A program made the translations under genes and the position numbers. The notes below the pieces were generated by a model. That model did not search any database. It was not told where the DNA came from and was given only the letters and a program-made list of their open reading frames with translations. A DNA stretch of 64,000 nucleotides from an uncultured Solirubrobacterales bacterium (GTDB lineage Bacteria > Actinomycetota > Thermoleophilia > Solirubrobacterales > 70-9): contig CAVOIH010000032.1 of NCBI GenBank assembly GCA_963695885.1, positions 31,188-95,187 of the forward strand. The letters are read 5' to 3'. Positions 1 to 64,000 of the stretch are shown in pieces (position 1 is the first letter of the stretch; each line of letters starts with the position of its first letter).

Positions 1-1227
1 CGTGCAGTCCTTCGCGCACGCGCCAGTTGATCTCGATCACCTCTTCGTCGCGGCTGAACTCCGGCTCGCGGATCAGCGCGTCACGGTCGACGACCTCGAA
101 CGCCTTCGCCTCGGCGGCGTCGAGCGCGTCATCGTCCTCGCCGGGAAACTCGACCAGCAGCGCGGCCGACGCCGGATCGATGTCCCGGAAGTATTGGGGC
201 GCACCGGGCATGTTCCAGCCAGCGGTGATGAGGGCGGGTGCGACCATCAGCTCGACCGCCGAGGCGCCGGCGTCGACCAGGGCCTTGACCGGCTCGGTCG
301 CGGTCGGGATGTCGGGGAAGTGGAGCCAGGCGAGCGTGGTCCGGGCCGGCAGCTTCACCGTGTCGAAGGTGACCCTCGAGATGAAGGCGAGCGTGCCTTC
401 GGAACCGATGATCAGGCGGCGCATGATCTCAACCGGGGTCTCCGCATCGAGGAACGCGCAGAGTCGGTAGCCGGTCGTGTTCTTGATCTCGAACTTGTGG
501 CGGATCCGTGCGGTGAGTTCCTCGTCGCCGGTGATCTCCCGGCGGATGCGGAGCAGCCCTTCGGCGAGCTCGGGCTCGGCCGCGGCGAACTTCTCCTCGG
601 CATCCGGGGCGGAGCTGTCGACCACGGTGCCCGACGGCAGGATGAACTCCATCGCGGTGACCGTCGAATACGAGTCGTGGGTGACCCCGCAGCGCATGCC
701 GCCAGAGTTGTTGGCGACCACTCCACCGACCGTGGCGATGTCGGTCGAGGCCGGGTCGGGGCCGAGCCTGTAGCCCGTGGGCGCGAGCACCTTGTTCACG
801 TCGCCCAGCACGACGCCCGGGGCGACCGATACGCGCCTGCCGCCGTCGAGCACCTCGACCCCGCCGAAGTGGCGGCGGGTGTCGACCAGGATGCCCTCCG
901 TCTGGGCCTGGCCGTTCAGGCTGGTCCCGCCCGAGCGGAAGGTGACTTCGATTCCGTTCTCGCGCCCGTACATGAGGACCTTCGACACGTCACCGGCGTC
1001 GTGGGCCATGATCACGACCTTCGGCAGCAGCCGGTACGGGCTGGCGTCGGAGGCGTACCGCACGATGTCGCTCGCGCGGGCCAGGACGCGGTCCTCGCCG
1101 AGCAGTCCGGCCAGCTCGGAGCGCAGGGGCTCCGGGGTTCCGCCGGCGACCCATTCCGGCGCCCGGTCGCTCGTGGGCCCGGTCGGCTCCGGTGTGATCT
1201 TCAGAACATCGGGCTCGAGCAGTGGCA
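1..1227 (-). CDS. FAD-linked oxidase (GlcD / D-lactate dehydrogenase-type FAD-binding oxidoreductase), N-terminal 409 codons; the 3' end lies beyond the window start
   Basis: Absent from the ORF track because it has no stop inside the window. Own minus-strand translation from ATG (cat at 1225-1227) gives MPLLEPDVLKITPE...FRSGGTSLNGQAQTEGILVD...DIATVGGVVANNSGGMRCG...IIGSEGTLAFISRVTF, a PCMH-type FAD-binding pattern. The frame stays open to position 1. Confidence 0.75.
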
Positions 1228-1243
1228 TCGCGGGCTCCTGGAC

Positions 1244-2842
1244 CTAGAAGAGGGACATTCCCGGCTGGACCGGGACTTCGACCAGGCGCGGCTTCGGATC
1301 CGCGATCGCTTCCTTCAGCGCGGCCTGGACTTCGTCGGCGGTCTTGACGAAGGTGCTCTCGACACCGTACCCGGCGGCGATCTTCGCCGACTCGAGCACG
1401 GGCAGGTCGAGGCCCGGGGAGCCGGTGACCTGTTCGATGTCGGCGAACCACTTGAGGATCGCGTACTCCTCGTTGCGGAGCACCAGGAAGGTGACCGGGA
1501 CATCGTAGGCGACGGCGGTCCAGAAACCGGCCACCGCGTACTGGACGGAACCTTCACCGAGCACGCAGACGACCGGGCGGTCCGGCTCGGCCAGCTGGAT
1601 GCCGATCGAGGAGCCGAGGCCGAATCCGAGGCCGCCGCCGGCGCCGAAGAAGTAGCTCTTGGGAGCCGAGATCCGCAGCTGGTTGCGGAAGGCGAGGGTG
1701 CTCGAAGGCGACTCGAGGACGACCACTCCGTCGTCCGGCAGCTCTTCCCTGAGGATCGAGTGGACGGTCAACGAGTTGAGCGGGTCGGTCTCTTCCATCC
1801 GGGTCGGTTTCGGCCACTCGGTCGGCGCCTCGCGCCCGGTGCCGTCGAGGTGCTCGAGCAGCGCCGCCAGGGTCAGCTTGACGTCGGCGACGATCGCGTC
1901 GCCCATCGGCGCGCGGGCGGCTTCGTCCGGGTCCGAGGTGATCGCGACCAGCGACGAGCCCTCGGCGAGGAAGGGCCCGGGGATGTTCGGGTAGTACGCG
2001 AAGACCGAGGAGCCGACGACGATGATCAGGTCGTGCTCCTTCAGGGTCTCGCCGACCGGCCCGACCGCGGGTGGCAGAACGCCGCGCCAGTGCGGATGGT
2101 CCTCCGGGAAGCCGATGCGCCCACCGCCGGGTGCCGGTGCGGCCCAGACCCCGAGGTTCTGGTTCTCCGAGAGGGCGATCATCTCGTCCCAGGCGCCGGC
2201 CGCGTCGATGTCGGGGCCGGCCACGGCGACCGGGTTCTTCGCCGCGATGATCCGGCCGGCGAGGTCGCCGACCTGCTCGGGATCGGCGGTCGCCCGTCCG
2301 GTGACCTTGCGGTCGATGACGGCAGCGGCCTGGGCGGCGTCCATCTCCACATCCCAGTCGTCCATCGGCAGCGAGACCATGACCGGTCCCATCGGCGGGA
2401 GCGCGGCCAGGTGAATTGCGTGAGCCAATGCAAGGGGCACGTCTTCGGCGCGCGGCGGCTCGAAGGCGAACTTCACGTACGGATCGGGCACGCGGATCGC
2501 GTCGCGGTTGGTCAGGTTCGCCTGCATCGTGATCATCTCGCGGGCCTGCTGACCGGCGGTGATCACGACCGGTGAATGGTTCGCCTGCGCGTTGAAGATC
2601 GCGCCGACGCCGTTGCCGAGGCCGGGGGCGGTGTGGAGGTTGACCAAAGCGGGCTTGCCGGTCATCTGCGCGTAGCCGTCGGCCATCGCGACTACCGCCG
2701 CCTCCTGGAGTCCGAGCACGTAGTCGAAGTCGTCCGGGAAATCCTTCAGCATCGTGAGTTCGGTCGAGCCGGGATTGCCGAACATCCTGGTCATTCCCTG
2801 TTTGCGGAAAAGGTCGTACGTGACTTCGCGGACGGTAGGCAT
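1244..2842 (-). CDS. mdlC: Benzoylformate decarboxylase-like thiamine-diphosphate enzyme
   Basis: 532 aa. The N-terminus VREVTYDLFRKQGMTRMFGNPGSTELTMLKDFPDDFDYVLGLQEAAVVAMADGYAQ...ITAGQQ closely parallels my recollection of Pseudomonas putida MdlC. ThDP-binding GxGG/NEEY region near the C-terminus. Confidence 0.8.
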   Translation of the reverse strand: MPTVREVTYDLFRKQGMTRMFGNPGSTELTMLKDFPDDFDYVLGLQEAAVVAMADGYAQMTGKPALVNLHTAPGLGNGVGAIFNAQANHSPVVITAGQQAREMITMQANLTNRDAIRVPDPYVKFAFEPPRAEDVPLALAHAIHLAALPPMGPVMVSLPMDDWDVEMDAAQAAAVIDRKVTGRATADPEQVGDLAGRIIAAKNPVAVAGPDIDAAGAWDEMIALSENQNLGVWAAPAPGGGRIGFPEDHPHWRGVLPPAVGPVGETLKEHDLIIVVGSSVFAYYPNIPGPFLAEGSSLVAITSDPDEAARAPMGDAIVADVKLTLAALLEHLDGTGREAPTEWPKPTRMEETDPLNSLTVHSILREELPDDGVVVLESPSSTLAFRNQLRISAPKSYFFGAGGGLGFGLGSSIGIQLAEPDRPVVCVLGEGSVQYAVAGFWTAVAYDVPVTFLVLRNEEYAILKWFADIEQVTGSPGLDLPVLESAKIAAGYGVESTFVKTADEVQAALKEAIADPKPRLVEVPVQPGMSLF

Positions 2843-2880
2843 GGCGGCAGCCTATATGGGATGAGTGGGAAGATTCAGAT

Positions 2881-3348
2881 GTGCGCACCCACCTCGCCAT
2901 CGCCCTTGCTGCGGCCGCCGTCATTCTCGGATGCGGCGAGACCGATACCGGCACCCCGGACGCCTGCTTCGAGGATCCCGCCACGATCACGGCGGCACTC
3001 CGGAATGCCCCTGAACCGGTCGCGCTCGACGGCGACACCATCATCAGCGACTGTCTCGTCCGGAACCAGTCCGACGGCGACCTGGTCAACTTCGGGACCA
3101 ACATCACCGAGGTCGCGACCGGTCTCGGTGCCGACTCGGCGAAGCCCGGGCCGGCCGGGGTCAAGGCGGCGATCGATGCCGGCTACCTGGTCGGGGCGAT
3201 CGAGAAGGGCTCCGAAGAAAGCGACGGCATCCACGCAACCCTGGTCGACCGGGTCAGGTCGGCCGCCACCAACGGTCTGGCAGGTGCCTCGGAACTGAAG
3301 CGCGAGCACTACGAGGCCGGGCGAGTAGCCGGTCGCGCGAACGGCTGA
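2881..3348 (+). CDS. Hypothetical lipoprotein
   Basis: 155 aa, GTG start. Signal peptide followed by lipobox-like AAVILGC. No recognised family. Confidence 0.5.
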   Translation: MRTHLAIALAAAAVILGCGETDTGTPDACFEDPATITAALRNAPEPVALDGDTIISDCLVRNQSDGDLVNFGTNITEVATGLGADSAKPGPAGVKAAIDAGYLVGAIEKGSEESDGIHATLVDRVRSAATNGLAGASELKREHYEAGRVAGRANG

Positions 3349-3384
3349 AAGACTTGAACGACGAGCAACCGATGAAAGGCTTCC

Positions 3385-4701
3385 TTGACTGAACAGCTGT
3401 GGGGTTCTGAGACCGACAAGGCCGTTGCGAACTTCCCCGTCTCCGGGGAACCCGTTCCGCCGCCCGTAATCCACTGGCTCGGCCGGATCAAGGCGAATGC
3501 CGCCCGGACCAACGGCGCCCTCGGCCTGCTCGACGTGGGGATCGCAGAGAGGATCGCGCGGGCCGGCGACGAGATCGGTGAAGGCAAGCACGACGATCAG
3601 TTCCCGGTCGATGTCTTCCAGACCGGCTCCGGCACTTCTTCGAACATGAACACCAATGAGGTCATCGCCAACCTCGCCGGCGAAGACGTGCACCGGAACG
3701 ACCACGTGAACATGGGGCAGTCGTCGAACGACGTCTTCCCGTCCGCTGTGCACCTCGCGGCACTCGACCGGGTGACCAACGAGCTGATCCCGGCGATGCA
3801 GGGCCTCGCCCTCGAACTCGACAAACGCGCGGAGGACTTCCGCGACGTGGTCAAGGCCGGCCGAACCCACCTGATGGACGCGGTCCCGGTGACCCTCGGC
3901 CAGGAGTTCGGCGGTTACGCGTCGCAGGTCCGCCACGGGCTCGACCGGATCGCGGGCACGCTGGAACGGGTCGGCCAGATCCCGCTCGGTGGCACCGCCA
4001 CCGGCACCGGCCTCAACACCCACCCCGACTTCGCCGCGGGCGTGCGCCGGTTGCTCGAGGACCAGTCCGGCCTCGGCATCTCGGCGCCGCACGATCCTTT
4101 CGAGGCCCAGGCCAACCGCGACGCGCTGGTCGAGCTCTCCGGTGCGCTCAAGGTCTACGCCGTGTCGCTCAACAAGATCGCCAACGACCTGGCGCTGATG
4201 GGCTCGGGTCCGCGCGCCGGCCTGGCCGAGATCGCGCTGCCGGAACTGCAGAAGGGCTCCTCGATCATGCCCGGCAAGGTCAACCCGGTCATCCCGGAGG
4301 TCGTGATCCAGGTCGCGGCCCAGGTGATCGGCAACGACACCGCGATCACGGTCGCCGGCTCGCAGGGACAGTTCGAGCTGAACGTGCGAGTGCCGCTGAT
4401 CGCCCGCAACCTGCTCGGATCGATCCGCCTGCTCTCGTCCGCTTCACGGATGCTGGACGAGAAGTGCGTGGCCGGCATCGAGGCGAAGGTCGCCGCCAAC
4501 GAGCTGCACGCCGAGGCCACTCTGGCCACGGCCACCGCGCTCAACCCGCACATCGGTTACGACCGGGCCAGTGAGATCGTCGCCGAGGCCGCCCGTTCCG
4601 GACGGGCGCTGCGCGAAGTGGCGATCGAACTCGGGGTAGAGGAAGCAATTCTCACGGAAGCGCTCGACCACAACAAGATGGCCCGCCCCCACGAGGACTG
4701 A
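3385..4701 (+). CDS. aspA: Aspartate ammonia-lyase / class II fumarase superfamily lyase
   Basis: 438 aa. SS-loop signature GSSIMPGKVNP. FPVDVFQTGSGTSSNMNTNEV and GPRAGLAEIALPELQKGSSIMPGKVNPVIPEVV resemble AspA more than FumC, so the aspartase versus fumarase assignment is not certain. Confidence 0.75.
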   Translation: MTEQLWGSETDKAVANFPVSGEPVPPPVIHWLGRIKANAARTNGALGLLDVGIAERIARAGDEIGEGKHDDQFPVDVFQTGSGTSSNMNTNEVIANLAGEDVHRNDHVNMGQSSNDVFPSAVHLAALDRVTNELIPAMQGLALELDKRAEDFRDVVKAGRTHLMDAVPVTLGQEFGGYASQVRHGLDRIAGTLERVGQIPLGGTATGTGLNTHPDFAAGVRRLLEDQSGLGISAPHDPFEAQANRDALVELSGALKVYAVSLNKIANDLALMGSGPRAGLAEIALPELQKGSSIMPGKVNPVIPEVVIQVAAQVIGNDTAITVAGSQGQFELNVRVPLIARNLLGSIRLLSSASRMLDEKCVAGIEAKVAANELHAEATLATATALNPHIGYDRASEIVAEAARSGRALREVAIELGVEEAILTEALDHNKMARPHED

Positions 4702-4762
4702 GGATCGGGTCCTGACGTCTTGATCCCTGGTTTCCGCGCGAAACGTAAGGCGGCGAGACCCT
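4701..4762 (+). repeat. Structured intergenic hairpin repeat, copy A (family of 3 in this window)
   Basis: Shares an identical 26-nt 5' arm (aggatcgggtcctgacgtcttgatcc) and an identical 15-nt 3' arm (aaggcggcgagaccc) with copy B at 38289-38345. Starts at the last base of the lyase stop codon. Confidence 0.8.
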
Positions 4763-4771
4763 GGGCCTTCT

Positions 4772-5512
4772 CTAGTCCCTCTTCGGTACTTCGGTTTCGT
4801 CTTCGCCCGGATCGTCCGGTGTCTCGTCCAGGTCCTCGACCAATTCCTCTTCGAGTTCCCCGGGTGTCTCTCCCGCCGGTTCGGGTACGGGAGCCTCTTC
4901 GGTGGACGGTTCGGGTTCGTCGATCGGGGGAGTCGCGGCGCGCAGATCCTGCTCCGCCCGCATTCGGGCGAGTTCTTCCTTGCGGGCGGCTTCGGCTTCG
5001 CGGTCGGCGGTCGCGGCGGCGACGGTCTCCTCGTCCCAGCCGATCTTCGTCTTGAGCACCAGCACCAGGAGCGGAAAGGCCATGATCGCCGCGCCGGTGA
5101 CGAAGGCGCCGATGAAGGTCTCGGCGGGAAGCTGCCCGTCTTCGGCTGCGGCCCAGAACATCCAGGCGGCGACCGGCAGGTAGATGAAGACGGCACTCAG
5201 CGTGCCCGGGGTGAGGCGGTCGCCGCGGGCACTCGGAACCATGTGGAAGAAGACGGCGTTGATGACGAACAGTGCCGGGACCCCGAGGCTGATCGCGGGG
5301 GCCCACCAGCCGATCGCCGCACCGGCCAGAGCGATGAAGATCAGCGCGACGTTCGTGAGGAAGAAGTCCGGTTCGGAGAAGGTGATGCCAAGGCGCCCCC
5401 CGATCTCGAAGTTCGCCCAGGTCACCCAGCCTTCGGCGTACTCCTCGAGAACGTGGAACGCGGCCGCGATGACGCCGACCCAAAGTACCCAGGAATGGCT
5501 GTCGATATCCAT
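4772..5512 (-). CDS. HXXEE domain-containing membrane protein with acidic C-terminal tail
   Basis: 246 aa. HVLEE motif near the N-terminus, several TM helices, E/D/P-rich C-terminal third. Confidence 0.6.
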   Translation of the reverse strand: MDIDSHSWVLWVGVIAAAFHVLEEYAEGWVTWANFEIGGRLGITFSEPDFFLTNVALIFIALAGAAIGWWAPAISLGVPALFVINAVFFHMVPSARGDRLTPGTLSAVFIYLPVAAWMFWAAAEDGQLPAETFIGAFVTGAAIMAFPLLVLVLKTKIGWDEETVAAATADREAEAARKEELARMRAEQDLRAATPPIDEPEPSTEEAPVPEPAGETPGELEEELVEDLDETPDDPGEDETEVPKRD

Positions 5513-5553
5513 TCCGTGATCCTATTCACGCGAGAGCACAGTCCCCCTCGGGA

Positions 5554-5596
5554 CTGGCAGTGAAATTGCCTCCTGGGGAGGCAATTTCACTGCCAG
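5554..5596. repeat. 43-nt perfect palindrome, copy 1 (ctggcagtgaaattgcctcc-tgg-ggaggcaatttcactgccag)
   Basis: 20-bp perfect arms and a 3-nt loop, AT-rich relative to the genome. A near-identical copy lies at 39705-39747. Lies 3' of the metallophosphoesterase gene. Confidence 0.85.
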
Positions 5597-5611
5597 TGCG
5601 GGTCCCCAGGG

Positions 5612-7876
5612 TTACTTCTTTCTCTTCTTCGCCTTGATCTTCACGTTGGCGGTGCCCTTCTTGCCGGAGACGTTGGCCGTGATCTTCGCCTTCCCCTTCG
5701 CCTTGGACTTGGCCTTCACGGTGATCTTGACCCTCACCGTCTTGCCGGGGCCGATCGACTTGATGTTGATCTTCCTCTTGACCTTCACGCGCCTGTTCGA
5801 CGACTTCACGTAGAGCTTCGCGCTCTTCTTCGCCGTTCCACCCGAGTTGGTGACGGCGACGGTCAGCCTGGTCTTCTTGCCGGCCTTCAGCGACTTCTTC
5901 TTCGGCGAGATCTTCACCTTGCTGATCTTGGCCCGCGGATCCTTGATCAGCAGCTCGACGTTCCGGTCGGCCACGGTGCCGGCCCCACACGGATCGATCG
6001 AACCGCAGGCCTCGCCGCCGTTCTGGTTGTCGTTGTAGCCGATGGTCCGGCCCGTCGATGCGAGCTGGGCGGGCGACAGGGTGTTCCCGTCGGTGCCCGG
6101 CGCGGCGGCCGGAACCGGAGCGGCGTGGTCGATCAGCGTGCCGAAGATCGACAGGTTGCCGTCCTTGTTGTCGAAGATCTGCAGTAGGCGGTTCTGCTTT
6201 GGCCAGTCGACCAGGGCCGAAGTCCTGATGCTCCAGTAGCCGCCCTTGCCGGCGGGATCCGGGAACGGGGTGATCTTGTTCTCGTGGCTGTGGCCCGCGA
6301 CCCAGGCGACCGCGACCGGGTACTTGTGCATCAGCGCGGTCACGTCGGCCTGCAGCTTGATCGGGGTCGAGGTGCGCGGGTCGCCGTCACAGCCGACGAC
6401 CTCCGCCGGGTTGACACTCGCGCAGGAAGGAGCGTTTTCATCGGCCACGTCGGCGCTCATGCTTTCCGGTGCGTGGTGCGAAAACACGATCGCGATCTCG
6501 TTGTGCTCGGTCGCCCGCTTCAGTTCCGACTCGAACCAGTTGAACTGGGGTGTGTCGAGGTTGCCCTTGTCCGACTCCAGGATCTTGCCACCTTCGGAAT
6601 GGGTGTCGAGCGTGATGTAGCGGACGCCGTGCTTGCTGTAGGCGTAGTAGCCGGCGTTGCCGTCGGAGGCAGCCTCTTCGGCCGGATCGACGAAACCGAA
6701 CCCGTGCCCGTCGTCCTGCCCGTTCGCCCTGAAGATGCCCTTGTAGGTCTCCTTCGAGATCAGGCGGCGGCCCGGGTCCGGCGGCACCGCCATGAACTGG
6801 CCGGGATTCTCATCGACCAGGTCGAGGAACCCGTTGACGTCCAGGTTGGGATCGGTGACCAGGCTGAGCAGGTCGAGCGGATCGAAGGAGCTGTTCTGCG
6901 GTTTCTTGTCGGCAACCGGCTTGAGGCAGCCCTGCGCGAACAGGTTGAACAGTTTGCTCGCCCAGGCGTTGCCCTGGACCAGGCCGTCGTGGTTGCCGAA
7001 GAGCACGTAGCCGGGCACGTCGAGCCCGGTCGCGGTGAAGGGCTTCTGGCCGGCGTCCATCAGGTTCGGGTAGGTCGGAGCCTCGTCGTACGGGTTGATG
7101 TTGCCGGGGTCGTCCAGCGGCGGGTTCGGCTCGTCCGGGTCGTAGAAGTAGAACTCCTTGGCCCCGGGCCAGTCATCGCGGTCCTGCACACCGGTGTAGT
7201 CGGTCGGCGTGGTTGCGTCCTTGATTTTGCCGAGTGCCTCGATCTGGGCGGACGGGCAGAGCGGGTTGGTATCGATCGAGGAAGCCGGGTTGACGCCGCT
7301 TCCGGGCGTGATCTGGCCGCCTTCGATCAACTGGCGGTTCCAGACGGTCTCGTTGAACTGCTGGCTGTCGGAGATGTCTCCGGTGTTCATGACGAAGTCC
7401 ATCGGCGGCTTGGTGCCGTCACCGCTCCGAACCGGCGCGTTGGTGGCGAAGGAGTTCATCTGTTCGATCATCTCGTTCGCCTCATGCGGGTTGAAGGCCT
7501 CCGAGGGTCGCCACGATGCGGTGAAGGGCCCGCCGACCGGATCGAGGAACTCGACGCGGGCCGGACTCTCCTCGTCGGTGAGCTGGAAGTCGGTGAGCTG
7601 CCCGAAGTAGGCGAGCGGGACGCGGCGGGTCTCACGGCCGGCCTTGGCCTCCCCCAGGGTCACCGCGGGCGTGGTGGAGCCGGTGCGGACGGTGTAGTTC
7701 TCGCCGGGACCGGTGGTCAGGGTCTTGAAGCCGCCGGATCCCTGGGGGACGATCCGCTGCACGAGCGTCGAGATCCCGAGCGTGTCCCCCGGTGCCGCCT
7801 GCGCGATGCTGACGGCGATCCCCGCGACCACGAGCGTGCACGTGATTATTCCGACCTTCAGCTTCGACATCTCCAC
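5612..7876 (-). CDS. Secreted metallophosphoesterase (calcineurin-like) with lysine-rich C-terminal beta-domain
   Basis: 754 aa, GTG start, signal peptide. Motifs NTGDISDS, LFGNHDG, VFSHHAP and VAGHSHENK. The last ~105 aa are K-rich (KVKISPKKKSLKAGKK...KIKAKKRKK). Confidence 0.8.
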   Translation of the reverse strand: MEMSKLKVGIITCTLVVAGIAVSIAQAAPGDTLGISTLVQRIVPQGSGGFKTLTTGPGENYTVRTGSTTPAVTLGEAKAGRETRRVPLAYFGQLTDFQLTDEESPARVEFLDPVGGPFTASWRPSEAFNPHEANEMIEQMNSFATNAPVRSGDGTKPPMDFVMNTGDISDSQQFNETVWNRQLIEGGQITPGSGVNPASSIDTNPLCPSAQIEALGKIKDATTPTDYTGVQDRDDWPGAKEFYFYDPDEPNPPLDDPGNINPYDEAPTYPNLMDAGQKPFTATGLDVPGYVLFGNHDGLVQGNAWASKLFNLFAQGCLKPVADKKPQNSSFDPLDLLSLVTDPNLDVNGFLDLVDENPGQFMAVPPDPGRRLISKETYKGIFRANGQDDGHGFGFVDPAEEAASDGNAGYYAYSKHGVRYITLDTHSEGGKILESDKGNLDTPQFNWFESELKRATEHNEIAIVFSHHAPESMSADVADENAPSCASVNPAEVVGCDGDPRTSTPIKLQADVTALMHKYPVAVAWVAGHSHENKITPFPDPAGKGGYWSIRTSALVDWPKQNRLLQIFDNKDGNLSIFGTLIDHAAPVPAAAPGTDGNTLSPAQLASTGRTIGYNDNQNGGEACGSIDPCGAGTVADRNVELLIKDPRAKISKVKISPKKKSLKAGKKTRLTVAVTNSGGTAKKSAKLYVKSSNRRVKVKRKINIKSIGPGKTVRVKITVKAKSKAKGKAKITANVSGKKGTANVKIKAKKRKK

Positions 7877-7940
7877 CCTCCGTTGGTTCCCTGGTGCCTC
7901 CTCCCGGGCAGGTTAGCCGAAAAGGGAGGCCTGTTCACAA

Positions 7941-7997
7941 GGTTCTCGCCGCCTTGATCCCCGTGTAACGTGGATCAAGGCGTCAGGAACCGTTCCT
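7941..7997 (-). repeat. Structured intergenic hairpin repeat, copy C (reverse orientation)
   Basis: The reverse complement reads aggaacggttcctgacgccttgatcc-acgttacacgg-ggatcaaggcggcgagaacc, matching copies A and B. Lies 32 nt 3' of the aldehyde dehydrogenase stop on the minus strand. Confidence 0.8.
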
Positions 7998-8029
7998 CAT
8001 ATTCGTAACACGAGGCCGGACCAGAAGTA

Positions 8030-9454
8030 TCAGCCCGCCTGGAAAGTCACCATGCGCTCTTCGGTCAGTTCCATGACCGAATAGGCCGGGCCTTCACGCG
8101 TATTGCCCGAATCCTTGACGCCGCCGTAGGGCTGCTGGTCGGCCCGGAACGTCGGCACCTCGTTGATCAGCACGCCGCCGAACTCGAGCACGTTGCCCGC
8201 CTTCAGCCCGTTGCCGATGTCGCGGGTGAATACTCCTGCCTGGAGGCCGAACTTGGAGTCATTGGCCCGGCGGAGTGCTTCGTCGAAGTCGGAAAAGCGG
8301 TCTACCGTGGCCACCGGCCCGAAGATCTCCTCGCACCAGACCTTCGCCTCGGGATCGGGGTGTTCGATCAGGGTGGGGGCTACGCAGCGGTCCCCGTCGA
8401 CCAGCTTGCCGCCGGTGAGCAGCTTGCCGCCGCCGCCGACCGCCTCCTCGATCCATTCCATGACCCGGTCGCGGTCGCCGCGGGTGATCAGCGGGCCGAC
8501 GTCGGTGTTCTCGTCGGCGGGATCGCCCACCACGAGGCCTTCCATGTTGGAGACCAGCCGCTCGATGAACCGGTCGGCGATCGAGTCGTGGACGAGGATC
8601 CGCTGGATCGAGATGCAGCTCTGGCCGGCGTGGGAAAAGGCGTGGATCCGGGCCTTGTCGGCCGCGGTCTCCCAGTCGCCGTCCTCGTTCACGATCAGGG
8701 GCGCGTTCGAGCCGAGCTCGAGGTTGACCTTCTTGTGCGGCACCTTGGCGGCGATGCCCCAGCCCACCGGGACCGACCCGGTGAAGGTGATCGCCCGGGT
8801 CAGTTCGTGCTCGACGATCGCGTTCCCGACCTCCTTGCCGCCACCCGGGATCACGCTGAGCCAGCCGTTCGGCAGTCCGGCGTCGATCAGGACCTGCGCG
8901 AGCTTGAGCGAGGAGAGCGGGGTCTGCCCGGCGGGCTTCAGCACCACCGCGTTGCCGGCGGCGAGCGCCGGGCCGAGCTTGTGCGCGACCAGGTTGAGCG
9001 GGAAGTTGAACGGGCTGATCGCGCCGACCACCCCGTACGGCACCCGCAGCATCACGCCGAGCTTGCCGACGCCGGACCCGGTGGCTTCCATCGGGATCGT
9101 GCCGCCGGTCAGCTTGCGCGCCTCGGTGGCCGAGAATTTGAGGGTGTCGACGGTGCGGGTCGCCTCGGCCGTGGCCGTCTTGATCGGCTTGCCCGCTTCT
9201 TCGCTGATGGTCTTCGCGAGGTCGTCGCGGCGCTCGCGGGCGAGGTCGGCGGCGCGGTCGAGGATCGCGGCCCGCTCGAACTGGGGGAACCCTCCTTCGG
9301 AGTAGACTTGGTGGGCCGCCTCGACTGCCCGGCCGACCAGTTCGGAGTCGCCCTGGGCGACCCGCCCGATCACCCTTTCGTCGTACGGGCTGGGCACCTC
9401 GGCCCACTCGCCGGTTTCGATCCATTCGCCTGCCAACAAGAGTTTGTGGTCCAT
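8030..9454 (-). CDS. NAD(P)-dependent aldehyde dehydrogenase
   Basis: 474 aa. ISPFNFPLNL, VVLKPA, FTGS, catalytic LELGSNAP and HAGQSCIS motifs. Confidence 0.85.
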   Translation of the reverse strand: MDHKLLLAGEWIETGEWAEVPSPYDERVIGRVAQGDSELVGRAVEAAHQVYSEGGFPQFERAAILDRAADLARERRDDLAKTISEEAGKPIKTATAEATRTVDTLKFSATEARKLTGGTIPMEATGSGVGKLGVMLRVPYGVVGAISPFNFPLNLVAHKLGPALAAGNAVVLKPAGQTPLSSLKLAQVLIDAGLPNGWLSVIPGGGKEVGNAIVEHELTRAITFTGSVPVGWGIAAKVPHKKVNLELGSNAPLIVNEDGDWETAADKARIHAFSHAGQSCISIQRILVHDSIADRFIERLVSNMEGLVVGDPADENTDVGPLITRGDRDRVMEWIEEAVGGGGKLLTGGKLVDGDRCVAPTLIEHPDPEAKVWCEEIFGPVATVDRFSDFDEALRRANDSKFGLQAGVFTRDIGNGLKAGNVLEFGGVLINEVPTFRADQQPYGGVKDSGNTREGPAYSVMELTEERMVTFQAG

Positions 9455-9630
9455 GAATCCAGATTAGTTGATGGGTGACTCATGTCATGCAGGTGCGCGT
9501 GCAGGCCGTGGCGGACCGGTGGCCCGACGAAGATCCGCGGTGACTCGCTCCAGTATGCGCTCGGCCTGCTCGACCGGCTCGTCTTCAGCATCAAAAAGAC
9601 CGACAAGCGGATCGACAAGACTTCTGCTGG

Positions 9631-10149
9631 TCAGCCCTCGGGCGTGCCGCTGCCCGAAGGGAGCGGCACCACGGCGCCCATGATGGTGCCGAGCACCGCT
9701 CCGGCGGCCACGTCCGACGGGTAGTGCATGCCGAGGTAGGGGCGGGTGACCGCCATCATGGCCGCGGCCCCGAACAGGGCCAGCTTCAGCTCGGGCGCGA
9801 AACGGGACATCGCGGTCGCCGCGGCGAACGAAGCCGTGGCGTGAGCCGAAGGGAAAGAGAGCGAGGACGGTGCTCCGCCGAGCGGCGGCAGGCCCTCGAG
9901 GACCGGGCGCGGCCTTTTGGCCAGGAGCTTGATGCCGAAGTTGAGGCCGATCGCGACCGGCCCGATCGCGGCGGCGGAGAGCCACTGCCGCCGGCGCGGG
10001 GGATCGAAGGCGGCCCCGGCCAGGCCGATCCCGAACCACAGGTAGCCGTTCTCGCCGCTCTTGGCGATCAGCTGCGCAGCTTTCTCGGCAGCGGGGGCGT
10101 GGCCGCGGGTGCGCATGAACCGGAGCACTTTGAGGTCGGTGTTCATCAT
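9631..10149 (-). CDS. PAP2-family phosphatase (membrane)
   Basis: 172 aa. KLLAKRPRP, SFPSAH and GMHYPSDV match the three PAP2 motifs. Confidence 0.8.
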   Translation of the reverse strand: MMNTDLKVLRFMRTRGHAPAAEKAAQLIAKSGENGYLWFGIGLAGAAFDPPRRRQWLSAAAIGPVAIGLNFGIKLLAKRPRPVLEGLPPLGGAPSSLSFPSAHATASFAAATAMSRFAPELKLALFGAAAMMAVTRPYLGMHYPSDVAAGAVLGTIMGAVVPLPSGSGTPEG

Positions 10150-10212
10150 GCAGTTGCGCGGGATATGAGGGGCCGGTCGGCGAACAAAGGACCGGGTCCG
10201 GACGGCGAGACC

Positions 10213-10425
10213 CTAAAAGCCGATTTTGGCCGCGTTCGTGGTGACGCGCAGGAAGATGACCTTGGCCATGTCGAGGTAGAGCGTTCCTTCCTCGTACTCG
10301 ACCTCGTGGGCTTTCTCGCCGCCGGTCAGGGCGTTGCGGAGCAGGGCGAGCTGGTCGTCGTCGAGCCGGACCGGAACGACCTGGCCGCCTTCGAAGCCGA
10401 TCTCGATCTTGTGGAGCGATGCCAT
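10213..10425 (-). CDS. Small conserved protein, DUF3107-like
   Basis: 70 aa. Its start overlaps the mce stop (ATGA-type coupling). The pattern KIEIGF...LRNAL.GG...EEGTLYLDMAKVIFLRV...KIGF resembles DUF3107 proteins from memory only. Confidence 0.45.
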   Translation of the reverse strand: MASLHKIEIGFEGGQVVPVRLDDDQLALLRNALTGGEKAHEVEYEEGTLYLDMAKVIFLRVTTNAAKIGF

Positions 10426-10838
10426 CAGTGGGCCTCCCTGGAGGGTTCGACGATTTCGGTGAGCACCGAGCCGGTGGCGGCGGGGTGGGCGAACGCGACG
10501 CGGCTGCCGCGGATACCGGTGCGCGGCTCCTTGTCGATCATCCTGATCCCGTTGGCTCTGGCCTGTTCCAGCGCGACGTCGATGTCCTCTACCGAATAGG
10601 CGACGTGGTGGATTCCTTCGCCCTTCTTGTTGATGAACCTGCCGACCGGCGTGTCGTCACCGAGCGGCGCGAGCAGCTCGACGTGGCCCTCACCGACGTC
10701 GAGCAGGACCGCTTCGACTCCCTGTGATTCGACCGTTTCGCGGTGGACGAGCTTCATGTCGAAGCTGCGTTCGTAAAGTTTGATGGCCGCGTCGAGGTCC
10801 TTGACGGCCACGCCGATGTGATCTATGCGAGTGAACAT
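10425..10838 (-). CDS. mce: Methylmalonyl-CoA epimerase (VOC/glyoxalase fold)
   Basis: 137 aa. IDHIGVAVKDLDAAIKLYE...GEGIHHVAYSVEDID...AFAHP is typical of mce. Confidence 0.85.
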   Translation of the reverse strand: MFTRIDHIGVAVKDLDAAIKLYERSFDMKLVHRETVESQGVEAVLLDVGEGHVELLAPLGDDTPVGRFINKKGEGIHHVAYSVEDIDVALEQARANGIRMIDKEPRTGIRGSRVAFAHPAATGSVLTEIVEPSREAH

Positions 10839-10851
10839 TGAGCGGTGGATG

Positions 10852-12144
10852 CTAGCGCTCGGCGGTTCCGAGCATTCGGGGCGGCAGCCAGGTGAAGAGG
10901 TTCTCCATCAGTTCGACGTCCTCGACCGTGACCCGCTCGTCCGGCCCGTGGACCAGGGGTTTGGTCTCGGGGAGGGTCATCCGCTGCGGGCAGAAGCCGA
11001 AAACGGTCGCGTCGAAGGCCATGCGGAACCAGTGGCTGTCGGAGAACCCGGGCATCACCATCGGCAGGACCTTCACCCCGGGCTCGACCGTCTCGACCCA
11101 TTCTTCGAGGGCCTCCGCCAGCGGACCGCCGTAGTCGGAGCGGTTGCCGACGACCGGATCGTTGAACTCGATCCGCCAGTCGCCTTCGCCGAGCACGCCG
11201 TTGATCCGATCGAGGACTTCCGGCTCGGTCATGCCGGGAGGGGTGCGGCAGTCGACCACCAGCTCGGCCCGCGAAGGGATCACGTTCTCGCGGTTCGAGG
11301 CCGCGGCCATGGTCGGGGCCAGCGTGACGCCCAGCATCGGGTCGGCCATCAACTTCGCCACCAGCGGGTCTCCGGACGCGACCTCGGCGAGCGCGGCGTC
11401 GAGGTCGCCGGGCGGGTGGCCGAGCAGCCGCTCGAGGAAGCGGTCGGTATCGGCGGTCGATTCACGGGGAGGCTGGTTTCGCAGGCGGGGCAGCGCCTCG
11501 GCCAGCTTCAGCAGGGCGTTGTCCCCGACGCCGGGGAGCGATCCGTGCCCGGCGACGCCGTCGGCGACGAGGGTGAACCGGAAGGTCCCCTTCTCGCCGA
11601 CGGCGAGGGTGAAGAAGCGCTCGCCGTTGAAATCGACGACCTCGCCGGCGCCTTCGTTCAGCACCCACTCGCAACGAACCTTGTCGGCCTGCTCGGCGCA
11701 TAGCCATTGGGCGCCGAAGTGGGCGCCGGTCTCTTCGTCGGCCGCGACCACCAGCAGCAGGTCGCCTTTCGCGGGGCGCCAGCCGGACCGGGCCAGGGTC
11801 AGGCAGGCGGCCGTCTCGGCCGCGACCTGGTCCTTCATGTCGAGCGCGCCACGGCCCCAGATGTACCCGTCCTCGAGGTCTCCCGACCAGGGGTCGTGCG
11901 TCCATTCTTCGGGCTTGGCCGGCACGGTGTCGACGTGGCTGATCAGGGCCAGGTTCGGGCCTGGTTCGGCACCCTTCAGGCGGGCGACGAGGTTGGGCCG
12001 CTCCGGGACCCTGGCGAGCAGTTCGGTCTCCCAGCCCATGCCGTCGAGCATCCCCTGCAGGTATTCGAGCGCCTCACCTTCGTTGCCGGGCGGATTCACC
12101 GTGTTGAAACGGATCAGTCGCTGGAGCAGCTCTGGAGCCTTCAT
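10852..12144 (-). CDS. M20 family metallopeptidase (dipeptidase / ArgE-DapE-like)
   Basis: The track ORF 10852-12381 has an R/P-rich N-terminal extension. I chose the internal ATG at 12144 (MKAPELLQRLIRFNTVNPPGNEGEA...). ISHVDTVPA and DEETG motifs. Confidence 0.8.
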   Translation of the reverse strand: MKAPELLQRLIRFNTVNPPGNEGEALEYLQGMLDGMGWETELLARVPERPNLVARLKGAEPGPNLALISHVDTVPAKPEEWTHDPWSGDLEDGYIWGRGALDMKDQVAAETAACLTLARSGWRPAKGDLLLVVAADEETGAHFGAQWLCAEQADKVRCEWVLNEGAGEVVDFNGERFFTLAVGEKGTFRFTLVADGVAGHGSLPGVGDNALLKLAEALPRLRNQPPRESTADTDRFLERLLGHPPGDLDAALAEVASGDPLVAKLMADPMLGVTLAPTMAAASNRENVIPSRAELVVDCRTPPGMTEPEVLDRINGVLGEGDWRIEFNDPVVGNRSDYGGPLAEALEEWVETVEPGVKVLPMVMPGFSDSHWFRMAFDATVFGFCPQRMTLPETKPLVHGPDERVTVEDVELMENLFTWLPPRMLGTAER

Positions 12145-12247
12145 GCTGCCAGTATTCCACCGTCGCCGACACGATCGGGCCGCCCATGTCACCGGCCTCC
12201 ACGCCGTCAGCTTGGGTCCCGGCGCATGTTCGGCTGCGGCCGGGTGT

Positions 12248-13009
12248 CTAGAAGATCGCCTGGGCTGCCATCGCCAGGCCGGTGATGACGAGCACGACGG
12301 CGATCGCCTTGACCAGGGTGTCGTCGGGCAGGCGCCCGGTGAACCTCGAACCGAAGAAGGCGCCGGGGACGGCCGCCGCACTGCCGATCAGGAAGACGGT
12401 CCAGTCGACCCCGCCCGGAAGGTGGCCGAGCAGCCCGCCGATCCCGACGACGACCCCGGCCGCGGAGTTGGTCCCGACCGCGCTCTTCGGGCTCATGCCC
12501 ATGTACTTGAGCATCGCGGGCAACCGCAGGGATCCGAGGATCAGCCCGACGAAACCTCCGAGGAGCCCGACCGCGAATCCGACCAGGACCGCTTCGATCA
12601 GGATGTTGCCCTTCTGGACCCGCGGGGCGTCGTCGGTGGCCTTCGGGCGCTGGTAGCGCCACACCTCGACCGCTCCGTAGAGCACGACGATCGAGATCGC
12701 GCCGAGCAGGATGCGATCGGGCAGGACGCCGGAGATCAGGCCGCCGGCGACCGCTCCGACGAAGGAACTGGGGGCCATCCAGAGGAAGATGCGCGGGTTG
12801 AACCGGCCGTTCCGGATGTGGACGATCGTCGAGGTCATGGCGGCTGCGCCCGAGATCGCGACGTTCGCCCCGGCCGCGGCCGCGGCCGAGCTGCCGATCA
12901 GCACGACGACGGGCAGGCGCAGGTTGCCGAGCACCAGTCCGACCATGCCCCCGGCGAACGAGACCGCGAACGACCAGACGAGCAGGACGGCGACTTCAAC
13001 GGGATCCAT
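12248..13009 (-). CDS. TauE/SafE family sulfite/anion exporter (DUF81)
   Basis: 253 aa, about 8 TM helices, internally duplicated G-rich helices typical of TauE/SafE. Confidence 0.8.
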   Translation of the reverse strand: MDPVEVAVLLVWSFAVSFAGGMVGLVLGNLRLPVVVLIGSSAAAAAGANVAISGAAAMTSTIVHIRNGRFNPRIFLWMAPSSFVGAVAGGLISGVLPDRILLGAISIVVLYGAVEVWRYQRPKATDDAPRVQKGNILIEAVLVGFAVGLLGGFVGLILGSLRLPAMLKYMGMSPKSAVGTNSAAGVVVGIGGLLGHLPGGVDWTVFLIGSAAAVPGAFFGSRFTGRLPDDTLVKAIAVVLVITGLAMAAQAIF

Positions 13010-13052
13010 TCGAAGGGATTATCAACCGTCAGCACCTTCATACTCGTTACCA

Positions 13053-14414
13053 ATGAGTGATTCGCTATTCGACGCCGACGAACACGCTCCGCCGCCGAAC
13101 GAGCGGCCCGGCCCGGAGGCACCGCTCGCGGCCCGGATGCGGCCCGTCGAACTGGGCGAAGTCGTCGGGCAGGAACACATCCTGGGCGAAGGCACGACGC
13201 TCCAGAAGGCCGTTGCCGCCGGCCGTCCGCACAGCGCGATCCTCTACGGGCCGCCCGGCACCGGGAAGACCACCCTGGCCCGGATCATCGCGGGCATGTC
13301 CGATGGCGCGTTCGAGGAGGAATCGGCGGTCAATGCGGGCCGTGCACAGATCCGCGAGGTGATCGGGAGGGCGGAGCAGCGCCGGCAGAACTCCGGCCGT
13401 CGCACCGTCCTCTTCCTCGACGAGATCCACCGGTTCAACAAGGCGCAGCAGGACGCGTTGCTGCCCGCGGTCGAGAGCGGCGTCCTCACCCTGATCGGGG
13501 CGACCACCGAGAACCCGTACTTCGAAGTCAACTCGGCGCTCATCTCCCGCTGCCAGGTCTACGAGCTGAAGAAGCTCGGTCCGGAAGAGATCCGGACCCT
13601 GCTCGACCGGGCTCTCGCCGATGCCGGGCCCGGCGTCGGCGGGCAGGTCGAGGTCGACGACGCCGCGCTCGAACTGCTGGCCGAACGGGCCGGCGGCGAC
13701 GCCCGGGCGGCACTGGCCGCGCTCGAGCGGCTCGCCGCCGCCGGCGGGACGGCCGGGCTCGCCGAGGCGGAGGATGCGCTCCAGGCCCAGGCGATCGCGT
13801 ACGACAAGGGCGGCGACCACCACTTCGACTACATCTCCGCCTGGATCAAGGCGACCCGCGGCTCCGACCCCGACGCCTCGCTCTACTACCTCGCGGTGAT
13901 GCTCGAAGCCGGCGAGGACCCGCGGTTCATCGCCCGCCGGATGGTCATCCTCGCTTCGGAGGACATCGGCAACGCCGATCCGCAGGCGCTGCTCGTCGCA
14001 ACTGCCGCGGGCGCGGCCGTGGACCGGGTCGGGATGCCCGAAGCCGGGCTCAACCTCGCCCAGGCGGCGACCTACCTCTCACTGGCGCCGAAGTCGAACG
14101 CTTCGTACGCGGCACTGGACCGGGCCCGGGAGGAAGTCAGGCAGAACGGTCCCAAGCTGCCACCGGACCACCTGCGCGACAGCCACTACCCCGGCGCGGA
14201 AAAACTCGGGCGTGGCATCGGCTATGCCTACCCGCACGACGTCAAGGGCGGCGTCTCGGACCAGTCCCTGATGCCCGAGGGGCTGGAGGATTCCCGCTAC
14301 TACGAGCCGACCGAATACGGATTCGAAGCCGAGCTCAAGCGGCGCCGCGAGGCGGCCGACCGTATCCGCGGCAAGGATGGTGCGTCAAAGCCAGAACCTG
14401 AGCCAAATCCTTAG
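13053..14414 (+). CDS. rarA: Replication-associated recombination protein A (AAA+ ATPase)
   Basis: ATG at 13053 inside track ORF 12711-14414. GPPGTGKTTLA, FLDEIHRFNKAQQDALLP, ATTENPYFEV. Confidence 0.9.
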   Translation: MSDSLFDADEHAPPPNERPGPEAPLAARMRPVELGEVVGQEHILGEGTTLQKAVAAGRPHSAILYGPPGTGKTTLARIIAGMSDGAFEEESAVNAGRAQIREVIGRAEQRRQNSGRRTVLFLDEIHRFNKAQQDALLPAVESGVLTLIGATTENPYFEVNSALISRCQVYELKKLGPEEIRTLLDRALADAGPGVGGQVEVDDAALELLAERAGGDARAALAALERLAAAGGTAGLAEAEDALQAQAIAYDKGGDHHFDYISAWIKATRGSDPDASLYYLAVMLEAGEDPRFIARRMVILASEDIGNADPQALLVATAAGAAVDRVGMPEAGLNLAQAATYLSLAPKSNASYAALDRAREEVRQNGPKLPPDHLRDSHYPGAEKLGRGIGYAYPHDVKGGVSDQSLMPEGLEDSRYYEPTEYGFEAELKRRREAADRIRGKDGASKPEPEPNP

Positions 14415-14598
14415 GCAACCTTTATTGACGCCGCCACAACTACTGGCGGCTCGAAGGGTTCTATCAGCAGACCCGCGCTGAGAATGAAACAAGCTCGCAA
14501 GGGTGTTGTGTCGGCCGGAGACTCGGACTGGGGGTCTCCGGCCGAAGTACTTAACGGGGTGCGGACGTCCCTGAGAACCATCCGCTGCGGGATAAGCA

Positions 14599-16248
14599 AT
14601 GCCGCCCCCTGTGTTGCCTGCCGAGGCTTACACTTCTGGAATGCCTACCGAGACCCTCGCCCCGCAGCCATCCACTGAGACCCAGACTCTTGATTCCTTC
14701 AACCCGGCCACGGGTGAAGTCGTCGGGACCGTGCCGACGATCACCCCCGAACAGGTCCAGGGGATCGTCGATGACGTGGCCGCGATCCAGCCTGCGTGGG
14801 CTGAACTGACCCCGGGCGACCGTGGTGTCTACTTGAAGCGTGCCGCTTCGGTGCTCCTCGACCGCCTCGACGAGATCGCGGAACTGCTTTCCGAGGAGCA
14901 GGGCAAGCCGATCTCCGAGTGCTACACGATGGAACTGATCCCCTCGATCGACGCCCTCCGCTGGTGCGCCAAGGAGGGACCGAAGATCCTCAAGGACGAG
15001 AAGATCGGTTACCCGCAGCCGCACTTCAAGACCAAGCGCTCCAAGTTCCATTACCAGCCGATCGGCGTGGTCGGGGTCATCGCGCCCTGGAACTACCCCT
15101 TCACGATCCCGATGCAGGAGATCGCGATCGCCCTGATGTGCGGCAACGGCGTAGTACTCAAGCCGGCCAGCCTCACCCCGCTGCTCGGCGAGGCGATCCG
15201 GTCGGTCTTCGAAGACGCCGGACTCCCTCAGGGGCTGATCCGCACCGTGCACGGCGGTGGCCGGATCGGTGACGCGCTGACCAAGTCCAGTACGGGCAAG
15301 ATCTTCTTCACCGGTTCGGTGCCGGTCGGTTATAAGGTCGGCGAGGAGTGCGCCAAGCTGATGAAGGGCTGCGTGCTCGAACTCGGCGGCAAGGACCCAA
15401 TGATCGTGCTCGGTGACGCCAACCTCGACTTCGCCGTCTCGGGAGCGGTCTGGGGCGGGTTCGCCAACGCCGGCCAGACCTGCGCCGGGATCGAGCGGGC
15501 CTACGTGATGAGCGAGGTCAGCGAAGAGTTCATCGAAGGCGTGGTCAAGGGCGCGAGCGCCCTCAAGGTGGGCGACCCGTCGCAGTTCGACACCGAGATC
15601 GGCCCGATGGTCTCGAAGGACCAATACGACCTGGTCAACGAACTCGTGGACGACGCGATCGCGAACGGTGCCGAGCGCCGCTGCGGCGGACCCGTCGACG
15701 TAGACGGCTTCCCCGAAGGCAACTTCATCGCGCCGACCGTGCTGACCGGCGTCACGCATGACATGCGCATCATGAAAGAGGAGATCTTCGGACCGGTGCT
15801 GCCGATCATGGTGGTCGACTCCGAGCAGGAGGCCCTCGACCTGGCCAACGATTCCGAGTTCGGCCTCGGTGCCTCCGTGTGGACCAGGGACCGCCAGCGC
15901 GGCGAGCGCATCGCCGGCCGCATCGAATCCGGCATGGTCTGGATCAACGACCACATGTTCACCCACGGTGCCTGCCAGTGCAACTGGGGCGGCGTGAAGG
16001 ACTCCGGCCTCGGCCACTCGCACTCGAAGTTCGGTTTCTACGAGTGCGTCGACATCAAGCTCGTCACCTACGAGCCGGGGCTCACCCGGAACTTCTGGTG
16101 GCATCCGTACGACGAGACCCTCTCGGACGCGATGCGCGCTTCGGCCAAGCTCCTCTACGGCAAGGGCGGCGACCGCATCGAAGCCCTGAAGGACGGCGCC
16201 GGACCGCTGCTCAAGGTCGGCCGGCGCATCACCAAGCGAAAAAACTGA
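14599..16248 (+). CDS. Aldehyde dehydrogenase family protein
   Basis: 549 aa. APWNYPF, VVLKPAS, FTGS, LELGGKDP, NAGQTCAGIER. The start could instead be the ATG at 14641. Confidence 0.85.
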   Translation: MPPPVLPAEAYTSGMPTETLAPQPSTETQTLDSFNPATGEVVGTVPTITPEQVQGIVDDVAAIQPAWAELTPGDRGVYLKRAASVLLDRLDEIAELLSEEQGKPISECYTMELIPSIDALRWCAKEGPKILKDEKIGYPQPHFKTKRSKFHYQPIGVVGVIAPWNYPFTIPMQEIAIALMCGNGVVLKPASLTPLLGEAIRSVFEDAGLPQGLIRTVHGGGRIGDALTKSSTGKIFFTGSVPVGYKVGEECAKLMKGCVLELGGKDPMIVLGDANLDFAVSGAVWGGFANAGQTCAGIERAYVMSEVSEEFIEGVVKGASALKVGDPSQFDTEIGPMVSKDQYDLVNELVDDAIANGAERRCGGPVDVDGFPEGNFIAPTVLTGVTHDMRIMKEEIFGPVLPIMVVDSEQEALDLANDSEFGLGASVWTRDRQRGERIAGRIESGMVWINDHMFTHGACQCNWGGVKDSGLGHSHSKFGFYECVDIKLVTYEPGLTRNFWWHPYDETLSDAMRASAKLLYGKGGDRIEALKDGAGPLLKVGRRITKRKN

Positions 16249-16286
16249 GGACCGGAAGCCTCAGGCTGCCGCTGCTCGTCCTGGCC

Positions 16287-16742
16287 GTGATGGCGGTCGG
16301 CGGGGTCGTGCTCGTCTTCATGAGCCGTGGGGAGGACGAAGGTGACGACTCGCCCGGTCAGGCGAAGACCGCCACCGGGGAAACCGGGTTCGATTCGGCG
16401 AACCGCCCGTCGAACGATCCGGGCTCGGACAGCGAGCCGGTCCGGGTGCCTCGGCTGCCGAAATCGACCTGCTCTCCCGGGCTGACCAACTGCGTTGTCG
16501 CTTCCGGCCGGGTCGTCTACGTCGAGGCGGTCAACCCGGACGGTGACGGTGACGCGCACTTCGTGACGGCGAGCGCCGACAGCGTCACCGGACCGGGGAT
16601 CACGATCTTCGACGTGAAGGAGGAGCTGAGGCCGGATCCGCTGCCCGGCATCGGAGACCTGGTCGGAGGGGCCGGACCGGTATTCCCCGGGTCACAAGGC
16701 CAGAAGCAGATCGAAGTGACCGAATTCCACGTGGCCGAATGA
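16287..16742 (+). CDS. Hypothetical membrane-anchored/secreted protein (start uncertain)
   Basis: Tail of track ORF 15879-16742. An N-terminal hydrophobic segment (LRLPLLVLAVMAVGGVVLVFM) suggests initiation upstream of ATG 16290, possibly at the CTG at 16245 overlapping the preceding TGA. No recognised family. Confidence 0.35.
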   Translation: MMAVGGVVLVFMSRGEDEGDDSPGQAKTATGETGFDSANRPSNDPGSDSEPVRVPRLPKSTCSPGLTNCVVASGRVVYVEAVNPDGDGDAHFVTASADSVTGPGITIFDVKEELRPDPLPGIGDLVGGAGPVFPGSQGQKQIEVTEFHVAE

Positions 16743-16747
16743 CCAAG

Positions 16748-16792
16748 GGTGATCGGGATTACAACGGATATGCCGTTGTAATCCCGATCACC
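16748..16792 (+). terminator. Perfect 20-bp stem hairpin directly 3' of a stop codon (no U-tract)
   Basis: ggtgatcgggattacaacgg-atatg-ccgttgtaatcccgatcacc, 6 nt after the TGA at 16740-16742 and upstream of ccmA. Confidence 0.5.
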
Positions 16793-16821
16793 TTCGTCCA
16801 GTTGGGCCGGGAACCGGGGGT

Positions 16822-17529
16822 TTGCCGGCCTGGGCTGGGACAATCCCCGCCTTGACCGACCGCACCGACATTTCCGGGCAACCGGCAGTTCACCTGCGCG
16901 GCCTCGGCCGTGACTACGGCGACCTGCCCGCGCTCCGGGATCTCGACCTCGACCTGCCCGCCGGCTCGTCACTGGCCGTGCTCGGGCCGAACGGTTCCGG
17001 CAAGAGCACCCTGCTCCGGATCCTCGCCACGCTGCTGCGGCCGACCCGCGGCGAGGTGACCATCCTCGGCAACGAGATCCCGAAGGAGAGCTGGAAGCTG
17101 CGTGGGCTCATCGGCTACCTCGGCCATGAGCCGCTGCTCTACCAGGACCTGACCGGCCGGGAGAACCTGGAACTCCATGGGAAGCTCCACGGGCTGAAGA
17201 CGGAGGAAGCAAACCGCCGGATCGGCGTCGGCCTGGAACTGATGCAGATGGGCCGCCGCGCCGAGCGCCGGGTCAGCGAGTACTCGGCCGGCATGCGGCA
17301 GCGGATCGCGATCTGCCGGGCCGTGCTCCACCGGCCGAAGCTGCTCCTGCTCGACGAGCCGGACTCGAACCTCGACCCCGAGGGCCGCGAACTGGCCCGG
17401 AAACTGATCGGTCCCGGCGAAGGGCGGACCCGGGTCCTCGTCTCGCACGAGCCTGAGCGGGCGCGGGCCGAGGCTGACGCCGTCTTGACCCTCGACCGAA
17501 GCGGCCGCGCGACGGAGCCGGTCGCATGA
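16822..17529 (+). CDS. ccmA: Heme-exporter ABC transporter ATP-binding protein CcmA
   Basis: 235 aa, TTG start. GPNGSGKSTLLR Walker A, YSAGMRQR signature, LLLLDEP Walker B. Immediately followed by ccmB/C/D homologues. Confidence 0.75.
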   Translation: MPAWAGTIPALTDRTDISGQPAVHLRGLGRDYGDLPALRDLDLDLPAGSSLAVLGPNGSGKSTLLRILATLLRPTRGEVTILGNEIPKESWKLRGLIGYLGHEPLLYQDLTGRENLELHGKLHGLKTEEANRRIGVGLELMQMGRRAERRVSEYSAGMRQRIAICRAVLHRPKLLLLDEPDSNLDPEGRELARKLIGPGEGRTRVLVSHEPERARAEADAVLTLDRSGRATEPVA

Positions 17530-18206
17530 CTCCCGGCCCCACCGCCTTCGCGGCGATCCTCGGCAAGGATCTCCGGACCGAGCTGCGGACCATGCGCTCC
17601 CTGCCGGCGATGGTCCTGTTCGCGGTCACCACCTTCATCATCTTCCGGTACGGGCTCGACCGGACCACCCTCTCGGGCAGCCTGGCCGGCGGCGTGCTCT
17701 GGACCACCCTGCTGTTCGCGGCGATCCTCGGGATCAACCGGGTGTTCGTCTCCGAGCAGGAGGAGGGGGGCTTCGACGCCTTCCGGCTCGCTCCGGTCGA
17801 CCGCACGGTCCTTTTCACCGCCAAGACCGCCGCACTCTTCGTCTACCTCTCGGTCCTCGAGCTGATCGTGGTGCCGACCTTCGCCGTGTTCTTCCTGCCG
17901 CAGTGGAGCGGCCTGGTGCCGCTGATCCTGGTCCTGGCTGGGGCGAACCTCGGTTTTGCCGCCCTCGGCACCCTGATTTCCTCGATGGCGGTCAATTCCC
18001 GGGCCCGCGACCTGATCGTTCCTCTGCTCCTGCTGCCGCTCGTGGTGCCGCTGATGATCGCCGCGACGGGCGCTTCGGCTCCGCTTCTGGAGCCGGGTGG
18101 CCCCTCGTACGAGAAGTTCGGCACTTGGCTGCTGGTCATGGGTCTATACGATGGGATCTTCTGCCTCATTGGTTATGCCGTCTTCGACTTCCTCCTGGAA
18201 GATTGA
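17526..18206 (+). CDS. ccmB: Heme exporter protein CcmB
   Basis: 226 aa, 6 TM helices, 4-nt overlap with ccmA. Position and topology fit CcmB. Confidence 0.7.
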   Translation: MTPGPTAFAAILGKDLRTELRTMRSLPAMVLFAVTTFIIFRYGLDRTTLSGSLAGGVLWTTLLFAAILGINRVFVSEQEEGGFDAFRLAPVDRTVLFTAKTAALFVYLSVLELIVVPTFAVFFLPQWSGLVPLILVLAGANLGFAALGTLISSMAVNSRARDLIVPLLLLPLVVPLMIAATGASAPLLEPGGPSYEKFGTWLLVMGLYDGIFCLIGYAVFDFLLED

Positions 18207-18231
18207 AACGGGCGCCAGGGGACTGATCAAG

Positions 18232-18966
18232 ATGTCCGGTCGCAGCCTCAAAGCCCTCTCCATAGCGACGGTGGTGTTCCTCACCGCCGGCTTCGTGCTG
18301 GCCATCTTCTGGGCCCCGATGGACGCCGACCAAGGCTTCAAGCAGAAGATCTTCTACCTCCACGTGCCGCTGGCGATCGTGGCCCTGATCGGATTCATCG
18401 CCGGTGGGGTCGAAGGGTTCCGCCACCTGCGGAGCGGGGACCGGAAGCACGACGCGAACTCCTACGTCTTCATCCACCTCTCCGTGGTCTTCGGCGTCGC
18501 CGTACTCGTGACCGGCGCGATCTGGGCCAAGGCTTCGTGGGGACACTGGTGGGTCTGGGACGAACCGACTCTGGTCAGCTTCCTGATCGTCTTTCTCCTC
18601 TACTGCACGTACTACCCTTTCCGCTACGCGATCGAGGACCGCGACCGCCAGGCGCGTTACGCCTCGGTCTTCGCGATCACCGCGGGTGCGTTCGTGCCGC
18701 TCAACTTCATGGCTGTGCGCATGGCCGAGAGCATCATCCACCCGCGGGTCTTCGCCACGTCCGAGGGCGGACTGCCCGGTTCGATGCTGTTCGCCTTCCT
18801 CGTCTGCCTGGCCGGCATGGGCCTCCTCTGGCTGACCCTGGTCAAGGTGGAGCTCGTGGGCAAGCAGGCTTCGGGACAGGTATCCCGCCTCCGCCGTGCC
18901 CTTTCCGCCGACCGCGAGAGTGGTTCGGTCGGCGGCCGCATCGCCCCCGAGATGGAGACGGGCTAG
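18232..18966 (+). CDS. ccmC: Heme exporter protein CcmC
   Basis: ATG at 18232 inside track ORF 18097-18966. Tryptophan-rich WGHWWVWDEPT (WGxxWxWD) motif plus conserved His residues. Confidence 0.8.
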   Translation: MSGRSLKALSIATVVFLTAGFVLAIFWAPMDADQGFKQKIFYLHVPLAIVALIGFIAGGVEGFRHLRSGDRKHDANSYVFIHLSVVFGVAVLVTGAIWAKASWGHWWVWDEPTLVSFLIVFLLYCTYYPFRYAIEDRDRQARYASVFAITAGAFVPLNFMAVRMAESIIHPRVFATSEGGLPGSMLFAFLVCLAGMGLLWLTLVKVELVGKQASGQVSRLRRALSADRESGSVGGRIAPEMETG

Positions 18967-19185
18967 ATGTTCGAGAACGTCCCGAACGACTCCACCGGAT
19001 ACGTCCTGGCGGCGTACATCTTCTTCCTGCTCATGCTGCTGGTCTACATCGGCATCCTCGGCGTGAAGTTCCAGCGGATCAGCCGCGATATCGGCGAGCT
19101 GACCGACGAGGTCGAAGCCGGCCAGGCCGGCGCCGAACCGCCGGAGGAGCAGGCCGGGCCCGTTCGGGAAGAGACCAGTGTCTGA
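18967..19185 (+). CDS. ccmD: CcmD-like small single-TM heme exporter subunit
   Basis: 72 aa. Starts one base after the ccmC stop. TGYVLAAYIFFLLMLLVYIGIL resembles the CcmD helix. Confidence 0.5.
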   Translation: MFENVPNDSTGYVLAAYIFFLLMLLVYIGILGVKFQRISRDIGELTDEVEAGQAGAEPPEEQAGPVREETSV

Positions 19186-20512
19186 GCTACTCGCCCTCGG
19201 CCTCTCCCACAAGACCGCTCCGCTCGAGCTGCGGGAACGGCTCGCCCTGACCGAAGGCCGCGCCACGGGCCTGATGGGGGAGCTGACCGGTACCAACGAC
19301 GTTCGCGAGGCGGCGATCATCTCGACCTGCAACCGCACCGAGCTCTACCTGGTGGTTGGCGACTCGGTCCAGGCCGAATCGATCGCGCTGTCCGCCCTGT
19401 CGCGCGAGGCCGAGATCCGGCCGACCGAACTGATCAGCCACCTCTATTCGCTTCGTTCGATCGATGCCGCAAGGCACCTCTACCAGGTGGCCGCGGGCCT
19501 CGATTCGATGATCCTCGGCGAGGCCGAGATCCAGGGGCAGGTCAAGCGGGCCTATGAGCTTTCACTGGTCGAAGGTGCCTCCGGGCCGATCCTCAACCGG
19601 CTCTTCCGCGGCGCGATCGCCGCCGGCGGCCGTGCCCGCAGCGAGACCGCGATCAGCGAGAAGGGCGTTTCCGTGCCTTCGGTCGCGATCCTGGAGGCCC
19701 GCCGCGCGCTCGGCGACCTCGCCCGGCTCCACGCCCTGGTGATCGGTGCCGGCGACACGGCCGAGCTGGTGGCCCGCGCCCTGGTCCGCCGCGGTACCGA
19801 GACCGTCTTCGTCGCCAACCGCCACTATGACCGCGCGATCGGCCTGGCCGGCCGCTTCGGCGGCGCCGCGGTCCGGATCGACGACCTGCCCGCCCAGCTC
19901 GGCGCGGCCGACATCGTGATCTCGGCGACCAACTCACCCCACCACCTGGTCGGCAGCAACGAGCTCGCGCAGATCATGGAGTCCCGCGAGGACCGCCCGC
20001 TCTTCCTGGTCGACCTCGCCGTGCCACGCGACATCGAACCCTCCTGCCGCGACATCGAAGGCGTCTCCCTGTACGACGTTGACGACATCCAGAAGATCGT
20101 CGAGCGGAACACCAGCGGACGCGAGGCCGAATCCCGCCTTGCCGAGCGCATCATCGAAGTAGAGCTCGACCGGTTCGAGCGCTGGCTGGCTTCACTCGAG
20201 GTGGTACCGACAGTGGTCGCCCTGCGCGAGCGGTCGGACGAGATCGTCCGCCGCGTGCTCGCCGAGAACGAAAACCGCTGGGACAGCCTTTCCGATTCCG
20301 ACCGCCGCCGCGTGGAGACGCTGGCCCGCGCGATCACCAGCCGCATGCTCCACGAGCCGACCATGAAGCTCAAGGCATCGGCCGGGTCGGACGAGGCCTA
20401 CGAGAACGTCAACACCCTCCGCGAGCTGTTCGGCCTCGACGTCGACGCCGCGGTCGAGGGCGATTCCGGCGCTTCGGTCACACCGATCCGCCAAAAATCA
20501 GAAGAAGGCTGA
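19178..20512 (+). CDS. hemA: Glutamyl-tRNA reductase
   Basis: 444 aa. LGLSHKTAPLELRE, STCNRTELY. GTG start overlaps the ccmD end by 8 nt. Confidence 0.9.
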   Translation: MSELLALGLSHKTAPLELRERLALTEGRATGLMGELTGTNDVREAAIISTCNRTELYLVVGDSVQAESIALSALSREAEIRPTELISHLYSLRSIDAARHLYQVAAGLDSMILGEAEIQGQVKRAYELSLVEGASGPILNRLFRGAIAAGGRARSETAISEKGVSVPSVAILEARRALGDLARLHALVIGAGDTAELVARALVRRGTETVFVANRHYDRAIGLAGRFGGAAVRIDDLPAQLGAADIVISATNSPHHLVGSNELAQIMESREDRPLFLVDLAVPRDIEPSCRDIEGVSLYDVDDIQKIVERNTSGREAESRLAERIIEVELDRFERWLASLEVVPTVVALRERSDEIVRRVLAENENRWDSLSDSDRRRVETLARAITSRMLHEPTMKLKASAGSDEAYENVNTLRELFGLDVDAAVEGDSGASVTPIRQKSEEG

Positions 20513-20517
20513 CGACC

Positions 20518-21375
20518 ATGCGCATCGCGACGCGGGGCAGTGCCCTCGCGCTGGCGCAGTCCGGCCTCGTCGCCGATGGGCTGGGTGGAGCCGAACTGGT
20601 CAAGGTCGAGACCGACACCTCGACCGGCGACAAGGAACGCTTCGTGCGCGGGGTCGAGCGGGCCGTGCTCGACGGCGTGGCCGAGGCTGGTGTCCATTCG
20701 GCCAAGGACCTTCCGGGGGTCATGACTTCCGGACTGGTCATCGCCGCGGTCCCGGAAGGCGAAGACCCGCGCGACGCCTGGATCGGCCCGGGGACGAGCC
20801 TCGACGACGTGCCCGAAGGTGCCCGGGTCGGCACGGTCAGCCTGAGGCGCCGGGCGCAGCTTCTGGCGATCCGCCCGGACCTGCGGCCGGTGGCGCTCGA
20901 AGGCAACGTCGACACCCGGCTTCGGAGGCTCGAGGAAGGGGAGGCCGACGCGATCATCCTGGCCGTGGCCGGCCTGAACCGCCTCGGCCGGGCTGACCGG
21001 ATCTCGTTTTCCATCCCGCTCGACCAGATGACCCCCGCTGCCGGGCAGGGCGCGCTGGTCGTCCAGTCGAAGGCCGGCAACGACCAAGGCTTCCGGGAGA
21101 TCAACGACCTCGCCAGCGAACGGGAACTGCTGGCCGAGCGGGCCGCGGTGGTCGGCCTCGGCGCGGACTGTTCGAGCCCCGTCGGCATCCATGCCCGTCA
21201 CCGAGGCGGCCGTCTGGTGGCCGAAGGTTTCGCCGGCCTGGCTGACGGTTCGGCCTGGGTGCGCGACAGGATCGAAGGCGATCCGGCCCACCCCGGGACG
21301 ATCGGTACCGAGCTGGCCCGCCGCATGTCGGTGGCCGGAGCCGCGGAGATCCTCCAGGAGGCGGCGAAGTCATGA
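20518..21375 (+). CDS. hemC: Hydroxymethylbilane synthase (porphobilinogen deaminase)
   Basis: 285 aa. MRIATRGSALALAQ, VHSAKDLP, RGNVDTRL-like motif. Confidence 0.9.
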   Translation: MRIATRGSALALAQSGLVADGLGGAELVKVETDTSTGDKERFVRGVERAVLDGVAEAGVHSAKDLPGVMTSGLVIAAVPEGEDPRDAWIGPGTSLDDVPEGARVGTVSLRRRAQLLAIRPDLRPVALEGNVDTRLRRLEEGEADAIILAVAGLNRLGRADRISFSIPLDQMTPAAGQGALVVQSKAGNDQGFREINDLASERELLAERAAVVGLGADCSSPVGIHARHRGGRLVAEGFAGLADGSAWVRDRIEGDPAHPGTIGTELARRMSVAGAAEILQEAAKS

Positions 21376-22886
21376 GCTCGGCAGGAGGAATGGTCTACCT
21401 CGTCGGCGCGGGACCCGGTGACCCCGGCCTGATGACCGCCCGGTCGCTCGATTTGGTCGCTCTGGCCGACGTCATCTACTACGACCGCCTGATCCCTTCG
21501 GGTGCCCTCGACGGCGCCCGCGACGACGCCGAGCTGGTCTACGTCGGCAAGCAACCCGGGGTGCCGGGCGTGCCCCAGGAGGAGATCGTCGACAAAATGA
21601 TCGAGTCCGGGCGCAAGGGCCTCCAGGTAGTGCGCCTGAAGGGCGGTGACCCGTATCTGTTCGGCCGCGGTGCCGAAGAGGCGGAAGGGCTGAAGTCCGC
21701 CGGGGTGCCCTGGGAAGTGGTCCCGGGTGTGACCGCCGGCATCGCCGCGACCGCATACGCCGGCATCCCGGTCACCCATCGCGACGACGCCTCCGCCGTC
21801 GCTTTCATCACCGGCCACGAAGACCCCGCCAAGCCGGAGACGGCACTCGACTGGCCGGCGCTCGCTTCGTTCCCCGGAACCCTCGTCTTCTACATGGGCG
21901 TGAAGCGCCTGGCCCAGAACGCGGCGGCGCTGATCAAAGGCGGCCGTCCCGCCGACCAGCCCGCCGCGGCGATCCAGCAGGGCACGACGCCGCACCAGCG
22001 GACCGTCACCGCCACGCTGGCCACGATCGCCGGCGAAGTCGCCGCGGCAAAGATCAGGGCTCCCGCCCTGATCGTGATCGGCGAGGTCGCCCGCCACCGG
22101 GAGAACCTCTCGTGGTTCGAAGGCCGGCCGCTCTTCGGCAAACGGGTCGTGGTCACCCGTGCCCGCGCCCAGGCCAGCAGCCTCAGTGCCCGGCTTCGCG
22201 CGCTCGGAGCCGACGTGGTCGAGCTGCCGGCGATCCGGATCGAGCCGGTCTCCGGTCAGGACGAACGAATAGCCTCCGCTTTCGACCGTTTCCTCGAGGA
22301 CACCTACGACCTGATCTGCTTCACCTCGGCCAACGGTGTCGAATGCTTCTTCGAACTGCTGGAGGAAGCGAACATGGATGCGCGCGACCTCGCCGGGACC
22401 GAGATCGCCGTGATCGGGCCCGGTACCGCCCGCGCCCTGGCCGCGCACGGCATCAAGGCGGACTACATCCCGGAGCGGTTCGTCGCCGAAGGCCTGCTCG
22501 AAGAACTCGAATCCGTGAACTTCGACGGCAAGGGGGTGCTGGTCGCCCGGGCCGAGGAAGCGCGGGAACTGCTGCCCGAGACGCTGCGTGACCGGAACGC
22601 CGCGGTGGTCGACGTGATGCCGCTGTACCGGACCGTCGCCGAAGCCCCGGACCCGGCCGCACTCGAAGCGGCCGCCTCGGCTGACTACATCACCTTCACC
22701 TCGGCCTCCACCGTGAACCGCCTGCTCGAAGTCATGCCGGACGGCCTGCCGGCCGGGGCGAAGCTCGTCTCGATCGGTCCGATCACCTCGGATGCCGCCC
22801 GCGAGGCCGGCCTCGAGGTGGCGATCGAAGCAACCCGCCACGACATCGACGGGCTGCTCGAAGCGCTGATCGCTGACCTCGGCTGA
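21372..22886 (+). CDS. cobA/hemD: Bifunctional uroporphyrinogen-III C-methyltransferase / uroporphyrinogen-III synthase
   Basis: 504 aa. N-terminal VYLVGAGPGDPGLMT SAM-methyltransferase domain, C-terminal HemD-like half. 4-nt overlap with hemC. Confidence 0.85.
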   Translation: MSSAGGMVYLVGAGPGDPGLMTARSLDLVALADVIYYDRLIPSGALDGARDDAELVYVGKQPGVPGVPQEEIVDKMIESGRKGLQVVRLKGGDPYLFGRGAEEAEGLKSAGVPWEVVPGVTAGIAATAYAGIPVTHRDDASAVAFITGHEDPAKPETALDWPALASFPGTLVFYMGVKRLAQNAAALIKGGRPADQPAAAIQQGTTPHQRTVTATLATIAGEVAAAKIRAPALIVIGEVARHRENLSWFEGRPLFGKRVVVTRARAQASSLSARLRALGADVVELPAIRIEPVSGQDERIASAFDRFLEDTYDLICFTSANGVECFFELLEEANMDARDLAGTEIAVIGPGTARALAAHGIKADYIPERFVAEGLLEELESVNFDGKGVLVARAEEARELLPETLRDRNAAVVDVMPLYRTVAEAPDPAALEAAASADYITFTSASTVNRLLEVMPDGLPAGAKLVSIGPITSDAAREAGLEVAIEATRHDIDGLLEALIADLG

Positions 22887-22901
22887 CCCGGCCGAGGTCA
22901 G
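22873..22901. terminator. Hairpin between convergent genes (ctgacctcggc-tgacccg-gccgaggtcag)
   Basis: 11-bp perfect stem spanning the cobA/hemD stop codon. Lies between the 3' ends of two convergent genes. Confidence 0.5.
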
Positions 22902-22907
22902 TCAGGT

Positions 22908-23384
22908 TCAGCCGCCGGCTGTGTAGACCGCCTTGTTGAAGTTCCTCGTGGAGGAGCAGTTGCCGACCTTCTGCACTACCTTGAACCTGGCGTTCTTGGT
23001 GGTCTTGAACTTGCCGGTCACGGTCGCTTTCAGGCCCGGGAGAACAGGCGACTTCTTGTTCTTCACGGTGAACTTGCCGCTGCTCTTGACCTTGCCCTTG
23101 GTCTCGAAATAGGTGTTGATGTAGCCGTTGCTGTCCTCCTGGAATCCCTTCGGGACGCAGGACTTGCCCTGCTTGTTCTTCCACTTCGTGGCGAAGGCGG
23201 CCCCGGTGATCTTGCCGCCGTCGGTGGAGACGTAGCCGATCCCGGACGTTCCGAAGGTCTGGTAGTAGACGCCGTCCTTGGGCTTGGCCGCCTGGGCGGC
23301 CGGAACGAAGGTCGACCCGGCGAAGAGTGCGACGAGCGCGAGAACCGCGAACCGGGCTCGACCGACTGCTGCTTGCTTGATCAA
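22908..23384 (-). CDS. Secreted hypothetical protein, lysine-rich beta-type
   Basis: 158 aa. Signal peptide ...VPAAQA, then a K-rich alternating pattern (KFTVKNKKSPVLPGLKATVTGKFKTTKN). Confidence 0.5.
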   Translation of the reverse strand: MIKQAAVGRARFAVLALVALFAGSTFVPAAQAAKPKDGVYYQTFGTSGIGYVSTDGGKITGAAFATKWKNKQGKSCVPKGFQEDSNGYINTYFETKGKVKSSGKFTVKNKKSPVLPGLKATVTGKFKTTKNARFKVVQKVGNCSSTRNFNKAVYTAGG

Positions 23385-23561
23385 GAGTGCTCCCTGGGGT
23401 TGAAGTTGGGGGAGACTATACGCAGGTCCGAACCCCTGGTCAAAGTAAGATCAGCCGATGTACGCAAGGGAAAGAATGCGGCTAGGGCGAGGACCTCGCG
23501 GCGATCGACCTCTCCGGCACGGACTCGAACTGCGAATCCTTCAGTTTCCCCTGAGCCGGCG

Positions 23562-24263
23562 ATGTTGATCGGCCGGCCCCACCTCCACTATCGCTCGGTC
23601 GGTTCGACCAACACCGAGGCATGGCGCCTTGCCGAAGCCGGGGCCGGCTCCGGGATGCTGGTGACGAGCGACGGCCAGACCGGCGGCCGCGGCCGCCAGG
23701 GACGGGCGTGGTCCTCTCCGGCCGGCGCTCTCGCCTATTCGGTGGTCTTGCGGAAACCGGCCGGGGTCCCGAGCACCCTGCCGCTCCAGGCAGGGGTGGC
23801 GGTCTGCGAGGCGGTCGAGTCGCTCGGTGTCGAGCGGGCAGAGGTCAAATGGCCGAACGACGTCTGGGTCGAGGGTCGCAAGGTGGCCGGCATCCTCGTC
23901 GAGGCGCGGCCCCAGGACGGCTGGGCCGTGATCGGGATCGGGCTGAACGTCGCGGTCCCGCCAGAGGGGTTTCCGCACGAGCTCCGCGAAACGGCGACGT
24001 CGGTCGGCTATGGCGCGACGGTCCCGCAGGCCATCGGCAGGCTCAACGAATTGCTCGGCCGCCGCATCGACGCGCCGGTCGAAGAGACCCTGGACGAGTT
24101 CGCCGGCCGGGATGCGCTGAAGGGCCGGAGGGTGACCTGGGGCGAAGGAACCGGCACCGCATCGGGCATCGACCGCGAAGGCAACCTGCTGGTCGAAAGC
24201 CCGGTCGGCTGCCTGTCATCCCTGAACGCGGGGGAGGTGCATCTCGATGTCTCGCCTGACTGA
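23562..24263 (+). CDS. birA: Biotin-[acetyl-CoA-carboxylase] ligase
   Basis: ATG at 23562 inside track ORF 23373-24263. GQTGGRGRQGRAW and KWPNDV motifs. Confidence 0.8.
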   Translation: MLIGRPHLHYRSVGSTNTEAWRLAEAGAGSGMLVTSDGQTGGRGRQGRAWSSPAGALAYSVVLRKPAGVPSTLPLQAGVAVCEAVESLGVERAEVKWPNDVWVEGRKVAGILVEARPQDGWAVIGIGLNVAVPPEGFPHELRETATSVGYGATVPQAIGRLNELLGRRIDAPVEETLDEFAGRDALKGRRVTWGEGTGTASGIDREGNLLVESPVGCLSSLNAGEVHLDVSPD

Positions 24264-24825
24264 TCCCGAGGTCGACCTGTCGCTGCAGGGCGTGGTCTGG
24301 CTCGAGGGGCAGGCGGTCCCGGTCGAGCCGACCGGCACCGGCAAAGCGGTCGCGAAGCTGGTCAACCGGAAGGAAGCGAAAGTGGTGGCCGCGGAGTTCG
24401 GCCAGATGGCCCTCACCGAACCGGACCCCGGCGTCCTGTCGGTCGGCGGCGGCGCCCGGAAGCAGGTCTTGAGTGCGATCGACCGCTGGTACCGCCGCGA
24501 AGCACGGGCGCAGATCGGACGGGTCGTCGAGATCGAAGCCGACCGCCTCGGCCTGCATCCGGGAAAGATCTCGATCCGCGACCAGAAGACGAGGTGGGGT
24601 TCCTGTTCGACATCCGGCACCCTCTCCTTCAACTGGCGCCTGGTGGTCGGTCCCCATCACGCCCTTCGTTACGTCGTGATCCACGAACTGATCCACATCC
24701 GCCACCACGACCACTCGCGCCGGTTCTGGGGTGCCCTCACCGAAGCCCTGCCCGAATGGAAGCACTCGGCGGCCTGGTTGCGGGCAAACGAGCGCGCCTT
24801 GACCGCCTACGAACCAAAGCTCTGA
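24247..24825 (+). CDS. YgjP-like (DUF45) zinc metallopeptidase
   Basis: 192 aa. TRWGSCS...NWRL...HELIHIRHHDHSRRFW. Overlaps birA by 17 nt. Confidence 0.75.
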   Translation: MSRLTDPEVDLSLQGVVWLEGQAVPVEPTGTGKAVAKLVNRKEAKVVAAEFGQMALTEPDPGVLSVGGGARKQVLSAIDRWYRREARAQIGRVVEIEADRLGLHPGKISIRDQKTRWGSCSTSGTLSFNWRLVVGPHHALRYVVIHELIHIRHHDHSRRFWGALTEALPEWKHSAAWLRANERALTAYEPKL

Positions 24826-24869
24826 CGGCAATCGCCGCAACCCGCGGTGCCGGCCCCGGTTCGGAGTGT

Positions 24870-26051
24870 ATGGTCCTCAACATGAACAAAACTTTGTTCC
24901 ACAAGATCGCCTCCGTCGCCGCTGTCGTACTCGCGGCCTTGATCGCCGGTTCGGTCATCACTTCGACCGCCACCGCCGGCCAGGCGACGAAGAAGGCCCT
25001 GGTCAAGTCGATCGACGACGTGCTGGCCGTGAAGAACTCGCCTCCCGGCATCTCGGTCCAGATCACCCGGAACGGCCGCAGCCAGTACTTCGGCAAGGGG
25101 AAGGGCAATCTCTCCACCGGCGCCAGGCCGAAGCTGAATGACCGCTTCCGCATCGCCAGCGTCGCCAAGGCCTACAGCGGCGCCGTCGCACTCACGCTGG
25201 TCCGTCAGCGCAAACTGCACCTCAGCGACACGATCGGCGAGATCCTTCCGGGCCTCATGCCAAAGGCCAGGAACGTGACCCTCCGCCAGGCCCTCCACCA
25301 CACCGGTGGCCTCCCCGACTACATCAAGCAGAAGGCCTTCGTCAAGGACTTCTCGGCGAACCTCAGCCGGTACTTCTCGCCCCGGAAGCTCATCTCGTAC
25401 GTGAAGAACAAGAACCTGACCCACCGGCCGGGCACGAAGTACGAGTACTCGGACACCGACAACATCGTCGTCGGACTGATGGCCCAAAGGGTCACGGGCG
25501 TCCCGTACGAGAGGCTCCTGAAGCGGCTTGTCCACAACCGGACACGCGGTGGCGCGACTTCGCTGCCCCGGGTGAACGCCATGCCGAGGCCGTACCTCCG
25601 CGGGTACGACATCGACCCGCCGAACGAACCGGCCGACGTCTCCGAGCTGATCAACCCGTCGGGCGCCTGGGCTTCGGGCGGCATCGTCTCGACCCTGCCG
25701 AACCTCAGCAGCTTCTTCAGCGCCTACGTCGGCGGCAAGCTCTTCGGGCCGAACATCCAGAACGCGCAGTGGCATTTCCGGGCGGGCGAATCACAGCCCG
25801 CCGGACCGGGCCGGAACGATGCCGGACTCGGCCTCTTCCGTTATACCTCGAAGTGTGGCGTCGTCTACGGCCACACGGGCTCGTTCCCGGGCTACCGGAC
25901 CTTCGCCGCCTCGTCGGCCAACGGCAGGAAGACGATCGCCTACGTGGTGAACATCCAGGTCACGAACAAGTCGGACTTCCCGAACGGAAAGCGGATCTCG
26001 GCCCTGATCCGCAAGTCATACGTGGAAGCGGTCTGCCACGCCCTCGGGTAA
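24870..26051 (+). CDS. Serine hydrolase, beta-lactamase/DD-peptidase family (secreted)
   Basis: ATG at 24870 inside track ORF 24594-26051. Signal peptide, SVAK (SxxK) nucleophile motif, HHTGGLPDY. Confidence 0.8.
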   Translation: MVLNMNKTLFHKIASVAAVVLAALIAGSVITSTATAGQATKKALVKSIDDVLAVKNSPPGISVQITRNGRSQYFGKGKGNLSTGARPKLNDRFRIASVAKAYSGAVALTLVRQRKLHLSDTIGEILPGLMPKARNVTLRQALHHTGGLPDYIKQKAFVKDFSANLSRYFSPRKLISYVKNKNLTHRPGTKYEYSDTDNIVVGLMAQRVTGVPYERLLKRLVHNRTRGGATSLPRVNAMPRPYLRGYDIDPPNEPADVSELINPSGAWASGGIVSTLPNLSSFFSAYVGGKLFGPNIQNAQWHFRAGESQPAGPGRNDAGLGLFRYTSKCGVVYGHTGSFPGYRTFAASSANGRKTIAYVVNIQVTNKSDFPNGKRISALIRKSYVEAVCHALG

Positions 26052-26119
26052 TCGGCAACTGCCGACTGTCCCCGGAGCACGACCAGTGGGCCGGTCTGCC
26101 GTCCACTGTCGATACGTGG

Positions 26120-26171
26120 GGTGGGGGTGTCCCGCCCGGAGCTCCCGCGGTGAGGACGGGACACCCCCACC
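26120..26171. terminator. 15-bp perfect GC-rich hairpin between convergent genes
   Basis: ggtgggggtgtcccg ... cgggacacccccacc with a 22-nt loop, between the serine hydrolase and helicase 3' ends. Confidence 0.5.
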
Positions 26172-26210
26172 TCGCGTCACAACAAGAAAACTGAAACCAG
26201 CAGTAAGGGC

Positions 26211-28901
26211 CTACTGGTCGTGCTCTGGGGACCACGCCTCCAGCCCGTCGTCGCCGTCGTCGAGGTCGAGGGCCCCGGTTTCGCCTTCGTAGCGGTCTTC
26301 GGCTTCGGTCTTTTCGTTCTTGGCGTCCGAGCCGTTGTCGTTCCCGGCGGTCGTCTCGGCCTTGCCGTTCTTCTGATTGCCGTTCTCTCCGCCGCCGTTC
26401 TTCTTCTTGCGGCGGCGGCGCTTCTTGCCGCCCTTCGGGAAGTTGCGGAGCAGTTCGCGGGCGACGGCCGAGGGCTTCCTGGCCATCCGCATCCGGGCGC
26501 CGCGGAGGACCTCTTCGCCCTCGGGGGTGTGGGCGACCGCGGCTGCCAGCAGTGAGACCGCGAGGCGGCGGTCCTGCTTGCGCGCGGCCTGGACGAGCTT
26601 GCGCGCGTTCTTGCCGTGGGCGCGGCCGGCGGAGTTGACCAGCAGGCCGAGAAGACGCTTGGTCTCGGGCCAGCGCTGGACGGCGTACTCCTCGTGGAGC
26701 TCGCGGGTGTAGGAGGCGAGGCGCCACACCCAGGCCTGGGCCTGGTCGCGCCGGCCGATTCGCTTGTCCACCAGCGCCTGGAGCAGCACCTTGGTGCCGG
26801 CGCGTTTGTCCTCGCGGCCCCAGGTGCCGACGATGTCGATCGCGTCGTCGAAGGCCTCGGCGTCCTTGAGGCCGGCGATCTCGGTCAGGGCCTTGATCTT
26901 CAGCTGGGCGTTGCGGTTCCGCTGGACGCAGGTGAGCAGGTAGCGCCGTCGGAGTTCCCTGGTCTTGTCGTGCTGGAGCATCGCCTTCGCGCGGCGCCAG
27001 CCCTGGGTGGTGACCCGGGCACCGGCGAGAGCGGCCCAGACGTGCTGCTCGGCGTAGTCGAGGTTCTCGACGGCGATCCGCCAGATGTCGCGCTCGAGCA
27101 CCTCGATGCGCTTCTGCGGGTCGTCGGAGACGGGGACGATGCGTCTCTCAACCCGCACCTTCCGGCCACGGCCGCGGCGGACGGGCCCGACCACGATTGC
27201 GCCGCCGCGGTAGACGTCGCGGTCGAGCAGGCTGTGGAGCGTGACGATCGACTCGTCGTGGGTGGTCGCCGGGTGGACGAAGTCGATCACCAGGCCGGCT
27301 TCCTTGCCCGGGGCGCGACGGGTCACGCGGCCGACCCGCTGCTGGTAGATGCGCTTCGAAGCGGTCGGCGCCAGGTGCATGCAGATAGTGGCGCGGGGGG
27401 AGTTCCAGCCCTCGGCCAGCAGCTGCGCGTTGCAGAGCACGTCGATCTCACCGCGCTCGAAGGCGGCCAGGGTCTCGGTCAGCTCGCGCTTGGGGGTCTC
27501 GCCGGAGACCGCCTTGGCGTTGATGCCGAACTCGCGAAAGGCGGCGGCGACGTTCTTCGCGTGCTGGACGCCGGCGGTGTAGAGCACCCCCGGGGCCTTG
27601 CGGAACCTCGACTTGTAGAGGTCGGCGATCGCCATGTTGAAGGGGGCCTGGTCGAGCAGCTTCGCCAGTTCGTCCTGGTCGAAGTCCTGGTCGACCTCGC
27701 CTTTTCGCAAGGGGACCTTGGCGATCGTCCTCACGCCGGGCCCGGGCGGGATGCGCAGGCACCGGAGCGGCGAGATCACGCCGCGGCGGGCGGCCTGCGC
27801 CAGGTCGAAGCGGGAAGTCTGGGTGGGGAAGAGGTCGGCGACGTGGCGGGCGATCAGGGCGCCGGTCGCGGTCATGCCGATGAAGATCGGTCCGGTCCAG
27901 GCGCGGATGCAGGCGCTGGTCTTCTCGCCGAGGGCGGTGTGGGCCTCGTCGCAGATCACCACGGTGTAGGCGTTCGAGACACGTTTGGCGTTCCGCACGA
28001 ACCACTGGTAGGTCTCGACGGTGACCGGGCCGTCGGCTTCGTCGCGGCCGTCGAGCAGCGGCGGGCGCAGCCGCTCCTTGTACCCGCGGTCGGAGATCTC
28101 GCCGATGAACTGGTCGACCAGGTTGCGGCGGTGGGTGAGGATCAGGACGCCGCCGGTGCGGGTGGCGTCGATGAAGCCGACCGCGGCGACGGTCTTGCCG
28201 GCCCCGGTCGCGTGTTCGAACCAGAAGCGGCGGGCGGCTCCGGCGTCATCGGTGGTGGCATCGACGTCAACGTCTTCGTCCTCCTCGCCCTTCTCCTCGG
28301 TCCAGTCCTGGGGTTCTTCGTCCTCTTCCTCGGCGGCCGCTTCGAGGTCCTCGACGACGTCGCCTTCGTGGTCGTCTTCGCCGGCTTCGACGTCCGCGTC
28401 CTCGTCTTCCTCGGGTTCAGGCCGGGGCACTTCCTCGACTGCCGAGAATTCGATCGCGTCGTTGTCGGCCGCCACCTGCTGCTCGGCGAGCAGCTCGGTC
28501 AGGGTGCCGGACAGGGCGTCGACCTGATGGGGGTTGAGCTCGGCTCCATCGAGGAGCTTGGGCTGCTCGTCGCTGATCAGCCGTTCGAGGCCGAGCAGCA
28601 GCGAGAAGTTGCGGCGCCATTCGAGTGAGGGCTCTTCGTTTCCGGCGTCGATCTCGGCGAGCGCGGAATCGAGCGCGCGGCGGCGGGCGGTGCCGGGCAG
28701 GAGCGCGTCGGCACTCTCGTCGCCCAGCAGGAAAGGCTCACGGGCAAACGCCGATGCTCGTTCGATGTCTGAAGCTGAAGGGGCCGTCTGCTTGACGGGC
28801 GCTGCTGTGCTCGGGGCCATTAAGCCTTCGTAGGTAGTCCGGACCATGATCTGGGTCCAGCCCGGACGAGTTGGATGGTGGAAAATCTCCGTCGGCGACA
28901 A
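26211..28901 (-). CDS. Large SF2 (DEAD/DEAH, type III restriction Res-like) helicase with charged low-complexity segments
   Basis: 896 aa. ATGAGKT Walker A, VVICDEAH motif II, MTATG motif III, QQRVGRVTR motif VI. The start may be an internal Met (codon 19 or 28). Confidence 0.75.
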   Translation of the reverse strand: MSPTEIFHHPTRPGWTQIMVRTTYEGLMAPSTAAPVKQTAPSASDIERASAFAREPFLLGDESADALLPGTARRRALDSALAEIDAGNEEPSLEWRRNFSLLLGLERLISDEQPKLLDGAELNPHQVDALSGTLTELLAEQQVAADNDAIEFSAVEEVPRPEPEEDEDADVEAGEDDHEGDVVEDLEAAAEEEDEEPQDWTEEKGEEDEDVDVDATTDDAGAARRFWFEHATGAGKTVAAVGFIDATRTGGVLILTHRRNLVDQFIGEISDRGYKERLRPPLLDGRDEADGPVTVETYQWFVRNAKRVSNAYTVVICDEAHTALGEKTSACIRAWTGPIFIGMTATGALIARHVADLFPTQTSRFDLAQAARRGVISPLRCLRIPPGPGVRTIAKVPLRKGEVDQDFDQDELAKLLDQAPFNMAIADLYKSRFRKAPGVLYTAGVQHAKNVAAAFREFGINAKAVSGETPKRELTETLAAFERGEIDVLCNAQLLAEGWNSPRATICMHLAPTASKRIYQQRVGRVTRRAPGKEAGLVIDFVHPATTHDESIVTLHSLLDRDVYRGGAIVVGPVRRGRGRKVRVERRIVPVSDDPQKRIEVLERDIWRIAVENLDYAEQHVWAALAGARVTTQGWRRAKAMLQHDKTRELRRRYLLTCVQRNRNAQLKIKALTEIAGLKDAEAFDDAIDIVGTWGREDKRAGTKVLLQALVDKRIGRRDQAQAWVWRLASYTRELHEEYAVQRWPETKRLLGLLVNSAGRAHGKNARKLVQAARKQDRRLAVSLLAAAVAHTPEGEEVLRGARMRMARKPSAVARELLRNFPKGGKKRRRRKKKNGGGENGNQKNGKAETTAGNDNGSDAKNEKTEAEDRYEGETGALDLDDGDDGLEAWSPEHDQ

Positions 28902-28955
28902 GTGATCGTCGGCCGCCGCAAACCTTCGTGACCTGACCCTGCGAAGATCAGATAC

Positions 28956-29576
28956 GTGTATTTAACCACGACTGGCATGTCAAAGTCGCCACACACCCCT
29001 TCTCGCACCCTCGCTGTCGCCCTGATCGGCCTGATCTGCGCGATTGCGCTGGCCGCCTGCGGGTCGGGCGATTCCGGAGGAGGTGGCTCCCCGCCCCCGG
29101 ATTACGCCGCGAAGCTGGCCGGATCTCCGCCTCCGCTGGCTGCCCTCCACAAGCAGGAGAACCAGGTGCTCGAAGGCGGAAAGGATGCGTTCGAGGCCCG
29201 GATCGGCGAGCTCGAAGGCTTCCCCAAGGTAGTAAACGTCTGGGGCTCCTGGTGCGGCCCGTGCCGGGCCGAGTTCCCCCATTTCCAGGAAGTGAGCGCT
29301 AATCTCGGCCGGAAGGTCGCGTTCCTCGGGATCGATTCGGACGACGACACGCCTTCGGCCGAGCAGTTTCTCTCCGACAACCCGGTGCCGTACCCGAGCT
29401 ACTCCGACCCGGACAAGGAGATCGGCAACTCGCTCGGGGCCACCCACGGCATCCCGGCGACCGTCTTCTTCGACGACGCCGGTGAGCAGACCTTCACCAA
29501 GTTCGGTCCCTACACCGATACGGCGGAGCTGGAAGCCGACATCGAGACCTACGCCATCAAGGGCGAGAACGGTTGA
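28956..29576 (+). CDS. TlpA/ResA-family thiol:disulfide oxidoreductase lipoprotein
   Basis: 206 aa. Lipobox LAAC, thioredoxin motif WGSWCGPCRAEFP. Confidence 0.75.
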   Translation: MYLTTTGMSKSPHTPSRTLAVALIGLICAIALAACGSGDSGGGGSPPPDYAAKLAGSPPPLAALHKQENQVLEGGKDAFEARIGELEGFPKVVNVWGSWCGPCRAEFPHFQEVSANLGRKVAFLGIDSDDDTPSAEQFLSDNPVPYPSYSDPDKEIGNSLGATHGIPATVFFDDAGEQTFTKFGPYTDTAELEADIETYAIKGENG

Positions 29577-29583
29577 AATCCAA

Positions 29584-29628
29584 AGTGGAAACGATCCGCA
29601 CAGCCTGACCGTGCGGATCCGTTCCACT
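29584..29628 (+). terminator. Long imperfect hairpin 3' of the tlpA-like gene
   Basis: agtggaaacgatccgcac-agcctgacc-gtgcggatccgttccact (7 + 9 bp with a 2-nt internal mismatch), 8 nt after the stop. No U-tract. Confidence 0.45.
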
Positions 29629-29664
29629 TCCGGCCGGATGCCCTCCGCCGGTACGCTGCAGTAA

Positions 29665-30318
29665 GTGGAACTGACCGACCCGACACTCGTTTTCCTGCTG
29701 ATCACCCTCGGGCTGGTCGGAGTGGGGATCGAGACCCTCACGCCGGGCGGTTTCGTACCCGGGCTGGTCGGCATCGTCGCCCTCGTCCTCGGCGTCATCG
29801 GAGCGGTCGACCTGAACGCCACGATCGGCGGCATCGGCCTGCTGATCCTCTCGGTCGCCTTCTTCATCGGCGCCGTCGCGCTGAAGCTCTACCGGCCGCT
29901 CGCGCTCGCCGGCATCGTCGCCCTGATCTTCTCGGGCATCTTCATGTTCGATCGCGACATCGATCCCACTTCGATCCCGATCGTCGCGATCGGCTCGGTC
30001 CTGCTCGGCGCGTTCCTGCTCTTCGTGATCGAGCGCGTCAGCAAGGTGAAGGCGTCCCCGGTGCGTTACGGCCCGGAGGAACTGGTCGGGCTGACCGGCG
30101 ACGTGCGCCAGGGCCTCAACCCGACCGGACAGGTCTTCATCGACGGCGCCCTCTGGCAGGCCGAGCTCTCCGAGCCTTCGAACAAGGCCACCGTCGGCGA
30201 CCGCATCCGGGTCGACGGCCTGCGCGGCCTCACCCTTCTGGTCAGCCCCGACCTCGGCGATCCCGCCAGGAACGGGTCGACCGGCACCTCGAGCCAACCA
30301 ACTGAAGGAGCTGACTGA
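29665..30318 (+). CDS. NfeD family membrane protein
   Basis: 217 aa, GTG start. N-terminal TM helices and a C-terminal OB-like region ([26 protein letters not shown]). Immediately upstream of the SPFH gene, the classic nfeD-stomatin pairing. Confidence 0.75.
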
Positions 30319-30320
30319 CA

Positions 30321-31220
30321 ATGGAAGTCCTGGGCGCTTTCGTGATCATCCTCGCCATCTTCCTGCTGGTGGTGCTGTTCGCGGCCATCAAGATCCTGCG
30401 CGAGTACGAGCGCGGCGTGATCTTCCGGCTGGGCCGCCTGATCAACACCAAGGGGCCGGGCCTGATCCTGCTGATCCCGTTCATCGACCGCATGGTGAAG
30501 ATCGACCTGCGGACGGTCACCCTCAACATCCCGCCACAGGAGGTGATCACCCGCGACAACGTTCCGACCTCGGTCAACGCCGTCTGTTACTTCCGGGTGA
30601 TCGACCCGAACCGGGCGATCACCGACGTCGAGAACTTCCTGATCGCCACCTCGCAGATCTCCCAGACCTCGCTGCGGGCGGTGCTCGGCAAGGCCGAGCT
30701 CGACGAGATCCTCGCCGAACGGGAACGCTTGAACGAGTCCCTCCAGAAGATCATCGACGAGCAGACCGAACCCTGGGGCGTCAAGGTCACGACGGTGGAG
30801 ATCAAGGACGTCGAGATCCCCGAGCAGATGCAGCGGGCGATGGCCCGCCAGGCCGAGGCCGAGCGTGAGCGGCGCGCCAAGATCATCAACTCCGAGGGCG
30901 AGTACCAGGCCGCGGAGAAGCTGACCCAGGCCGCCGACATCATCAGCCGCAACCCGGCGTCGCTCCAGCTCCGTTACCTGCAGACCCTGCTCGAGATCAG
31001 CGGCAACCAGAACTCGACCGTGATCTTCCCGCTGCCGATGGACTTGATCTCGGCCTTCCAGGAAGGCATGAAGGGCCTGCCGAGCGTGATGGCCCGGAAG
31101 GACAATCCGGCCAATCCGGACTACGTGAAGCCGACCATCGACGACCTGCCGGTGCCGGAGCCGCCACCGGAAGAGGAACCGCCGGCCGACGAGCCCCCGC
31201 TTCCGCCCTCGCGGCAGTAG
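30321..31220 (+). CDS. SPFH/Band 7 (stomatin-like) protein
   Basis: 299 aa. [18 protein letters not shown]...[14 protein letters not shown]...[10 protein letters not shown]. Confidence 0.85.
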
Positions 31221-31223
31221 GCC

Positions 31224-32309
31224 TTGGCACAACACGAATTGGGGCAATCGCCGCACGAATTGGGGCAATCGCCGGAAATCAGGATCGATCAGCTCACCGG
31301 GACCCGGGTGCTGATCGCTCCCGGCCGGGCCGAGCGGCCGGACCAGTTCGAGATGGCGGACCGGGAGCAACAGGGTCCCGAAGGCTGCCCGTTCTGCGAA
31401 GGGAACGAGGCGGATACGCCGCCCGAGATCGATGCCGACCGCCCGGGCGGCTCGGTTCCCGACGGTCCCGGCTGGCAGACCCGCACCGTGCCCAATCTCT
31501 ACCCCGCGCTCGTTCCCGAAGAGGAGGCCGAGGGCGATGCCGAGACCGGCGCGGGCGCCTTCGCGAGCTCCGCCGACCCCCTCCTGGCGTCGTCGCGTTC
31601 GGCCGAACCCGACATGTTCGCGTCGCGCCCCGCGATCGGCCACCACGACGTGGTCGTCAACTCTCCGCGGCACATGACCTCGATCGGCGAGCTCGAACCG
31701 GCGGAACTCGAGGTCGTCGTGGCCGCCTGGCGCCGGCACATGAAGTCCCGTGGCGACTCGCCCTACGTCCAGCTGATCCTGAACGAAGGCCCGGACTCGG
31801 GCGCCTCGCTCGAACACAGCCACGCCCAGATCGCAGCGTCGCCCTTCGTGCCCGCCTCGGTGGCCCGCGAACGGGAGCGCTTCAATTCCTACCGCGAGCG
31901 GACCGCCGGAGCCAGTCTGCTCGGCGAGGTCCTGCGAGAGGAGATCCGGCGCGGTGACCGGCTGGTCGCGATCGACGACGAGGTCGCCTTGATCTGCCCT
32001 TGGGCCTCGCGTTTCCCGTACGAACTGAGGATCATCCCCCGGCGCCCGCAGGCCAGGTTCGAGGACGACCAGGGTGGTGCGGCAATGCTCGGCCGCGCGA
32101 TCGAGGGCCTGAACGAGCTGTTCGGCCGGCAGCCCCAGCTGAACCTCTGGGTGAAGACGGCGCCGCGGGGAGTCGAGCATTTCCACTGGCACCTCGACCT
32201 GGTCCCGCGGCTCGAGCCGTCCTCGTCGTTCGAGATGGCGACCGGCGTCAACATCAACGTGATCACGCCGGAGAAAGCGGCCGAAGGCTTGCGCGAAGCA
32301 ATGTCGTAG
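31224..32309 (+). CDS. galT: Galactose-1-phosphate uridylyltransferase family (HIT-type nucleotidyltransferase)
   Basis: 361 aa. CPFCEGNE zinc knuckle, NLYPAL, active-site HSHAQI. The TTG start region contains a 21-bp tandem duplication, so the start codon is uncertain. Confidence 0.8.
   Translation: MAQHELGQSPHELGQSPEIRIDQLTGTRVLIAPGRAERPDQFEMADREQQGPEGCPFCEGNEADTPPEIDADRPGGSVPDGPGWQTRTVPNLYPALVPEEEAEGDAETGAGAFASSADPLLASSRSAEPDMFASRPAIGHHDVVVNSPRHMTSIGELEPAELEVVVAAWRRHMKSRGDSPYVQLILNEGPDSGASLEHSHAQIAASPFVPASVARERERFNSYRERTAGASLLGEVLREEIRRGDRLVAIDDEVALICPWASRFPYELRIIPRRPQARFEDDQGGAAMLGRAIEGLNELFGRQPQLNLWVKTAPRGVEHFHWHLDLVPRLEPSSSFEMATGVNINVITPEKAAEGLREAMS
31233..31274 (+). repeat. Perfect 21-bp x2 tandem duplication (cacgaattggggcaatcgccg) at the galT 5' end
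   Basis: Read directly. Encodes HELGQSP-HELGQSP and duplicates an in-frame TTG. Confidence 0.9.
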
Positions 32310-32318
32310 GGTCCTGAC

Positions 32319-33008
32319 ATGCCCTTGGAGAATCGCCCCATCCCGCACTTCATCGCCGACGCGTCCCGGCACGGCATCCCCCACGGCCGCTTCGCCGAGC
32401 GCCTCGCGACCGTCTTCCGCGACGCCTGCGCCGAGATCGACGACCTGCCCGAAGGGACCGCGATGCCGGACGAGATCGTCTGGTTCCCCGAGCGTGCCTG
32501 GGCGGGCCGGGTCTGGATCCCCGCCAGCGCCGCCGGAGAGGCGAAACTCGAGGGCGGCGGCGAGCCGGCCGACATCGAGTTCTTCGGTTTCGTCTCCTTC
32601 GTCCAGCCGGCCGGTGGGGACCCGACCGATTTCACCGCTTCGGTCGACTTCACCGACGTGATCGCGGCCGACAACCCCGACTGGGCGATCGACCTCGGCG
32701 ACGAGGTGATCGGCAAGTACCAGGGCGAGAACGGCCGCGAGGCGGACATCACCCTGGTCTGGGGCCGCTCCCTGATCAGGGATGCCTTCGCCGCCACGGC
32801 CGAGCTGAACGGCGACACGGTCGACCAGGACCCGCTCTTCTCGGACCGCTTCACCCTGATCGCGCCGGACGCCCTCAAGAACTACGGCGACGATGCCTAC
32901 CTCGACATCTACCTCTGGACCTCGCGCGGCAAGCAGGTCGCCCGCGAGAGCCTCTACGACATCGAAGAGGTCGAGCCGGAGCCGGTGGAAGACTCACCGG
33001 AACCCTGA
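32319..33008 (+). CDS. Hypothetical acidic protein
   Basis: 229 aa with coding-like composition, 10 nt after galT. No recognised family. Confidence 0.5.
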   Translation: MPLENRPIPHFIADASRHGIPHGRFAERLATVFRDACAEIDDLPEGTAMPDEIVWFPERAWAGRVWIPASAAGEAKLEGGGEPADIEFFGFVSFVQPAGGDPTDFTASVDFTDVIAADNPDWAIDLGDEVIGKYQGENGREADITLVWGRSLIRDAFAATAELNGDTVDQDPLFSDRFTLIAPDALKNYGDDAYLDIYLWTSRGKQVARESLYDIEEVEPEPVEDSPEP

Positions 33009-33055
33009 TGAGGCAGGATTAGTTTCGGGTTACGTTGGCGTGGTTGGATGGCTTC

Positions 33056-34213
33056 ATGAGTCTGCATGAGATGGAACAACTCCGAGACCTGATCGAAACC
33101 CCCACGGAAGGGCCGGTCCTCTCGGTCTTCTGCCGCACCGACCCTCGAGACCCGGCGAGCCGGAGTGAGACTCCGGGCTGGCTGGTCGCCCTCAAGAACG
33201 GCCTCCGAGAGGCGGCCGCGGGATACGAGGCTGATCCGGAAACGACGAAACAGGTTGAAAAGTTGTGCCAAGCCGCCGAACAGAGGCTGACCGGTGCCAG
33301 TGCCACCGACCGCGGCCGGAGCGTGGCGTTCTTTCTCAGCGCCTGCGGGAGCATCGACAGCTTCCACACCTTCCAGATCCCGGTGCGTGATGACTACGTG
33401 GCCATCGAGGACGGGGCGGTCGTCTGGCCTGTAGTTGACCTGCTCGACCGGGGCCAGCGGTCCGGTCTCGTTCTCGTCAGCCAGGACCACATCCGCGTTC
33501 TCGAATGGCGAGACGGGCACGTCCGCGACCTGGAGGCTTCCACCTTCGACCTCGAACTCGGCGACTGGCGCGATTACCGCGGCACGGCGCGACCGAGCGG
33601 ATCCCGTAGCGGTCAGGCGATCAACAACAAGGCCGCATATGAGGACCGGGTCGAGGAATGGCGGGCCCGGTTCGTCAAGGCCGCATCGAAGGCCGTTGCC
33701 GAGACGGCCGGCGATCTCGGCTTTGACCGGCTGGTCATCGCGGCGGAGGGCGATCTCTGCACGGAGTTCACGGAGGCCTTGCCGAACGGCACGAAGGAAC
33801 TCGTCCGGGCCGAGATCGCGACGAACCTGATCGACATGTCGCCGGCCGACGTCGCGGACCACCTCGACCCACACTTGCGTGATGCGTGGCGCGACCAGGT
33901 GAGCGAAGCCGCCAACCAGGCCATGGTCAGGGTCCGGGCGGCCGATCGTGGTGCCGCGGACGCGGACGAGGTACTGCTCGCCTTGACCGAAGGGCGGGTG
34001 GAGCATCTGCTGATCGACCCGTATCTGGAAGCCCACGTTGACACCCTTTCCGACGGCGCCCGCCAGGCGATCAAGGATGCCGGTGAAGTTACGCTCCAGG
34101 AAACTCTGGTCGAACTGGCGATCCGCACCGACGCGAAGGTCAGCTCGGCATCTGTCGAAGAGGTGCCGGTCCTCGCCGAAGCCGGCGGGGTACTGGCGCT
34201 GCTCCGCTACTGA
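33056..34213 (+). CDS. aeRF1-type release-factor-like protein (VLRF1 / baeRF family)
   Basis: The N-terminal pattern MSLHEMEQLRDL...GPVLSVFCRTDP...W.VALKNGLRE and the C-terminal ...EAGGVLALLRY (eRF1/Pelota domain-3-like ending) match my recollection of the VLRF1 family. The alternative TTG start at 33035 is the one used in the track. Confidence 0.6.
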   Translation: MSLHEMEQLRDLIETPTEGPVLSVFCRTDPRDPASRSETPGWLVALKNGLREAAAGYEADPETTKQVEKLCQAAEQRLTGASATDRGRSVAFFLSACGSIDSFHTFQIPVRDDYVAIEDGAVVWPVVDLLDRGQRSGLVLVSQDHIRVLEWRDGHVRDLEASTFDLELGDWRDYRGTARPSGSRSGQAINNKAAYEDRVEEWRARFVKAASKAVAETAGDLGFDRLVIAAEGDLCTEFTEALPNGTKELVRAEIATNLIDMSPADVADHLDPHLRDAWRDQVSEAANQAMVRVRAADRGAADADEVLLALTEGRVEHLLIDPYLEAHVDTLSDGARQAIKDAGEVTLQETLVELAIRTDAKVSSASVEEVPVLAEAGGVLALLRY

Positions 34214-34425
34214 CCCGGGTGGCCACGTTCCGGCGCCCAGGACGCACCGCGCCGATCAGGGACTGGGCTGGACCGTTTCTTCCGGGACTGCTGGCAGCAT
34301 GGAACGCTGGCACCGAGGCGGTGCTCGAGTACGTCACCGACGACATCTAGTGCCGGGACGTGACGCTTGCCGAAAGTTCGTCGCGCGATCCCGAAGCCGA
34401 CGAGCGGGATAAAGTTTGAAGCCGA

Positions 34426-34499
<74 letters not shown>

Positions 34500-34560
34500 C
34501 TGCAGGCAAATCGATACTGGCCCCTCAGGGCGCGGGGATCCCGATGTGTACCTCCGTTCC

Positions 34561-35871
34561 TCAGAGACTGATGATCGTGTCGATGATCAGGTAGGCGTTC
34601 AGGCAGATGATGATCAGAGCGATGATGCTGGCGGTCACGGTGGTCTTCGTGTCGTTGACCAGGGTGCCCATCAGCTCGGCCTTCCGGGTGACGATGATCA
34701 GCGGAACGAGAGCGAACGGGATGCCCACGGACAGGACGACCTGGGAGAAGACCAGGGTCTGGGTGGTCGGCAGGCCGATTGCCAGGACCACCAGCGCCGG
34801 GGTCATGGTGATGAGCCGCCGGATGTAGATCGGGATGCGGCGCTGGATGAATCCCTGCATCACGACCTGGCCGGCGTAGGTGCCGACGCTCGCCGAGGAG
34901 AGGCCCGAAGCGAGCAAGGCGACCGCGAACGCCATCGCCGCGCCGCCGCCAACCAGATTCTCCAGACCGGCGTGGGCGCCTTCGATCGAGTCGATGTCGA
35001 GGTTGCCGGTCTTCCGGAAGAGCGCCGCGGCGACGAACAGCATCGTCAGATTGATCAGGCCGGCGATGCTCAGTCCGACGATGCAGTCGATCCTCGTGAA
35101 CCGCAGGATCTTCTGCCGCTCCTCTTCGTTCTCCGGCACGATCCGGCGCTGGACCAGGGCCGAATGGAGGTAGACCACGTGGGGCATGACGGTCGCGCCG
35201 ATGGTTCCGATCGCGAGCAGCACCGACTCGGAACCGGCGAAGCCCGGGATCAATCCCTCGGCGATTCCCGAAGCGGACTGGTCACCGACCGCGATCAAGT
35301 CGTAGAGGAAGCCGAGCGCGACCAGCCCGAGCAGCCCGATGATCGCCAGTTCGAACTTGCGGTAGCCGCGCTGCTCCAGCGTCAGGATCCCGATCGCGAC
35401 CACCGCGGTGATCAGTCCGGCGGCGAACGGCGGGATGCCGAAGATCAGGTTGAGGCCGATGGCCGCGCCGACGAACTCGGCCAGGTCGGTCGCGATCGCG
35501 ACGATCTCCGCCTGAATCCAGAGGAAGAAGTTGGTGGACCGGGGAAAGCTGGCCCGGCAGAGTTCCGGCAGGCTCATCCCGGACGCGAGCCCGGCCTTGG
35601 CCGACAGGTACTGGACGAGCATGGCCATCAGGTTGGCCATGACGATCACCCAGGTGAGGGTGTAGCCGAACTTGGCACCGGACTCGAAGTTGGTGGCGAA
35701 GTTGCCGGGGTCGATGTAGGCCACGGACGCTACGAACGCCGGCCCGAGCAGGGCGAGCCGGCCGCGGATCTTTCCGCGGGCTTCGATCCGTTCCAGCGTC
35801 GAGCCGGGCAGTTCGAGCTGTGGCCCCGGCCCTGCCGGCCGGCCGCTGCCCTCTTCGGGAGGGGGACTCAT
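34561..35871 (-). CDS. mntH: NRAMP-family divalent metal (Mn2+/Fe2+) transporter
   Basis: 436 aa. AYIDPGNFATN, MANLMAMLVQYLSAK. About 11 TM helices. Confidence 0.85.
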   Translation of the reverse strand: MSPPPEEGSGRPAGPGPQLELPGSTLERIEARGKIRGRLALLGPAFVASVAYIDPGNFATNFESGAKFGYTLTWVIVMANLMAMLVQYLSAKAGLASGMSLPELCRASFPRSTNFFLWIQAEIVAIATDLAEFVGAAIGLNLIFGIPPFAAGLITAVVAIGILTLEQRGYRKFELAIIGLLGLVALGFLYDLIAVGDQSASGIAEGLIPGFAGSESVLLAIGTIGATVMPHVVYLHSALVQRRIVPENEEERQKILRFTRIDCIVGLSIAGLINLTMLFVAAALFRKTGNLDIDSIEGAHAGLENLVGGGAAMAFAVALLASGLSSASVGTYAGQVVMQGFIQRRIPIYIRRLITMTPALVVLAIGLPTTQTLVFSQVVLSVGIPFALVPLIIVTRKAELMGTLVNDTKTTVTASIIALIIICLNAYLIIDTIISL

Positions 35872-36078
35872 CAGCCGTCAATCCTACGGAAGTTGAGCAA
35901 CCGGCCGAAAAAAGTTGTGGCATGCCTAATCTTCCCCTCCGGGATGCGCCGTAGGGGGCCGCGCGGATCAGCCCGGATTCGGCGGACCTCCTGAGCGTTG
36001 CCCTGTTGAACGTGGAGGACGCCTTCTTCGCGGTCTGCCTCTTCAGGAGCTTCTTCCTCCCACGGTTACGATCTGTCC

Positions 36079-37443
36079 ATGACCACCGAAACCGTGATCG
36101 ACCGTGCCCGGCTCACCGAGTGTCTCGATTACGAACTGAAGTCGTTCGTCGAGGCCAACCCGAAGTCGAAGGAGCTTTACGAGCGGGCCCGGAAGTCACT
36201 GGTGGGAGGGGTGCCGATGCCGTGGATGATGCGGTGGGCCGGGGGCTTTCCGGTCTTCGTGAAGATCGCGATCGGCGCCCGCATCATCGACGTCGACGAC
36301 CACACCTACATCGACTTCTGCCTCGGCGACACCGGCGCGATGCCCGGCCACGACCCCGAACCGGTGGTCCGCGCGATCTCCGCTCAGGAGCAGACCGGCA
36401 TCACCACGATGCTGCCGACCGAGAACGCCGCCTGGGTGGGGGAGGAGCTGCAGCGCCGCTTCGGGCTCGACCGCTGGATGTTCACCCTGACCGCCACCGA
36501 CGCCAACCGGGCGGCACTCCGGATCTGCCGGCAGATCACCGGCCGGCCGAAGGTCCTGATCTTCAGCTACAGCTACCACGGCTCGGTCGACGAGGCTTTC
36601 GCCGTGGCCGGTCCGGACGGCGGAACCGTCTCCCGCGAGGGCAACGTCGGGCCGCCGGTCGATCCGGCGGTGACCACCACCGCGATCGAGTTCAACGACC
36701 TCGAAGCCCTGGAGAAGGCCCTGGCCACCGGCGAGATCGCCTGCGTCCTGGCCGAGCCGGCGATGACGAACATGGGGATCGTGCTGCCCGATGACGGCTA
36801 CCACGATGCACTGCGGGAGCTGACCAGGAAGCACGGCACCCTGCTGATCATCGACGAGACGCACACCTTCTCGGCCGGGGCCGGCGGCTGCACGAAGGCC
36901 TGGGGTCTCGAGCCCGACCTCTTCACGATCGGCAAGGCGATCGGGTCCGGCGTCCCGGCAGGAGCGCTCGGCCTGACCGGTGAAGTGACCGAGAGGCTCT
37001 TCGACCAGGCCGACGCCGACTACGAGGACACCGGGGGAGTCGGGGGCACCCTGGCCGGCAACGCCCTTTCGATGGCGGCGGTCCGGGCGACCCTGTCCGA
37101 GGTCCTGACCGAAGAGGCTTTCGAATATACGATCCCGCTGGCGACCCGTTTCACTGAAGGCGTCCGGTCGGTGATCGACGAGAACAGCCTGCCCTGGAGC
37201 GTCACCCAGCTGGGAGCACGCGCCGAGTACCGGTTCGAAGCCGTGCCTTCCCGCAACGGCACCGAGGCCAACCGGGCGAGTGACGAAGAGCTCGAGAGAT
37301 TCATGCACGTCCACGCGCTGAACCGCGGGGTGCTGATCACGCCCTTCCACAACATGGCGCTGATGTCGCCTTTGACCACCGAGGCCGATGTCGACCGCCA
37401 CACCGAGGTATTTCGCGACGCGGTCCTCGACCTGCTGGCGTAG
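36079..37443 (+). CDS. Class III PLP-dependent aminotransferase (GSA-aminomutase-like)
   Basis: 454 aa. FCLGDTGAM, IIDETHTF, PLP lysine in TIGKAIGSG. Confidence 0.8.
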   Translation: MTTETVIDRARLTECLDYELKSFVEANPKSKELYERARKSLVGGVPMPWMMRWAGGFPVFVKIAIGARIIDVDDHTYIDFCLGDTGAMPGHDPEPVVRAISAQEQTGITTMLPTENAAWVGEELQRRFGLDRWMFTLTATDANRAALRICRQITGRPKVLIFSYSYHGSVDEAFAVAGPDGGTVSREGNVGPPVDPAVTTTAIEFNDLEALEKALATGEIACVLAEPAMTNMGIVLPDDGYHDALRELTRKHGTLLIIDETHTFSAGAGGCTKAWGLEPDLFTIGKAIGSGVPAGALGLTGEVTERLFDQADADYEDTGGVGGTLAGNALSMAAVRATLSEVLTEEAFEYTIPLATRFTEGVRSVIDENSLPWSVTQLGARAEYRFEAVPSRNGTEANRASDEELERFMHVHALNRGVLITPFHNMALMSPLTTEADVDRHTEVFRDAVLDLLA

Positions 37444-37452
37444 GCTCCCGGC

Positions 37453-38280
37453 ATGGAAAACCGGCCGAACATCGCACTCATCACCGGAGCGTCGAGCGGA
37501 ATCGGGGAGGCCACCGCCTGGCGGATGGCGCAGGTCCCCGGCACGGAACTCGTGCTCGTCGCCCGCCGCGAAGACCGCCTGCGCGAGCTGGCCAAGCGGC
37601 TGCCGGTTCCGGCCACCTACGTTGCCGTCGACCTGACCGCGGAAGACGCGCCCGACCGGATCCTCGCCCACGTCCAGGAGCACCACGAGCGGCTCGACCT
37701 CCTGGTCAACAACGCCGGCGCCTCGTGGCGCGGCACCTTCGGGGACGAGGGCTACGACAACGTGCGCCGCACTTTTGACCTCAACTTCGACTCGGTCGTC
37801 CGCCTGACCGAAGTCATGTTGCCGATGCTCCGCGCGTCCGCTCCCAGTTCGATCGTCAACGTGGCCAGCACGGCCGCCCGGGTCTCGAGGGGCGGCGCCG
37901 GGGCCTACTCGGCATCCAAGTACGCGCTGGCCGGCTGGACCGACGCGCTCCACCTCGAAGAGGGGGCGAACGGCGTGCACGTCGGCCTCGTCCTGCCCGG
38001 TTTCGTGCAGACCGAAGGCTTCCCGGCCGACGAACTCACCGGCAAGCTCGCCACCCGCTGGATGGTCACCTCGGCCGGCAAGGCGGCCGACGCGATCTAC
38101 GAGGCAGGGCCGGGAGGCAAGGCGGAGCGATACGTGCCGAGGCCCTACGGCCTGATCGCGGTGCTGAAGATCCTTGCTCCGGGACTCATCCGGAGGATCC
38201 TCGGCGGGGCGGCGGGCGACGTCGTGGTCACGAAGACCGGGGCCGACGCGGCCGACCGGGCGAAGCAGAGCCAGGGCTAG
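37453..38280 (+). CDS. SDR family oxidoreductase
   Basis: 275 aa. TGASSGIGEA cofactor motif, NNAG, YSASK catalytic motif. Confidence 0.85.
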   Translation: MENRPNIALITGASSGIGEATAWRMAQVPGTELVLVARREDRLRELAKRLPVPATYVAVDLTAEDAPDRILAHVQEHHERLDLLVNNAGASWRGTFGDEGYDNVRRTFDLNFDSVVRLTEVMLPMLRASAPSSIVNVASTAARVSRGGAGAYSASKYALAGWTDALHLEEGANGVHVGLVLPGFVQTEGFPADELTGKLATRWMVTSAGKAADAIYEAGPGGKAERYVPRPYGLIAVLKILAPGLIRRILGGAAGDVVVTKTGADAADRAKQSQG

Positions 38281-38288
38281 AACTCATA

Positions 38289-38345
38289 AGGATCGGGTCC
38301 TGACGTCTTGATCCACGCTTCGCGGTGATCAAGGCGGCGAGACCC
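38289..38345 (+). repeat. Structured intergenic hairpin repeat, copy B
   Basis: aggatcgggtcctgacgtcttgatcc-acgcttcgcggt-gatcaaggcggcgagaccc. Lies 8 nt after the SDR stop, between convergent genes. Confidence 0.8.
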
Positions 38346-38348
38346 TAG

Positions 38349-38912
38349 CTACTTGTCGGGGCGGTCCGGGTAGACGTCGTCGATCGTGGTCAGCGCCTCG
38401 TAAGGCGCATCGGCTGCGGCGCTGATCCTCTCGGCGCCGCCGGCCAGGCGGTCGACCACGCTGAGCACACCCGCGATCTCGAAACCTTCGTCCCGGACCC
38501 GCTCGATCGCCGAGACGGTCGAGCCGCCGGTCGTGACCGTGTCCTCGACGACCAGCACGCGGTCCCCGGGATGGGCGGCGCCTTCGACCCAGCGCTGGAG
38601 ACCGTGGTCCTTCCGAACCTTCCGCACGAAGAATCCGTTCAGTCCCCGGCCTTCGGGCACACTGATCGCCGCACAGGCGAGGGGGATCGCCGCCATCACC
38701 GGTCCGCCGACCGCGCCGCAGCCGAGCCCGGTGGCGTGGATCGCGATCAGCTTGCCGGCGGCGCTGAGGCCGGCCGGCTGCATGATGGTCCGGCGCACGT
38801 CGACGTAGTAGGAAGCCGTCGCTCCGCTCGAGAGGGTCACGTCCCCGAGCACCAGCGAATGCTCGCGCAGGAGTTCGATCAGGTGGTCGCGGGTTTTGCT
38901 CGGTCGGTCCAT
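38349..38912 (-). CDS. pyrE: Orotate phosphoribosyltransferase
   Basis: 187 aa. PRPP-binding VLVVEDTVTTGGS. Typical length. Confidence 0.85.
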   Translation of the reverse strand: MDRPSKTRDHLIELLREHSLVLGDVTLSSGATASYYVDVRRTIMQPAGLSAAGKLIAIHATGLGCGAVGGPVMAAIPLACAAISVPEGRGLNGFFVRKVRKDHGLQRWVEGAAHPGDRVLVVEDTVTTGGSTVSAIERVRDEGFEIAGVLSVVDRLAGGAERISAAADAPYEALTTIDDVYPDRPDK

Positions 38913-38929
38913 CTCTTGATCCTAGAGGC

Positions 38930-39682
38930 CTAGGAGTTGAGGACGATCAGGGCCAGGCCGTTGTTGAAGGCATGCAGGATGATCGCCGGCCAGAGCGAGT
39001 TGGTCTTCTCGTAGACCACCGAGAGGATCACGCCGAAGCCGATCAGCAGCGGCACCGCCGACCAGCCCGTCGAATAGTGGAGCAGGCCGAAGACGAGGCC
39101 GGCGATGAGCGCCGCCAGTGGCAGCGGGAACCGGGTTCGTACTCCGCCGAAGAGCATGCCCCGGAAGCAGACCTCCTCGGCGATCGGGGCGATCACCGCG
39201 ATCATCAGGATCTGGAGCGGGACCGGGCCGAAGTCCCCGGCGATGTCGTCCTGCTCCGGCTCGCCGACCGCCACCGAGTAGGCCAAGGCCAGCAAGATGT
39301 AGGTCAGTGCGCCGAGCCCGATCCACTTGGCCGCGGTGGAAACCCGGAACGACCGGAATCCGAGCCGGCCGAGAGCCGTCTTCGCTCCGCCCCCGGACAT
39401 CATCGCGAGCAGGAGGGGAACCCCCACGAAGCCGACTGCGGTGCAGAGCTGGATAGCGACCGTGGTGGCGAGCGCGAAGTCGTCCGCGTCGCCGCCGTCG
39501 ATGAAGATGAAGGGCAGACTGAGGAACAGTCCGCCGACCAGGGCAGCGAAGGTGGCGCCGGTCGCTTGCCATGGCCCCCAGGTCGCGAAGGGAAAGGCAT
39601 TCGGGTCCCTCGCGGCCTCCGGCTCTGCCGGAGGTGGCGAGGGGGGCGGGGGTTCACCGGGTGGGGGGAGGGTCACTTCCAT
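38930..39682 (-). CDS. CPBP (CAAX) family intramembrane metalloprotease
   Basis: 250 aa. EEVCFRG, FGLLH and HAFNN motifs. Confidence 0.8.
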   Translation of the reverse strand: MEVTLPPPGEPPPPSPPPAEPEAARDPNAFPFATWGPWQATGATFAALVGGLFLSLPFIFIDGGDADDFALATTVAIQLCTAVGFVGVPLLLAMMSGGGAKTALGRLGFRSFRVSTAAKWIGLGALTYILLALAYSVAVGEPEQDDIAGDFGPVPLQILMIAVIAPIAEEVCFRGMLFGGVRTRFPLPLAALIAGLVFGLLHYSTGWSAVPLLIGFGVILSVVYEKTNSLWPAIILHAFNNGLALIVLNS

Positions 39683-39704
39683 CAGGTCCCGGCATTCTCA
39701 CGAA

Positions 39705-39747
39705 CTGGCAATGAAATTGCCTCTGGTGGAGGCAATTTCATTGCCAG
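39705..39747. repeat. 43-nt perfect palindrome, copy 2 (ctggcaatgaaattgcctc-tggtg-gaggcaatttcattgccag)
   Basis: 19-bp perfect arms. Differs from copy 1 by a symmetric pair of substitutions. Lies in the divergent intergenic region between the CPBP protease and the PBP gene. Confidence 0.85.
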
Positions 39748-39817
39748 TCATGCAATCGCGGGGCCGCTTTCGCCCTCTTTAGCCGGCGCAAGCCTTGGCC
39801 CCGGTACTCTTTTAACC

Positions 39818-41986
39818 ATGACCAGGCGCCAGAGACGTGTGCGCCGGCGCCAGGGTGGCCCGCGAAAGAAGATTGTCGCGGCCGCCGCGGTCGTCGGAGG
39901 ATTGCTGCTCACCGCTGTGCTTGCGGCCGGTGGCTGGGTTCTGAGCATCGCCAGCGACGCCCCGGACGTCGCCCTCCTGAAGCCGATCGACAAGGGCCAG
40001 AACTCGGTCATCTACGCCGGTGACGGCTCCAAGCTCGGGCTGATCAATTCCGACGAGGTGCGCACCCCGGTCGACATCGACCAGATCCCGAAGAGCGTCC
40101 AGGAAGCGACGATCGCGATCGAGGACGAGCGCTTCTATTCCCACAACGGAATCGACATCGAAGGCGTGGCACGCGCCGCGACCAAGAACCTCGAGTCCGG
40201 TGAGATCTCCGAGGGTGCCTCGACCCTGACCATGCAGCTGATGCGCAACCTCTACATCACGAACCCCAAGCGGGATTTCGAGCGGAAGATCGTCGAGGCC
40301 AAGATGGCCGTCGACTACGAGGGGGACCACACCAAGGAGCAGATCCTCGAGTCGTACCTGAACACTGCTCCCTATGGCACGAACGAAGGTCGCACGGCGA
40401 TCGGCATCGACGCCGCCGCGAGGGTCTACTTCTCGACCAAGCCGGAAAAGCTGACACTGCCGCAGGCCGCCCTCCTGGCCGGGCTGCCGCAGGCTCCGAC
40501 CGATTACAACCCGTTCCAGAACCAGCGCGGCGCCCACGAGCGCCGCAACGAGGTCCTCGACGCGATGGCCGAGAACGGCTTCATCACCCAGGCCCGGGCG
40601 GACTCGGCGAAGAAGGCCGGAATGCAGCTGAACCCGGTCGAGGGCCTGTTCGACCGTGAGGAGCCCTTCTTCTTCGACTACGTCGAGTCGGAACTGATCA
40701 AGAAGTACGGGGTGAACACCGTGCGCCGCGGTGGCCTCAAGGTCTACACGACGATCGAGCCCTCGATGCAGGAGGCGGGCCTCGCCGCGCTCTCGGCCAA
40801 CCTCTACCCCGGTGGCCCGTCGGGCGCACTGGTCGCGATCGAGCCCACGACGGGCGAAGTCAAGGCGATGGTGTCCACCGCCTCCTACGACGACAACCAG
40901 TACAACCTCGCCGCCCAGGGCAAGCGCCAGCCCGGCTCGACCTTCAAGACGTTCACCCTCGCGGCCGCGATCAACGAGGGGATGGACCCGAACACCACCT
41001 ACTACGAGTCGAAGCCGCTGAACATCGACGACCCGGTCTACGGGCACTGGGAAGTCTCGACCTACGATGACTCCTACATCGGCACGACCAGCGTCGCCCA
41101 GGCCACTCTGGCGTCCGACAACTCGGTCTTCGCCCAGCTGGCGCTCGACGTCGGTCCGGACAAGGTCGCCGAGATGGCGAAGGCGCTCGGCATCAAGACC
41201 CACCTCGACGGTTACCCGGCCGAGACCCTCGGCGGCCTGAAGATCGGCGTCTCGCCGCTCGAGATGGCCGGCGCGTACTCGACGCTGGCCGCCGGCGGCC
41301 TCCGACATGACCCGACGGCCATTCGCAAGGTCACCTTCCCCGACGGTGACGAGGACCGGCCCACCAACGCCAAGCCCGTCCGGGTGATGTCGGAACCCGC
41401 CGCCTACGAAGTCACCAAGATCCTCCACGGCAACATCACGGGCGGCACTGGCACCGGTGCCTACACCGGCTGCATCGGCCAGGCCGGGAAGACCGGTACC
41501 ACCGACAACTTCACCGACGCCTGGTTCGTCGGCTACCAGCCCAACCTCGCCACCGCGACCTGGGTCGGATACCCGGAGTCGAACAGCATCAGCACGGGCA
41601 TCTCGGGTGGTGAGACCCCGGCCAGCATCTGGAACAGCTTCTACATCAATGCGGCCGTCCCCTGTGAGGAGTTCCCCGTGCCGGCCGAGGCGATGGACTG
41701 GAGCAGCTTCGGTGGCAACTACACCGTTTCCGCAGGCACCTCGAGCGATTTCGCCGACAGCGACACCGAAGCCATCGATGCCGGGACCGGTGAGGACCAG
41801 ACGATCGAAGACGAGGAAGATACCGGCGGCGCGGACACTCCCGTTACCGGCACCGATCCGGGCACCGGCACCCCGGCCCCCGAGCCCGCTCCGGCGCCGT
41901 CCCCTGCGCCGGCCCCCACGCCTCCGGTGACCCCGCCGAGCGGCGGAATCGGGGGCGGCGGAGGAGGAGTCTCGCCCCCGGGCTAA
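39818..41986 (+). CDS. Class A penicillin-binding protein (transglycosylase/transpeptidase, PBP1A-type)
   Basis: ATG at 39818 inside track ORF 38972-41986. GT51 motif EDERFYSHNGID; transpeptidase motifs STFK, SDN and KTGT. P/A/G-rich C-terminal tail. Confidence 0.85.
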   Translation: MTRRQRRVRRRQGGPRKKIVAAAAVVGGLLLTAVLAAGGWVLSIASDAPDVALLKPIDKGQNSVIYAGDGSKLGLINSDEVRTPVDIDQIPKSVQEATIAIEDERFYSHNGIDIEGVARAATKNLESGEISEGASTLTMQLMRNLYITNPKRDFERKIVEAKMAVDYEGDHTKEQILESYLNTAPYGTNEGRTAIGIDAAARVYFSTKPEKLTLPQAALLAGLPQAPTDYNPFQNQRGAHERRNEVLDAMAENGFITQARADSAKKAGMQLNPVEGLFDREEPFFFDYVESELIKKYGVNTVRRGGLKVYTTIEPSMQEAGLAALSANLYPGGPSGALVAIEPTTGEVKAMVSTASYDDNQYNLAAQGKRQPGSTFKTFTLAAAINEGMDPNTTYYESKPLNIDDPVYGHWEVSTYDDSYIGTTSVAQATLASDNSVFAQLALDVGPDKVAEMAKALGIKTHLDGYPAETLGGLKIGVSPLEMAGAYSTLAAGGLRHDPTAIRKVTFPDGDEDRPTNAKPVRVMSEPAAYEVTKILHGNITGGTGTGAYTGCIGQAGKTGTTDNFTDAWFVGYQPNLATATWVGYPESNSISTGISGGETPASIWNSFYINAAVPCEEFPVPAEAMDWSSFGGNYTVSAGTSSDFADSDTEAIDAGTGEDQTIEDEEDTGGADTPVTGTDPGTGTPAPEPAPAPSPAPAPTPPVTPPSGGIGGGGGGVSPPG

Positions 41987-43050
41987 CCCGCCTGGGCTTC
42001 TTCCTTCAGGGCTTCGACCACGTCTTCCTCGCCTGAGCGCCCGGCGAACAGGGTGACGACCCCGACGTAGATCAGTTCGACCACGGTCTGGGTGGCACGC
42101 ACCGCGATCGCGATCGCCGCGCCGACGCCGAAGTCGCCGCTCGGCAGGGCCGTCTTGACCGCCCAGGCGAAGGCCGCGTCACGGACGCCGAGGCCGGCTG
42201 GAGTCACCGCCGACACGACCGCGGCGAGGAACCCGATCATCTGTGACGCCGCGACGATCGGCAGGTCGCTGATGTCGAGGAAGTGAACCGACCTCGCGGC
42301 GAAGTACACGCCGAGGCCCATGATGCACCAGAGCGCGACGTAACTCACGAAGATGGTCAGCACGCCGCCGAAGGACATCATCTTCGGCAGGGGCTCCCGG
42401 CCGAGCGCGGTCAGGAGCTTCGTCGAGACCGGCCCGAAGATCCGCGGGTGGAGGAACAGCACCAGCAGTGGTGTAACCAGCAGTGGGACCCAGCGGAACG
42501 GGTTGTCCTGGAGGTCGGGGTGGGCGATCAGGAAGTAGCAGGCGATCGTCAGGGCGGCCGCGACCGAGACGGCCTGTTCGTAGACGATGCCGGCGGTCGA
42601 GACCCGCCGGGTCACGCCGACCTTCTCGGCCATGAGCACGCGGGCCAGCACGAAGAGCACGCTGCCCGGGATGTAGCGCACGAGGAGCGGCTGGGCCCAG
42701 ATCTTCTGGGTGTCGCCGGGCAAGACCGGTGACCCCATGAACTTGAGGATCAGGCCCCAGACCCCGGCGCTCCCGGTGTAATAGGCGAGCATCGCGAGGA
42801 TCGCGGGCAGCAACCAGACCAGATTGAACTCGACGCCCTTCTCGCGCAGCTCCGACCACTGGGAGACCACCGTGAATACGAGAAAGGCGAATATCAGGAA
42901 GGCGAATCCACCTTGGAGGATGAGCTTCGTCGAGCGCTTCTGTGGGGCCTTCTTGCCCACCGTCGAGCCGAAATGCCCGATGCGGTGGAGAAGGCTCTCC
43001 TCGGGTTTCTCTCCGTCGCTCTTGGTTTCCTCGCCCATCCGACTGGTCAT
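41983..43050 (-). CDS. Lysylphosphatidylglycerol-synthase-TM-like (UPF0104 flippase-like) membrane protein
   Basis: 355 aa, about 8 TM helices. The topology and GLGVRDAAF-type motif resemble the UPF0104 family. Confidence 0.6.
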   Translation of the reverse strand: MTSRMGEETKSDGEKPEESLLHRIGHFGSTVGKKAPQKRSTKLILQGGFAFLIFAFLVFTVVSQWSELREKGVEFNLVWLLPAILAMLAYYTGSAGVWGLILKFMGSPVLPGDTQKIWAQPLLVRYIPGSVLFVLARVLMAEKVGVTRRVSTAGIVYEQAVSVAAALTIACYFLIAHPDLQDNPFRWVPLLVTPLLVLFLHPRIFGPVSTKLLTALGREPLPKMMSFGGVLTIFVSYVALWCIMGLGVYFAARSVHFLDISDLPIVAASQMIGFLAAVVSAVTPAGLGVRDAAFAWAVKTALPSGDFGVGAAIAIAVRATQTVVELIYVGVVTLFAGRSGEEDVVEALKEEAQAG

Positions 43051-43064
43051 AGTGTCAAAGAGCC

Positions 43065-44057
43065 ATGGATGAAGGCATACGGGAATCCGAACTGATCGAG
43101 CTGTTCCGGTCCGCCGGTGCCACCTCTACGCGCCTCGGCGTCGGCATCGGCGACGACGCCGCGGTGACCCTCCCCGGCGGCGCCACGGCCACTTCGGTCG
43201 ATGCCGTGGTCGAAGGCGTCCACTTCCGGCCGGAGTGGAGTCCACCGGACGCGATCGCGCACAAGGCACTGGCCGCGGCGCTCTCCGACCTGGCCGCGAT
43301 GGCTGCCGAACCGGGCGAGGTATACGTGACCCTGGGGATCCCGGGCGGGACGAAGGACGACTTTCTCGGGAGGCTGGCAGCCGGCTTCACCGCTGCCGCC
43401 GAGACCTTCGGAGCGGTGCTGGCCGGCGGTGACACGGTCTCGTCACCGGTGCTCTTCGTGGCCGTGGCCGTCGTCGGGCACGCGGGCGCACCGAGCGAGT
43501 TCGTCCGGCGCTCCGGCGCGGCGCCCGGCGAGGTGGTCGCCGTCACGGGCACACTCGGCGGGGCCGCCGCCGGGCTCTGGCTGCTCGAGAACGGAAACCC
43601 CGAGGTCGAAGGGCTCGATCCCGGGTTCCGGTCGGCCCTGCTGGACCGGCAGCTACGCCCGAACCCCCGGCTCCATGCCGGGCGGGTCCTGGGCCGCCTG
43701 GGCGCAACAGCGATGGTCAACGTCAGCGACGGCCTGGCCGGCGACCTCGGCCACATCGCGGACATGTCAGGGGCCGGTATCTCGTGCGACGCCCGGCTCG
43801 TCCCCGTCCAGGCGGGCGTGGACGCGGTCGAATCGGCCGCGGGACTCTCCGCCGGCGATCTGGCCCTGGCCGGCGGAGAGGACTACGAGCTCGCGGTGAC
43901 CATCCCCGAGGCCGGCCTCGGACCCGCCCGCGAGGCCCTCAAAGCCCTTCACCTGGAGCTCACCCCGGTCGGGCGGGTGGCAGAAGGCGCCGGATTGACC
44001 CTGTTCGACGAAGCCGGCGAGCGCCCGGGGCCGGCCGGTTTCGACCACCTCGCCTGA
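43065..44057 (+). CDS. thiL: Thiamine-monophosphate kinase
   Basis: 330 aa. GIGDDAAV...DAVVEGVHF...ALSDLAAM; AIR-synthase-like fold pattern. Confidence 0.85.
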   Translation: MDEGIRESELIELFRSAGATSTRLGVGIGDDAAVTLPGGATATSVDAVVEGVHFRPEWSPPDAIAHKALAAALSDLAAMAAEPGEVYVTLGIPGGTKDDFLGRLAAGFTAAAETFGAVLAGGDTVSSPVLFVAVAVVGHAGAPSEFVRRSGAAPGEVVAVTGTLGGAAAGLWLLENGNPEVEGLDPGFRSALLDRQLRPNPRLHAGRVLGRLGATAMVNVSDGLAGDLGHIADMSGAGISCDARLVPVQAGVDAVESAAGLSAGDLALAGGEDYELAVTIPEAGLGPAREALKALHLELTPVGRVAEGAGLTLFDEAGERPGPAGFDHLA

Positions 44058-44091
44058 GGCCGGGACTGCCACCTGCGTATTCTCAGCAGTC

Positions 44092-45321
44092 GTGCCTTCT
44101 GCTCCGGATACCCGAGATCACCGCGCGAACACCGCGATGCGCTGGCCGCTGATCATCACCCTCGTGGTCCTTCTCGGGCTGCTGATCGCCGCATGCGGTT
44201 CGGACGACGGCATCGACGACGGGAACTCCGGCGACAGCCCCGCCGCGACCGCCGCGGCGCTGTCCGAGAAGCCGGAGGAGCCCGTCCTGATCGACACGAC
44301 GGGCGAGGCCTTCAACGCCGCCCGGATCTACCGCGACGCGGTGCCCAGCGTGATCTCGGTCCGAGCGGTCTTCGGCGGGGGCGACAATCCGTTCGGCGCC
44401 CAGGTCGCCGGCGGTTCCGGGTTCGTGCTGAACGGGAACGGGGAGCTGATCACCAACGCCCACGTGGTCTCCGACGGCGAAGGCGAGGACCGGTCCCCGG
44501 CGAAGCAGGTCTACGTCGAGTTCTACGACGGCAACATCCTGCCGGCCGAGATCCTCGGTTTCGATCCCTTCGCCGACGTCGCCCTGCTCAAGGTCGATCC
44601 GGGTGGGCTCGACCTCGAGCCCCTCGAGCTGGCGAACAGTGACAACGTGGTGGTCGGACAGCCGATCGCCGTCATCGGGTCGCCGTTCGGCGAGGACCAC
44701 TCGCTGGCGACCGGGGTCATCTCCCAGACCAACCGGTCGGTCAGGTCGCTCACCGACTTTCAGATCGAAGGCGCGATCCAGACGGACGCCGCGATCAACC
44801 CCGGCAACTCGGGCGGCCCCATGCTCGACGGCCAGGGGCGGGTGATCGGCATCAGCCAGCAGATCAAGGGAGGCTCCGGGGCGAGCGACGGGGTCGGCTT
44901 CGGCGTCCCCTCGAACACGATCGACTATTCCGCGAAGCAGCTGGAGGAGGACGGTGAGGCGAACTACGCCTACATCGGCGTCAGTACCCAGCCCATCTAC
45001 CCGCAGCTCGCCGAGAAGCTCGGCATCGATGCCAGTTCCGGCGCCCTGGTCGCCAGGGTGGTCCCGGACGGCCCGGCCGACGACGCCGGCATCGAAGGGG
45101 GAGACGGCGAGATCACCTTCCAGGGGTCGGTCTTCGATACGGGCGGTGACGTGATCGTCTCGATCGACGGCCTGCGGATCGAGAAGGCCGAAGACCTCGG
45201 CCGCATCGTCGGCCGGCTGGAGCCCGGGGACTCGGTCAACCTCGGAGTCGTCCGCGACGGCGAGGACCTCACCGTGAAGGTGGAGCTGGAAGAGCGCCCG
45301 ACGGCTCTCAGCAACCCCTGA
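44092..45321 (+). CDS. HtrA/DegP-family trypsin-like serine protease with PDZ domain
   Basis: 409 aa. N-terminal TM/signal, TNAHVV (His), GNSGGPM (Ser), C-terminal PDZ. Confidence 0.85.
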   Translation: MPSAPDTRDHRANTAMRWPLIITLVVLLGLLIAACGSDDGIDDGNSGDSPAATAAALSEKPEEPVLIDTTGEAFNAARIYRDAVPSVISVRAVFGGGDNPFGAQVAGGSGFVLNGNGELITNAHVVSDGEGEDRSPAKQVYVEFYDGNILPAEILGFDPFADVALLKVDPGGLDLEPLELANSDNVVVGQPIAVIGSPFGEDHSLATGVISQTNRSVRSLTDFQIEGAIQTDAAINPGNSGGPMLDGQGRVIGISQQIKGGSGASDGVGFGVPSNTIDYSAKQLEEDGEANYAYIGVSTQPIYPQLAEKLGIDASSGALVARVVPDGPADDAGIEGGDGEITFQGSVFDTGGDVIVSIDGLRIEKAEDLGRIVGRLEPGDSVNLGVVRDGEDLTVKVELEERPTALSNP

Positions 45322-45378
45322 CCGCCGGGGGCGGCTACTGGCAGCCGGACAAGAAACCCGGGCGTAGACTCTAAAGGT

Positions 45379-46881
45379 GTGAGTTCGCCCGGAGAAAACG
45401 ACACCCAGCCCCTGATCATCGTCTCGAACCGCGGTCCGGCGCAGTTCGAGCGCGACGAGGACGGCGAACGGTGGCTGAGGCGGGGCGGCGGCGGGCTCGT
45501 AACGGCCCTTTCCGGGCTGGCGGCGGAACGCGACACCCTCTGGATCGCATCGGCGATGACCGAGGAGGACATCGCCGTCAGCGAAGAGAACGAACATCGT
45601 CCGATCGGCATCGAGGTCGACGGCGTCGACTACAAGGTCCTGATGGTCGAAAGCGACCCCTGGGCCTACGACCAGTTCTACAACGTGATCGCCAACCCGA
45701 TCCTCTGGTTCATCCAGCACTATCTCTGGGACCTGTCGAACGCGCCGGACATCCGGGAGGCCGAGTTCCAGGCATGGGACGAGGGCTACCAGGCGGTCAA
45801 CCGCGACATCGCCGACTGCGTGATCAGGCAGATCGAAGGGATCGACGAGCCCCTGGTGATGCTCCACGACTACCACCTCTACACGGCGCCGGCGATGATC
45901 CGGGAAGCCCGTCCCGACGCCCTGATCCACCACTTCGTCCACATCCCGTGGTCGCAGCCCGACAGCTGGCGGGTCCTGCCGGCCCGTCTCCGCGAGGAGC
46001 TGTTCGCGGGAATGCTCGGCAACGACATCATCGGCTTCCACACCTCGACCTATTGCCACAACTTCCTCTCCTGCTGCAAGCGGCTGATGGGCTACCAGGT
46101 CGACTACGACGAGCTGAGCGTGACCCACCCGGGCGGCAAGACCCTGGCCCGGGCCTACCCGCTGTCGATCGACTCCGAGCGCCTCCACCGCACCGCCGGC
46201 ACGCCCGAGGTCGCCGTCGCCGAGGAGGAAGTGCTGGCCCGGCGCCGCGAGCACCTGATCCTCCGGGTGGACCGCGCCGACCTCTCGAAGAACATCCTGC
46301 GCGGGTTCACCTCGTTCGACACCTTCCTCTCGCAGCACCCCGAGTTCCGGGAGAAGGTGACCTTCATCGCGCACCTCCAGCCGTCTCGCCAGGACGTGCC
46401 CGAGTACGCCGAGTACCTCGAGCGGATCGAGGCCCTGGTCGCAGTGGTCAACCACCGCCACGGCACGACCGACTGGATGCCGATCGACCTGCGCGTCTAC
46501 GAGAACTTCCCCGAGGCGGTCGCCCGTTACAAGCACTTCGACCTGCTCATGGTCAACGCGATCTTCGACGGGATGAACCTGGTCGCCAAGGAGGCTCCGG
46601 CGATCAACCTGCGTGACGGCGTCGTGATGCTCTCCGAGAACACGGGCTCGCACGAGGAGCTCGAAGAATACGTCCTGACGGTCAACCCGTTCGACATCCA
46701 GGACCAGGCCGACACGATCCACCGGGCACTGACGATGACGCCCGGGGAACGGCGCCGCCGGGCTGACGGCCTGCGCGAGGTGATCGAATCCCGAACGCCG
46801 GGCGACTGGATCGACGACCAGGTGGCCGACATCGACCGGTTGATCCAGCGCCGTTCGCAGGAAGCCCTCGCCGACGAATAG
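45379..46881 (+). CDS. otsA: Alpha,alpha-trehalose-phosphate synthase (GT20)
   Basis: 500 aa, GTG start. LIIVSNRGP, GGLVTAL, HDYHL, NAIFDGMNLVAKE. Confidence 0.85.
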   Translation: MSSPGENDTQPLIIVSNRGPAQFERDEDGERWLRRGGGGLVTALSGLAAERDTLWIASAMTEEDIAVSEENEHRPIGIEVDGVDYKVLMVESDPWAYDQFYNVIANPILWFIQHYLWDLSNAPDIREAEFQAWDEGYQAVNRDIADCVIRQIEGIDEPLVMLHDYHLYTAPAMIREARPDALIHHFVHIPWSQPDSWRVLPARLREELFAGMLGNDIIGFHTSTYCHNFLSCCKRLMGYQVDYDELSVTHPGGKTLARAYPLSIDSERLHRTAGTPEVAVAEEEVLARRREHLILRVDRADLSKNILRGFTSFDTFLSQHPEFREKVTFIAHLQPSRQDVPEYAEYLERIEALVAVVNHRHGTTDWMPIDLRVYENFPEAVARYKHFDLLMVNAIFDGMNLVAKEAPAINLRDGVVMLSENTGSHEELEEYVLTVNPFDIQDQADTIHRALTMTPGERRRRADGLREVIESRTPGDWIDDQVADIDRLIQRRSQEALADE

Positions 46882-46890
46882 GATTGGGGC

Positions 46891-48315
46891 ATGAGTAGTT
46901 CACTGAGACTGACCGCCGGGTCGATCGTTCTGGCCGCCTGCCTGCTTCTTCCGGCAACCCGGGCGCCGGCGACCGACAATCCCACCGCCCCTCCTCGGCC
47001 CAAGCTCCACAAGTGCGACATCGGCGCGAACAAGCCGTTCCGCTGTGGCCGGGTGATGGTGCCGGCGGTCCGCGGCCTGCCGAAGCTCGGCAAGCAGAAG
47101 ATCGGGTTCGCGATCCGTCCCCGTGGCGACCGGTCGCGCCCGTCGAAGGGCGCGTTCGTGTTCGTCGAGGGCGGTCCCGGTTACGCGGCGACGAACTCCG
47201 ACTCGATCAAGCCGTTCGGGGCGGTCTTCGCTCCTTTCCTCGAGCGGCACGACGTCATCGCGATCGACCAGCGCGGCACCGGGCTCTCCAATCCGCTGAA
47301 CTGCAAACAGCTGCAGCGCGGACGGGTGCCGCAGCAGAAGGCGCTCAAGGCCTGTGCGAGGAAGCTCGGCCCGAAGTACCAGGGCTACACGACGGCCGAT
47401 TCGGCGGCCGACATCGAGGCGGTCCGCCGGGCGCTCAGGCTGCCGAAGCGCAAGATGATCCTCTACGGCGATTCCTACGGCACCTACCTCGGGCAGTCGT
47501 ATGCGGCCAGGTACGGCAAGGGGCTGAGGGGAATGATCCTCTCGTCCGCCTACCCCGGCAACGACCCCTACTGGCGGACGCTCTACCCGGCCGCGCAGAA
47601 GGCCGTGCGACTCTCCTGCAAGCGCTTCCCCGAGTGTTCCGGCAACGCGCTGGGACGGCTCAATCGCACGATGAAGCGGTCCGGGGTCAAGTCGCGGTTC
47701 GTCAGCAACATCCTCGGCTACCTCATGGGCACCGCGCCGAGCTACTCCCCCAACGGGTACCGGAACCTGAACACCGCGGTCTCGGCCTGGCTGCGGGGCA
47801 GCCGGAAGGAGCTGCACGAGCTGGTCGACCCCGGAGGCCCCGGTTCCGGCCCGCCCGGCTACTTCTCCGAAGGCATGTACGAAGCGGTCACCTGCAACGA
47901 TTACCCGACCCCGTGGAATCAGAGGTCCGCCATTCCCGGGCGCCGCAAGCAGTTCGCCCGGGCCATCCGGGACTTCCGTCCGAAGGACTTCTGGGCCCCG
48001 ATCCCCAGGGGCACCTGGATGAAGGATCCGGCCAGCGACATCGACAACTGCATAACGTGGCCGGGCCCGACCCCGCGGATCAAACCGCCGATCCCGGCCG
48101 GGAAGAAGATGCCGGGGAGGCTGAACACCCTGGTCCTCGCCGGCGAGTTCGACGCGATCACGACGGTGAAGGAAGCCCGGATGGTGAACCGGCGCTTCCC
48201 GCGCGGCCGCCTGTACGTGGTGCCGAACCGCGGCCACGCCTCGGAGCTCTACTACCCGTTCACGTCGCCGGCGACCGGGCGGATCCGCCACTTCGTCCGG
48301 AATCTCATCCGGTAG
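46891..48315 (+). CDS. Secreted alpha/beta hydrolase (tripeptidyl-aminopeptidase-like)
   Basis: 474 aa. Signal peptide, nucleophile elbow YGDSYGT, IDQRGTGLS. Confidence 0.75.
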   Translation: MSSSLRLTAGSIVLAACLLLPATRAPATDNPTAPPRPKLHKCDIGANKPFRCGRVMVPAVRGLPKLGKQKIGFAIRPRGDRSRPSKGAFVFVEGGPGYAATNSDSIKPFGAVFAPFLERHDVIAIDQRGTGLSNPLNCKQLQRGRVPQQKALKACARKLGPKYQGYTTADSAADIEAVRRALRLPKRKMILYGDSYGTYLGQSYAARYGKGLRGMILSSAYPGNDPYWRTLYPAAQKAVRLSCKRFPECSGNALGRLNRTMKRSGVKSRFVSNILGYLMGTAPSYSPNGYRNLNTAVSAWLRGSRKELHELVDPGGPGSGPPGYFSEGMYEAVTCNDYPTPWNQRSAIPGRRKQFARAIRDFRPKDFWAPIPRGTWMKDPASDIDNCITWPGPTPRIKPPIPAGKKMPGRLNTLVLAGEFDAITTVKEARMVNRRFPRGRLYVVPNRGHASELYYPFTSPATGRIRHFVRNLIR

Positions 48316-48325
48316 CCGGACCCGC

Positions 48326-48868
48326 TCAGCGCGGCGCGAATTCCTGGGAACCGTCGCCCGGCGGCGGGTTCGGTACCGGAGTGGCCGGAGGCGGGGCCGG
48401 TGCCGGGGCGACCGGGACCGGCGCGGGTGCCGGGGCGGGGGCAACGGCCGCCGGAGGGGCCGGGGCCACCGGCGCCGGTGCTGCGGGGGCTCCCGAGCCG
48501 GCAGGTTTGCGGGTGGATCCGCCGTGCGTTCGGGCGGCCCGGCCGGCCTTGCGGGGCACCCGGGGACGGTTCCGGCGACGTTCGTCCCGCGGTTTCGCGG
48601 CGCGGCCCTTGCGCTCGCCCGCCTCCTCACCACGCTTCTGTTCGTTCCGGCCTTCGCCGTCATCGGACCGGGCGTGGGGAGGGTCCCGGGGTTCCGGGAG
48701 CAGGGATCCGGGGTTGGTCTCGGACGCCGTGAAACCCACATCAGGTGGCAGTTCCGGCGGTTCGGGCGTCTTCAGCAGACCGGGCAGGACGGAGAGCCCG
48801 AGCACCACCAATCCGGCCACGGCGGCGACCTTGATCGCGCGTTCCCGATCGATCCGGAGCTCCTTCAT
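48326..48868 (-). CDS. Hypothetical membrane-anchored Pro/Arg/Ala-rich protein
   Basis: I chose the ATG at 48868 (MKELRIDRERAIKVAAVAGLVVLGL...) within track ORF 48326-48907. Low-complexity C-terminus. Weak call. Confidence 0.35.
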   Translation of the reverse strand: MKELRIDRERAIKVAAVAGLVVLGLSVLPGLLKTPEPPELPPDVGFTASETNPGSLLPEPRDPPHARSDDGEGRNEQKRGEEAGERKGRAAKPRDERRRNRPRVPRKAGRAARTHGGSTRKPAGSGAPAAPAPVAPAPPAAVAPAPAPAPVPVAPAPAPPPATPVPNPPPGDGSQEFAPR

Positions 48869-48932
48869 GCCGGTTTCAGGTCGGGGCCGGGAAGTCTCTC
48901 CCCCCAAAGCCCGTTATAGTCCCGCGTCGATT

Positions 48933-49331
48933 TTGTCTGAAGAACCCCGCCAATACGAACTGGTCCTCATGCTCGATCCTGATCTGGCCGAGGAAAACCG
49001 TGAGAAGCTTGCGTCTGAGACCAAGGCTTCGATCGAGGCATCCGGAAAACTCCTCCATGAAGACAACTGGGGAATCCGCGAGATGGCCTACGAGATCAAT
49101 CGCAAGAAGGAATCGGACTACCGCTGGTACCGCTTCGACGCTCCCCGCGATCTCCTGACCCAGCTGGACCACACCCTGAAGATCACCGACGGCGTCGTCC
49201 GTTTCCGCGTATTCAAGGTCAACCCCGACGCCCCTGTTCTGCCGGCCCCTCCGGCCACAGCCGCAATCATGCAGCCCACGGGCGATGACGATGAGCGCCG
49301 GGGCCGAGGCGGCCGTTACCGCGACGAGTAG
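48933..49331 (+). CDS. rpsF: 30S ribosomal protein S6
   Basis: TTG at 48933 inside track ORF 47013-49331. MSEEPRQYELVLMLDPDL...GKLLHEDNWGIREMAYEI...YRWYRFD is the canonical S6 pattern. Confidence 0.85.
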   Translation: MSEEPRQYELVLMLDPDLAEENREKLASETKASIEASGKLLHEDNWGIREMAYEINRKKESDYRWYRFDAPRDLLTQLDHTLKITDGVVRFRVFKVNPDAPVLPAPPATAAIMQPTGDDDERRGRGGRYRDE

Positions 49332-49740
49332 TCGTCTCGTAGTGCCTGCGGCCCGCTTGGGTCGCCAACAGGTAGCTGGCGTAGACGAGGTCAGCAACTC
49401 GAGACATCGAAGTTGGCTTTCCATAACCAGTGACCTTGAACCTTCCGGCGCTATTCACAGGGAACTTCAACCTGGATGCAGAGCGTTGACCTCTCCGAGA
49501 GGGCGGAACCGCCCTTCTTCCCTGATCCGGGTCCGCCCGCCATCGCGGTAGACCGATACCCATATCGCGGCAGACCGGAATCCGTCCCAAATTCCGGCTT
49601 TGGGGGGCGAGAAATTCCGTCCCGTCCCTTTTGACCTCATCACGTCTCGTTAGATTTGGACTCTTGCTGCCGACACTCCCGTCAGCAGTGCAAACGCAAA
49701 GTCTGTTGAGACGGAAAGAACAACGAGGAGCGAATACGCA

Positions 49741-49830
49741 ATGGCTGAGAACATCAACATTTACAGCCCTCCACGTTCTGTTCGCGGTTGTTCGCCGAGT
49801 GCTGAGGTCGGCAGCCGTTCAAGTCCGTGA
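49741..49830 (+). pseudogene. Orphaned ssb 5' end (attL-like): GGAG, 10 nt, then ATGGCTGAGAACATCAAC, running into a 29-codon dead ORF
   Basis: The first 18 nt match the ssb start at 60189-60206 in 15/18 positions and encode the same MAENIN. The RBS spacing is identical. Similarity stops after codon 6. Confidence 0.7.
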
Positions 49831-50068
49831 CGTCGGGACATTAGGCTGTCAAGGGCCATCAGGAGTTGATGAGCTGGTCCGCTTGATTCCTACCAGGGTT
49901 ACCAGCGCAAAGTGCCGCATGAATGCGAACTTCGGGTTTGACATGCCCAGGTGGATCGCATAGGCTGGCCCGACTGTAGGTTTAGGAGAGGAATCAGAGC
50001 ATGGGTGTGACGCAAATGGGAGGATCCGGTTCGCGTCGGACGACGAAACGGGTCACCGGGAGATCGAA

Positions 50069-50656
50069 TTGACTTCGGTCCGAAAAGCTACGCTCGTCTC
50101 ACGACGTCATCTCCTTTCTCGATTCACCATTTTATCTATCGGCGGGGCGGTCGCGTCTCTTCCTTTCGTAGGTTCTACCAACGCATCGTCCGCAGGCGAG
50201 GGCGAATCCGGTCACTTATTTAGCGATTCGGAAGAGGTGCACTCGACGATAGGCGTCGCGATACAGAGGTTTGTCGAGCGAGAAGACGTCACTCCCCCCT
50301 TCGGCCAGGAAAACTTGACCGTCGGGATATTGCTCAACGATCCGCAGGCGAACATCGTCGTGAGCTTGAATGGTGAGAATGGTTCCGTGACTTTTGACCG
50401 GGAGGCGCTGCCACCCGACTCCGCAGTTTCGATGAGCGCGAATACCGCGCACGATCTAATTTCCGGACAACGAAACCTTGGCAAGGTGACCAGCGCGAAC
50501 GAGATCGTGGTGGTGGGAGATCGACAGGCATTGGCAGTTCTTTCACCTTTTCCCGAGAGCGTGCGACCCCACTACAAGGCCGCCCTTGGCGATGAAAGGC
50601 GCTCCGACCTACTGGTCAACTGGGACAAAGAGCCTCAACTAAAGGATGAGAAATGA
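50069..50656 (+). CDS. Tat-signal secreted protein with SCP2-like (sterol-carrier-like) C-terminal region
   Basis: 195 aa, TTG start. SRRHLLSRFTILSIGGAVASLPF twin-arginine-type signal. SMSANTAHDLISGQRNLGKVTSANEIVVVGD resembles the SCP2 fold motif (from memory). Confidence 0.5.
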   Translation: MTSVRKATLVSRRHLLSRFTILSIGGAVASLPFVGSTNASSAGEGESGHLFSDSEEVHSTIGVAIQRFVEREDVTPPFGQENLTVGILLNDPQANIVVSLNGENGSVTFDREALPPDSAVSMSANTAHDLISGQRNLGKVTSANEIVVVGDRQALAVLSPFPESVRPHYKAALGDERRSDLLVNWDKEPQLKDEK

Positions 50657-51866
50657 CCCCGGTACCCGGACCATATCGTGGGTTCAGTCTTTGGGATCCT
50701 GCTGTTCAGCCGACCCTTCCAGCCGACCCTTCCAGCCGATCATTTCACTGCAGTCGAGTCGGCCGAACGGCAGGCCGCGATGGGTGCGAATATAGGTCGC
50801 ATCAACATCAACTGGGGCGGTCAGATGGGCGGTTATTCTGGCAGTGGAACGCCTCTGCCGGCTCTTCAGGCTACTTCGTCGAGTAGCTGGAACTACGGCT
50901 CAGTTAGATCGAATCAAAGACATCGTGAGGGCCGCCAGGTCATTCAAGTCGACCTACCAGGTGCTTCCAATGATCGACGGGTTGCCCACTTGGGTCGATG
51001 GACGCGATTCGGGCGGTCATTACACAACCACCGACGCGGGTGCCAACCAGTATGGAATCGCGGTGGGGCAAATAATGGGCTATCTCAACAATGACCCGAC
51101 ACTGCCTGATGTTTGCAACTTTATTGAGCTGTCGAACGAACCGAATCAGAAGGTTACCTCCGGCACGCCTCATGCCACTGCCATCCCTCCTGAGGACTAT
51201 GGGCGGATGGCTGCCTATGCGACCCATTGGGCGGACTACTGCGGCGGTCAGAAATCCGATGGAACTCCGAAGAGAAATGTGCTCGCGGGTGCGCTAGCGA
51301 TCCGGGGCGGTCGAGCCTCATTCGTGAATGACTGGTTGCCCGAAGAATACGCAGCAAGCATGCGAGATGCGATCAATACCTACCTCTACCTGCTTAACCC
51401 CACAAACGCCACCAAGCGGGGGATCCTCCAGGCCGCGTGGCGAGGCTCCTTTCATCCGTACGCAAACCTTGGAAACAACCAAAACGGATTCGCTTACACC
51501 GATCCGCTAAATCCTTCTGACGACAACACTGCCGCGGAGGGCTCTGCGACTGTCATGGACACCTACCTCAGCAGGTTGAGACCGGTCTTCGGAACTACTC
51601 GAAAGTTGTGGTTCACAGAAACTGGAATCTCTAGCAACAAGATCGGCGCTAGTGAGCATGCCACGTTTCATGCGGCTGTTTGGTTCGGAGTAGCCTCATA
51701 TCCACAGGTCGAAGGCGTGATCAACTTCGGCTTCACCGACCTTGACCCGTTGATGACTAGCCCGACGGGTCTCTACTACAAGCTGGGTGTCGTTGAAGCA
51801 AGCGACGGGAAAACCTACAAGCCAGCTGGGAACACGCTCAAGGGGATCTGGGATGCCTGGATATAG
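50653..51866 (+). pseudogene. Clan GH-A (TIM-barrel) glycoside hydrolase, apparently frame-disrupted
   Basis: The coding signal runs through three frames. It starts at ATG 50653 (ATGA-coupled to the upstream stop), moves to the frame of ORF 50678 (GANIGRININWGG), then to the frame of ORF 50844 (IELSNEPN acid/base, SFHPY, WFTETG nucleophile). A 13-bp tandem duplication at 50710-50735 explains the first shift. Confidence 0.5.
50710..50735 (+). repeat. 13-bp x2 tandem duplication (ccgacccttccag) causing a +1 frameshift
   Basis: Read directly and anchored on ORF 50678 codons. Both frames read QPTLPAD across the two copies. Confidence 0.85.
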
Positions 51867-51972
51867 TCGAGAGTTTCAGACTCGGAACGGACCAGCAAAG
51901 CCCCCTGCCCGCAACTTAGGCAACTTCAGCGGTTTAGCTCATCGAGAACGCAATCCGAGGAGACGCAGAGCG

Positions 51973-53172
51973 ATGAAACGCCTGAAGAGTTTAAGCCTTT
52001 CCGTAATTGGAGTTGTCCTGCTCGGGGCGGGGCTTTCGCAGGTTGCTGAAGCCACGGTGCCCGGGCAGAACGGAAAGATAATGCTCGAAAGCAATGTCAG
52101 CGGCGCCGTGAAGCTCTTTACCGTGGATCCGCGCGGGGGCCCTTTGACTCAGATCTCTTCGGGTTCGGAGAGCAGTTACGATGCTTCTTTTTCCCCAGAC
52201 GGCACCCGGATTGTCTACGTTCGGAACAACCCGGACGACCAGCTTTGGACCAAGCCATCATCAGGCTCGGGTGGTCAAGAAGTGCCCTTGACGGATAACT
52301 CCGATTTTGACTCGAATTATCCAGGGGCCCCGGTTTACGCTCCAAACGGTGAATCGATCGTTTACAACGTTGCGGAGATTTTCGGTGGACCGGGCGAAGT
52401 ACCCCCGGTCGAAGAACTTCGAAAAATATCGGTCGAAGGTGGAGATGCCGCACCGTTGGGTCAGTGGGCGAGCTTCAGCTTGAACCCCGACATTTCGCCC
52501 GACGGGTCGCGAATCGCGATCGTGGATGCTGGCGGCTCAGAATCAGTAATTCGAATACTCACGATTGGTGGGACAGTTGTCAGCACACTTCCAACAGCAG
52601 GTCTAGCCGCAGACAATCCAACTTATTCAGCGGATGGATCGCGCATAGCATTTACTGGTACGGCCGGAGGCATCCGGCAAATCTTTTCGATCGGGGCCGA
52701 CGGTACCGGTCTGGATCAGCTAACCAGTGACCCAACTGAGAAACGTCGGCCAGTTTATTCACCAGACGGCACTGCCATCGCTTACTCGGATGCCAGCGGG
52801 GGCGCGATCTTTGCGATGGAAGCCGATGGTTCGAACCCCCACGAAGTGGCTTCAACACCTGCCTTCGACACCATGGCTGACTGGCAGCGGAAGACACCGT
52901 TTCTGGTTCGGAAAGTAAATCCGTTCAAGCGCACTGTTCAAACACGGATATTCGGGCCGGGTCGCCTCACAGTGTTCGGCAAGTCCGTTCGCAGGTCTTC
53001 GAAGATGGCGAAGTCCTCGGGTATGAAATCCGTCGCCCTTCGCCTGAAGAGCAGCACGAAGAGAAGGCTGGTCAAGCGTGGTCAGGCCCGATTCCCTGTC
53101 AGCATCAGGTTCGCGCCCAAGGGGGCCCTGTCAACGACCCGCAAGACGATCGTCCGCTTGCGGACTCGCTAA
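51973..53172 (+). CDS. Secreted TolB-like beta-propeller (PD40 repeat) protein with basic C-terminal domain
   Basis: ATG at 51973 inside track ORF 51787-53172, with a GAGGAG RBS 10 nt upstream. Signal peptide, repeated SPDG(T/S)RI(V/A) motifs, K/R-rich last ~90 aa. Confidence 0.7.
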   Translation: MKRLKSLSLSVIGVVLLGAGLSQVAEATVPGQNGKIMLESNVSGAVKLFTVDPRGGPLTQISSGSESSYDASFSPDGTRIVYVRNNPDDQLWTKPSSGSGGQEVPLTDNSDFDSNYPGAPVYAPNGESIVYNVAEIFGGPGEVPPVEELRKISVEGGDAAPLGQWASFSLNPDISPDGSRIAIVDAGGSESVIRILTIGGTVVSTLPTAGLAADNPTYSADGSRIAFTGTAGGIRQIFSIGADGTGLDQLTSDPTEKRRPVYSPDGTAIAYSDASGGAIFAMEADGSNPHEVASTPAFDTMADWQRKTPFLVRKVNPFKRTVQTRIFGPGRLTVFGKSVRRSSKMAKSSGMKSVALRLKSSTKRRLVKRGQARFPVSIRFAPKGALSTTRKTIVRLRTR

Positions 53173-53255
53173 CTGACGTTCGCTAGACCAGGTCGGGTAG
53201 TCAGCCCGAGATGGCTTAGGTAGATCGCGCGGAAAGACACAGAGTTCTTCGTCAC

Positions 53256-54396
53256 TAGTGTAGTGTCTCACAAATACATTGACATACGGTCGGTGAGCCG
53301 GTAACCTCGACCGCATGCCGAAAGCTGCCGCAGTCACGGTCGTATCCGACGAACAAAGGGCGACCCTGGAGCGCTGGGCCGGCGCCCACAAGACGCCGCA
53401 GAGCATCGCCACCAGGGCCCGGATCGTGCTGCGGGCCGCGGCGGGCGAATCCAACAGCGCGATCGCACGAGAGCTCGGGGTCTCGCGCCCGACGGTGATC
53501 ATGTGGCGCCAGCGCTTCGCCCGGGGCGGGCCGCCCGCGCTGGCCGAGACCAGGCCGGGTCGGGGGCGCAAGCCTTCGATCCCGACCAGCAAGGTGAAGG
53601 CGATCATCGAGGCCACCACCCAGACCACCCCGCCAGGCGAGACCCACTGGAGCTGCCGGACGATGGCCGAGGCTCAGGGCGTGAGCCCGGCGACGGTCCA
53701 GCGGATCTGGGATGCGCACGGTCTCAAGCCGCACCGGGTGCGGAGCTTCAAGCTCTCCAACGATCCGCTCTTCTTCGAGAAGCTCACCGATGTCGTCGGG
53801 CTCTACCTGAACCCGCCCGAGAGGGCGATCGTCCTTTGCGTCGACGAGAAGTCGCAGATCCAGGCACTCGATCGCACCCAGGCGAGCCTGCCGATGAAGA
53901 AGGGCCGGGCAGGGACGATGACCCACGACTACAAGCGCAACGGCACGACCACCCTGTTTGCGGCGCTCTCGATGATCGACGGCCGGGTTATCGGAGAGTG
54001 CCTTCCCCGCCATCGCCACCAGGAGTTCCTGAGGTTCCTGCGCACGCTCGATCGGGAGTTCCCCGGTGAGCAGGAACTGCATCTGATCGTCGACAACTAC
54101 CGCACCCACAAGCACGCCAACGTCGACAAGTGGCTCCGCAGGCACCCGCGCTTTCACCTGCATTTCACCCCGACCTCGAGCTCGTGGCTGAACCTGGTCG
54201 AGCGCTGGTTTCGCGAGCTCACCGAGAAGGCGATCCGTCGCGGCGCCTTTTACTCGGTGCCCGACCTTATCGAGGCGATCGAGGAGTTCCTCGAGGTACA
54301 CAACGACGATCCCAAGCCGTTCGTGTGGACGGCGTCGGCTGAGGCGATCGTCGCGAAGGTGAATCGATGTAAAGCTGTTTTAGAGACGGTGCACTA
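53256..54396 (+). mobile_element. IS630-family insertion sequence, flanked by a TA duplication
   Basis: Imperfect terminal inverted repeats: GTGTAGTGTCTCAC... on the left, and GTGCACCGTCTCTA... as the reverse complement of the right end. A TA sits at both junctions (53256-57 and 54395-96). About 1.14 kb, with a single DDE transposase ORF. GC is visibly higher than the surrounding island. Confidence 0.8.
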
Positions 54397-54397
54397 G
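53315..54397 (+). CDS. IS630 family transposase
   Basis: 360 aa. N-terminal HTH (SNSAIARELGVSRPTVIMWRQRF), DDE region ...LCVDEKSQIQAL...IVDNYRTHK...WLNLVERWF. Confidence 0.9.
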   Translation: MPKAAAVTVVSDEQRATLERWAGAHKTPQSIATRARIVLRAAAGESNSAIARELGVSRPTVIMWRQRFARGGPPALAETRPGRGRKPSIPTSKVKAIIEATTQTTPPGETHWSCRTMAEAQGVSPATVQRIWDAHGLKPHRVRSFKLSNDPLFFEKLTDVVGLYLNPPERAIVLCVDEKSQIQALDRTQASLPMKKGRAGTMTHDYKRNGTTTLFAALSMIDGRVIGECLPRHRHQEFLRFLRTLDREFPGEQELHLIVDNYRTHKHANVDKWLRRHPRFHLHFTPTSSSWLNLVERWFRELTEKAIRRGAFYSVPDLIEAIEEFLEVHNDDPKPFVWTASAEAIVAKVNRCKAVLETVH

Positions 54398-54608
54398 CCG
54401 AAGTATTCTGGGCCAACGCTCCCCTAGAGCTTTCAGGGACGGGTAGGCCGAAATGGGCGGAGCGAATGCGGTGCATGGGTTGCCTGGCGACTTGGCACAC
54501 TGCCTTTCGATGCGGGAGCCAATCTTCAGCAAACACCCCGATTGGCGTTGTTCGCCATGTTCGGCAGTGTCCGTTTAGCGTCCGAGTTCTGTTCTAGCAT
54601 TACGGAGC

Positions 54609-55793
54609 ATGAACGGAAGTGAACTAGGTACAATCGAACGGCTTTCCCGTACTGATGTCCGGCCGTTTCGTGTCCGTATCTCGGAGGCTCTCTCATACTG
54701 GACCGTCGTGGACTCGAAGTTCCGGCCGGTCACCGAAGCTGATCGATTCTTACAAGAGTCGCGCTTTGGGCGGGATCGTGCTGAAAGGACGACTCAGATA
54801 TACGCCGGAGACCTTTGCCTGTATTTCAACTGGCTGACTAGAAAAGGTCTAGATCTAGAGTCTGGACCTTCAGATCTCGGCCGGTTTGTTTTGGAGCTTC
54901 GTACGCAACCGATTGAGGCCGGAAAGAACCGTGGACACCCGCGATCGGCTGAGCGAATAAACGCGATTCTCTCGGTAGTCCGAAGCTTCTACAAGTTTGC
55001 CGTTGCTCACGATCTCGTCGGGGGGCAGGTCTTGAGCAAACTGTTTGAGGTTGGCGATAATCGGTGGCTTCCTGCGGAGCTCAAACCCGATGGACACGGT
55101 TTGCGTTATCGGGCTGCCCCTCGCCATGTCCTGCACGGCAGCCGTAACAAGACCCCGCGCGTGGCCTCTCCCGAGGAGTTCCACGCCCTGGTCGAAGCTT
55201 CCGAGCATTGGCGGGATAGGTTCTTGCTGGCGCTCTTGTGGTTCGGGGGTCTCCGCGTCGGCCAGGCACTTGGCCTGAGACGGGAAGACCTTCACTTTGC
55301 GTCTGATTCAACGGTGCTGGGCTGCCAAACCGAGGGTCCTCATATCCACATCCGAAAACGTGACAATGTGAACCGGGCCGATTCGAAGCGGCGAAAAGAA
55401 TTCGGGATACCGGCCCATCACTACATTTTGGGGTTTTACGAGCGTTACCTCGAAGAACGAGCCGAGGTGAAGAAGGCTGAGGCTTCCGACTTCGTCTTCG
55501 TAAATCTCTTCGCCGCTCCGCTCGGAGAACCGATGAAGCCGGATGGGGCGAATCGCATCTTCACGACCCTCTCCAAGCGTGCCGGTATTGAACCTGCGAT
55601 TACCCCCCACGCTTTTCGACATGCTGCCGGGACCAGGTGGGCCGAGAGCGGGGGGCTAGACGTAGCCCAAGCCCTGCTTGGCCATAGCTCGATTCAGAGT
55701 ACCCAGATCTACAACCACATCCGTGGAGAAAGGCTCCGGGATGCGGTGGATGCTGTAACGCCGGGCAGCCAACCCACGACGGAGAACCATTGA
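54609..55793 (+). CDS. Tyrosine recombinase/integrase (TnpA-like, smaller of pair)
   Basis: 394 aa. SAM-like N-domain; catalytic GLRVGQALGLRRED (R), HAFRHAAGT (HxxR), LGHSSIQSTQIYNH (H...Y). Confidence 0.85.
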   Translation: MNGSELGTIERLSRTDVRPFRVRISEALSYWTVVDSKFRPVTEADRFLQESRFGRDRAERTTQIYAGDLCLYFNWLTRKGLDLESGPSDLGRFVLELRTQPIEAGKNRGHPRSAERINAILSVVRSFYKFAVAHDLVGGQVLSKLFEVGDNRWLPAELKPDGHGLRYRAAPRHVLHGSRNKTPRVASPEEFHALVEASEHWRDRFLLALLWFGGLRVGQALGLRREDLHFASDSTVLGCQTEGPHIHIRKRDNVNRADSKRRKEFGIPAHHYILGFYERYLEERAEVKKAEASDFVFVNLFAAPLGEPMKPDGANRIFTTLSKRAGIEPAITPHAFRHAAGTRWAESGGLDVAQALLGHSSIQSTQIYNHIRGERLRDAVDAVTPGSQPTTENH

Positions 55794-58279
55794 CCGTGCC
55801 AGCGACCAGCCAGCTTCCGAATCTCCATTCCGGGCCAAGTGAGCTGGAATTGTTGCGAACCGAGATTGATTGGCGCCTGCTCAAAAAGCATGGCTGGAAT
55901 CAGAAGAACCTGCACTTCGAACCGGCTCAGAATGACACCTATTTCGGTTACGAGTTTTGCGATGTCCCGGACTGCGAGATGGCATCCTTCAAAGCAGGCC
56001 TTTGCACCGCATGCCATCGTCGCTTCGACAAAGTTGGAGGTACCCGGAACGCGTTCTTGAGAATTCCCCGCCCACCTGCCGATTTGAACGACAATGGGCC
56101 GGATCTCTGTCTCGTTTGTCGAACCCCAGGGCACGAACGTCCTTCATCGGGCCCCAGCGGCCTTTGTTCTAACTGCGAGGGCAAACGTCGCTGGCGAGAT
56201 CAAAGCGTAGAAGCTTTCGTCAGTGGTGACAATCATTGGGAGCCTGCCTCGCCGCTGCCCGGCCACGGGTTGTGTACGCGCCTTGGCTGCTCGCGTCGGG
56301 CCGCTACTCGCAGTAACCGCCTTTGTACGCGCTGCCGTGAGGAGTGGCGATTCGCAGGGCATCCGGAGCTAGCCAAGTGGCGATCGTCAGCCCCACCTAT
56401 GGTTTTCGGTGGAGGTCGCTTTGTTGATCTCTCGCCCCTTACCGAAAGGATCAGACTAGAGCTGCTCCTAGGAATTCAAACCAGTGCGATGGATGAAGTG
56501 CTTCTTAGCTGCAACACGATCCAGCAACTAGCGGGTCGTGCCCTTCGATCCAAGATGGATTCTCTGCTCGAGTTCAGTATGGAGCGCGGCAATGGCAGTG
56601 ACCGACTCTTTCTCAACCGGACCCAGCAGGCGATAAGGATCGTCTTCGTTGATCCTGACGAGGAACTTGAACGCGATGTCTGGGATCTGAGGATGCTCGG
56701 TTTCCCCAGCGGCAGCGGACGTCGACGCCGCCTTGACTTCTCGCCGATCAGTCAAGACTGGCTTCGAGAAGCTGCCAAGGAATGGGCAAAGGAGAACATC
56801 GCTCGGAGTGTCGGTAGAACAGGTGAGATCCTGGGCTCGGTCAGGCGACTGTCGGCACATCTAAAGGCCCGGCCCGACAAGGGCGAAGTCGTCTCGGCGC
56901 TCCAAAGGACCGACATCGCAGCCTTGCTCAGGCGGCTTGCGCGAATGGAGTCGGTGGGAAAACTGTCCCCGGCTTCTCGCCGATCGATCGTTTATGATTT
57001 GCGCTTCTTTCTGCGTAGCTCCCGCGAGCTAGGGCTTGCAGACCGGGCAGCCCCCTTGGAGGGACTTGCAGACAACTTCTCGATTGTGAGAGAAGACATA
57101 CCTGCGGCCTGGCGATCAGCCGAGACAGGCTCAGACAAGTCCTTGCCCCAAACGGTGATGGATCAACTCTTGAGCGAGAGCGCACAAGCACAGCTGCTTG
57201 AGGTCGAAGGCGCTGAAGTTCGTGATCTGATCTTGCTTCAGATCTGGATCGGACGACGGCCCGGCGAAACCTGTTCCCTTGAACTGGATTGTCTGGAATA
57301 CGGATCAAGCGGCGACCCTGCCCTCCTGTATGACGCCGGCAAGCAAAGGCTCCGAAGGATTCGCGTGCCGATCCATCGCGAACCGGCCGAAATCATCGAG
57401 CGTCAAGCCAAACGCATCACCGAGCGCTTTCCAGATACTCCCCGCTCGGAGCTGGCCCTGTTTCCAGCTAGATCGAGGAATCCTCGTGGTATCCGATCAA
57501 TACCCGTGACCCAGATGGCAAACCTGATTCGAGATTGGGTAGATCGGCTTGAGATCAAAGGGCAGAGCGGATCCGACTATTCCAAGGATCGCATCACCGC
57601 GTACGCTTTTCGGCATACGTTCGCCCAGCGCCACGCTGACAAAGGAACACCGGTTGACGTGCTTTCGGCCTTGCTGGCCCACGAGAACCTTTCCTCCACG
57701 CAGCACTACTATCACGTGCCCGAGAAGCGCAAGCGAATGGCAACCGCCCTCGTTTCTCCAATGACCATGAACAATGCGGGCGAAGTTGTAGGTGGCGACG
57801 AAGTGCTTGACGCCATGTTGGCCCGGCGTGAAATTGGTCGGATCCCGGTGCCCCTGGGATGGTGCACCGAAAAGTCAAATGTCGCAGCACACGGCAGCTC
57901 TTGGCCCTACAGGTACCGATGCTTGGGCTGCAGCCATTTCCGGACCGACCCCTCCCATTTAGAGGACCTCCAGAATCACCTGCGGAGGCTCTTGGCCGCT
58001 GATGAAGAACTCGGCGCCAAACTACCTGGGCTTGCCGACTGGGCAAAAGATGATGCGCTTTTATCTCAGGGCGAGATCAAGGCGGTGCGTGAGCTGGTCC
58101 GCGCCAACGAGCGCCTGTTGGAAAAGCTGCCAGAGGAGGATCGTGAGACGGTAGAAGAAGCGATTGCGACGATGCGAAAGCTCAGAGCGCAGGCAGACCT
58201 GAACATTCCGGAAACGGACGCCCTTCAGGTGAGGATCGTTTCCCCGACAACTAATCCGGCGGTAGAGAACGATGGCTGA
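55790..58279 (+). CDS. Large tyrosine recombinase (TnpB-like) with three N-terminal Cys4 zinc-ribbon-like modules
   Basis: 829 aa, 4-nt overlap with the upstream recombinase. AFRHTFAQRHADKG (HxxR), LAHENLSSTQHYYH (H...Y). Cys at residues 57/62/72/75, 107/110/126/129 and 162/167/179/182. Confidence 0.8.
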   Translation: MTVPATSQLPNLHSGPSELELLRTEIDWRLLKKHGWNQKNLHFEPAQNDTYFGYEFCDVPDCEMASFKAGLCTACHRRFDKVGGTRNAFLRIPRPPADLNDNGPDLCLVCRTPGHERPSSGPSGLCSNCEGKRRWRDQSVEAFVSGDNHWEPASPLPGHGLCTRLGCSRRAATRSNRLCTRCREEWRFAGHPELAKWRSSAPPMVFGGGRFVDLSPLTERIRLELLLGIQTSAMDEVLLSCNTIQQLAGRALRSKMDSLLEFSMERGNGSDRLFLNRTQQAIRIVFVDPDEELERDVWDLRMLGFPSGSGRRRRLDFSPISQDWLREAAKEWAKENIARSVGRTGEILGSVRRLSAHLKARPDKGEVVSALQRTDIAALLRRLARMESVGKLSPASRRSIVYDLRFFLRSSRELGLADRAAPLEGLADNFSIVREDIPAAWRSAETGSDKSLPQTVMDQLLSESAQAQLLEVEGAEVRDLILLQIWIGRRPGETCSLELDCLEYGSSGDPALLYDAGKQRLRRIRVPIHREPAEIIERQAKRITERFPDTPRSELALFPARSRNPRGIRSIPVTQMANLIRDWVDRLEIKGQSGSDYSKDRITAYAFRHTFAQRHADKGTPVDVLSALLAHENLSSTQHYYHVPEKRKRMATALVSPMTMNNAGEVVGGDEVLDAMLARREIGRIPVPLGWCTEKSNVAAHGSSWPYRYRCLGCSHFRTDPSHLEDLQNHLRRLLAADEELGAKLPGLADWAKDDALLSQGEIKAVRELVRANERLLEKLPEEDRETVEEAIATMRKLRAQADLNIPETDALQVRIVSPTTNPAVENDG

Positions 58280-58841
58280 AACAGAACGCACGAGAGCTAT
58301 GCGCGAAACTCGCAGGCTCTCAAGCAAACAGAAGCGCGGGCAGGTAATGGCGGCCTTGAAAGCAATGCTCGAGCGCGGCGAGGAAGTGTCGATCTCGGCT
58401 CTGGCCAGGCGAGCTGGTGTCGGACGCACGTTCATCTACGAAAACCCCGATCTCAGAGCTGAGATCGAACTCCATATTCGCGAGTCACAGGAGCAAGCGG
58501 CCGCCGGCATGATGGCGAGTGCTCGGGTTAGCTCTGCTTCGCTTCGGGCGGAGCTTGAAAACTACAAAGCAATAAATCGCCGACAAAAGGGTGAAATAAG
58601 TGCGCTAAGAGCCCGACTTAGTGAGCTGATGGGGGAGAAGCTGATGGAAGATATGCCTGAGGTCAGCTTCGGGGCATTTGATCAGAAAGCTGATGCCGAA
58701 TTGACAAAGCTCGAAGGCGACAAGTTCCGACTCGAAGAACGTGTCGCGGTTTTGGAAGAAGAGCTTGAGGCGGCGCGTGAGGTGAATCGAAAGTTGATGG
58801 GAAGGCTGAACCGGGAAGGCAGTGATGCTCGAACTATCTAA
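58272..58841 (+). CDS. DUF6262-like HTH plus coiled-coil protein (TnpC-position gene)
   Basis: 189 aa, 8-nt overlap with the upstream gene. VSISALARRAGVGRTFIYENPDLRAEIE matches my recollection of DUF6262 proteins that follow recombinase pairs. Long heptad-like C-terminus. Confidence 0.55.
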   Translation: MAETERTRAMRETRRLSSKQKRGQVMAALKAMLERGEEVSISALARRAGVGRTFIYENPDLRAEIELHIRESQEQAAAGMMASARVSSASLRAELENYKAINRRQKGEISALRARLSELMGEKLMEDMPEVSFGAFDQKADAELTKLEGDKFRLEERVAVLEEELEAAREVNRKLMGRLNREGSDARTI

Positions 58842-60042
58842 ATCACAAACCCCAGGCTGGCCACCTGCCCCGGCCGCCGAGGTATTCCACGGACCGGCGG
58901 GTGAGTTCGTCGAGCTCACTGAACCTCACACCGAGGCCGACCCGATGGCGCTGCTCGCCCAGTTCCTGATTGCTTTTGGGGTCGCTGCCGGCCGAAATTG
59001 CTACTACGCGGTAGAGGCAACACGACATTATCCCAACGAGTTCTGTGTCCTCGTAGGGCCTTCCAGCAAGGGTCGCAAGGGTTCCTCCTGGGAGCACGTC
59101 GAGCAAATGATGGCTACCTCTGACCCGGAGTTCGTTGACGAATGTCTGGCTATGGGGCTTTCCTCGGGCGAGGGTCTGATCGCTGAAGTTCGTGATGGCA
59201 AAGAAGACGAAGCTGATAAACGGGTGCTTGTTTTGGAGCAGGAGTTCGCCCAGGTCATGAAGGTTCTGGCTCGGGAGGGGAACACCCTGTCTCCCGTGGT
59301 TCGCCAGGCATGGGACGGCAAGACATTGCAAACGATGGCCAAGAATTCCCCAATGCGTGCGACCAATGCCCACATCGCCCTGGTCGGACACATCACAAAG
59401 GATGAGTTGCTTCGCTACTTGGGAGCAACTGAACTCGCCAACGGCTTTTTCAACCGCTTTCTTGTGATCGCGGTACAGAGGTCGAAGGAACTGCCATTCG
59501 GAGGCCAGTTGGACGGAGAGGACCTGACGAGAATTCAAAGCGACCTTGGTACGGCGCTGGAGTTTTCCTCCCACCCGAGGAAGATCGACTTCGACCATGA
59601 GGCATCTGACTTTTGGGTCTCTACCTACAGCGAACTGTCGAAGGGTGGTACCGGTCTACTTGGGGCTGCGACTGCTCGATCCGAAGCGCACTGTGTCCGT
59701 TTGGCGCTGATCTACGCACTGCTCGACCGGTCCGAGGCCATCGGCCTAGGTCACCTCGAAGCAGCCTTGGCCTTCTGGAAGTACGCCGCCGATAGCGCCC
59801 GATGGATCTTCGGAGAGAGCTTTGGCGATCCAACCGCTGATGACATCTGGGCCCTGGCCCGGGAGCGAACCGGGGGAGTATCCCGCACAGAAGTACGCGA
59901 TCTTTTCTCTCGCAACAAGAAGTCCCGGGAGATCGACCGAGCTTTGACCGTCCTGGTTGAGTCCGGCCGACTCGAACGGAGGGAACATTCAGACGGCAAG
60001 GGACGACCGACTGAGATCTGGATGCCAAGCAATGCTGCATAG
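58822..60042 (+). CDS. DUF3987-like P-loop protein (mobile-element helicase/primase-associated type)
   Basis: 406 aa, 20-nt overlap with the upstream gene. VLVGPSSKGRKGSSWE Walker-A-like loop. Overall layout resembles DUF3987 (from memory). Confidence 0.45.
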   Translation: MMLELSKSQTPGWPPAPAAEVFHGPAGEFVELTEPHTEADPMALLAQFLIAFGVAAGRNCYYAVEATRHYPNEFCVLVGPSSKGRKGSSWEHVEQMMATSDPEFVDECLAMGLSSGEGLIAEVRDGKEDEADKRVLVLEQEFAQVMKVLAREGNTLSPVVRQAWDGKTLQTMAKNSPMRATNAHIALVGHITKDELLRYLGATELANGFFNRFLVIAVQRSKELPFGGQLDGEDLTRIQSDLGTALEFSSHPRKIDFDHEASDFWVSTYSELSKGGTGLLGAATARSEAHCVRLALIYALLDRSEAIGLGHLEAALAFWKYAADSARWIFGESFGDPTADDIWALARERTGGVSRTEVRDLFSRNKKSREIDRALTVLVESGRLERREHSDGKGRPTEIWMPSNAA

Positions 60043-60188
60043 TAGATCTTCAATTTGTCGTTTTTGTCGTGAATCGTTAGCGCGTCCTGACTTTGGGGAT
60101 GCATGTTTCCAGTCCTCACGTCCCGGACAGTTGTTCGTGACGCCAAATACTGCTTATTAGCAGGCAAAACACTAGGAGAAATAGCCAA

Positions 60189-60653
60189 ATGGCCGAAAAT
60201 ATCAACAGAGTCACCATCACCGGCAACCTGACCGCCGACCCCGAACTGCGCCATACCCCGAGTGGCACCGCCGTGTGCCAGCTTCGTGTGGCGGTGAACG
60301 GCCGCCGGAAGGACCAGGGCGGCCAGTGGGTCGACAAGCCCAACTACTTCAACGTGACCGTCTGGGGCGCCCAGGGCGAGAACTGCAAGAACTACCTTTC
60401 GAAGGGCCGACCGGTCGCGGTCAACGGCCGCCTCGACTGGCGCGAGTGGGAAGCCAAGGACGGGTCCGGCAAGCGGCAGTCGGTCGAGATCGTCGCCGAC
60501 ACGGTCCAGTTCCTCGGATCCCGTGACGGTTCGGCCCCGGGCGGCAACGGCAACGGTGGCGGATTCACGCCGGCCTCCGACGTCCCGGCCGACACGGGTG
60601 ACTTCGCGGCGGCTCCGGGTGGCGGTGGCGCCGATGACGACATTCCTTTCTAG
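60189..60653 (+). CDS. ssb: Single-stranded DNA-binding protein
   Basis: 154 aa. OB fold NRVTITGNLTADPELRHTPSG...FNVTVWG, glycine-rich linker, canonical acidic tip DDDIPF. The first 7 codons are AT-rich at the third position, unlike the rest of the gene. Confidence 0.9.
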   Translation: MAENINRVTITGNLTADPELRHTPSGTAVCQLRVAVNGRRKDQGGQWVDKPNYFNVTVWGAQGENCKNYLSKGRPVAVNGRLDWREWEAKDGSGKRQSVEIVADTVQFLGSRDGSAPGGNGNGGGFTPASDVPADTGDFAAAPGGGGADDDIPF

Positions 60654-60794
60654 CGCCGCGCCCGCAGCGGACTTTTGCGGCCAATCCGGCGGCCAAGCCC
60701 CTGTGGCTGCCGGAAACCGGCTCGAACCGTTAGGATCACGAGTCCGTCAGTGCCCGGTCGTCCGGGCTGGAACTATGTAAGGCACCGAAAAACT

Positions 60795-61055
60795 TTGGCT
60801 AAGACAAGAGAAGCAGGATCATCGCGAAAAGGGCGCCGCTACAGCGAGCGGGTCCGCCCGCGCAAGTACACGAAGATCACCGCCGAGGACATCGACTTCA
60901 AGGACCTGACGCTCCTGCGCCGGTTCATCTCGGACAAGGGCAAGACCCGGTCCCGCCGGGTGACCGGGCTGTCCCGCAAGCACCAGGCCCAGCTGGGCGT
61001 GGCCGTCAAGCGCGCCCGCGAAGTGGCCCTCCTCCCGTACGTGGGTGAGCGGTAA
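60795..61055 (+). CDS. rpsR: 30S ribosomal protein S18
   Basis: TTG at 60795 inside track ORF 60675-61055. ...[50 protein letters not shown]. Confidence 0.85.
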
Positions 61056-61507
61056 TGGCCCAGGCCATCCTCCTGGCCGACGTCGAAGGGCTCGGTGAGA
61101 ACGGGACCGCCGTCGAGGTTTCCCCGGGATACCTCCGCAACTTCCTCCAGCCCCGCGGCCTGGCCCAGCCGGCTACCCCGGGCGCCCTCGAAGAGGCGAT
61201 CCGCCGGAAGGTTCAGGCCGAGAAGGCCGAGCGCGAGGCAATCGCCCGCGCCGCCGAGTCGGCGTCGCTGCTTTCCAAGACCGTCCTGACGATCAACCAC
61301 CGCGCCGGCGAAGACGGCAAGCTCTACGGCTCGGTCACGACCAAGGAGATCGCCGAGGCGATCCGCGATGCCCGTGGCATCAAGGTCGACCGCAGGAAGA
61401 TCCGTCTCGACGTGCCGATCCATCAGGTCGGTACCTACATGATCGACGTCGAAGTAACGGGCGGCGCCACGGCTTCGGTCAAGACGATCGTCGCCGAAGA
61501 GAAATAA
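61055..61507 (+). CDS. rplI: 50S ribosomal protein L9
   Basis: 150 aa. ILLADVEGLGENGTAVEVSPGYLRNFL...GKLYGSVT. The ATG overlaps the rpsR stop. Confidence 0.9.
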   Translation: MAQAILLADVEGLGENGTAVEVSPGYLRNFLQPRGLAQPATPGALEEAIRRKVQAEKAEREAIARAAESASLLSKTVLTINHRAGEDGKLYGSVTTKEIAEAIRDARGIKVDRRKIRLDVPIHQVGTYMIDVEVTGGATASVKTIVAEEK

Positions 61508-61560
61508 GCGCCCAGGTACCACCGCAGAACATCGAAGCCGAGGAATCCGTCCTCGGCGCG

Positions 61561-62904
61561 ATGCTGGTCAGCGATCCCGCGGTCAACCGCGTAATCGACG
61601 ACGCCCGGCTGAAAGCCGGCGATTTCTACCTCGACCGCCACCGGCTGATCTATTCGGCAATGGTCGAGCTCTACAGCACCGACCAGCCCTGCGACGAGCT
61701 GACCGTGAACGAGGCCCTGACCTCGGCCGGGCAGATCGAAGAGGCGGGCGGCAAGAACTACGTCTCCGAGCTGGCGGCCAAAGTACCCGCTCCCGGTAAC
61801 GCCGGCCACTACGCGAAGATCGTCCAGGAGAACGCGCTGCTCCGGCGCCTGCTCGACACCAGCCACCAGATCGGCGCCTGGGTCGAGGAGCGCGAGGGCA
61901 GCGGCCACGAACTCTCCGAGCGCGCCGAGCAGCTGCTGTTCGAGGTCGCGCACAAGGAGCAGTCGGGCGACTTCCGGGTGGTGCGGCAGGTGATCGACGA
62001 CGAAGTGGACCGCCTCGAGCGGATCGCGTCCGGTGAGCTCAAGGAGACCGGGATCCCCTCCGGATTCAAGCACCTCGACGGGATGACCGGCGGGTTCCAG
62101 CCCTCGAACCTGATCATCGTCGCCGCCCGGCCCTCGGTCGGCAAAAGCGCCTTCGTCGCGAACATCGCCGAGCACGTGGCGGTCAACGAAGGGCTACCGG
62201 TCGCGTTCTTCTCGCTCGAAATGTCGGAGATCGAACTCGCCCAGCGATTCATCGCCTCCCAGTCCAAGGTGTACGGCGAGAACCTCCGCCGGGCGAAGAT
62301 CAGCTCGAAGGACTGGGGCAAGATCACGGCGGCCGGCAACCGCCTCGAGAACGCGCCCCTCTGGATCGACGTGACTTCGGACCTCGGCCTGCTCGACCTG
62401 AGGGCCAAGGCGCGCCGCCTCCACACCCAGGAACTGGACCGGGGCGGGCTCGGCATGATCATCGTCGACTACCTGCAGCTGATGCGCATGGACGAGTCGC
62501 GCTCGAGCATGGTCGAGCGGGTCGGTCAGATCAGCCGTGGGCTCAAGCTTCTCGCCAACGAGCTCGAAGTGCCGGTGCTCGCCCTTTCCCAGCTCAACCG
62601 CGCCAGCGAGAACCGGCCGGTGACGGATCGCCGGCCGATGCTCTCGGACCTCCGCGACTCAGGCAACATCGAGCAGGACGCCGACCTGGTCGCGTTTCTC
62701 TACCGCGAGGACGTCTACCGCAAGGAAGAGGAACGAGACGGCACCGCCGAGGTGATCATCGCCAAGCACCGGAACGGCCCGATCGGCAAGAGCCCCCTGA
62801 CCTTCCTGCCGCAGTATCCCAAGTTCGTGGAACGCGCGCCGGAGCACCCGACGGGCGAGGGCTCGCCGGCCGCCGTGCGGGCCCAGGAAGAGCAGTACGG
62901 ATGA
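61561..62904 (+). CDS. dnaB: Replicative DNA helicase DnaB (true start probably upstream near 61504, see findings)
   Basis: 447 aa from the first ATG. GFKHLDGMTGGFQPSNLIIVAARPSVGKSAF Walker A, IVDYLQLM, ALSQLNR. Confidence 0.9.
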   Translation: MLVSDPAVNRVIDDARLKAGDFYLDRHRLIYSAMVELYSTDQPCDELTVNEALTSAGQIEEAGGKNYVSELAAKVPAPGNAGHYAKIVQENALLRRLLDTSHQIGAWVEEREGSGHELSERAEQLLFEVAHKEQSGDFRVVRQVIDDEVDRLERIASGELKETGIPSGFKHLDGMTGGFQPSNLIIVAARPSVGKSAFVANIAEHVAVNEGLPVAFFSLEMSEIELAQRFIASQSKVYGENLRRAKISSKDWGKITAAGNRLENAPLWIDVTSDLGLLDLRAKARRLHTQELDRGGLGMIIVDYLQLMRMDESRSSMVERVGQISRGLKLLANELEVPVLALSQLNRASENRPVTDRRPMLSDLRDSGNIEQDADLVAFLYREDVYRKEEERDGTAEVIIAKHRNGPIGKSPLTFLPQYPKFVERAPEHPTGEGSPAAVRAQEEQYG

Positions 62905-62935
62905 ATCCGTCCGCGCTCCCGGCGAGTCTCTAGCG

Positions 62936-63661
62936 ATGGCCAACGGCTTCGCCAACAATGGCGCGTCCCTTTCCTGCCCGTTCGGCAAGTGCGACGGCGG
63001 CGGCTGGATCCTCGGCGAAGACAACCTCGCCTACGAGTGCGACTGCCGCGCGCCGCGCCTGGCCAAGGCCCGGAACGCCGGCATCAATTCAGTGATCCCG
63101 GCCCGGTACCGTGGCGTCTCATTCGACCGGCCACCGGTGACCGAGATCAACGAGGTCGTGGTCAACGCGGTCCGCGACTGGACCCACTCGATGCGGAAAA
63201 ACCTCGACGACGGCCTCGGCCTCTGGCTGATGGGCGACACCGGGACGGGCAAGACCACGCTGGCCATGCTGGTCTCCAAGGAGACGCTGAAGGCCGGCCA
63301 CTCGGTCGCGATCTACTCGATGCCGAAGCTGCTGGCCCGGATCCGCGCGACCTTCGATGCGGCCGAGGGCGAGGAGTCGTACGCCGAGTTCTTCGAGCGC
63401 CTTTGCGACGTCGACCTGCTCCACATCGACGACCTCGGGGCCGAGAAACAGACCGAGTGGGTGCTGGAACAGCTGTACGCCCTGATCAACGAGCGCTACG
63501 AGCGCAAGCGGCCGATCATCGTGACGACCAATCTCATGCAGCCCGACCTGGAAGTTCAGATCGGGCAGCGCACGGTCTCGCGGCTGGTCGAAATCTGTGG
63601 CGATCCGCTCTACCTGGAAGGCGAAGACGCCCGCTACAAGCCCCGTCTCCGCAATGAGTGA
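62936..63661 (+). CDS. DnaC/DnaI/IstB-like AAA+ ATPase with N-terminal Cys4 zinc ribbon (candidate helicase loader)
   Basis: 241 aa. CPFGKC...CDC, Walker A GDTGTGKTTLA, Walker B LLHIDDLG, sensor IIVTTN, RTVSRLVE. No IstA-type transposase is adjacent. Confidence 0.75.
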   Translation: MANGFANNGASLSCPFGKCDGGGWILGEDNLAYECDCRAPRLAKARNAGINSVIPARYRGVSFDRPPVTEINEVVVNAVRDWTHSMRKNLDDGLGLWLMGDTGTGKTTLAMLVSKETLKAGHSVAIYSMPKLLARIRATFDAAEGEESYAEFFERLCDVDLLHIDDLGAEKQTEWVLEQLYALINERYERKRPIIVTTNLMQPDLEVQIGQRTVSRLVEICGDPLYLEGEDARYKPRLRNE

Positions 63662-63717
63662 TCCGCCGGACGCCTTTGCGCCGACGGGACAGACTCCGCT
63701 CCGGTTGACCTCCGTAG

Positions 63718-64000
<283 letters not shown>

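Follow-up and report, generated by a model that had tools for sequence, protein, structure and literature searches.

How has 10,448 bp of lower-GC DNA come to part rpsF from ssb in this Solirubrobacterales genome, and how does ssb remain a whole gene beside it? In the window, i.e., the entire 64-kb stretch of DNA analyzed, coordinates and Pfam matches confirm that the order rpsF-ssb-rpsR-rplI-dnaB is split, with rpsF stopping at 49331 and ssb starting only at 60189, followed by rpsR, rplI, dnaB and a dnaC/istB-like gene (Table 1). The S6 domain of rpsF begins around 48951, its start codon not being fixed, and the protein is 94% identical to its counterpart in the related contig L001. The GC content of the island (0.55-0.59) lies below that of the remainder of the window (0.63-0.72), the rpsF-ssb interval being its sole GC trough of this kind, and the GC3 of the island genes (0.57-0.65) lies below that of ssb (0.85), rplI (0.86) and dnaB (0.91). 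The original prediction of an AT-richer island had the direction of this shift right, though its contrast of 48-63% with 78% GC was overstated. Positions 49760-60207 very probably constitute a site-specific integrative element, related to the staphylococcal Tn554 and of the soil-actinobacterial type, inserted through the recombinase route described below.

Table 1. Coordinates of the features at the rpsF-ssb locus, in window positions.
Feature	Positions	Strand	Evidence
rpsF (ribosomal protein S6), host gene 5' of the insertion	48951..49331	+	PF01250 5e-22, TIGR00166 8e-17
Native ssb leader (conserved stretch of the rpsF-ssb spacer), now cut off from ssb	49575..49740	+	blastn to empty-site relatives
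attL, native ssb start ATGGCTGAGAACATCAAC(A); core ATCAACA at 49753-49759	49741..49759	+	relatives, L001 breakpoint
Orphaned ORF of 29 codons served by the native ssb ribosome-binding site; MAENIN, then 23 residues from the element	49741..49830	+	translation
Left end of the element, with ATTTAC followed by tandem repeats of TGTTCGC at 49779 and 49789, putative recombinase-binding sites	49760..49800	+	
Cargo protein, 195 aa, SRRHLL twin-arginine-type signal, weak SCP2-like region	50069..50656	+	Pfam SCP2 E 1.4e-3
Cargo, two overlapping frames, NEPN and TETG motifs	50678..51866	+	frame analysis
Secreted PD40 (TolB-like beta-propeller) cargo protein	51973..53172	+	PD40 2e-16
IS630-family insertion sequence, transposase 53315-54397	53240..54410	+	NF033545 2.9e-83
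Cargo/conserved-module boundary; second TGTTCGC/TGTCCGT cluster, upstream of the tnpA-like gene	54517..54608	+	homology limits, motif alignment
TnpA-like tyrosine recombinase, 394 aa	54609..55793	+	PF00589 2e-29
TnpB-like long tyrosine recombinase, 829 aa	55790..58279	+	PF00589 1e-13
TnpC-like accessory protein, 189 aa (DUF6262; helix-turn-helix and coiled coil)	58272..58841	+	PF19776 3e-14
DUF3987 protein, 406 aa, helicase-like, fourth module gene	58822..60042	+	PF13148 1e-14
Element right end, with its own GGAG at 60175-60178	60043..60188	+	alignment of four right ends
attR, element-borne ssb start ATGGCCGAAAAT, then core ATCAACA (60201-60207)	60189..60207	+	comparison with L084, L175, L176, L001
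Rebuilt ssb, 154 aa	60189..60653	+	PF00436 2e-34; identical product on record for the 336,912-bp source contig

The limits of the insertion are marked by an imperfect repeat of the ssb start. As had been predicted, the copy at 49741, ATGGCTGAGAACATCAAC(A), matches that at 60189, ATGGCCGAAAATATCAAC(A), at 15 of 18 positions (16 of 19), and each is preceded by GGAG and exactly 10 nt. The window has no other match reaching 15/18, and none arose in 200 shuffles of 20 kb. Translation confirms that the left copy runs into a dead ORF of 29 codons, whose product is MAENINIYSPPRSVRGCSPSAEVGSRSSP*. The native GGAG (49727-49730) belongs to a conserved context, the 40 nt upstream of the ssb start being shared by 18 relatives, and the native leader also matches L018. 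The left copy itself is exact in 16 of these 18 relatives and one synonymous base off in the other two; because the relatives thus carry it at 17 or 18 of the 18 positions, it is the native ssb start. The right copy recurs unchanged at the attR of L084, L175 and L176, three related elements of other samples, and is distinguished by an AAT at codon 4 that is absent from all MAENIN hosts; it is the element's own, as originally proposed.

Alignment to L001, the closest relative, places the breakpoints on the same repeat. Window positions 49575-49759 align with 650-837 of that contig (86% identity over the native leader) and positions 60188-64000 with 818-4595, the two alignments overlapping on the repeat; homology stops at 49759 and picks up at 60188. 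Within this repeat of 18-19 nt, the crossover is confined to ATCAAC(A), in agreement with the predicted ATCAAC. The longest exact identity between the two copies is 7 nt and the repeat finder gave no report of it, as might suit a chance resemblance or an assembly chimera of unrelated contigs, but 7 nt is too short for a misjoin, no shuffle reached 15/18, the homology breakpoints coincide with the repeat, and ENA, Logan and JGI assemblies, made independently, show this architecture again. Such an artifact is barely conceivable, being refuted by the L001 breakpoints, the left copy of the 18 relatives and the recurrence of the architecture in other contigs.

Empty sites are present in related genomes. 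Among 80 ssb loci from species-representative genomes, rpsF lies 150-1,500 bp upstream of ssb wherever the upstream DNA suffices, and no match to an island protein was found at any of the 80 loci. On the strength of these comparisons of sequence, the insertion, its exact limits and the identity of the native copy can be taken as established, and the proposed site-specific integration into the 5' end of ssb, with the gene rebuilt by the element, is supported; none of the observations named beforehand as grounds for rejecting it was made.

The same site is occupied elsewhere. Recurrence of the element type beside ssb was found in 11 further contigs, representing about six element lineages with TnpB identities of 45-90%, with junctions at the same ssb codons. 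Including the window, five attL junctions (the others in L083, L086, L172 and L174) and seven attR junctions (the others in L081, L084, L086, L092, L175 and L176) all fall at codons 5-7 of ssb, and the module always points the same way as the gene. The minimal case, L086, consists of rpsF, the four module genes and ssb, while L175 holds a complete element of 7.65 kb with other cargo and the same downstream host genes. The start cassettes of these elements encode the SSB N-terminus of their own host with synonymous changes only; in the two fully resolved pairs of host and element cassettes, all seven differences are synonymous and at the third position. The ssb site can thus be regarded as the established target of diverged relatives, and of the whole clade, as judged from their junctions.

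The cargo is wholly different between the window, L084 and L175. In the window, the protein predicted to be a Tat-exported SCP2-like protein does display the SRRHLL motif, though its SCP2 match (E 1.4e-3) is below the Pfam cutoff. The region 50678..51866 is probably one frameshifted gene; its proposed identity as a GH-A pseudogene found no family-search support, with no Pfam match even at E<=10, and only the motifs and the two overlapping frames were seen. The TolB-like protein and the IS630 were both confirmed, the former also matching TIGR02800 partially (1e-25) and bearing a signal peptide from M63. The IS630 has a host-like GC3 (0.87) and imperfect inverted repeats (53240-53260 and 54392-54410) with no target duplication resolved, and probably inserted into the cargo secondarily. 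The frameshifted gene and the IS630 are signs of age. An anti-phage defence island was also considered and rejected, no PADLOC match being obtained for seven island proteins.

Such decay would suit an immobile island, inherited vertically after one ancestral site-specific integration, as would the comparison of the window with L175, in which the module (79.5% identity) and the host flank (81.5%) have diverged similarly, permitting long vertical inheritance. Against this stand the four module genes, all full length and as long as their homologues, and both intact element ends; the site is empty in L001, a closer relative than L175 (88% identity in the flank); no cargo is common to the window, L084 and L175; and contigs from four other samples (L082, L084, L173 and L175) start or stop exactly at the core. 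We consider an immobile island quite improbable, and the integrative element may still be mobile.

The original prediction also listed two tyrosine recombinases, a DUF6262-like and a DUF3987-like protein, all of which profile searches bear out. The first three of these proteins can be considered established homologues of Tn554 TnpA, TnpB and TnpC from their alignments. The TnpA-like protein matches Tn6674 TnpA over its full length (BLASTP, 26% identity, E 1e-25), and the R, HxxR and H...Y boxes of the two coincide in the alignment. The TnpB-like protein matches Tn6674 TnpB at 27% over 462 aa (BLASTP, E 1e-25), a C-terminal Cys motif included, and its catalytic boxes align with YxxR in place of HxxR; it also has a Cys-rich N-terminal extension of ~290 aa, a domain that occurs in only 184 clusters, and the family alignment shows invariant cysteines. 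For the TnpC-like protein, pairwise BLAST alone is not significant and the homology was found by hhalign (probability 95.8%, E 8e-9 against Tn6674 TnpC); TnpC of the Tn554 family is itself annotated as DUF6262 (PMC11947258). The stop and start codons of the tnpA-like and tnpB-like genes overlap, and the pair is kept together with the TnpC homologue in every related element. In PHROG, the fourth protein resembles helicase and primase families over their C-terminal halves, and its low-confidence AlphaFold model (pLDDT 58.9) resembles MCM AAA+ helicases.

The element ends are likewise shared. The layout of the left end after the core recurs in L082, L083, L086, L172, L174 and L175, and homology of the module to L084 and L175 begins at 54532 and 54517, respectively. 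TGTYCGY motifs are not enriched across the window as a whole, and their putative significance comes solely from their conserved position across elements. At the right end, the blocks GTCGTTTTTGTCGT, CGTTAGCGCGT, ACA..TGTTCG and ATTAGCAGG.AAA are conserved among four aligned ends, whose elements are 54-82% identical in TnpB to that of the window.

In a broad sense, the element displays features of Tn554: co-oriented tnpA and tnpB with catalytic boxes, tnpC (DUF6262) downstream, and one site and orientation. As in Tn554, Tn6674, Tn6188 and other family members from Staphylococcus, Enterococcus and Listeria, an operon encodes TnpA, TnpB and TnpC, and insertion takes place inside a gene, at one chromosomal site and in one orientation. 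The short core of 6-7 bp and the asymmetry of its ends may also correspond to that family, and, again as there, neither conjugation nor packaging genes turned up. Its junctions combine the exact 6-7-bp core with an additional imperfect coding match of 12-15 nt to the left, a feature not described for Tn554. Unlike the Tn554 family, its host belongs to the Thermoleophilia (Actinomycetota), its TnpB has 829 aa rather than 630 aa without the ~290-aa Cys-rich extension, it adds DUF3987 as a fourth conserved gene, it targets ssb codons 5-7 rather than radC, and it restores the target gene by means of a cassette of its own, with ribosome-binding site and start codons. A radC-like JAB gene adjoins Tn6674, and identity between window and Tn554-family proteins is only 26-27%. 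Membership in the narrow-sense family (att554 in radC, TnpB of ~630 aa) was rejected, the target here being ssb and TnpB having 829 aa.

A fit is also offered by the actinobacterial Tn554-related transposons that Van Houdt et al. (2012) defined in silico by a recombinase of 611-828 aa, a typical-size recombinase and a TnpC-like gene, co-oriented, leaving ends, att sites and targets undefined (PMC3414803). The element, with its co-oriented genes for 829, 394 and 189 aa in a Solirubrobacterales host, fits this class, and homologous trios reside on a Streptomyces albus plasmid and on pRHL3 of Rhodococcus jostii RHA1 (TnpB identity 32-34% over 93-97%). New relative to the 2012 set are the resolution of both ends and the target, and an ssb-targeting clade with a DUF3987 gene and a start cassette as additions.

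The recombination module is a Tn554-type TnpA/TnpB/TnpC trio and not a phage-type integrase, a point that the original prediction lacked, as it did the clade-wide use of the site. Both recombinases do score as generic PF00589 proteins of XerC/D-like type, and a phage or ICE pattern might be proposed in which one integrase acts with a directionality factor and the second recombinase has another role, e.g., dimer resolution. This is very improbable, given that every related element keeps the recombinase pair and the TnpC homologue as one block, and that the arrangement matches Tn554, whose three products are all required according to Bastos and Murphy (1988), as reported in PMC10214605. PHROG matches of the island are to integrase and helicase/primase families only. 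An element with a single integrase and Xis was rejected, as the window has two recombinases and a TnpC homologue, and no relaxase, FtsK/TraB or capsid match.

SXT is one system that invites comparison. Hochhut and Waldor (1999) reportedly described SXT as providing a promoter along with a new 5' coding end. Unlike the window element, SXT has a single lambda-type integrase with Xis, spans ~100 kb and is conjugative; prfC is non-essential and ssb is essential in the bacteria tested. Both integrate site-specifically into a conserved housekeeping gene, at its 5' end (PMC4344509). SEs and GInts are, like the window element, multi-recombinase integrative elements with target specificity and no transfer apparatus; they have a 6-bp footprint, and their Srap/GinD proteins are structural counterparts of TnpC (PMC10214605). 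However, their set of four core genes with a catalytically dead Tfp/GinC, known from Gamma- and Betaproteobacteria, was not found in the window, and no sequence similarity to the window module was detectable.

For SEs, which are strand-biased circularizing elements, and possibly for Tn554, a replicative "copy-out, copy-in" movement has been proposed (PMC10214605), in which, in contrast to classical excision and integration, the circle takes 6 bp of the donor left flank and leaves no empty site. The ordinary and long tyrosine recombinases, the TnpC/Srap-like protein and the 6-bp core, which are common features of Tn554 and SEs (PMC10214605), as well as the homology of the module to Tn6674 TnpA, TnpB and TnpC, would be consistent with such a mode. 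Nevertheless, the two junctions share one and the same core, which leaves no readable footprint, the target homology borne by the element spans 18-21 nt of coding sequence, well beyond 6 bp, and nearly all relatives have empty sites, in which loss and never having been occupied are indistinguishable. On balance, replicative movement is rather unlikely here.

In the favored site-specific route, the circular form would have an attP joint made of the right end, GGAG, ATGGCCGAAAAT, ATCAACA and the left end. This attP would recombine with attB, the first seven ssb codons of the host, ATGGCTGAGAAC-ATCAACA-GAGTC, with strand exchange inside the 6-7-bp core ATCAAC(A) catalyzed by the TnpA-like and TnpB-like recombinases and the TnpC-like DNA-binding protein as an accessory. 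Both recombinases and a circular intermediate are presumably needed, and the conservation of the four-gene unit hints at a requirement for all three Tnp products; neither an attP junction nor an excised circle occurs among the sequences examined. The native ribosome-binding site and start were stranded at attL as the 29-codon orphan, and at attR the element rebuilt ssb with its own ribosome-binding site and first codons, which encode the same MAENIN peptide. The gene stays whole because the element brings these sequences with it. Transcription of ssb may start at the native ssb promoter and run through the co-oriented element, or it may start in the conserved right end of 146 nt, where searches revealed neither a consensus promoter nor a plus-strand terminator. 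The DUF3987 protein may act as a helicase in the replication or other handling of the excised form.

Finally, we tentatively advance a broader view, unlikely as it may be in full, in which this clade is specialized in wiring itself into the ssb transcription unit. The element would separate the native ssb promoter and ribosome-binding site from the body of the ssb coding sequence, the co-oriented genes of the element would be read from the host ssb promoter, and expression would be handed on to ssb-rpsR-rplI-dnaB through the host-matched start cassette. The DUF3987 protein, a highly conserved MCM-like ATPase, would take on replication of the excised circle, beside the host SSB and DnaB genes. 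Under such wiring, deletions taking the right end and the adjacent module would kill the cell, and the clade would have acquired a form of addiction that requires no toxin.

The DNA between rpsF and ssb is very probably a site-specific integrative element of Tn554 type, which split ssb and rebuilt it. It coincides with the single GC trough of the window (0.55-0.59 at ~49.5-60.2 kb vs. 0.63-0.72 elsewhere), which is broken only by a host-like IS630, and GC3 of the trough genes is 0.57-0.65, compared with 0.85, 0.86 and 0.91 in ssb, rplI and dnaB, respectively. Two copies of the ssb start mark its borders; the 18-mers are identical at 15 of 18 positions (16/19 counting the next A), GGAG sits exactly 10 nt before each, and the left one opens an ORF of 29 codons. 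Matches of at least 15/18 are otherwise absent from the 64 kb, and 200 shuffles produced none. At 17.6-18.8 kb, clustered motifs together with a 14/18 match (position 18721) pointed to a candidate second element, which was rejected because the region is ordinary membrane-protein coding sequence with host GC.

Most of the gene content listed in the original prediction was recovered, with two labels proving weaker than claimed. The SCP2-like cargo protein has a match that falls below threshold, and the supposed GH-A pseudogene matches no Pfam family, leaving the GH-A assignment without Pfam support; its two overlapping frames nonetheless make a frameshifted gene likely. The IS630-family element has host-like codon usage amid lower-GC cargo and so was probably acquired from the host genome once the larger element had integrated; its inverted repeats match imperfectly, and a TA target duplication could not be resolved. 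Searches for conjugation, packaging and defence genes in the element found none, and an Rfam search of 48000-61500 at E<=1 returned no match. Upstream of rpsF, a low-complexity stretch creates a spurious 772-aa ORF running into that gene.

Integration into the 5' end of ssb, with the gene rebuilt by the element, had been proposed from the window, and relatives bear it out through empty sites and through breakpoints that fall on the repeat. An SSB-protein scan of species-representative genomes gave 80 loci, all from Solirubrobacterales/Thermoleophilia-type MAGs; rpsF lies 150-1,500 bp upstream of ssb at every one with enough upstream DNA, and tblastn of the island proteins against the 80 loci gave no match. 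Two alignments to the closest relative (L001, 88-91% nucleotide identity) overlap on the repeat. The left copy followed by AG[AGT]GTC is found exactly in 16 of 18 relatives and one synonymous base off in the other two. The GCC-GAA-AAT combination of the right copy occurs in none of the hosts, and its AAT codon is absent from all MAENIN-type ssb genes. Because relatives match the left copy and no host has the codons of the right one, the left copy is native and the right one was brought by the insert, as had been supposed from the window. The crossover is limited to the shared ATCAACA, which encodes Ile-Asn of the conserved SSB N-terminus. The predicted attB reads ...GCAATGGCTGAGAACATCAAC/AGAGTCAC... 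and the predicted attP ...GGAGAAATAGCCAAATGGCCGAAAATATCAAC/ATTTACAGCCC... (slash, crossover). Among 80 species-level ssb genes of the class, 59 have ATCAAC at the same position, making the site dependable and the potential host range wide. About 10 of the 80 ssb contigs (L004-L007, L013, L021, L022, L026, L044, L063) start 80-360 nt upstream of ssb, hence assemblies often break in the rpsF-ssb spacer, not at the core. Seven relatives (L039, L054, L059, L062, L064, L068, L078) have dnaB tblastn matches split by 1.2-3 kb, or dnaB 3 kb farther from rplI, a pattern suggestive of inteins or of other insertions within or ahead of dnaB.

The same kind of element was sought next to ssb in other genomes by tracing relatives of the long recombinase to their contigs, and was found in several. 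All elements with a visible flank and a TnpB-like protein at least 45% identical to that of the window sit at the same place in ssb, and module and ssb are co-oriented in every example. The natural four-gene minimal element of contig L086 spans ~5.7 kb. Two elements have both junctions known; in each, the start cassette encodes the same peptide as the host (MAENIN and MSGFDIN), and all 7 nucleotide differences are synonymous, at third positions, which argues for selection on the rebuilt N-terminus.

Features of the ssb insertion and of related elements (window positions unless a contig is named; slash, crossover)
Feature	Position	Description
Low-complexity stretch upstream of rpsF	48250-48900	GC 0.74-0.76; Pro/Ala/Gly-rich coding on both strands
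rpsF end	49331	
attL, native ssb start	49741-49759	18-mer ATGGCTGAGAACATCAAC
Inserted DNA	49760-60207	10,448 bp
IS630-family element	53240-54410	GC3 0.87
Module gene 1		tyrosine recombinase, TnpA-like, 394 aa
Module gene 2		tyrosine recombinase, TnpB-like, 829 aa
Module gene 3		DUF6262 protein, TnpC-like, 189 aa
Module gene 4	58822-60042	DUF3987 protein, 406 aa
attR, element-borne ssb start	60189-60207	18-mer ATGGCCGAAAATATCAAC
Shared core ATCAACA	49753-49759; 60201-60207	
ssb, rpsR, rplI, dnaB	from 60189 on	
IstB/DnaC-like AAA+ gene	62936-63661	directly 3' of dnaB; same position kept in L175
Left alignment to L001	49575-49759	L001 650-837
Right alignment to L001	60188-64000	L001 818-4595
L086, element at ssb		minimal, cargo-free: rpsF, ATGAGCGGATTCGACATCAAC/ATTTTC..., four module genes, GGGAG...ATGAGTGGGTTTGATATCAAC/ACGGTG... 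(ssb)
L081, L092, L176, elements at ssb		module, then ssb
L175, element at ssb		complete, 7.65 kb; three unrelated small cargo genes; downstream ssb, rpsR, rplI, dnaB, dnaC-like gene, purA
L083, L172, L174, elements at ssb		attL junctions ATGAGCGGTTTTGAAATCAAC/[CA]TTTTC and ATGTCCGCAGCGAACCTCAAC/GTTTAC
L081, cargo	L081 1-8650	serine resolvase, M78 peptidase with helix-turn-helix partner, ThiF/DUF6791/BubE gene set
Modules away from ssb	L089 3095-8627; L091 552-5948; L177 5834-11227	large MAG contigs; DUF3987 ~66%, TnpB 35-40% identical
Trio-only elements	L111 5177-9783; L127 198-4804	4.6 kb, 96% identical; contigs otherwise unrelated

The ThiF/DUF6791/BubE-type cargo of L081 may be a defence or ubiquitin-like system. 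Among the four-gene modules located away from ssb, that of L177 has its TnpB-like gene broken into two ORFs. The two trio-only elements, which carry just TnpA/B/C-like genes, are inserted in integrase genes of phage type that are homologous to each other: the host ORF runs as ...RPHDLKH...ARRAGH up to the element, and the catalytic-tyrosine box SSVAFTYDRYGHL lies beyond the element's right end. This sister clade thus apparently inserts into an integrase gene that belongs to another mobile element, without rebuilding that gene. Metagenomic relatives number roughly 430, and the targets recognised to date are ssb and the integrase gene in L111/L127.

The last four genes of the element overlap or abut as one unit, and three of them have counterparts in Tn554-family transposons. 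By tblastn against plasmids, the long recombinase matches Enterococcus and Staphylococcus records including Tn6674, a Tn554-family element whose layout is a radC-like JAB gene, tnpA (361 aa), tnpB (630 aa) and a 'DUF6262 family protein' (125 aa). The TnpA-like protein aligns with Tn6674 TnpA over its full length (26% identity, E 1e-25), and the TnpB-like protein with TnpB over 462 aa (27% identity, E 1e-25), spanning the Cys motif after the catalytic domain. DUF6262 corresponds to TnpC (PMC11947258); our TnpC-like protein gave no significant match to Tn6674 TnpC by pairwise BLAST alone, and profile comparison relates the two with a probability of 95.8% (E 8e-9). The TnpB-like protein also has ~290 additional N-terminal residues that include three invariant cysteine sets; a search of 1.84 billion representatives recovered this extension in only 184 clusters.

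The fourth protein resembles phage helicase and primase families in their C-terminal halves. A PDB sequence search with it gave no match, and a low-confidence AlphaFold model (pLDDT 58.9) was similar only to MCM-type AAA+ helicases, matches that we treated as weak; it might tentatively be a helicase-like ATPase whose C-terminus forms a winged helix. Most of the best 120 of more than 5,000 matched database proteins (P0042-P0161) are 63-70% identical to it, while the recombinases beside those genes are merely 35-54% identical between the same elements, indicating strong constraint on DUF3987. A plasmid- or phage-borne ssb was considered as an alternative target and has no support so far, as no close DUF3987 homologue was found in plasmid and phage collections.

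By homology with Tn554, recombination between a circular joint and ssb codons 1-7 would be carried out by the TnpA- and TnpB-like recombinases with the TnpC-like protein, strand exchange would take place inside ATCAAC(A), and the element's own ribosome-binding site, ATG and four to five codons would restore ssb. The gene is essential in bacteria tested, which would account for the element carrying a ribosome-binding site and start codons. The work of Bastos and Murphy (1988), as cited in PMC10214605, holds all three Tn554 products to be needed for transposition; copy-out has been proposed for strand-biased circularizing elements (SEs) and perhaps Tn554 (PMC10214605). Since the cores are identical, cut-out and copy-out cannot be told apart from the core sequence. 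The rebuilt gene could be transcribed either by read-through from the native promoter or from a promoter without a consensus sequence within the conserved 146-nt right end: promoter scans of the right end and the native spacer detected no consensus sigma-70 promoter, and terminator scans gave fewer sites than in shuffles with none convincing from the native leader to ssb. RNA folding of the right end indicated no structure (z-score -0.4).

The ends are conserved across elements. On the left, the core is followed by [ACG]TTT[AT][CT] and, ~20-40 nt in, by tandem TGT[TC]CGC repeats; the tnpA-like gene has another cluster of these repeats shortly before it, and four conserved blocks precede the ribosome-binding site on the right. 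TGTYCGY is no more frequent in the whole window than expected (38 observed vs. 39), its significance resting only on a position conserved across elements. Cargo occupies the slot between the two left clusters in the window and L175, and lies downstream of the module in L082 and L083; homology of the window starts at 54532 with L084 and at 54517 with L175. The recurrence of left-end-like repeats at 54.5 kb might reflect tandem accretion of two elements, a reading rejected because L086 has both clusters, there is no internal copy of the core, and L175 has its cargo in the same slot.

Several contigs bear on mobility. L175 starts with ATCAACATTTA and L084 ends with ...GAAAATATCAAC, both exactly at the core; L173 starts with TTTTCTAGGG, the bases after ATCAACA in L174; and L082 starts at the equivalent left end. 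These four contigs with ends exactly at the core, each from a different sample, are no more than a hint of activity: an assembly graph would branch at the core if a sample held alternative junctions side by side, such as attL with attP, or attR with attP or attB. A regex search for attP-type joints in all collected loci found attL junctions only, and the 73 matches of an attP-junction scan of viral contigs were all unrelated AT-rich phage DNA, none carrying the module. As for the window's own copy, there are hints of recent activity in the empty site of L001, the closer relative, and in cargo wholly different from that of the close relatives L084 and L175; however, this cargo is partly decayed, and the module has diverged from L175 about as far as the flank has (79.5% vs. 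81.5%).

Actinobacterial Tn554-related modules have so far been known only as gene trios with undefined ends and targets (Van Houdt et al., PMC3414803), a group into which the element falls by their definition; homologous trios on RHA1 pRHL3 and a Streptomyces albus plasmid are not near ssb. Tn554-related elements have been reported from Staphylococcus and Enterococcus, with the transposition route described as unresolved (PMC10214605). That an element integrates at the 5' end of a housekeeping gene has a precedent in SXT/R391 at prfC (PMC4344509), and a literature search for integration into ssb found no such description. What is new here is the resolved att sites, the target inside an essential gene, the host-matched start cassette and the added DUF3987 gene. 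With exact attL, attR and attB, an inferred attP, a 6-7-bp core, conserved end motifs and a minimal element, the locus and its relatives supply a ready-made system for testing the workings of a two-recombinase element, and two site-specific integrases whose bacterial target is conserved may serve as a tool for uncultured-type Actinomycetota. The locus further shows how a mobile element occupies the first codons of a gene, essential in bacteria tested, by bringing a replacement ribosome-binding site and start.

Follow-up and report, generated by a model that had tools for sequence, protein, structure and literature searches.

The window analysed here, i.e. a 64,000-nucleotide stretch of DNA from an uncultured Solirubrobacterales bacterium (GCA_963695885.1 CAVOIH010000032.1:31188-95187), belongs to a high-GC actinobacterium and contains a low-GC island of 10,448 bp (49760-60207) between rpsF and ssb, within the host operon rpsF-ssb-rpsR-rplI. 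GC content falls from 68% to 57% exactly between two junctions that both resemble the start of ssb. A module of four genes, designated A to D, makes up the right-hand 5.7 kb of the 10.4-kb island, and its left part holds three other ORFs and an insertion sequence (Table 1).

The four ORFs of the module are intact and overlap by 4, 8 and 20 nt, as an earlier note on this DNA had described. A and C start with ATG, B with TTG and D with GTG. The A/B junction reads ...CATTGACC (overlap TTGA), the B/C junction ...GATGGCTGA and the C/D junction ...GTGATGCTCGAACTATCTAA, the last overlap being 17 nt if D starts at the next ATG (58825). The 4-nt and 8-nt overlaps are found again in the relatives L001 and L087, so this operon structure is conserved and not due to chance; as judged from the sequence, the conserved core is a single operon with predicted translational coupling. 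Homology to the relative L084 starts at 54532, which delimits a core module of 54532-60207, and repeats resembling those found directly upstream of A occur at the same place in L084, L001 and L087.

Table 1. Features of the island and of its surroundings (positions in the window)
Feature	Position	Strand	Description
rpsF (ribosomal protein S6)	48933..49331	+	Host gene, upstream of the insertion, with an S6-like translation that ends at 49331; start approximate (in-frame TTG at 48933)
attL, displaced native ssb start	49740..49759	+	RBS-ATG GCT GAG AAC ATC AAC A = MAENIN; core ATCAACA at 49753-49759
Left terminus	49760..49800	+	TTTACAGCC...TGTTCGCG-GT-TGTTCGCC; candidate recombinase-binding repeats
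Variable cargo	50069..53172	+	Three co-directional ORFs; low GC like the module
Cargo ORF	50069-50656	+	SCP2-like (Pfam), signal-peptide-like N-terminus
Cargo ORF	50844-51866	+	No family (Pfam)
Cargo ORF	51787-53172	+	PD40 beta-propeller (Pfam)
Nested IS630-family IS	53258..54394	+	Transposase 53315-54397; NCBIfam transpos_IS630 3e-83; inverted ends
Start of conserved core module	54532..54608	+	Repeats TGTTCGCC / TGTTCGGC / TGTCCGTT directly upstream of gene A, preceded by att-like GCAAACA
Gene A	54609..55793	+	TnpA-like tyrosine recombinase, 394 aa; Pfam, match to Tn554 TnpA
Gene B	55790..58279	+	TnpB-like large tyrosine recombinase, 829 aa; Pfam, match to Tn554 TnpB
Gene C	58272..58841	+	TnpC-like DUF6262 protein, 189 aa; HTH-like at the N-terminus, coiled coil at the C-terminus
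Gene D	58822..60042	+	Standalone DUF3987 AAA+ helicase-like ATPase (predicted), C-terminal winged helix, 406 aa; Pfam, PHROG, AF2/Foldseek
Non-coding right end	60043..60187	+	Blocks GTCGTTTwTrTCGT, CGTyAGyGCGT, GACA..TGTyCG, ATTwGCAGG.AAA
attR, element-borne replacement ssb start	60188..60207	+	ATG GCC GAA AAT ATC AAC A = MAENIN, low-GC codons; core ATCAACA at 60201-60207
ssb, target gene	60189..60653	+	Intact 154-aa ORF; Pfam SSB 1.6e-34, TIGR00621
rplI	61055-61507	+	3' of ssb, after rpsR
dnaB	61561-62904		After rplI

Recombinases, protein C and their relatives

Among the four module proteins, only A and B match PF00589. A combines Phage_integrase (2e-29) with SAM_1 in Pfam and has a complete catalytic set (R215...H334xxR337...H359...Y368), and B matches Phage_integrase (1e-13) over aa 452-645. 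The earlier note had ascribed the signature R...HxxR...Y to both proteins; this is right for A, whereas in B, which has no literal HxxR, it is replaced by YxxR in the family motif Y605-x-x-R608 (AYAFRH), accompanied by R490, K518, H631 and Y640. The central part of an AF2 model of B (pLDDT 79) matched XerA, Cre, XerH and Tn1549 Int in a structure comparison. Two cysteine-rich features complete the protein: an additional N-terminal insertion (aa ~45-195) and a C-terminal motif of the TnpB type (C692...C711xxC714), with the pattern G[WY]C...C...CLxCxxFxT common to B and TnpB.

The real Tn554 (L092) and Tn558 (L093) were used as reference elements and compared directly. Tn554 carries tnpA (361 aa), tnpB (630 aa; 4-nt overlap with tnpA), tnpC (125 aa), ant(9)-Ia and erm(A). 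A matched TnpA of Tn554 (26% over 369 aa, E 5e-25) and TnpB in a 46-aa motif only; B matched TnpB (27% over 462 aa, E 4e-25) and had no match to TnpA (E 0.49). Against Tn554 and Tn558, the pairs A-TnpA and B-TnpB were reciprocal best matches. As a pairwise BLASTP comparison gave no significant match between C and TnpC, profile methods were required: C matched DUF6262 in Pfam (3.4e-14; 53 bits, cut-off 29), as did TnpC of Tn554 (55 bits) and of Tn558 (60 bits), and a profile-profile alignment of C with TnpC (hhalign) gave 95.6% probability with an E value of 1.3e-8 over 106 columns. TnpC of Tn6188 is likewise a DUF6262 protein (PMC11947258).

In genomes, 401 relatives were found, nearly all of them from Actinomycetota, and 274 clusters were obtained at E <= 1e-30. 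The order A-B-C is kept in about 79 of 83 genome loci, several copies being present in some genomes, and relatives also reside on plasmids of Streptomyces, Rhodococcus and Mycobacterium. In one locus (L079), one copy harbours a nested A-B-C element of 4,501 bp; this insert is flanked by the 6-bp cores CATCCC and CAGCCC, and the empty site available for comparison carries CAGCCC. Inverted repeats of 50 bp and 190 bp were seen around some Saccharopolyspora and Solirubrobacterales copies.

That A and B represent an ordinary pair, of phage integrases or of the XerC/XerD type, placed side by side with C by a fortuitous gene order, is barely conceivable. The best NCBIfam models for the two recombinases are indeed XerC/XerD, but with 117 and 38 bits against cut-offs of ~330, and the TnpA and TnpB matches are specific and reciprocal. 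The homology of C to TnpC, the gene order maintained across the genome loci and the nested transposition in L079 argue in the same direction. The likeness to tnpA-tnpB-tnpC put forward in the earlier note is thereby borne out.

Gene D, a helicase-like fourth gene

D matched DUF3987 (PF13148) in Pfam with an E value of 1.2e-14 and 54.8 bits against a gathering score of 27, as well as helicase and primase families in PHROG. No primase, Toprim or prim-pol match was found in Pfam, NCBIfam or PHROG, and D covered only the C-terminal parts of longer phage proteins. A sequence search against PDB gave no match and a fold search was therefore needed: in Foldseek, the AF2 model (pLDDT 83, pTM 0.86) had matches to MCM (E 3e-8) as well as to primase-helicases of phages or proteins named DUF3987 (TM up to 0.70, E 3e-25). 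Residues G79/K83-G-R-K-G-S88, E139/E141 and R212 are invariant. The Walker A motif (GPSSKGRKGS) is atypical, so that ATPase activity is not assured.

In the cargo-free element L087, the repeats enclose D, which is placed between C and the right end. Homologues of D number roughly 5,000; the three sampled elsewhere all come after a pair of recombinase genes and a gene for a small protein. Of the B-family loci sampled, only about a quarter have an adjacent D gene. It is absent from the entire sampled Streptomyces/Saccharopolyspora clade and from nearly all of the Acidimicrobiales clade, where L068 has a D-like gene only at a distant, non-adjacent position. Being missing in about three quarters of the B-family loci, D is not needed for recombination as such. 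The earlier note had described a DUF3987-like fourth gene foreign to classical Tn554, tightly coupled and with a suggested role in replication or DNA translocation linked to transposition; family, novelty with respect to Tn554 and a fold of the replicative-helicase-module type were all recovered, but co-conservation is limited to that quarter of the sampled relatives. Where it is present, D is far more conserved than A, B and C (~65% identity between elements whose B proteins are ~35% identical), which could mean that D is exchanged independently of the recombinases.

A RecD2-type helicase gene occupies the position of D in L048 and L072, with a GTGA overlap on the stop codon of C, inside the mobile unit. 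We had considered recD2 as a second target gene entered at its 5' end, and a displaced recD2 start was sought upstream of A in L046, L048, L052, L072 and L078, with chance-level matches only. As the homology between L048 and L072 spans A through recD2 and the flanks differ on both sides, recD2 lies within the element and this idea was dropped. A role of D in defence was also rejected, PADLOC giving no match for the module (D included) or for the cargo.

From its fold, its position and its non-orthologous replacement, we propose that D would unwind, or help to replicate, an excised or copied-out circular intermediate, which would make it a mobility accessory and not cargo. It is unlikely that D has no part in unwinding or replication and instead regulates target choice or synapsis as an AAA+ protein, comparable to MuB, TnsC or IstB for DDE transposases, or is a selfish or cargo gene. 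An AAA+ protein with a winged helix, an atypical Walker A motif, absence from most trio elements and conservation far above that of A, B and C would fit such a role. Yet the best folds are phage primase-helicase and MCM modules, with no MuB, TnsC or IstB in the top 50, and no defence family was matched. In addition, D belongs to the core of a cargo-free element, and an unrelated true helicase (RecD2, SF1) fills the same coupled slot in other lineages.

Insertion site, ends and cargo

The sequences at attL and attR match at 17 of 20 positions, the three mismatches all being synonymous third positions, and a second match to this 20-nt junction repeat was obtained in 0 of 100 shuffles. The attL copy has host-like codons (GAG, AAC) and is now fused to element DNA in a 29-codon dead-end ORF; the attR copy is also present, identical, at the end of L084. 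Since both copies encode MAENIN, ssb is split after codon 6 and the element supplies a new RBS (AGGAG, within the right end) together with the first six codons, synonymous to the native ones, so that ssb stays intact. The insertion, as read from the two junctions, is thus located between codons 6 and 7 of ssb, with the native RBS and six codons left at the left junction. The module adjoins ssb, as had been noted, the stop codon of D (60042) being followed by the ssb start at 60189.

Both ends are shared with relatives. The left terminus is homologous to those of L087 and L004, and a TT(T/C)TC start is found at the left end family-wide, including the nested L079 copy. The right-end blocks are conserved among four elements (alignment of the window, L084, L087 and L001). 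When 49300-60700 was scanned with sigma-70 and terminator consensus sequences, matches were fewer than in shuffled sequences and none fell in the right end. Inverted repeats between the element termini, searched by eye at the reconstructed joined ends, were too weak to claim.

L087 is a cargo-free A-B-C-D element of 5,695 bp located between rpsF and ssb, for which both junctions are available: its repeats ATGAGCGGATTCGACATCAACA and ATGAGTGGGTTTGATATCAACA each encode MSGFDIN, and the same core ATCAACA is present at both ends. In L004, rpsF, the displaced ssb start and the left end are present, rpsF lying upstream of the element in both L004 and L087; the conserved right end is common to L001 and L084, with ssb following it in L001. 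When the ssb-start sequence of the window was searched in all loci with up to 2 mismatches, only the window matched; the N-termini of the relatives' SSB differ (MSGFDIN, MAGNLN), and junctions were therefore read one by one. Four diverged lineages (window/L084, L087/L088/L094/L173, L001 and L004) occur at the ssb start, all reading towards ssb; they are 45-54% identical in B and form one clade in the B tree. A metagenome scan using the ssb-clade alignment retrieved mostly other clades and added only L094 and L173, both copies of the L087 lineage. In L025, a full-length ssb lies divergently 0.8 kb upstream of A.

The orientation-specific insertion at the ssb start proposed in the earlier note is supported by the non-random junction repeat and by the four diverged lineages at the same site. 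That note had also asked whether homologous modules are always found at ssb: besides the four lineages at the ssb start, elements of another clade adjoin an SSB paralogue in either orientation, and orientation specificity is consequently established only for the ssb-start clade.

Strand exchange would occur at the 7-bp core ATCAACA common to both junctions. In analogy to Tn554, A and B would jointly recombine the joined element ends with the ssb start across a 6-7-bp overlap, and C would set the efficiency or the direction of the reaction. According to this scheme, the uninterrupted ssb start would read ATGGCTGAGAACATCAACAGAGTCACC, the empty site ATGGCTGAGAACATCAACAGAGTCACCATCACC and the joined ends of the excised element ...GCCGAAAATATCAACATTTACAGCCCTCC..., and precise excision would rebuild the native ssb start from the left copy.

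It is improbable that the island is an immobile fossil, i.e. a former transposon now fixed, on whose right end ssb-rpsR-rplI depend for translation start and perhaps for transcription. It is true that ssb now begins with element DNA, that an IS630 has landed in the island since and that neither a circular form nor an empty site was seen. But the four ORFs are intact with conserved catalytic residues, the native ssb start is recoverable from the left copy, and a copy 82% identical but with other cargo (L084) occurs in other samples; this copy and the four lineages at one site imply repeated, recent integration.

The left 4.8 kb of the island would, in our proposal, be variable cargo that was later hit by the IS630, which is flanked by a TA duplication (53256-7 and 54395-6) and has a GC content of 65-74%. 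The cargo ORFs of the window were not found in L084, and defence genes are carried by L001. A separate tandem integration may have brought in the cargo. The corresponding reading, in which an intact 5.7-kb A-B-C-D element (54532-60207) is adjoined on the left by the relics of another element or circle, integrated at the same att site and since deprived of its recombinase genes, is possible though somewhat doubtful. The size of cargo-free L087 equals that of 54532-60207, a second left-end-like sequence (GCAAACA|CCCC...GTTGTTCGCC) lies just upstream of A, with similar ones in L084 and L001, and cargo differs between 82%-identical relatives. On the other side, 49800-54530 has neither a second recombinase remnant nor a second clear copy of the ssb start, and the cargo has the same GC content as the module. 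Moreover, the cargo of L004 is on the other side of the module, which indicates that internal cargo capture also occurs.

Interpretation and comparison with known systems

Considering these data together, we regard ~49760-60207 as very probably an integrated, site-specific element of the Tn554 family, from an actinobacterial branch with an unusually long TnpB-like recombinase, that has entered the start of ssb and has D as a mobility accessory. The actinobacterial Tn554-like trio has been known since 2012 (PMC3414803); what is new here is the helicase partner and the targeting of the ssb start.

For the movement of Tn554-type elements, cut-out or copy-out and a double- or single-strand circle are under discussion (PMC10214605, PMC12486829). 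Two non-homologous helicases at the same coupled position suggest that unwinding or replication is part of the route. We tentatively suggest, as one possible scenario, that the Tn554 family moves via a single-stranded or replicated circle, and that its actinobacterial branch has repeatedly recruited a partner handling single-stranded DNA (a DUF3987 or RecD2 helicase) and repeatedly inserts into the 5' part of ssb-family genes; a seat upstream of ssb would couple the SSB supply to the element operon while the insertion stays neutral. Were this the case, elements as compact as these would allow a direct genetic approach to the transposition route of Tn554, of the integrative elements that circularize with a strand bias (SEs) and of GInts, and the helicase-carrying branch permits a simple deletion test.

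In staphylococci and enterococci, resistance genes are spread by elements of the Tn554 type. With the present data, the hosts and cargo documented for this family extend to soil Solirubrobacterales and include the defence genes of L001. The insertion at the ssb start is a clean natural case of a mobile element entering an essential gene with exact preservation of its product. With well-defined att sites (7-bp core and conserved ends), the compact 5.7-kb element may help to dissect two-recombinase integration in high-GC Gram-positives.

Tn554 itself has its target, att554, in radC, and transposition in its family needs tnpA, tnpB and tnpC and involves a circular intermediate. It shares with the window the order tnpA, large tnpB (C-terminal Cys motif, 4-nt overlap with tnpA) and tnpC (DUF6262), and its relatives are Tn558, Tn553/'Tn552-II', Tn6188 and Tn6674 of Staphylococcus, Enterococcus and Listeria. 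In the window, B is 200 aa longer and has a Cys-rich N-terminal insertion, tnpC is coupled to a fourth gene of helicase type, insertion is at the ssb start with an element end that rebuilds the target gene, the host belongs to Actinomycetota and the cargo lies upstream of the module. Insertion in the Tn554 family is site-specific, with a 6-7-bp core and without transposase-type duplication (PMC10214605; PMC12486829); in Tn554 relatives the 6-7-bp spacer is carried over and a replicated single-strand circle has been proposed (PMC12486829, PMC10214605). The cores of the family may differ between the two ends, with which the identical ATCAACA pairs of the window and L087 and the CATCCC and CAGCCC of the nested L079 copy are compatible.

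One described class consists of the Tn554-related transposons that Van Houdt et al. 2012 reported from Actinobacteria, which have a recombinase of 611-828 aa next to one of typical size and usually a third, TnpC-related gene, and occur on plasmids and chromosomes of Actinobacteria, sometimes in several copies (PMC3414803). The window corresponds to that description with B of 829 aa, A of 394 aa and a DUF6262 protein C, all co-directional; a fourth gene, defined ends or a target, and an insertion at ssb are absent from the parts of that paper considered here (PMC3414803). D resembles the DUF3987 helicase modules found in primase-helicases of phages and plasmids and in YfjI-family proteins, on which its model superposes (TM up to 0.70) in agreement with Pfam and PHROG; D differs from them in having no primase or prim-pol domain and in being embedded in a tyrosine-recombinase operon.

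GInts (ginABCD) also have a four-gene recombination operon at one end, with a TnpC-like small protein, variable cargo and imperfect flanking repeats of 10-17 nt, and six of them are located at an ssb homologue whose product is unaltered (PMC5385486). In their operon, ginD follows three consecutive recombinase-fold genes and there is no helicase, whereas the window has two and the AAA+ protein D. By our own reading, the GInt att at ssb (GTGCCGTTCT) resembles the 3' end of ssb and not its start. Actinobacteria are absent as hosts from the main text (PMC5385486), and a later survey, in the part considered here, lists Gamma- and Betaproteobacteria. SEs likewise combine an ordinary and a large recombinase with a TnpC-like Srap, overlapping genes and a 6-bp footprint, and a copy-out route via a nicked or single-strand-derived circle has been proposed for them. 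They differ by the order intA-tfp-intB-srap, in which the catalytically dead recombinase-fold Tfp separates two recombinases that overlap directly in the window, by the lack of a helicase gene and by being reported only from Gammaproteobacteria.

Recombinase-in-trio elements, with which the earlier note had suggested a comparison, have three overlapping tyrosine recombinase genes; with two only, the window falls outside this group. It also falls outside the Gamma-mobile-trio (GmtY/Z/X), the GmtY-type model NF040693 (NCBIfam) scoring 38 bits against a cut-off of 340, in the C-terminal motif only. Finally, insertion at a 5' end with restoration of the target gene is known from dusA-specific islands and from SXT at prfC (PMC8409611), which enter the first codons and equip the target with another N-terminus and expression signals. 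In those elements, one integrase works with a directionality factor, and the N-terminal sequence is altered; in the window, by contrast, the peptide is kept exactly, an essential replication gene serves as target and the recombination module resembles that of Tn554.

Insertion of the element at the start of ssb

G+C content was ~68 % for the window and ~57 % over ~49.4-60.2 kb, a block lying between the end of rpsF (encoding ribosomal protein S6; 49331) and the start of ssb (60189), which is followed by rpsR, rplI and dnaB; the conserved rpsF-ssb-rpsR-rplI operon is thus interrupted. Its edges carry two repeats (attL and attR) identical at 17 of 20 positions, a second match being obtained in none of 100 shuffles. 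All three mismatches fall at synonymous third positions, so that both copies encode MAENIN. Host-type codons (GAG, AAC) mark the left copy, which leads into a dead-end ORF of 29 codons; in the right copy the codons are of the low-GC kind (GAA, AAT), and the frame reads on as an intact ssb. Taken together, the repeats, codon usage and continuity of ssb indicated that insertion into ssb took place after codon 6. At the sequence level, the insertion point was shown to lie between codons 6 and 7, the junctions to be hybrid sites with a common 7-bp core, and ssb to be rebuilt exactly by the element, which carries a replacement ribosome-binding site (RBS) and the first six ssb codons. All island genes are co-directional with the operon.

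At ~410 bp, the native spacer between rpsF and ssb is unusually long (vs 230-300 bp in the relative loci L087 and L004), with reduced GC and a terminator-like hairpin. Just 5' of rpsF, G+C reaches 81-82 %, with a Pro/Ala-rich minus-strand ORF; a long ORF on the plus strand was rejected as a gene, being a high-GC artefact that merely shares its end with the real rpsF.

Elements of four lineages (identity of B, 45-54 %) occupy this same place in ssb, all reading towards it, and form one clade in the B-protein tree (the ssb-start clade). Decisive evidence for insertion at this site was provided by L087, a cargo-free element of 5,695 bp with further copies in L088, L094 and L173: rpsF is followed by ATGAGCGGATTCGACATCAACA joined to TTTTCC, then by A-B-C-D, and finally by ATGAGTGGGTTTGATATCAACA joined to CGGTGACC, which reads into ssb. 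Both L087 repeats encode MSGFDIN, differ only synonymously and have the same ATCAACA core as the window. In L001, cargo, A-B-C-D and ssb succeed one another with a homologous right end; in L004, rpsF is followed by a displaced RBS-ATGAGCGGTTTTGAAATCAACC, the left end and A-B-C-D; in L084, whose B is 82 % identical to that of the window, the contig terminates in the same ATGGCCGAAAATATCAAC. Left termini begin with TT(T/C)TC family-wide; right ends have several conserved blocks in common over ~150 bp.

In a different clade, a tail-less SSB paralogue lacks its first ~11-17 codons, its homology ceasing exactly at an element end, the paralogue and the module being in opposite orientation in two loci and in the same one in the third. 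Insertion in this clade is apparently into the 5' region of the paralogue, which is not restored, and ssb-family 5' regions therefore emerge as a recurrent target. The orientation-specific insertion proposed in the earlier note is consequently shown for the ssb-start clade only.

Features of the window and of relative loci
Feature	Locus	Position	Strand	Description
Gene A	window	54609-55793	+	394 aa; Pfam Phage_integrase above curated cut-off
Gene B	window	55790-58279	+	829 aa; Pfam Phage_integrase above curated cut-off
Gene C	window	58272-58841	+	189 aa; Pfam DUF6262 above curated cut-off
Gene D	window	58822-60042	+	406 aa; Pfam DUF3987 above curated cut-off
Element	window	49760-60207		10,448 bp
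Variable cargo	window	49760-54531
Conserved core	window	54532-60207
attL	window	49740-49759		AATGGCTGAGAACATCAACA
attR	window	60188-60207		AATGGCCGAAAATATCAACA
IS630-family element	window	53258-54394		inverted ends GTGTAGTGTCTC... and ...GAGACGGTGCAC; TA duplication on both sides
IS630 transposase	window	53315-54397
Second left-end-like sequence	window	54520-54608
Second left-end-like sequence	L084	255-345
Second left-end-like sequence	L001	8740-8830
Cys-rich insertion in B	window	55920-56370		residues ~45-195
rpsF-ssb spacer	window	49332-49739
Terminator-like hairpin	window	49604-49623
High-G+C stretch	window	48300-48700
Pro/Ala-rich ORF	window	48326-48907	-
Rejected ORF	window	47013-49331	+
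RecD2-type helicase	L048	13011-15347
RecD2-type helicase	L072	13001-15268
Nested A-B-C element	L079	8586-13086		4,501 bp
Outer unit	L080	7473-13793		6.3 kb
~190-bp inverted repeats	L052	8290-8483 and 15525-15720
~190-bp inverted repeats	L078	6378-6573 and 15239-15432
Tail-less SSB paralogue	L147	~480-600
Tail-less SSB paralogue	L148	~260-370
Tail-less SSB paralogue	L150	~4437-4889
Defence-like cargo	L001	1-8800

Composition, spread and mobility of the module

The four genes reported earlier, with their 4-, 8- and 20-nt overlaps, all matched the ORF list and the junction sequences (TTGA for A/B; 17 nt for C/D if D is counted from the next ATG), and the 4- and 8-nt overlaps are also kept by relatives. 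The R...HxxR...Y motif attributed to both recombinases is inexact for B, in which the first His of HxxR is replaced family-wide by Tyr (Y605-x-x-R608); R490, K518, H631 and Y640 are invariant. In an AF2 model of B, the centre is a canonical two-domain recombinase matching XerA, Cre, XerH and Tn1549 Int, and the extensions outside it had no solved structural counterpart. Near its N-terminus, B carries a zinc-ribbon-like insertion with three CxxC...LCxxC patterns (invariant Cys 57/62/72/75, 107/110/126 and 162/167/179/182), which had no match in Pfam or PDB.

Word-indexed search yielded 41 relatives of B and exhaustive search 274 clusters (E <= 1e-30). In GTDB genomes, 401 stretches were confirmed, nearly all from Actinomycetota (Solirubrobacterales, Acidimicrobiales, Streptomyces, Saccharopolyspora, Actinoplanes and Conexibacter), and a tblastn survey found the A-B-C order kept in ~79 of 83 loci. 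In Saccharopolyspora hattusasensis (L079), an A-B-C element is nested in gene A (TnpA-like) of another family copy; its ends, defined against an uninterrupted copy, have 6-bp cores CATCCC and CAGCCC, and the trio with ~130 bp on each side is thus a mobile unit. The outer unit (L080) bears ~50-bp terminal inverted repeats, unexpected for a Tn554-like element, and ~190-bp inverted repeats of ~70 % identity surround an A-B-C-recD2 unit in two Solirubrobacterales genomes (L052, L078).

The closest relative is homologous only from a point 77 bp upstream of A onwards, which delimits a conserved core from variable cargo encoding, according to Pfam, an SCP2-like secreted protein, a 340-aa protein without family assignment and a PD40 beta-propeller protein. 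The G+C of the IS630-family element (65-74 %, vs 57 % around) is host-like and unlike that of the island, indicating that it entered the cargo later, as a secondary insertion. Directly upstream of A lies a second left-end-like sequence (GCAAACA joined to CCCC...GTTGTTCGCC...TGTTCGGC...TGTCCGTT). It occurs in elements with cargo to the left of the module, may be what is left of a tandem integration at the att site of the element itself, and hints that the cargo arrived in this way. The L001 cargo is defence-like: next to ThiF, DUF6791 and BubE, which represent a ubiquitin-like conjugation system, it comprises an M78 peptidase and its HTH partner, one serine resolvase and several genes of unknown function.

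Gene D and the helicase slot

In PHROG, D matches families of helicases and primases over their helicase-like C-terminal portions; it is devoid of a primase domain. Sequence search detected no solved structure. Its AF2 model (pLDDT 83, pTM 0.86) matched MCM over its AAA+ and winged-helix portion (E 3e-8, TM ~0.45-0.49). Far stronger matches, with E down to 3e-25 and TM reaching 0.70, were to DUF3987 and primase-helicase proteins of phages. Invariant residues include G79, K83-G-R-K-G-S88, E139/E141 and R212, the P-loop being atypical.

More than 5,000 homologues of D exist; in the three contexts sampled, all had D downstream of two recombinases and a small protein, some with a shorter B. Co-conservation of D, on which the earlier note made its reading depend, was partial: D adjoins the trio in ~15 of 79 B-family loci and is absent from 44 with enough sequence after C. 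It is scattered within the Solirubrobacterales super-clade, absent from the loci sampled in the Streptomyces/Saccharopolyspora clade, and traceable in the Acidimicrobiales clade only in L068, where a D-like gene of 44 % identity follows C at a distance of ~1.2 kb. Where present, D is ~65 % identical even with B at ~35 %.

In L048 and L072, two loci sharing a unit with differing flanks, a RecD2-type SF1 helicase (HHH_RecD2, OB_YrrC, AAA_19/30, SH3_13 and UvrD_C_2 domains) lies within that unit, its start overlapping the stop of C in GTGA; in L046, L052 and L078, a ~40-aa N-terminal remnant of D precedes recD2. Two unrelated helicase-type genes thus occupy the same coupled slot, which counts against D being a cargo or defence gene (PADLOC gave no match to D) and speaks for a mobility-linked role in DNA unwinding or replication.

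By inference from other family members (PMC10214605, PMC12486829), strand exchange between the joined element ends and the ssb start would be carried out jointly by A and B across an overlap of 6-7 bp, at entry within the shared ATCAACA, and C would modulate efficiency or direction. Judging from its fold and position, D may act on the circular intermediate, in line with published proposals of a single-strand-derived circle, in need of replication, for SEs and relatives of Tn554 (PMC10214605, PMC12486829).

Comparison with Tn554 and other known systems

A plasmid search with B gave matches in Enterococcus, Staphylococcus and Mammaliicoccus, among them a genuine Tn554 (tnpA, 361 aa; tnpB, 630 aa, overlapping tnpA by 4 nt; tnpC, 125 aa, annotated as DUF6262 family protein and followed by ant(9)-Ia and erm(A)) and Tn558 with fexA. 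In BLASTP, A best matched TnpA of Tn554 (26 % over 369 aa, E 5e-25; TnpB through a 46-aa motif only) and B best matched TnpB (27 % over 462 aa, E 4e-25; TnpA at E 0.49), the latter alignment including the C-terminal motif G[WY]C...C...CLxCxxFxT. B differs by its extra ~150-aa Cys-rich N-terminal insertion, absent from TnpB of Tn554 and Tn558. No pairwise alignment of C with TnpC was obtainable; profile-profile comparison linked them with 95.6 % probability over 106 columns, and DUF6262 scores were similar (53 bits for C, 55 and 60 bits for TnpC of Tn554 and Tn558). TnpC of Tn6188 in Listeria is likewise annotated as DUF6262 family protein (PMC11947258). These matches and the shared DUF6262 make the recombination module a Tn554 family member, in agreement with the tnpA-tnpB-tnpC arrangement recognized in the earlier note, whose observation is real and whose overall interpretation holds.

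Identity with GInt, SE, RIT or GMT was rejected, the module having only two recombinase-fold genes with no gene between them (PMC5385486; PMC10214605); for GMT, the GmtY score was 38 bits vs a cut-off of 340. A class of actinobacterial Tn554-related transposons in which one recombinase is abnormally long has been recognized since 2012 (PMC3414803); the trio fits this class and is itself of a known kind. In the literature found, there was no earlier description of ssb-start targeting with exact gene restoration, nor of a translationally coupled helicase-type fourth gene with its non-homologous RecD2 alternative, and we regard both as new. GInts also target ssb, but their att (GTGCCGTTCT) resembles, in our reading, the ssb 3' end; dusA and prfC elements offer a precedent for a new start supplied to a 5'-targeted gene (PMC8409611).
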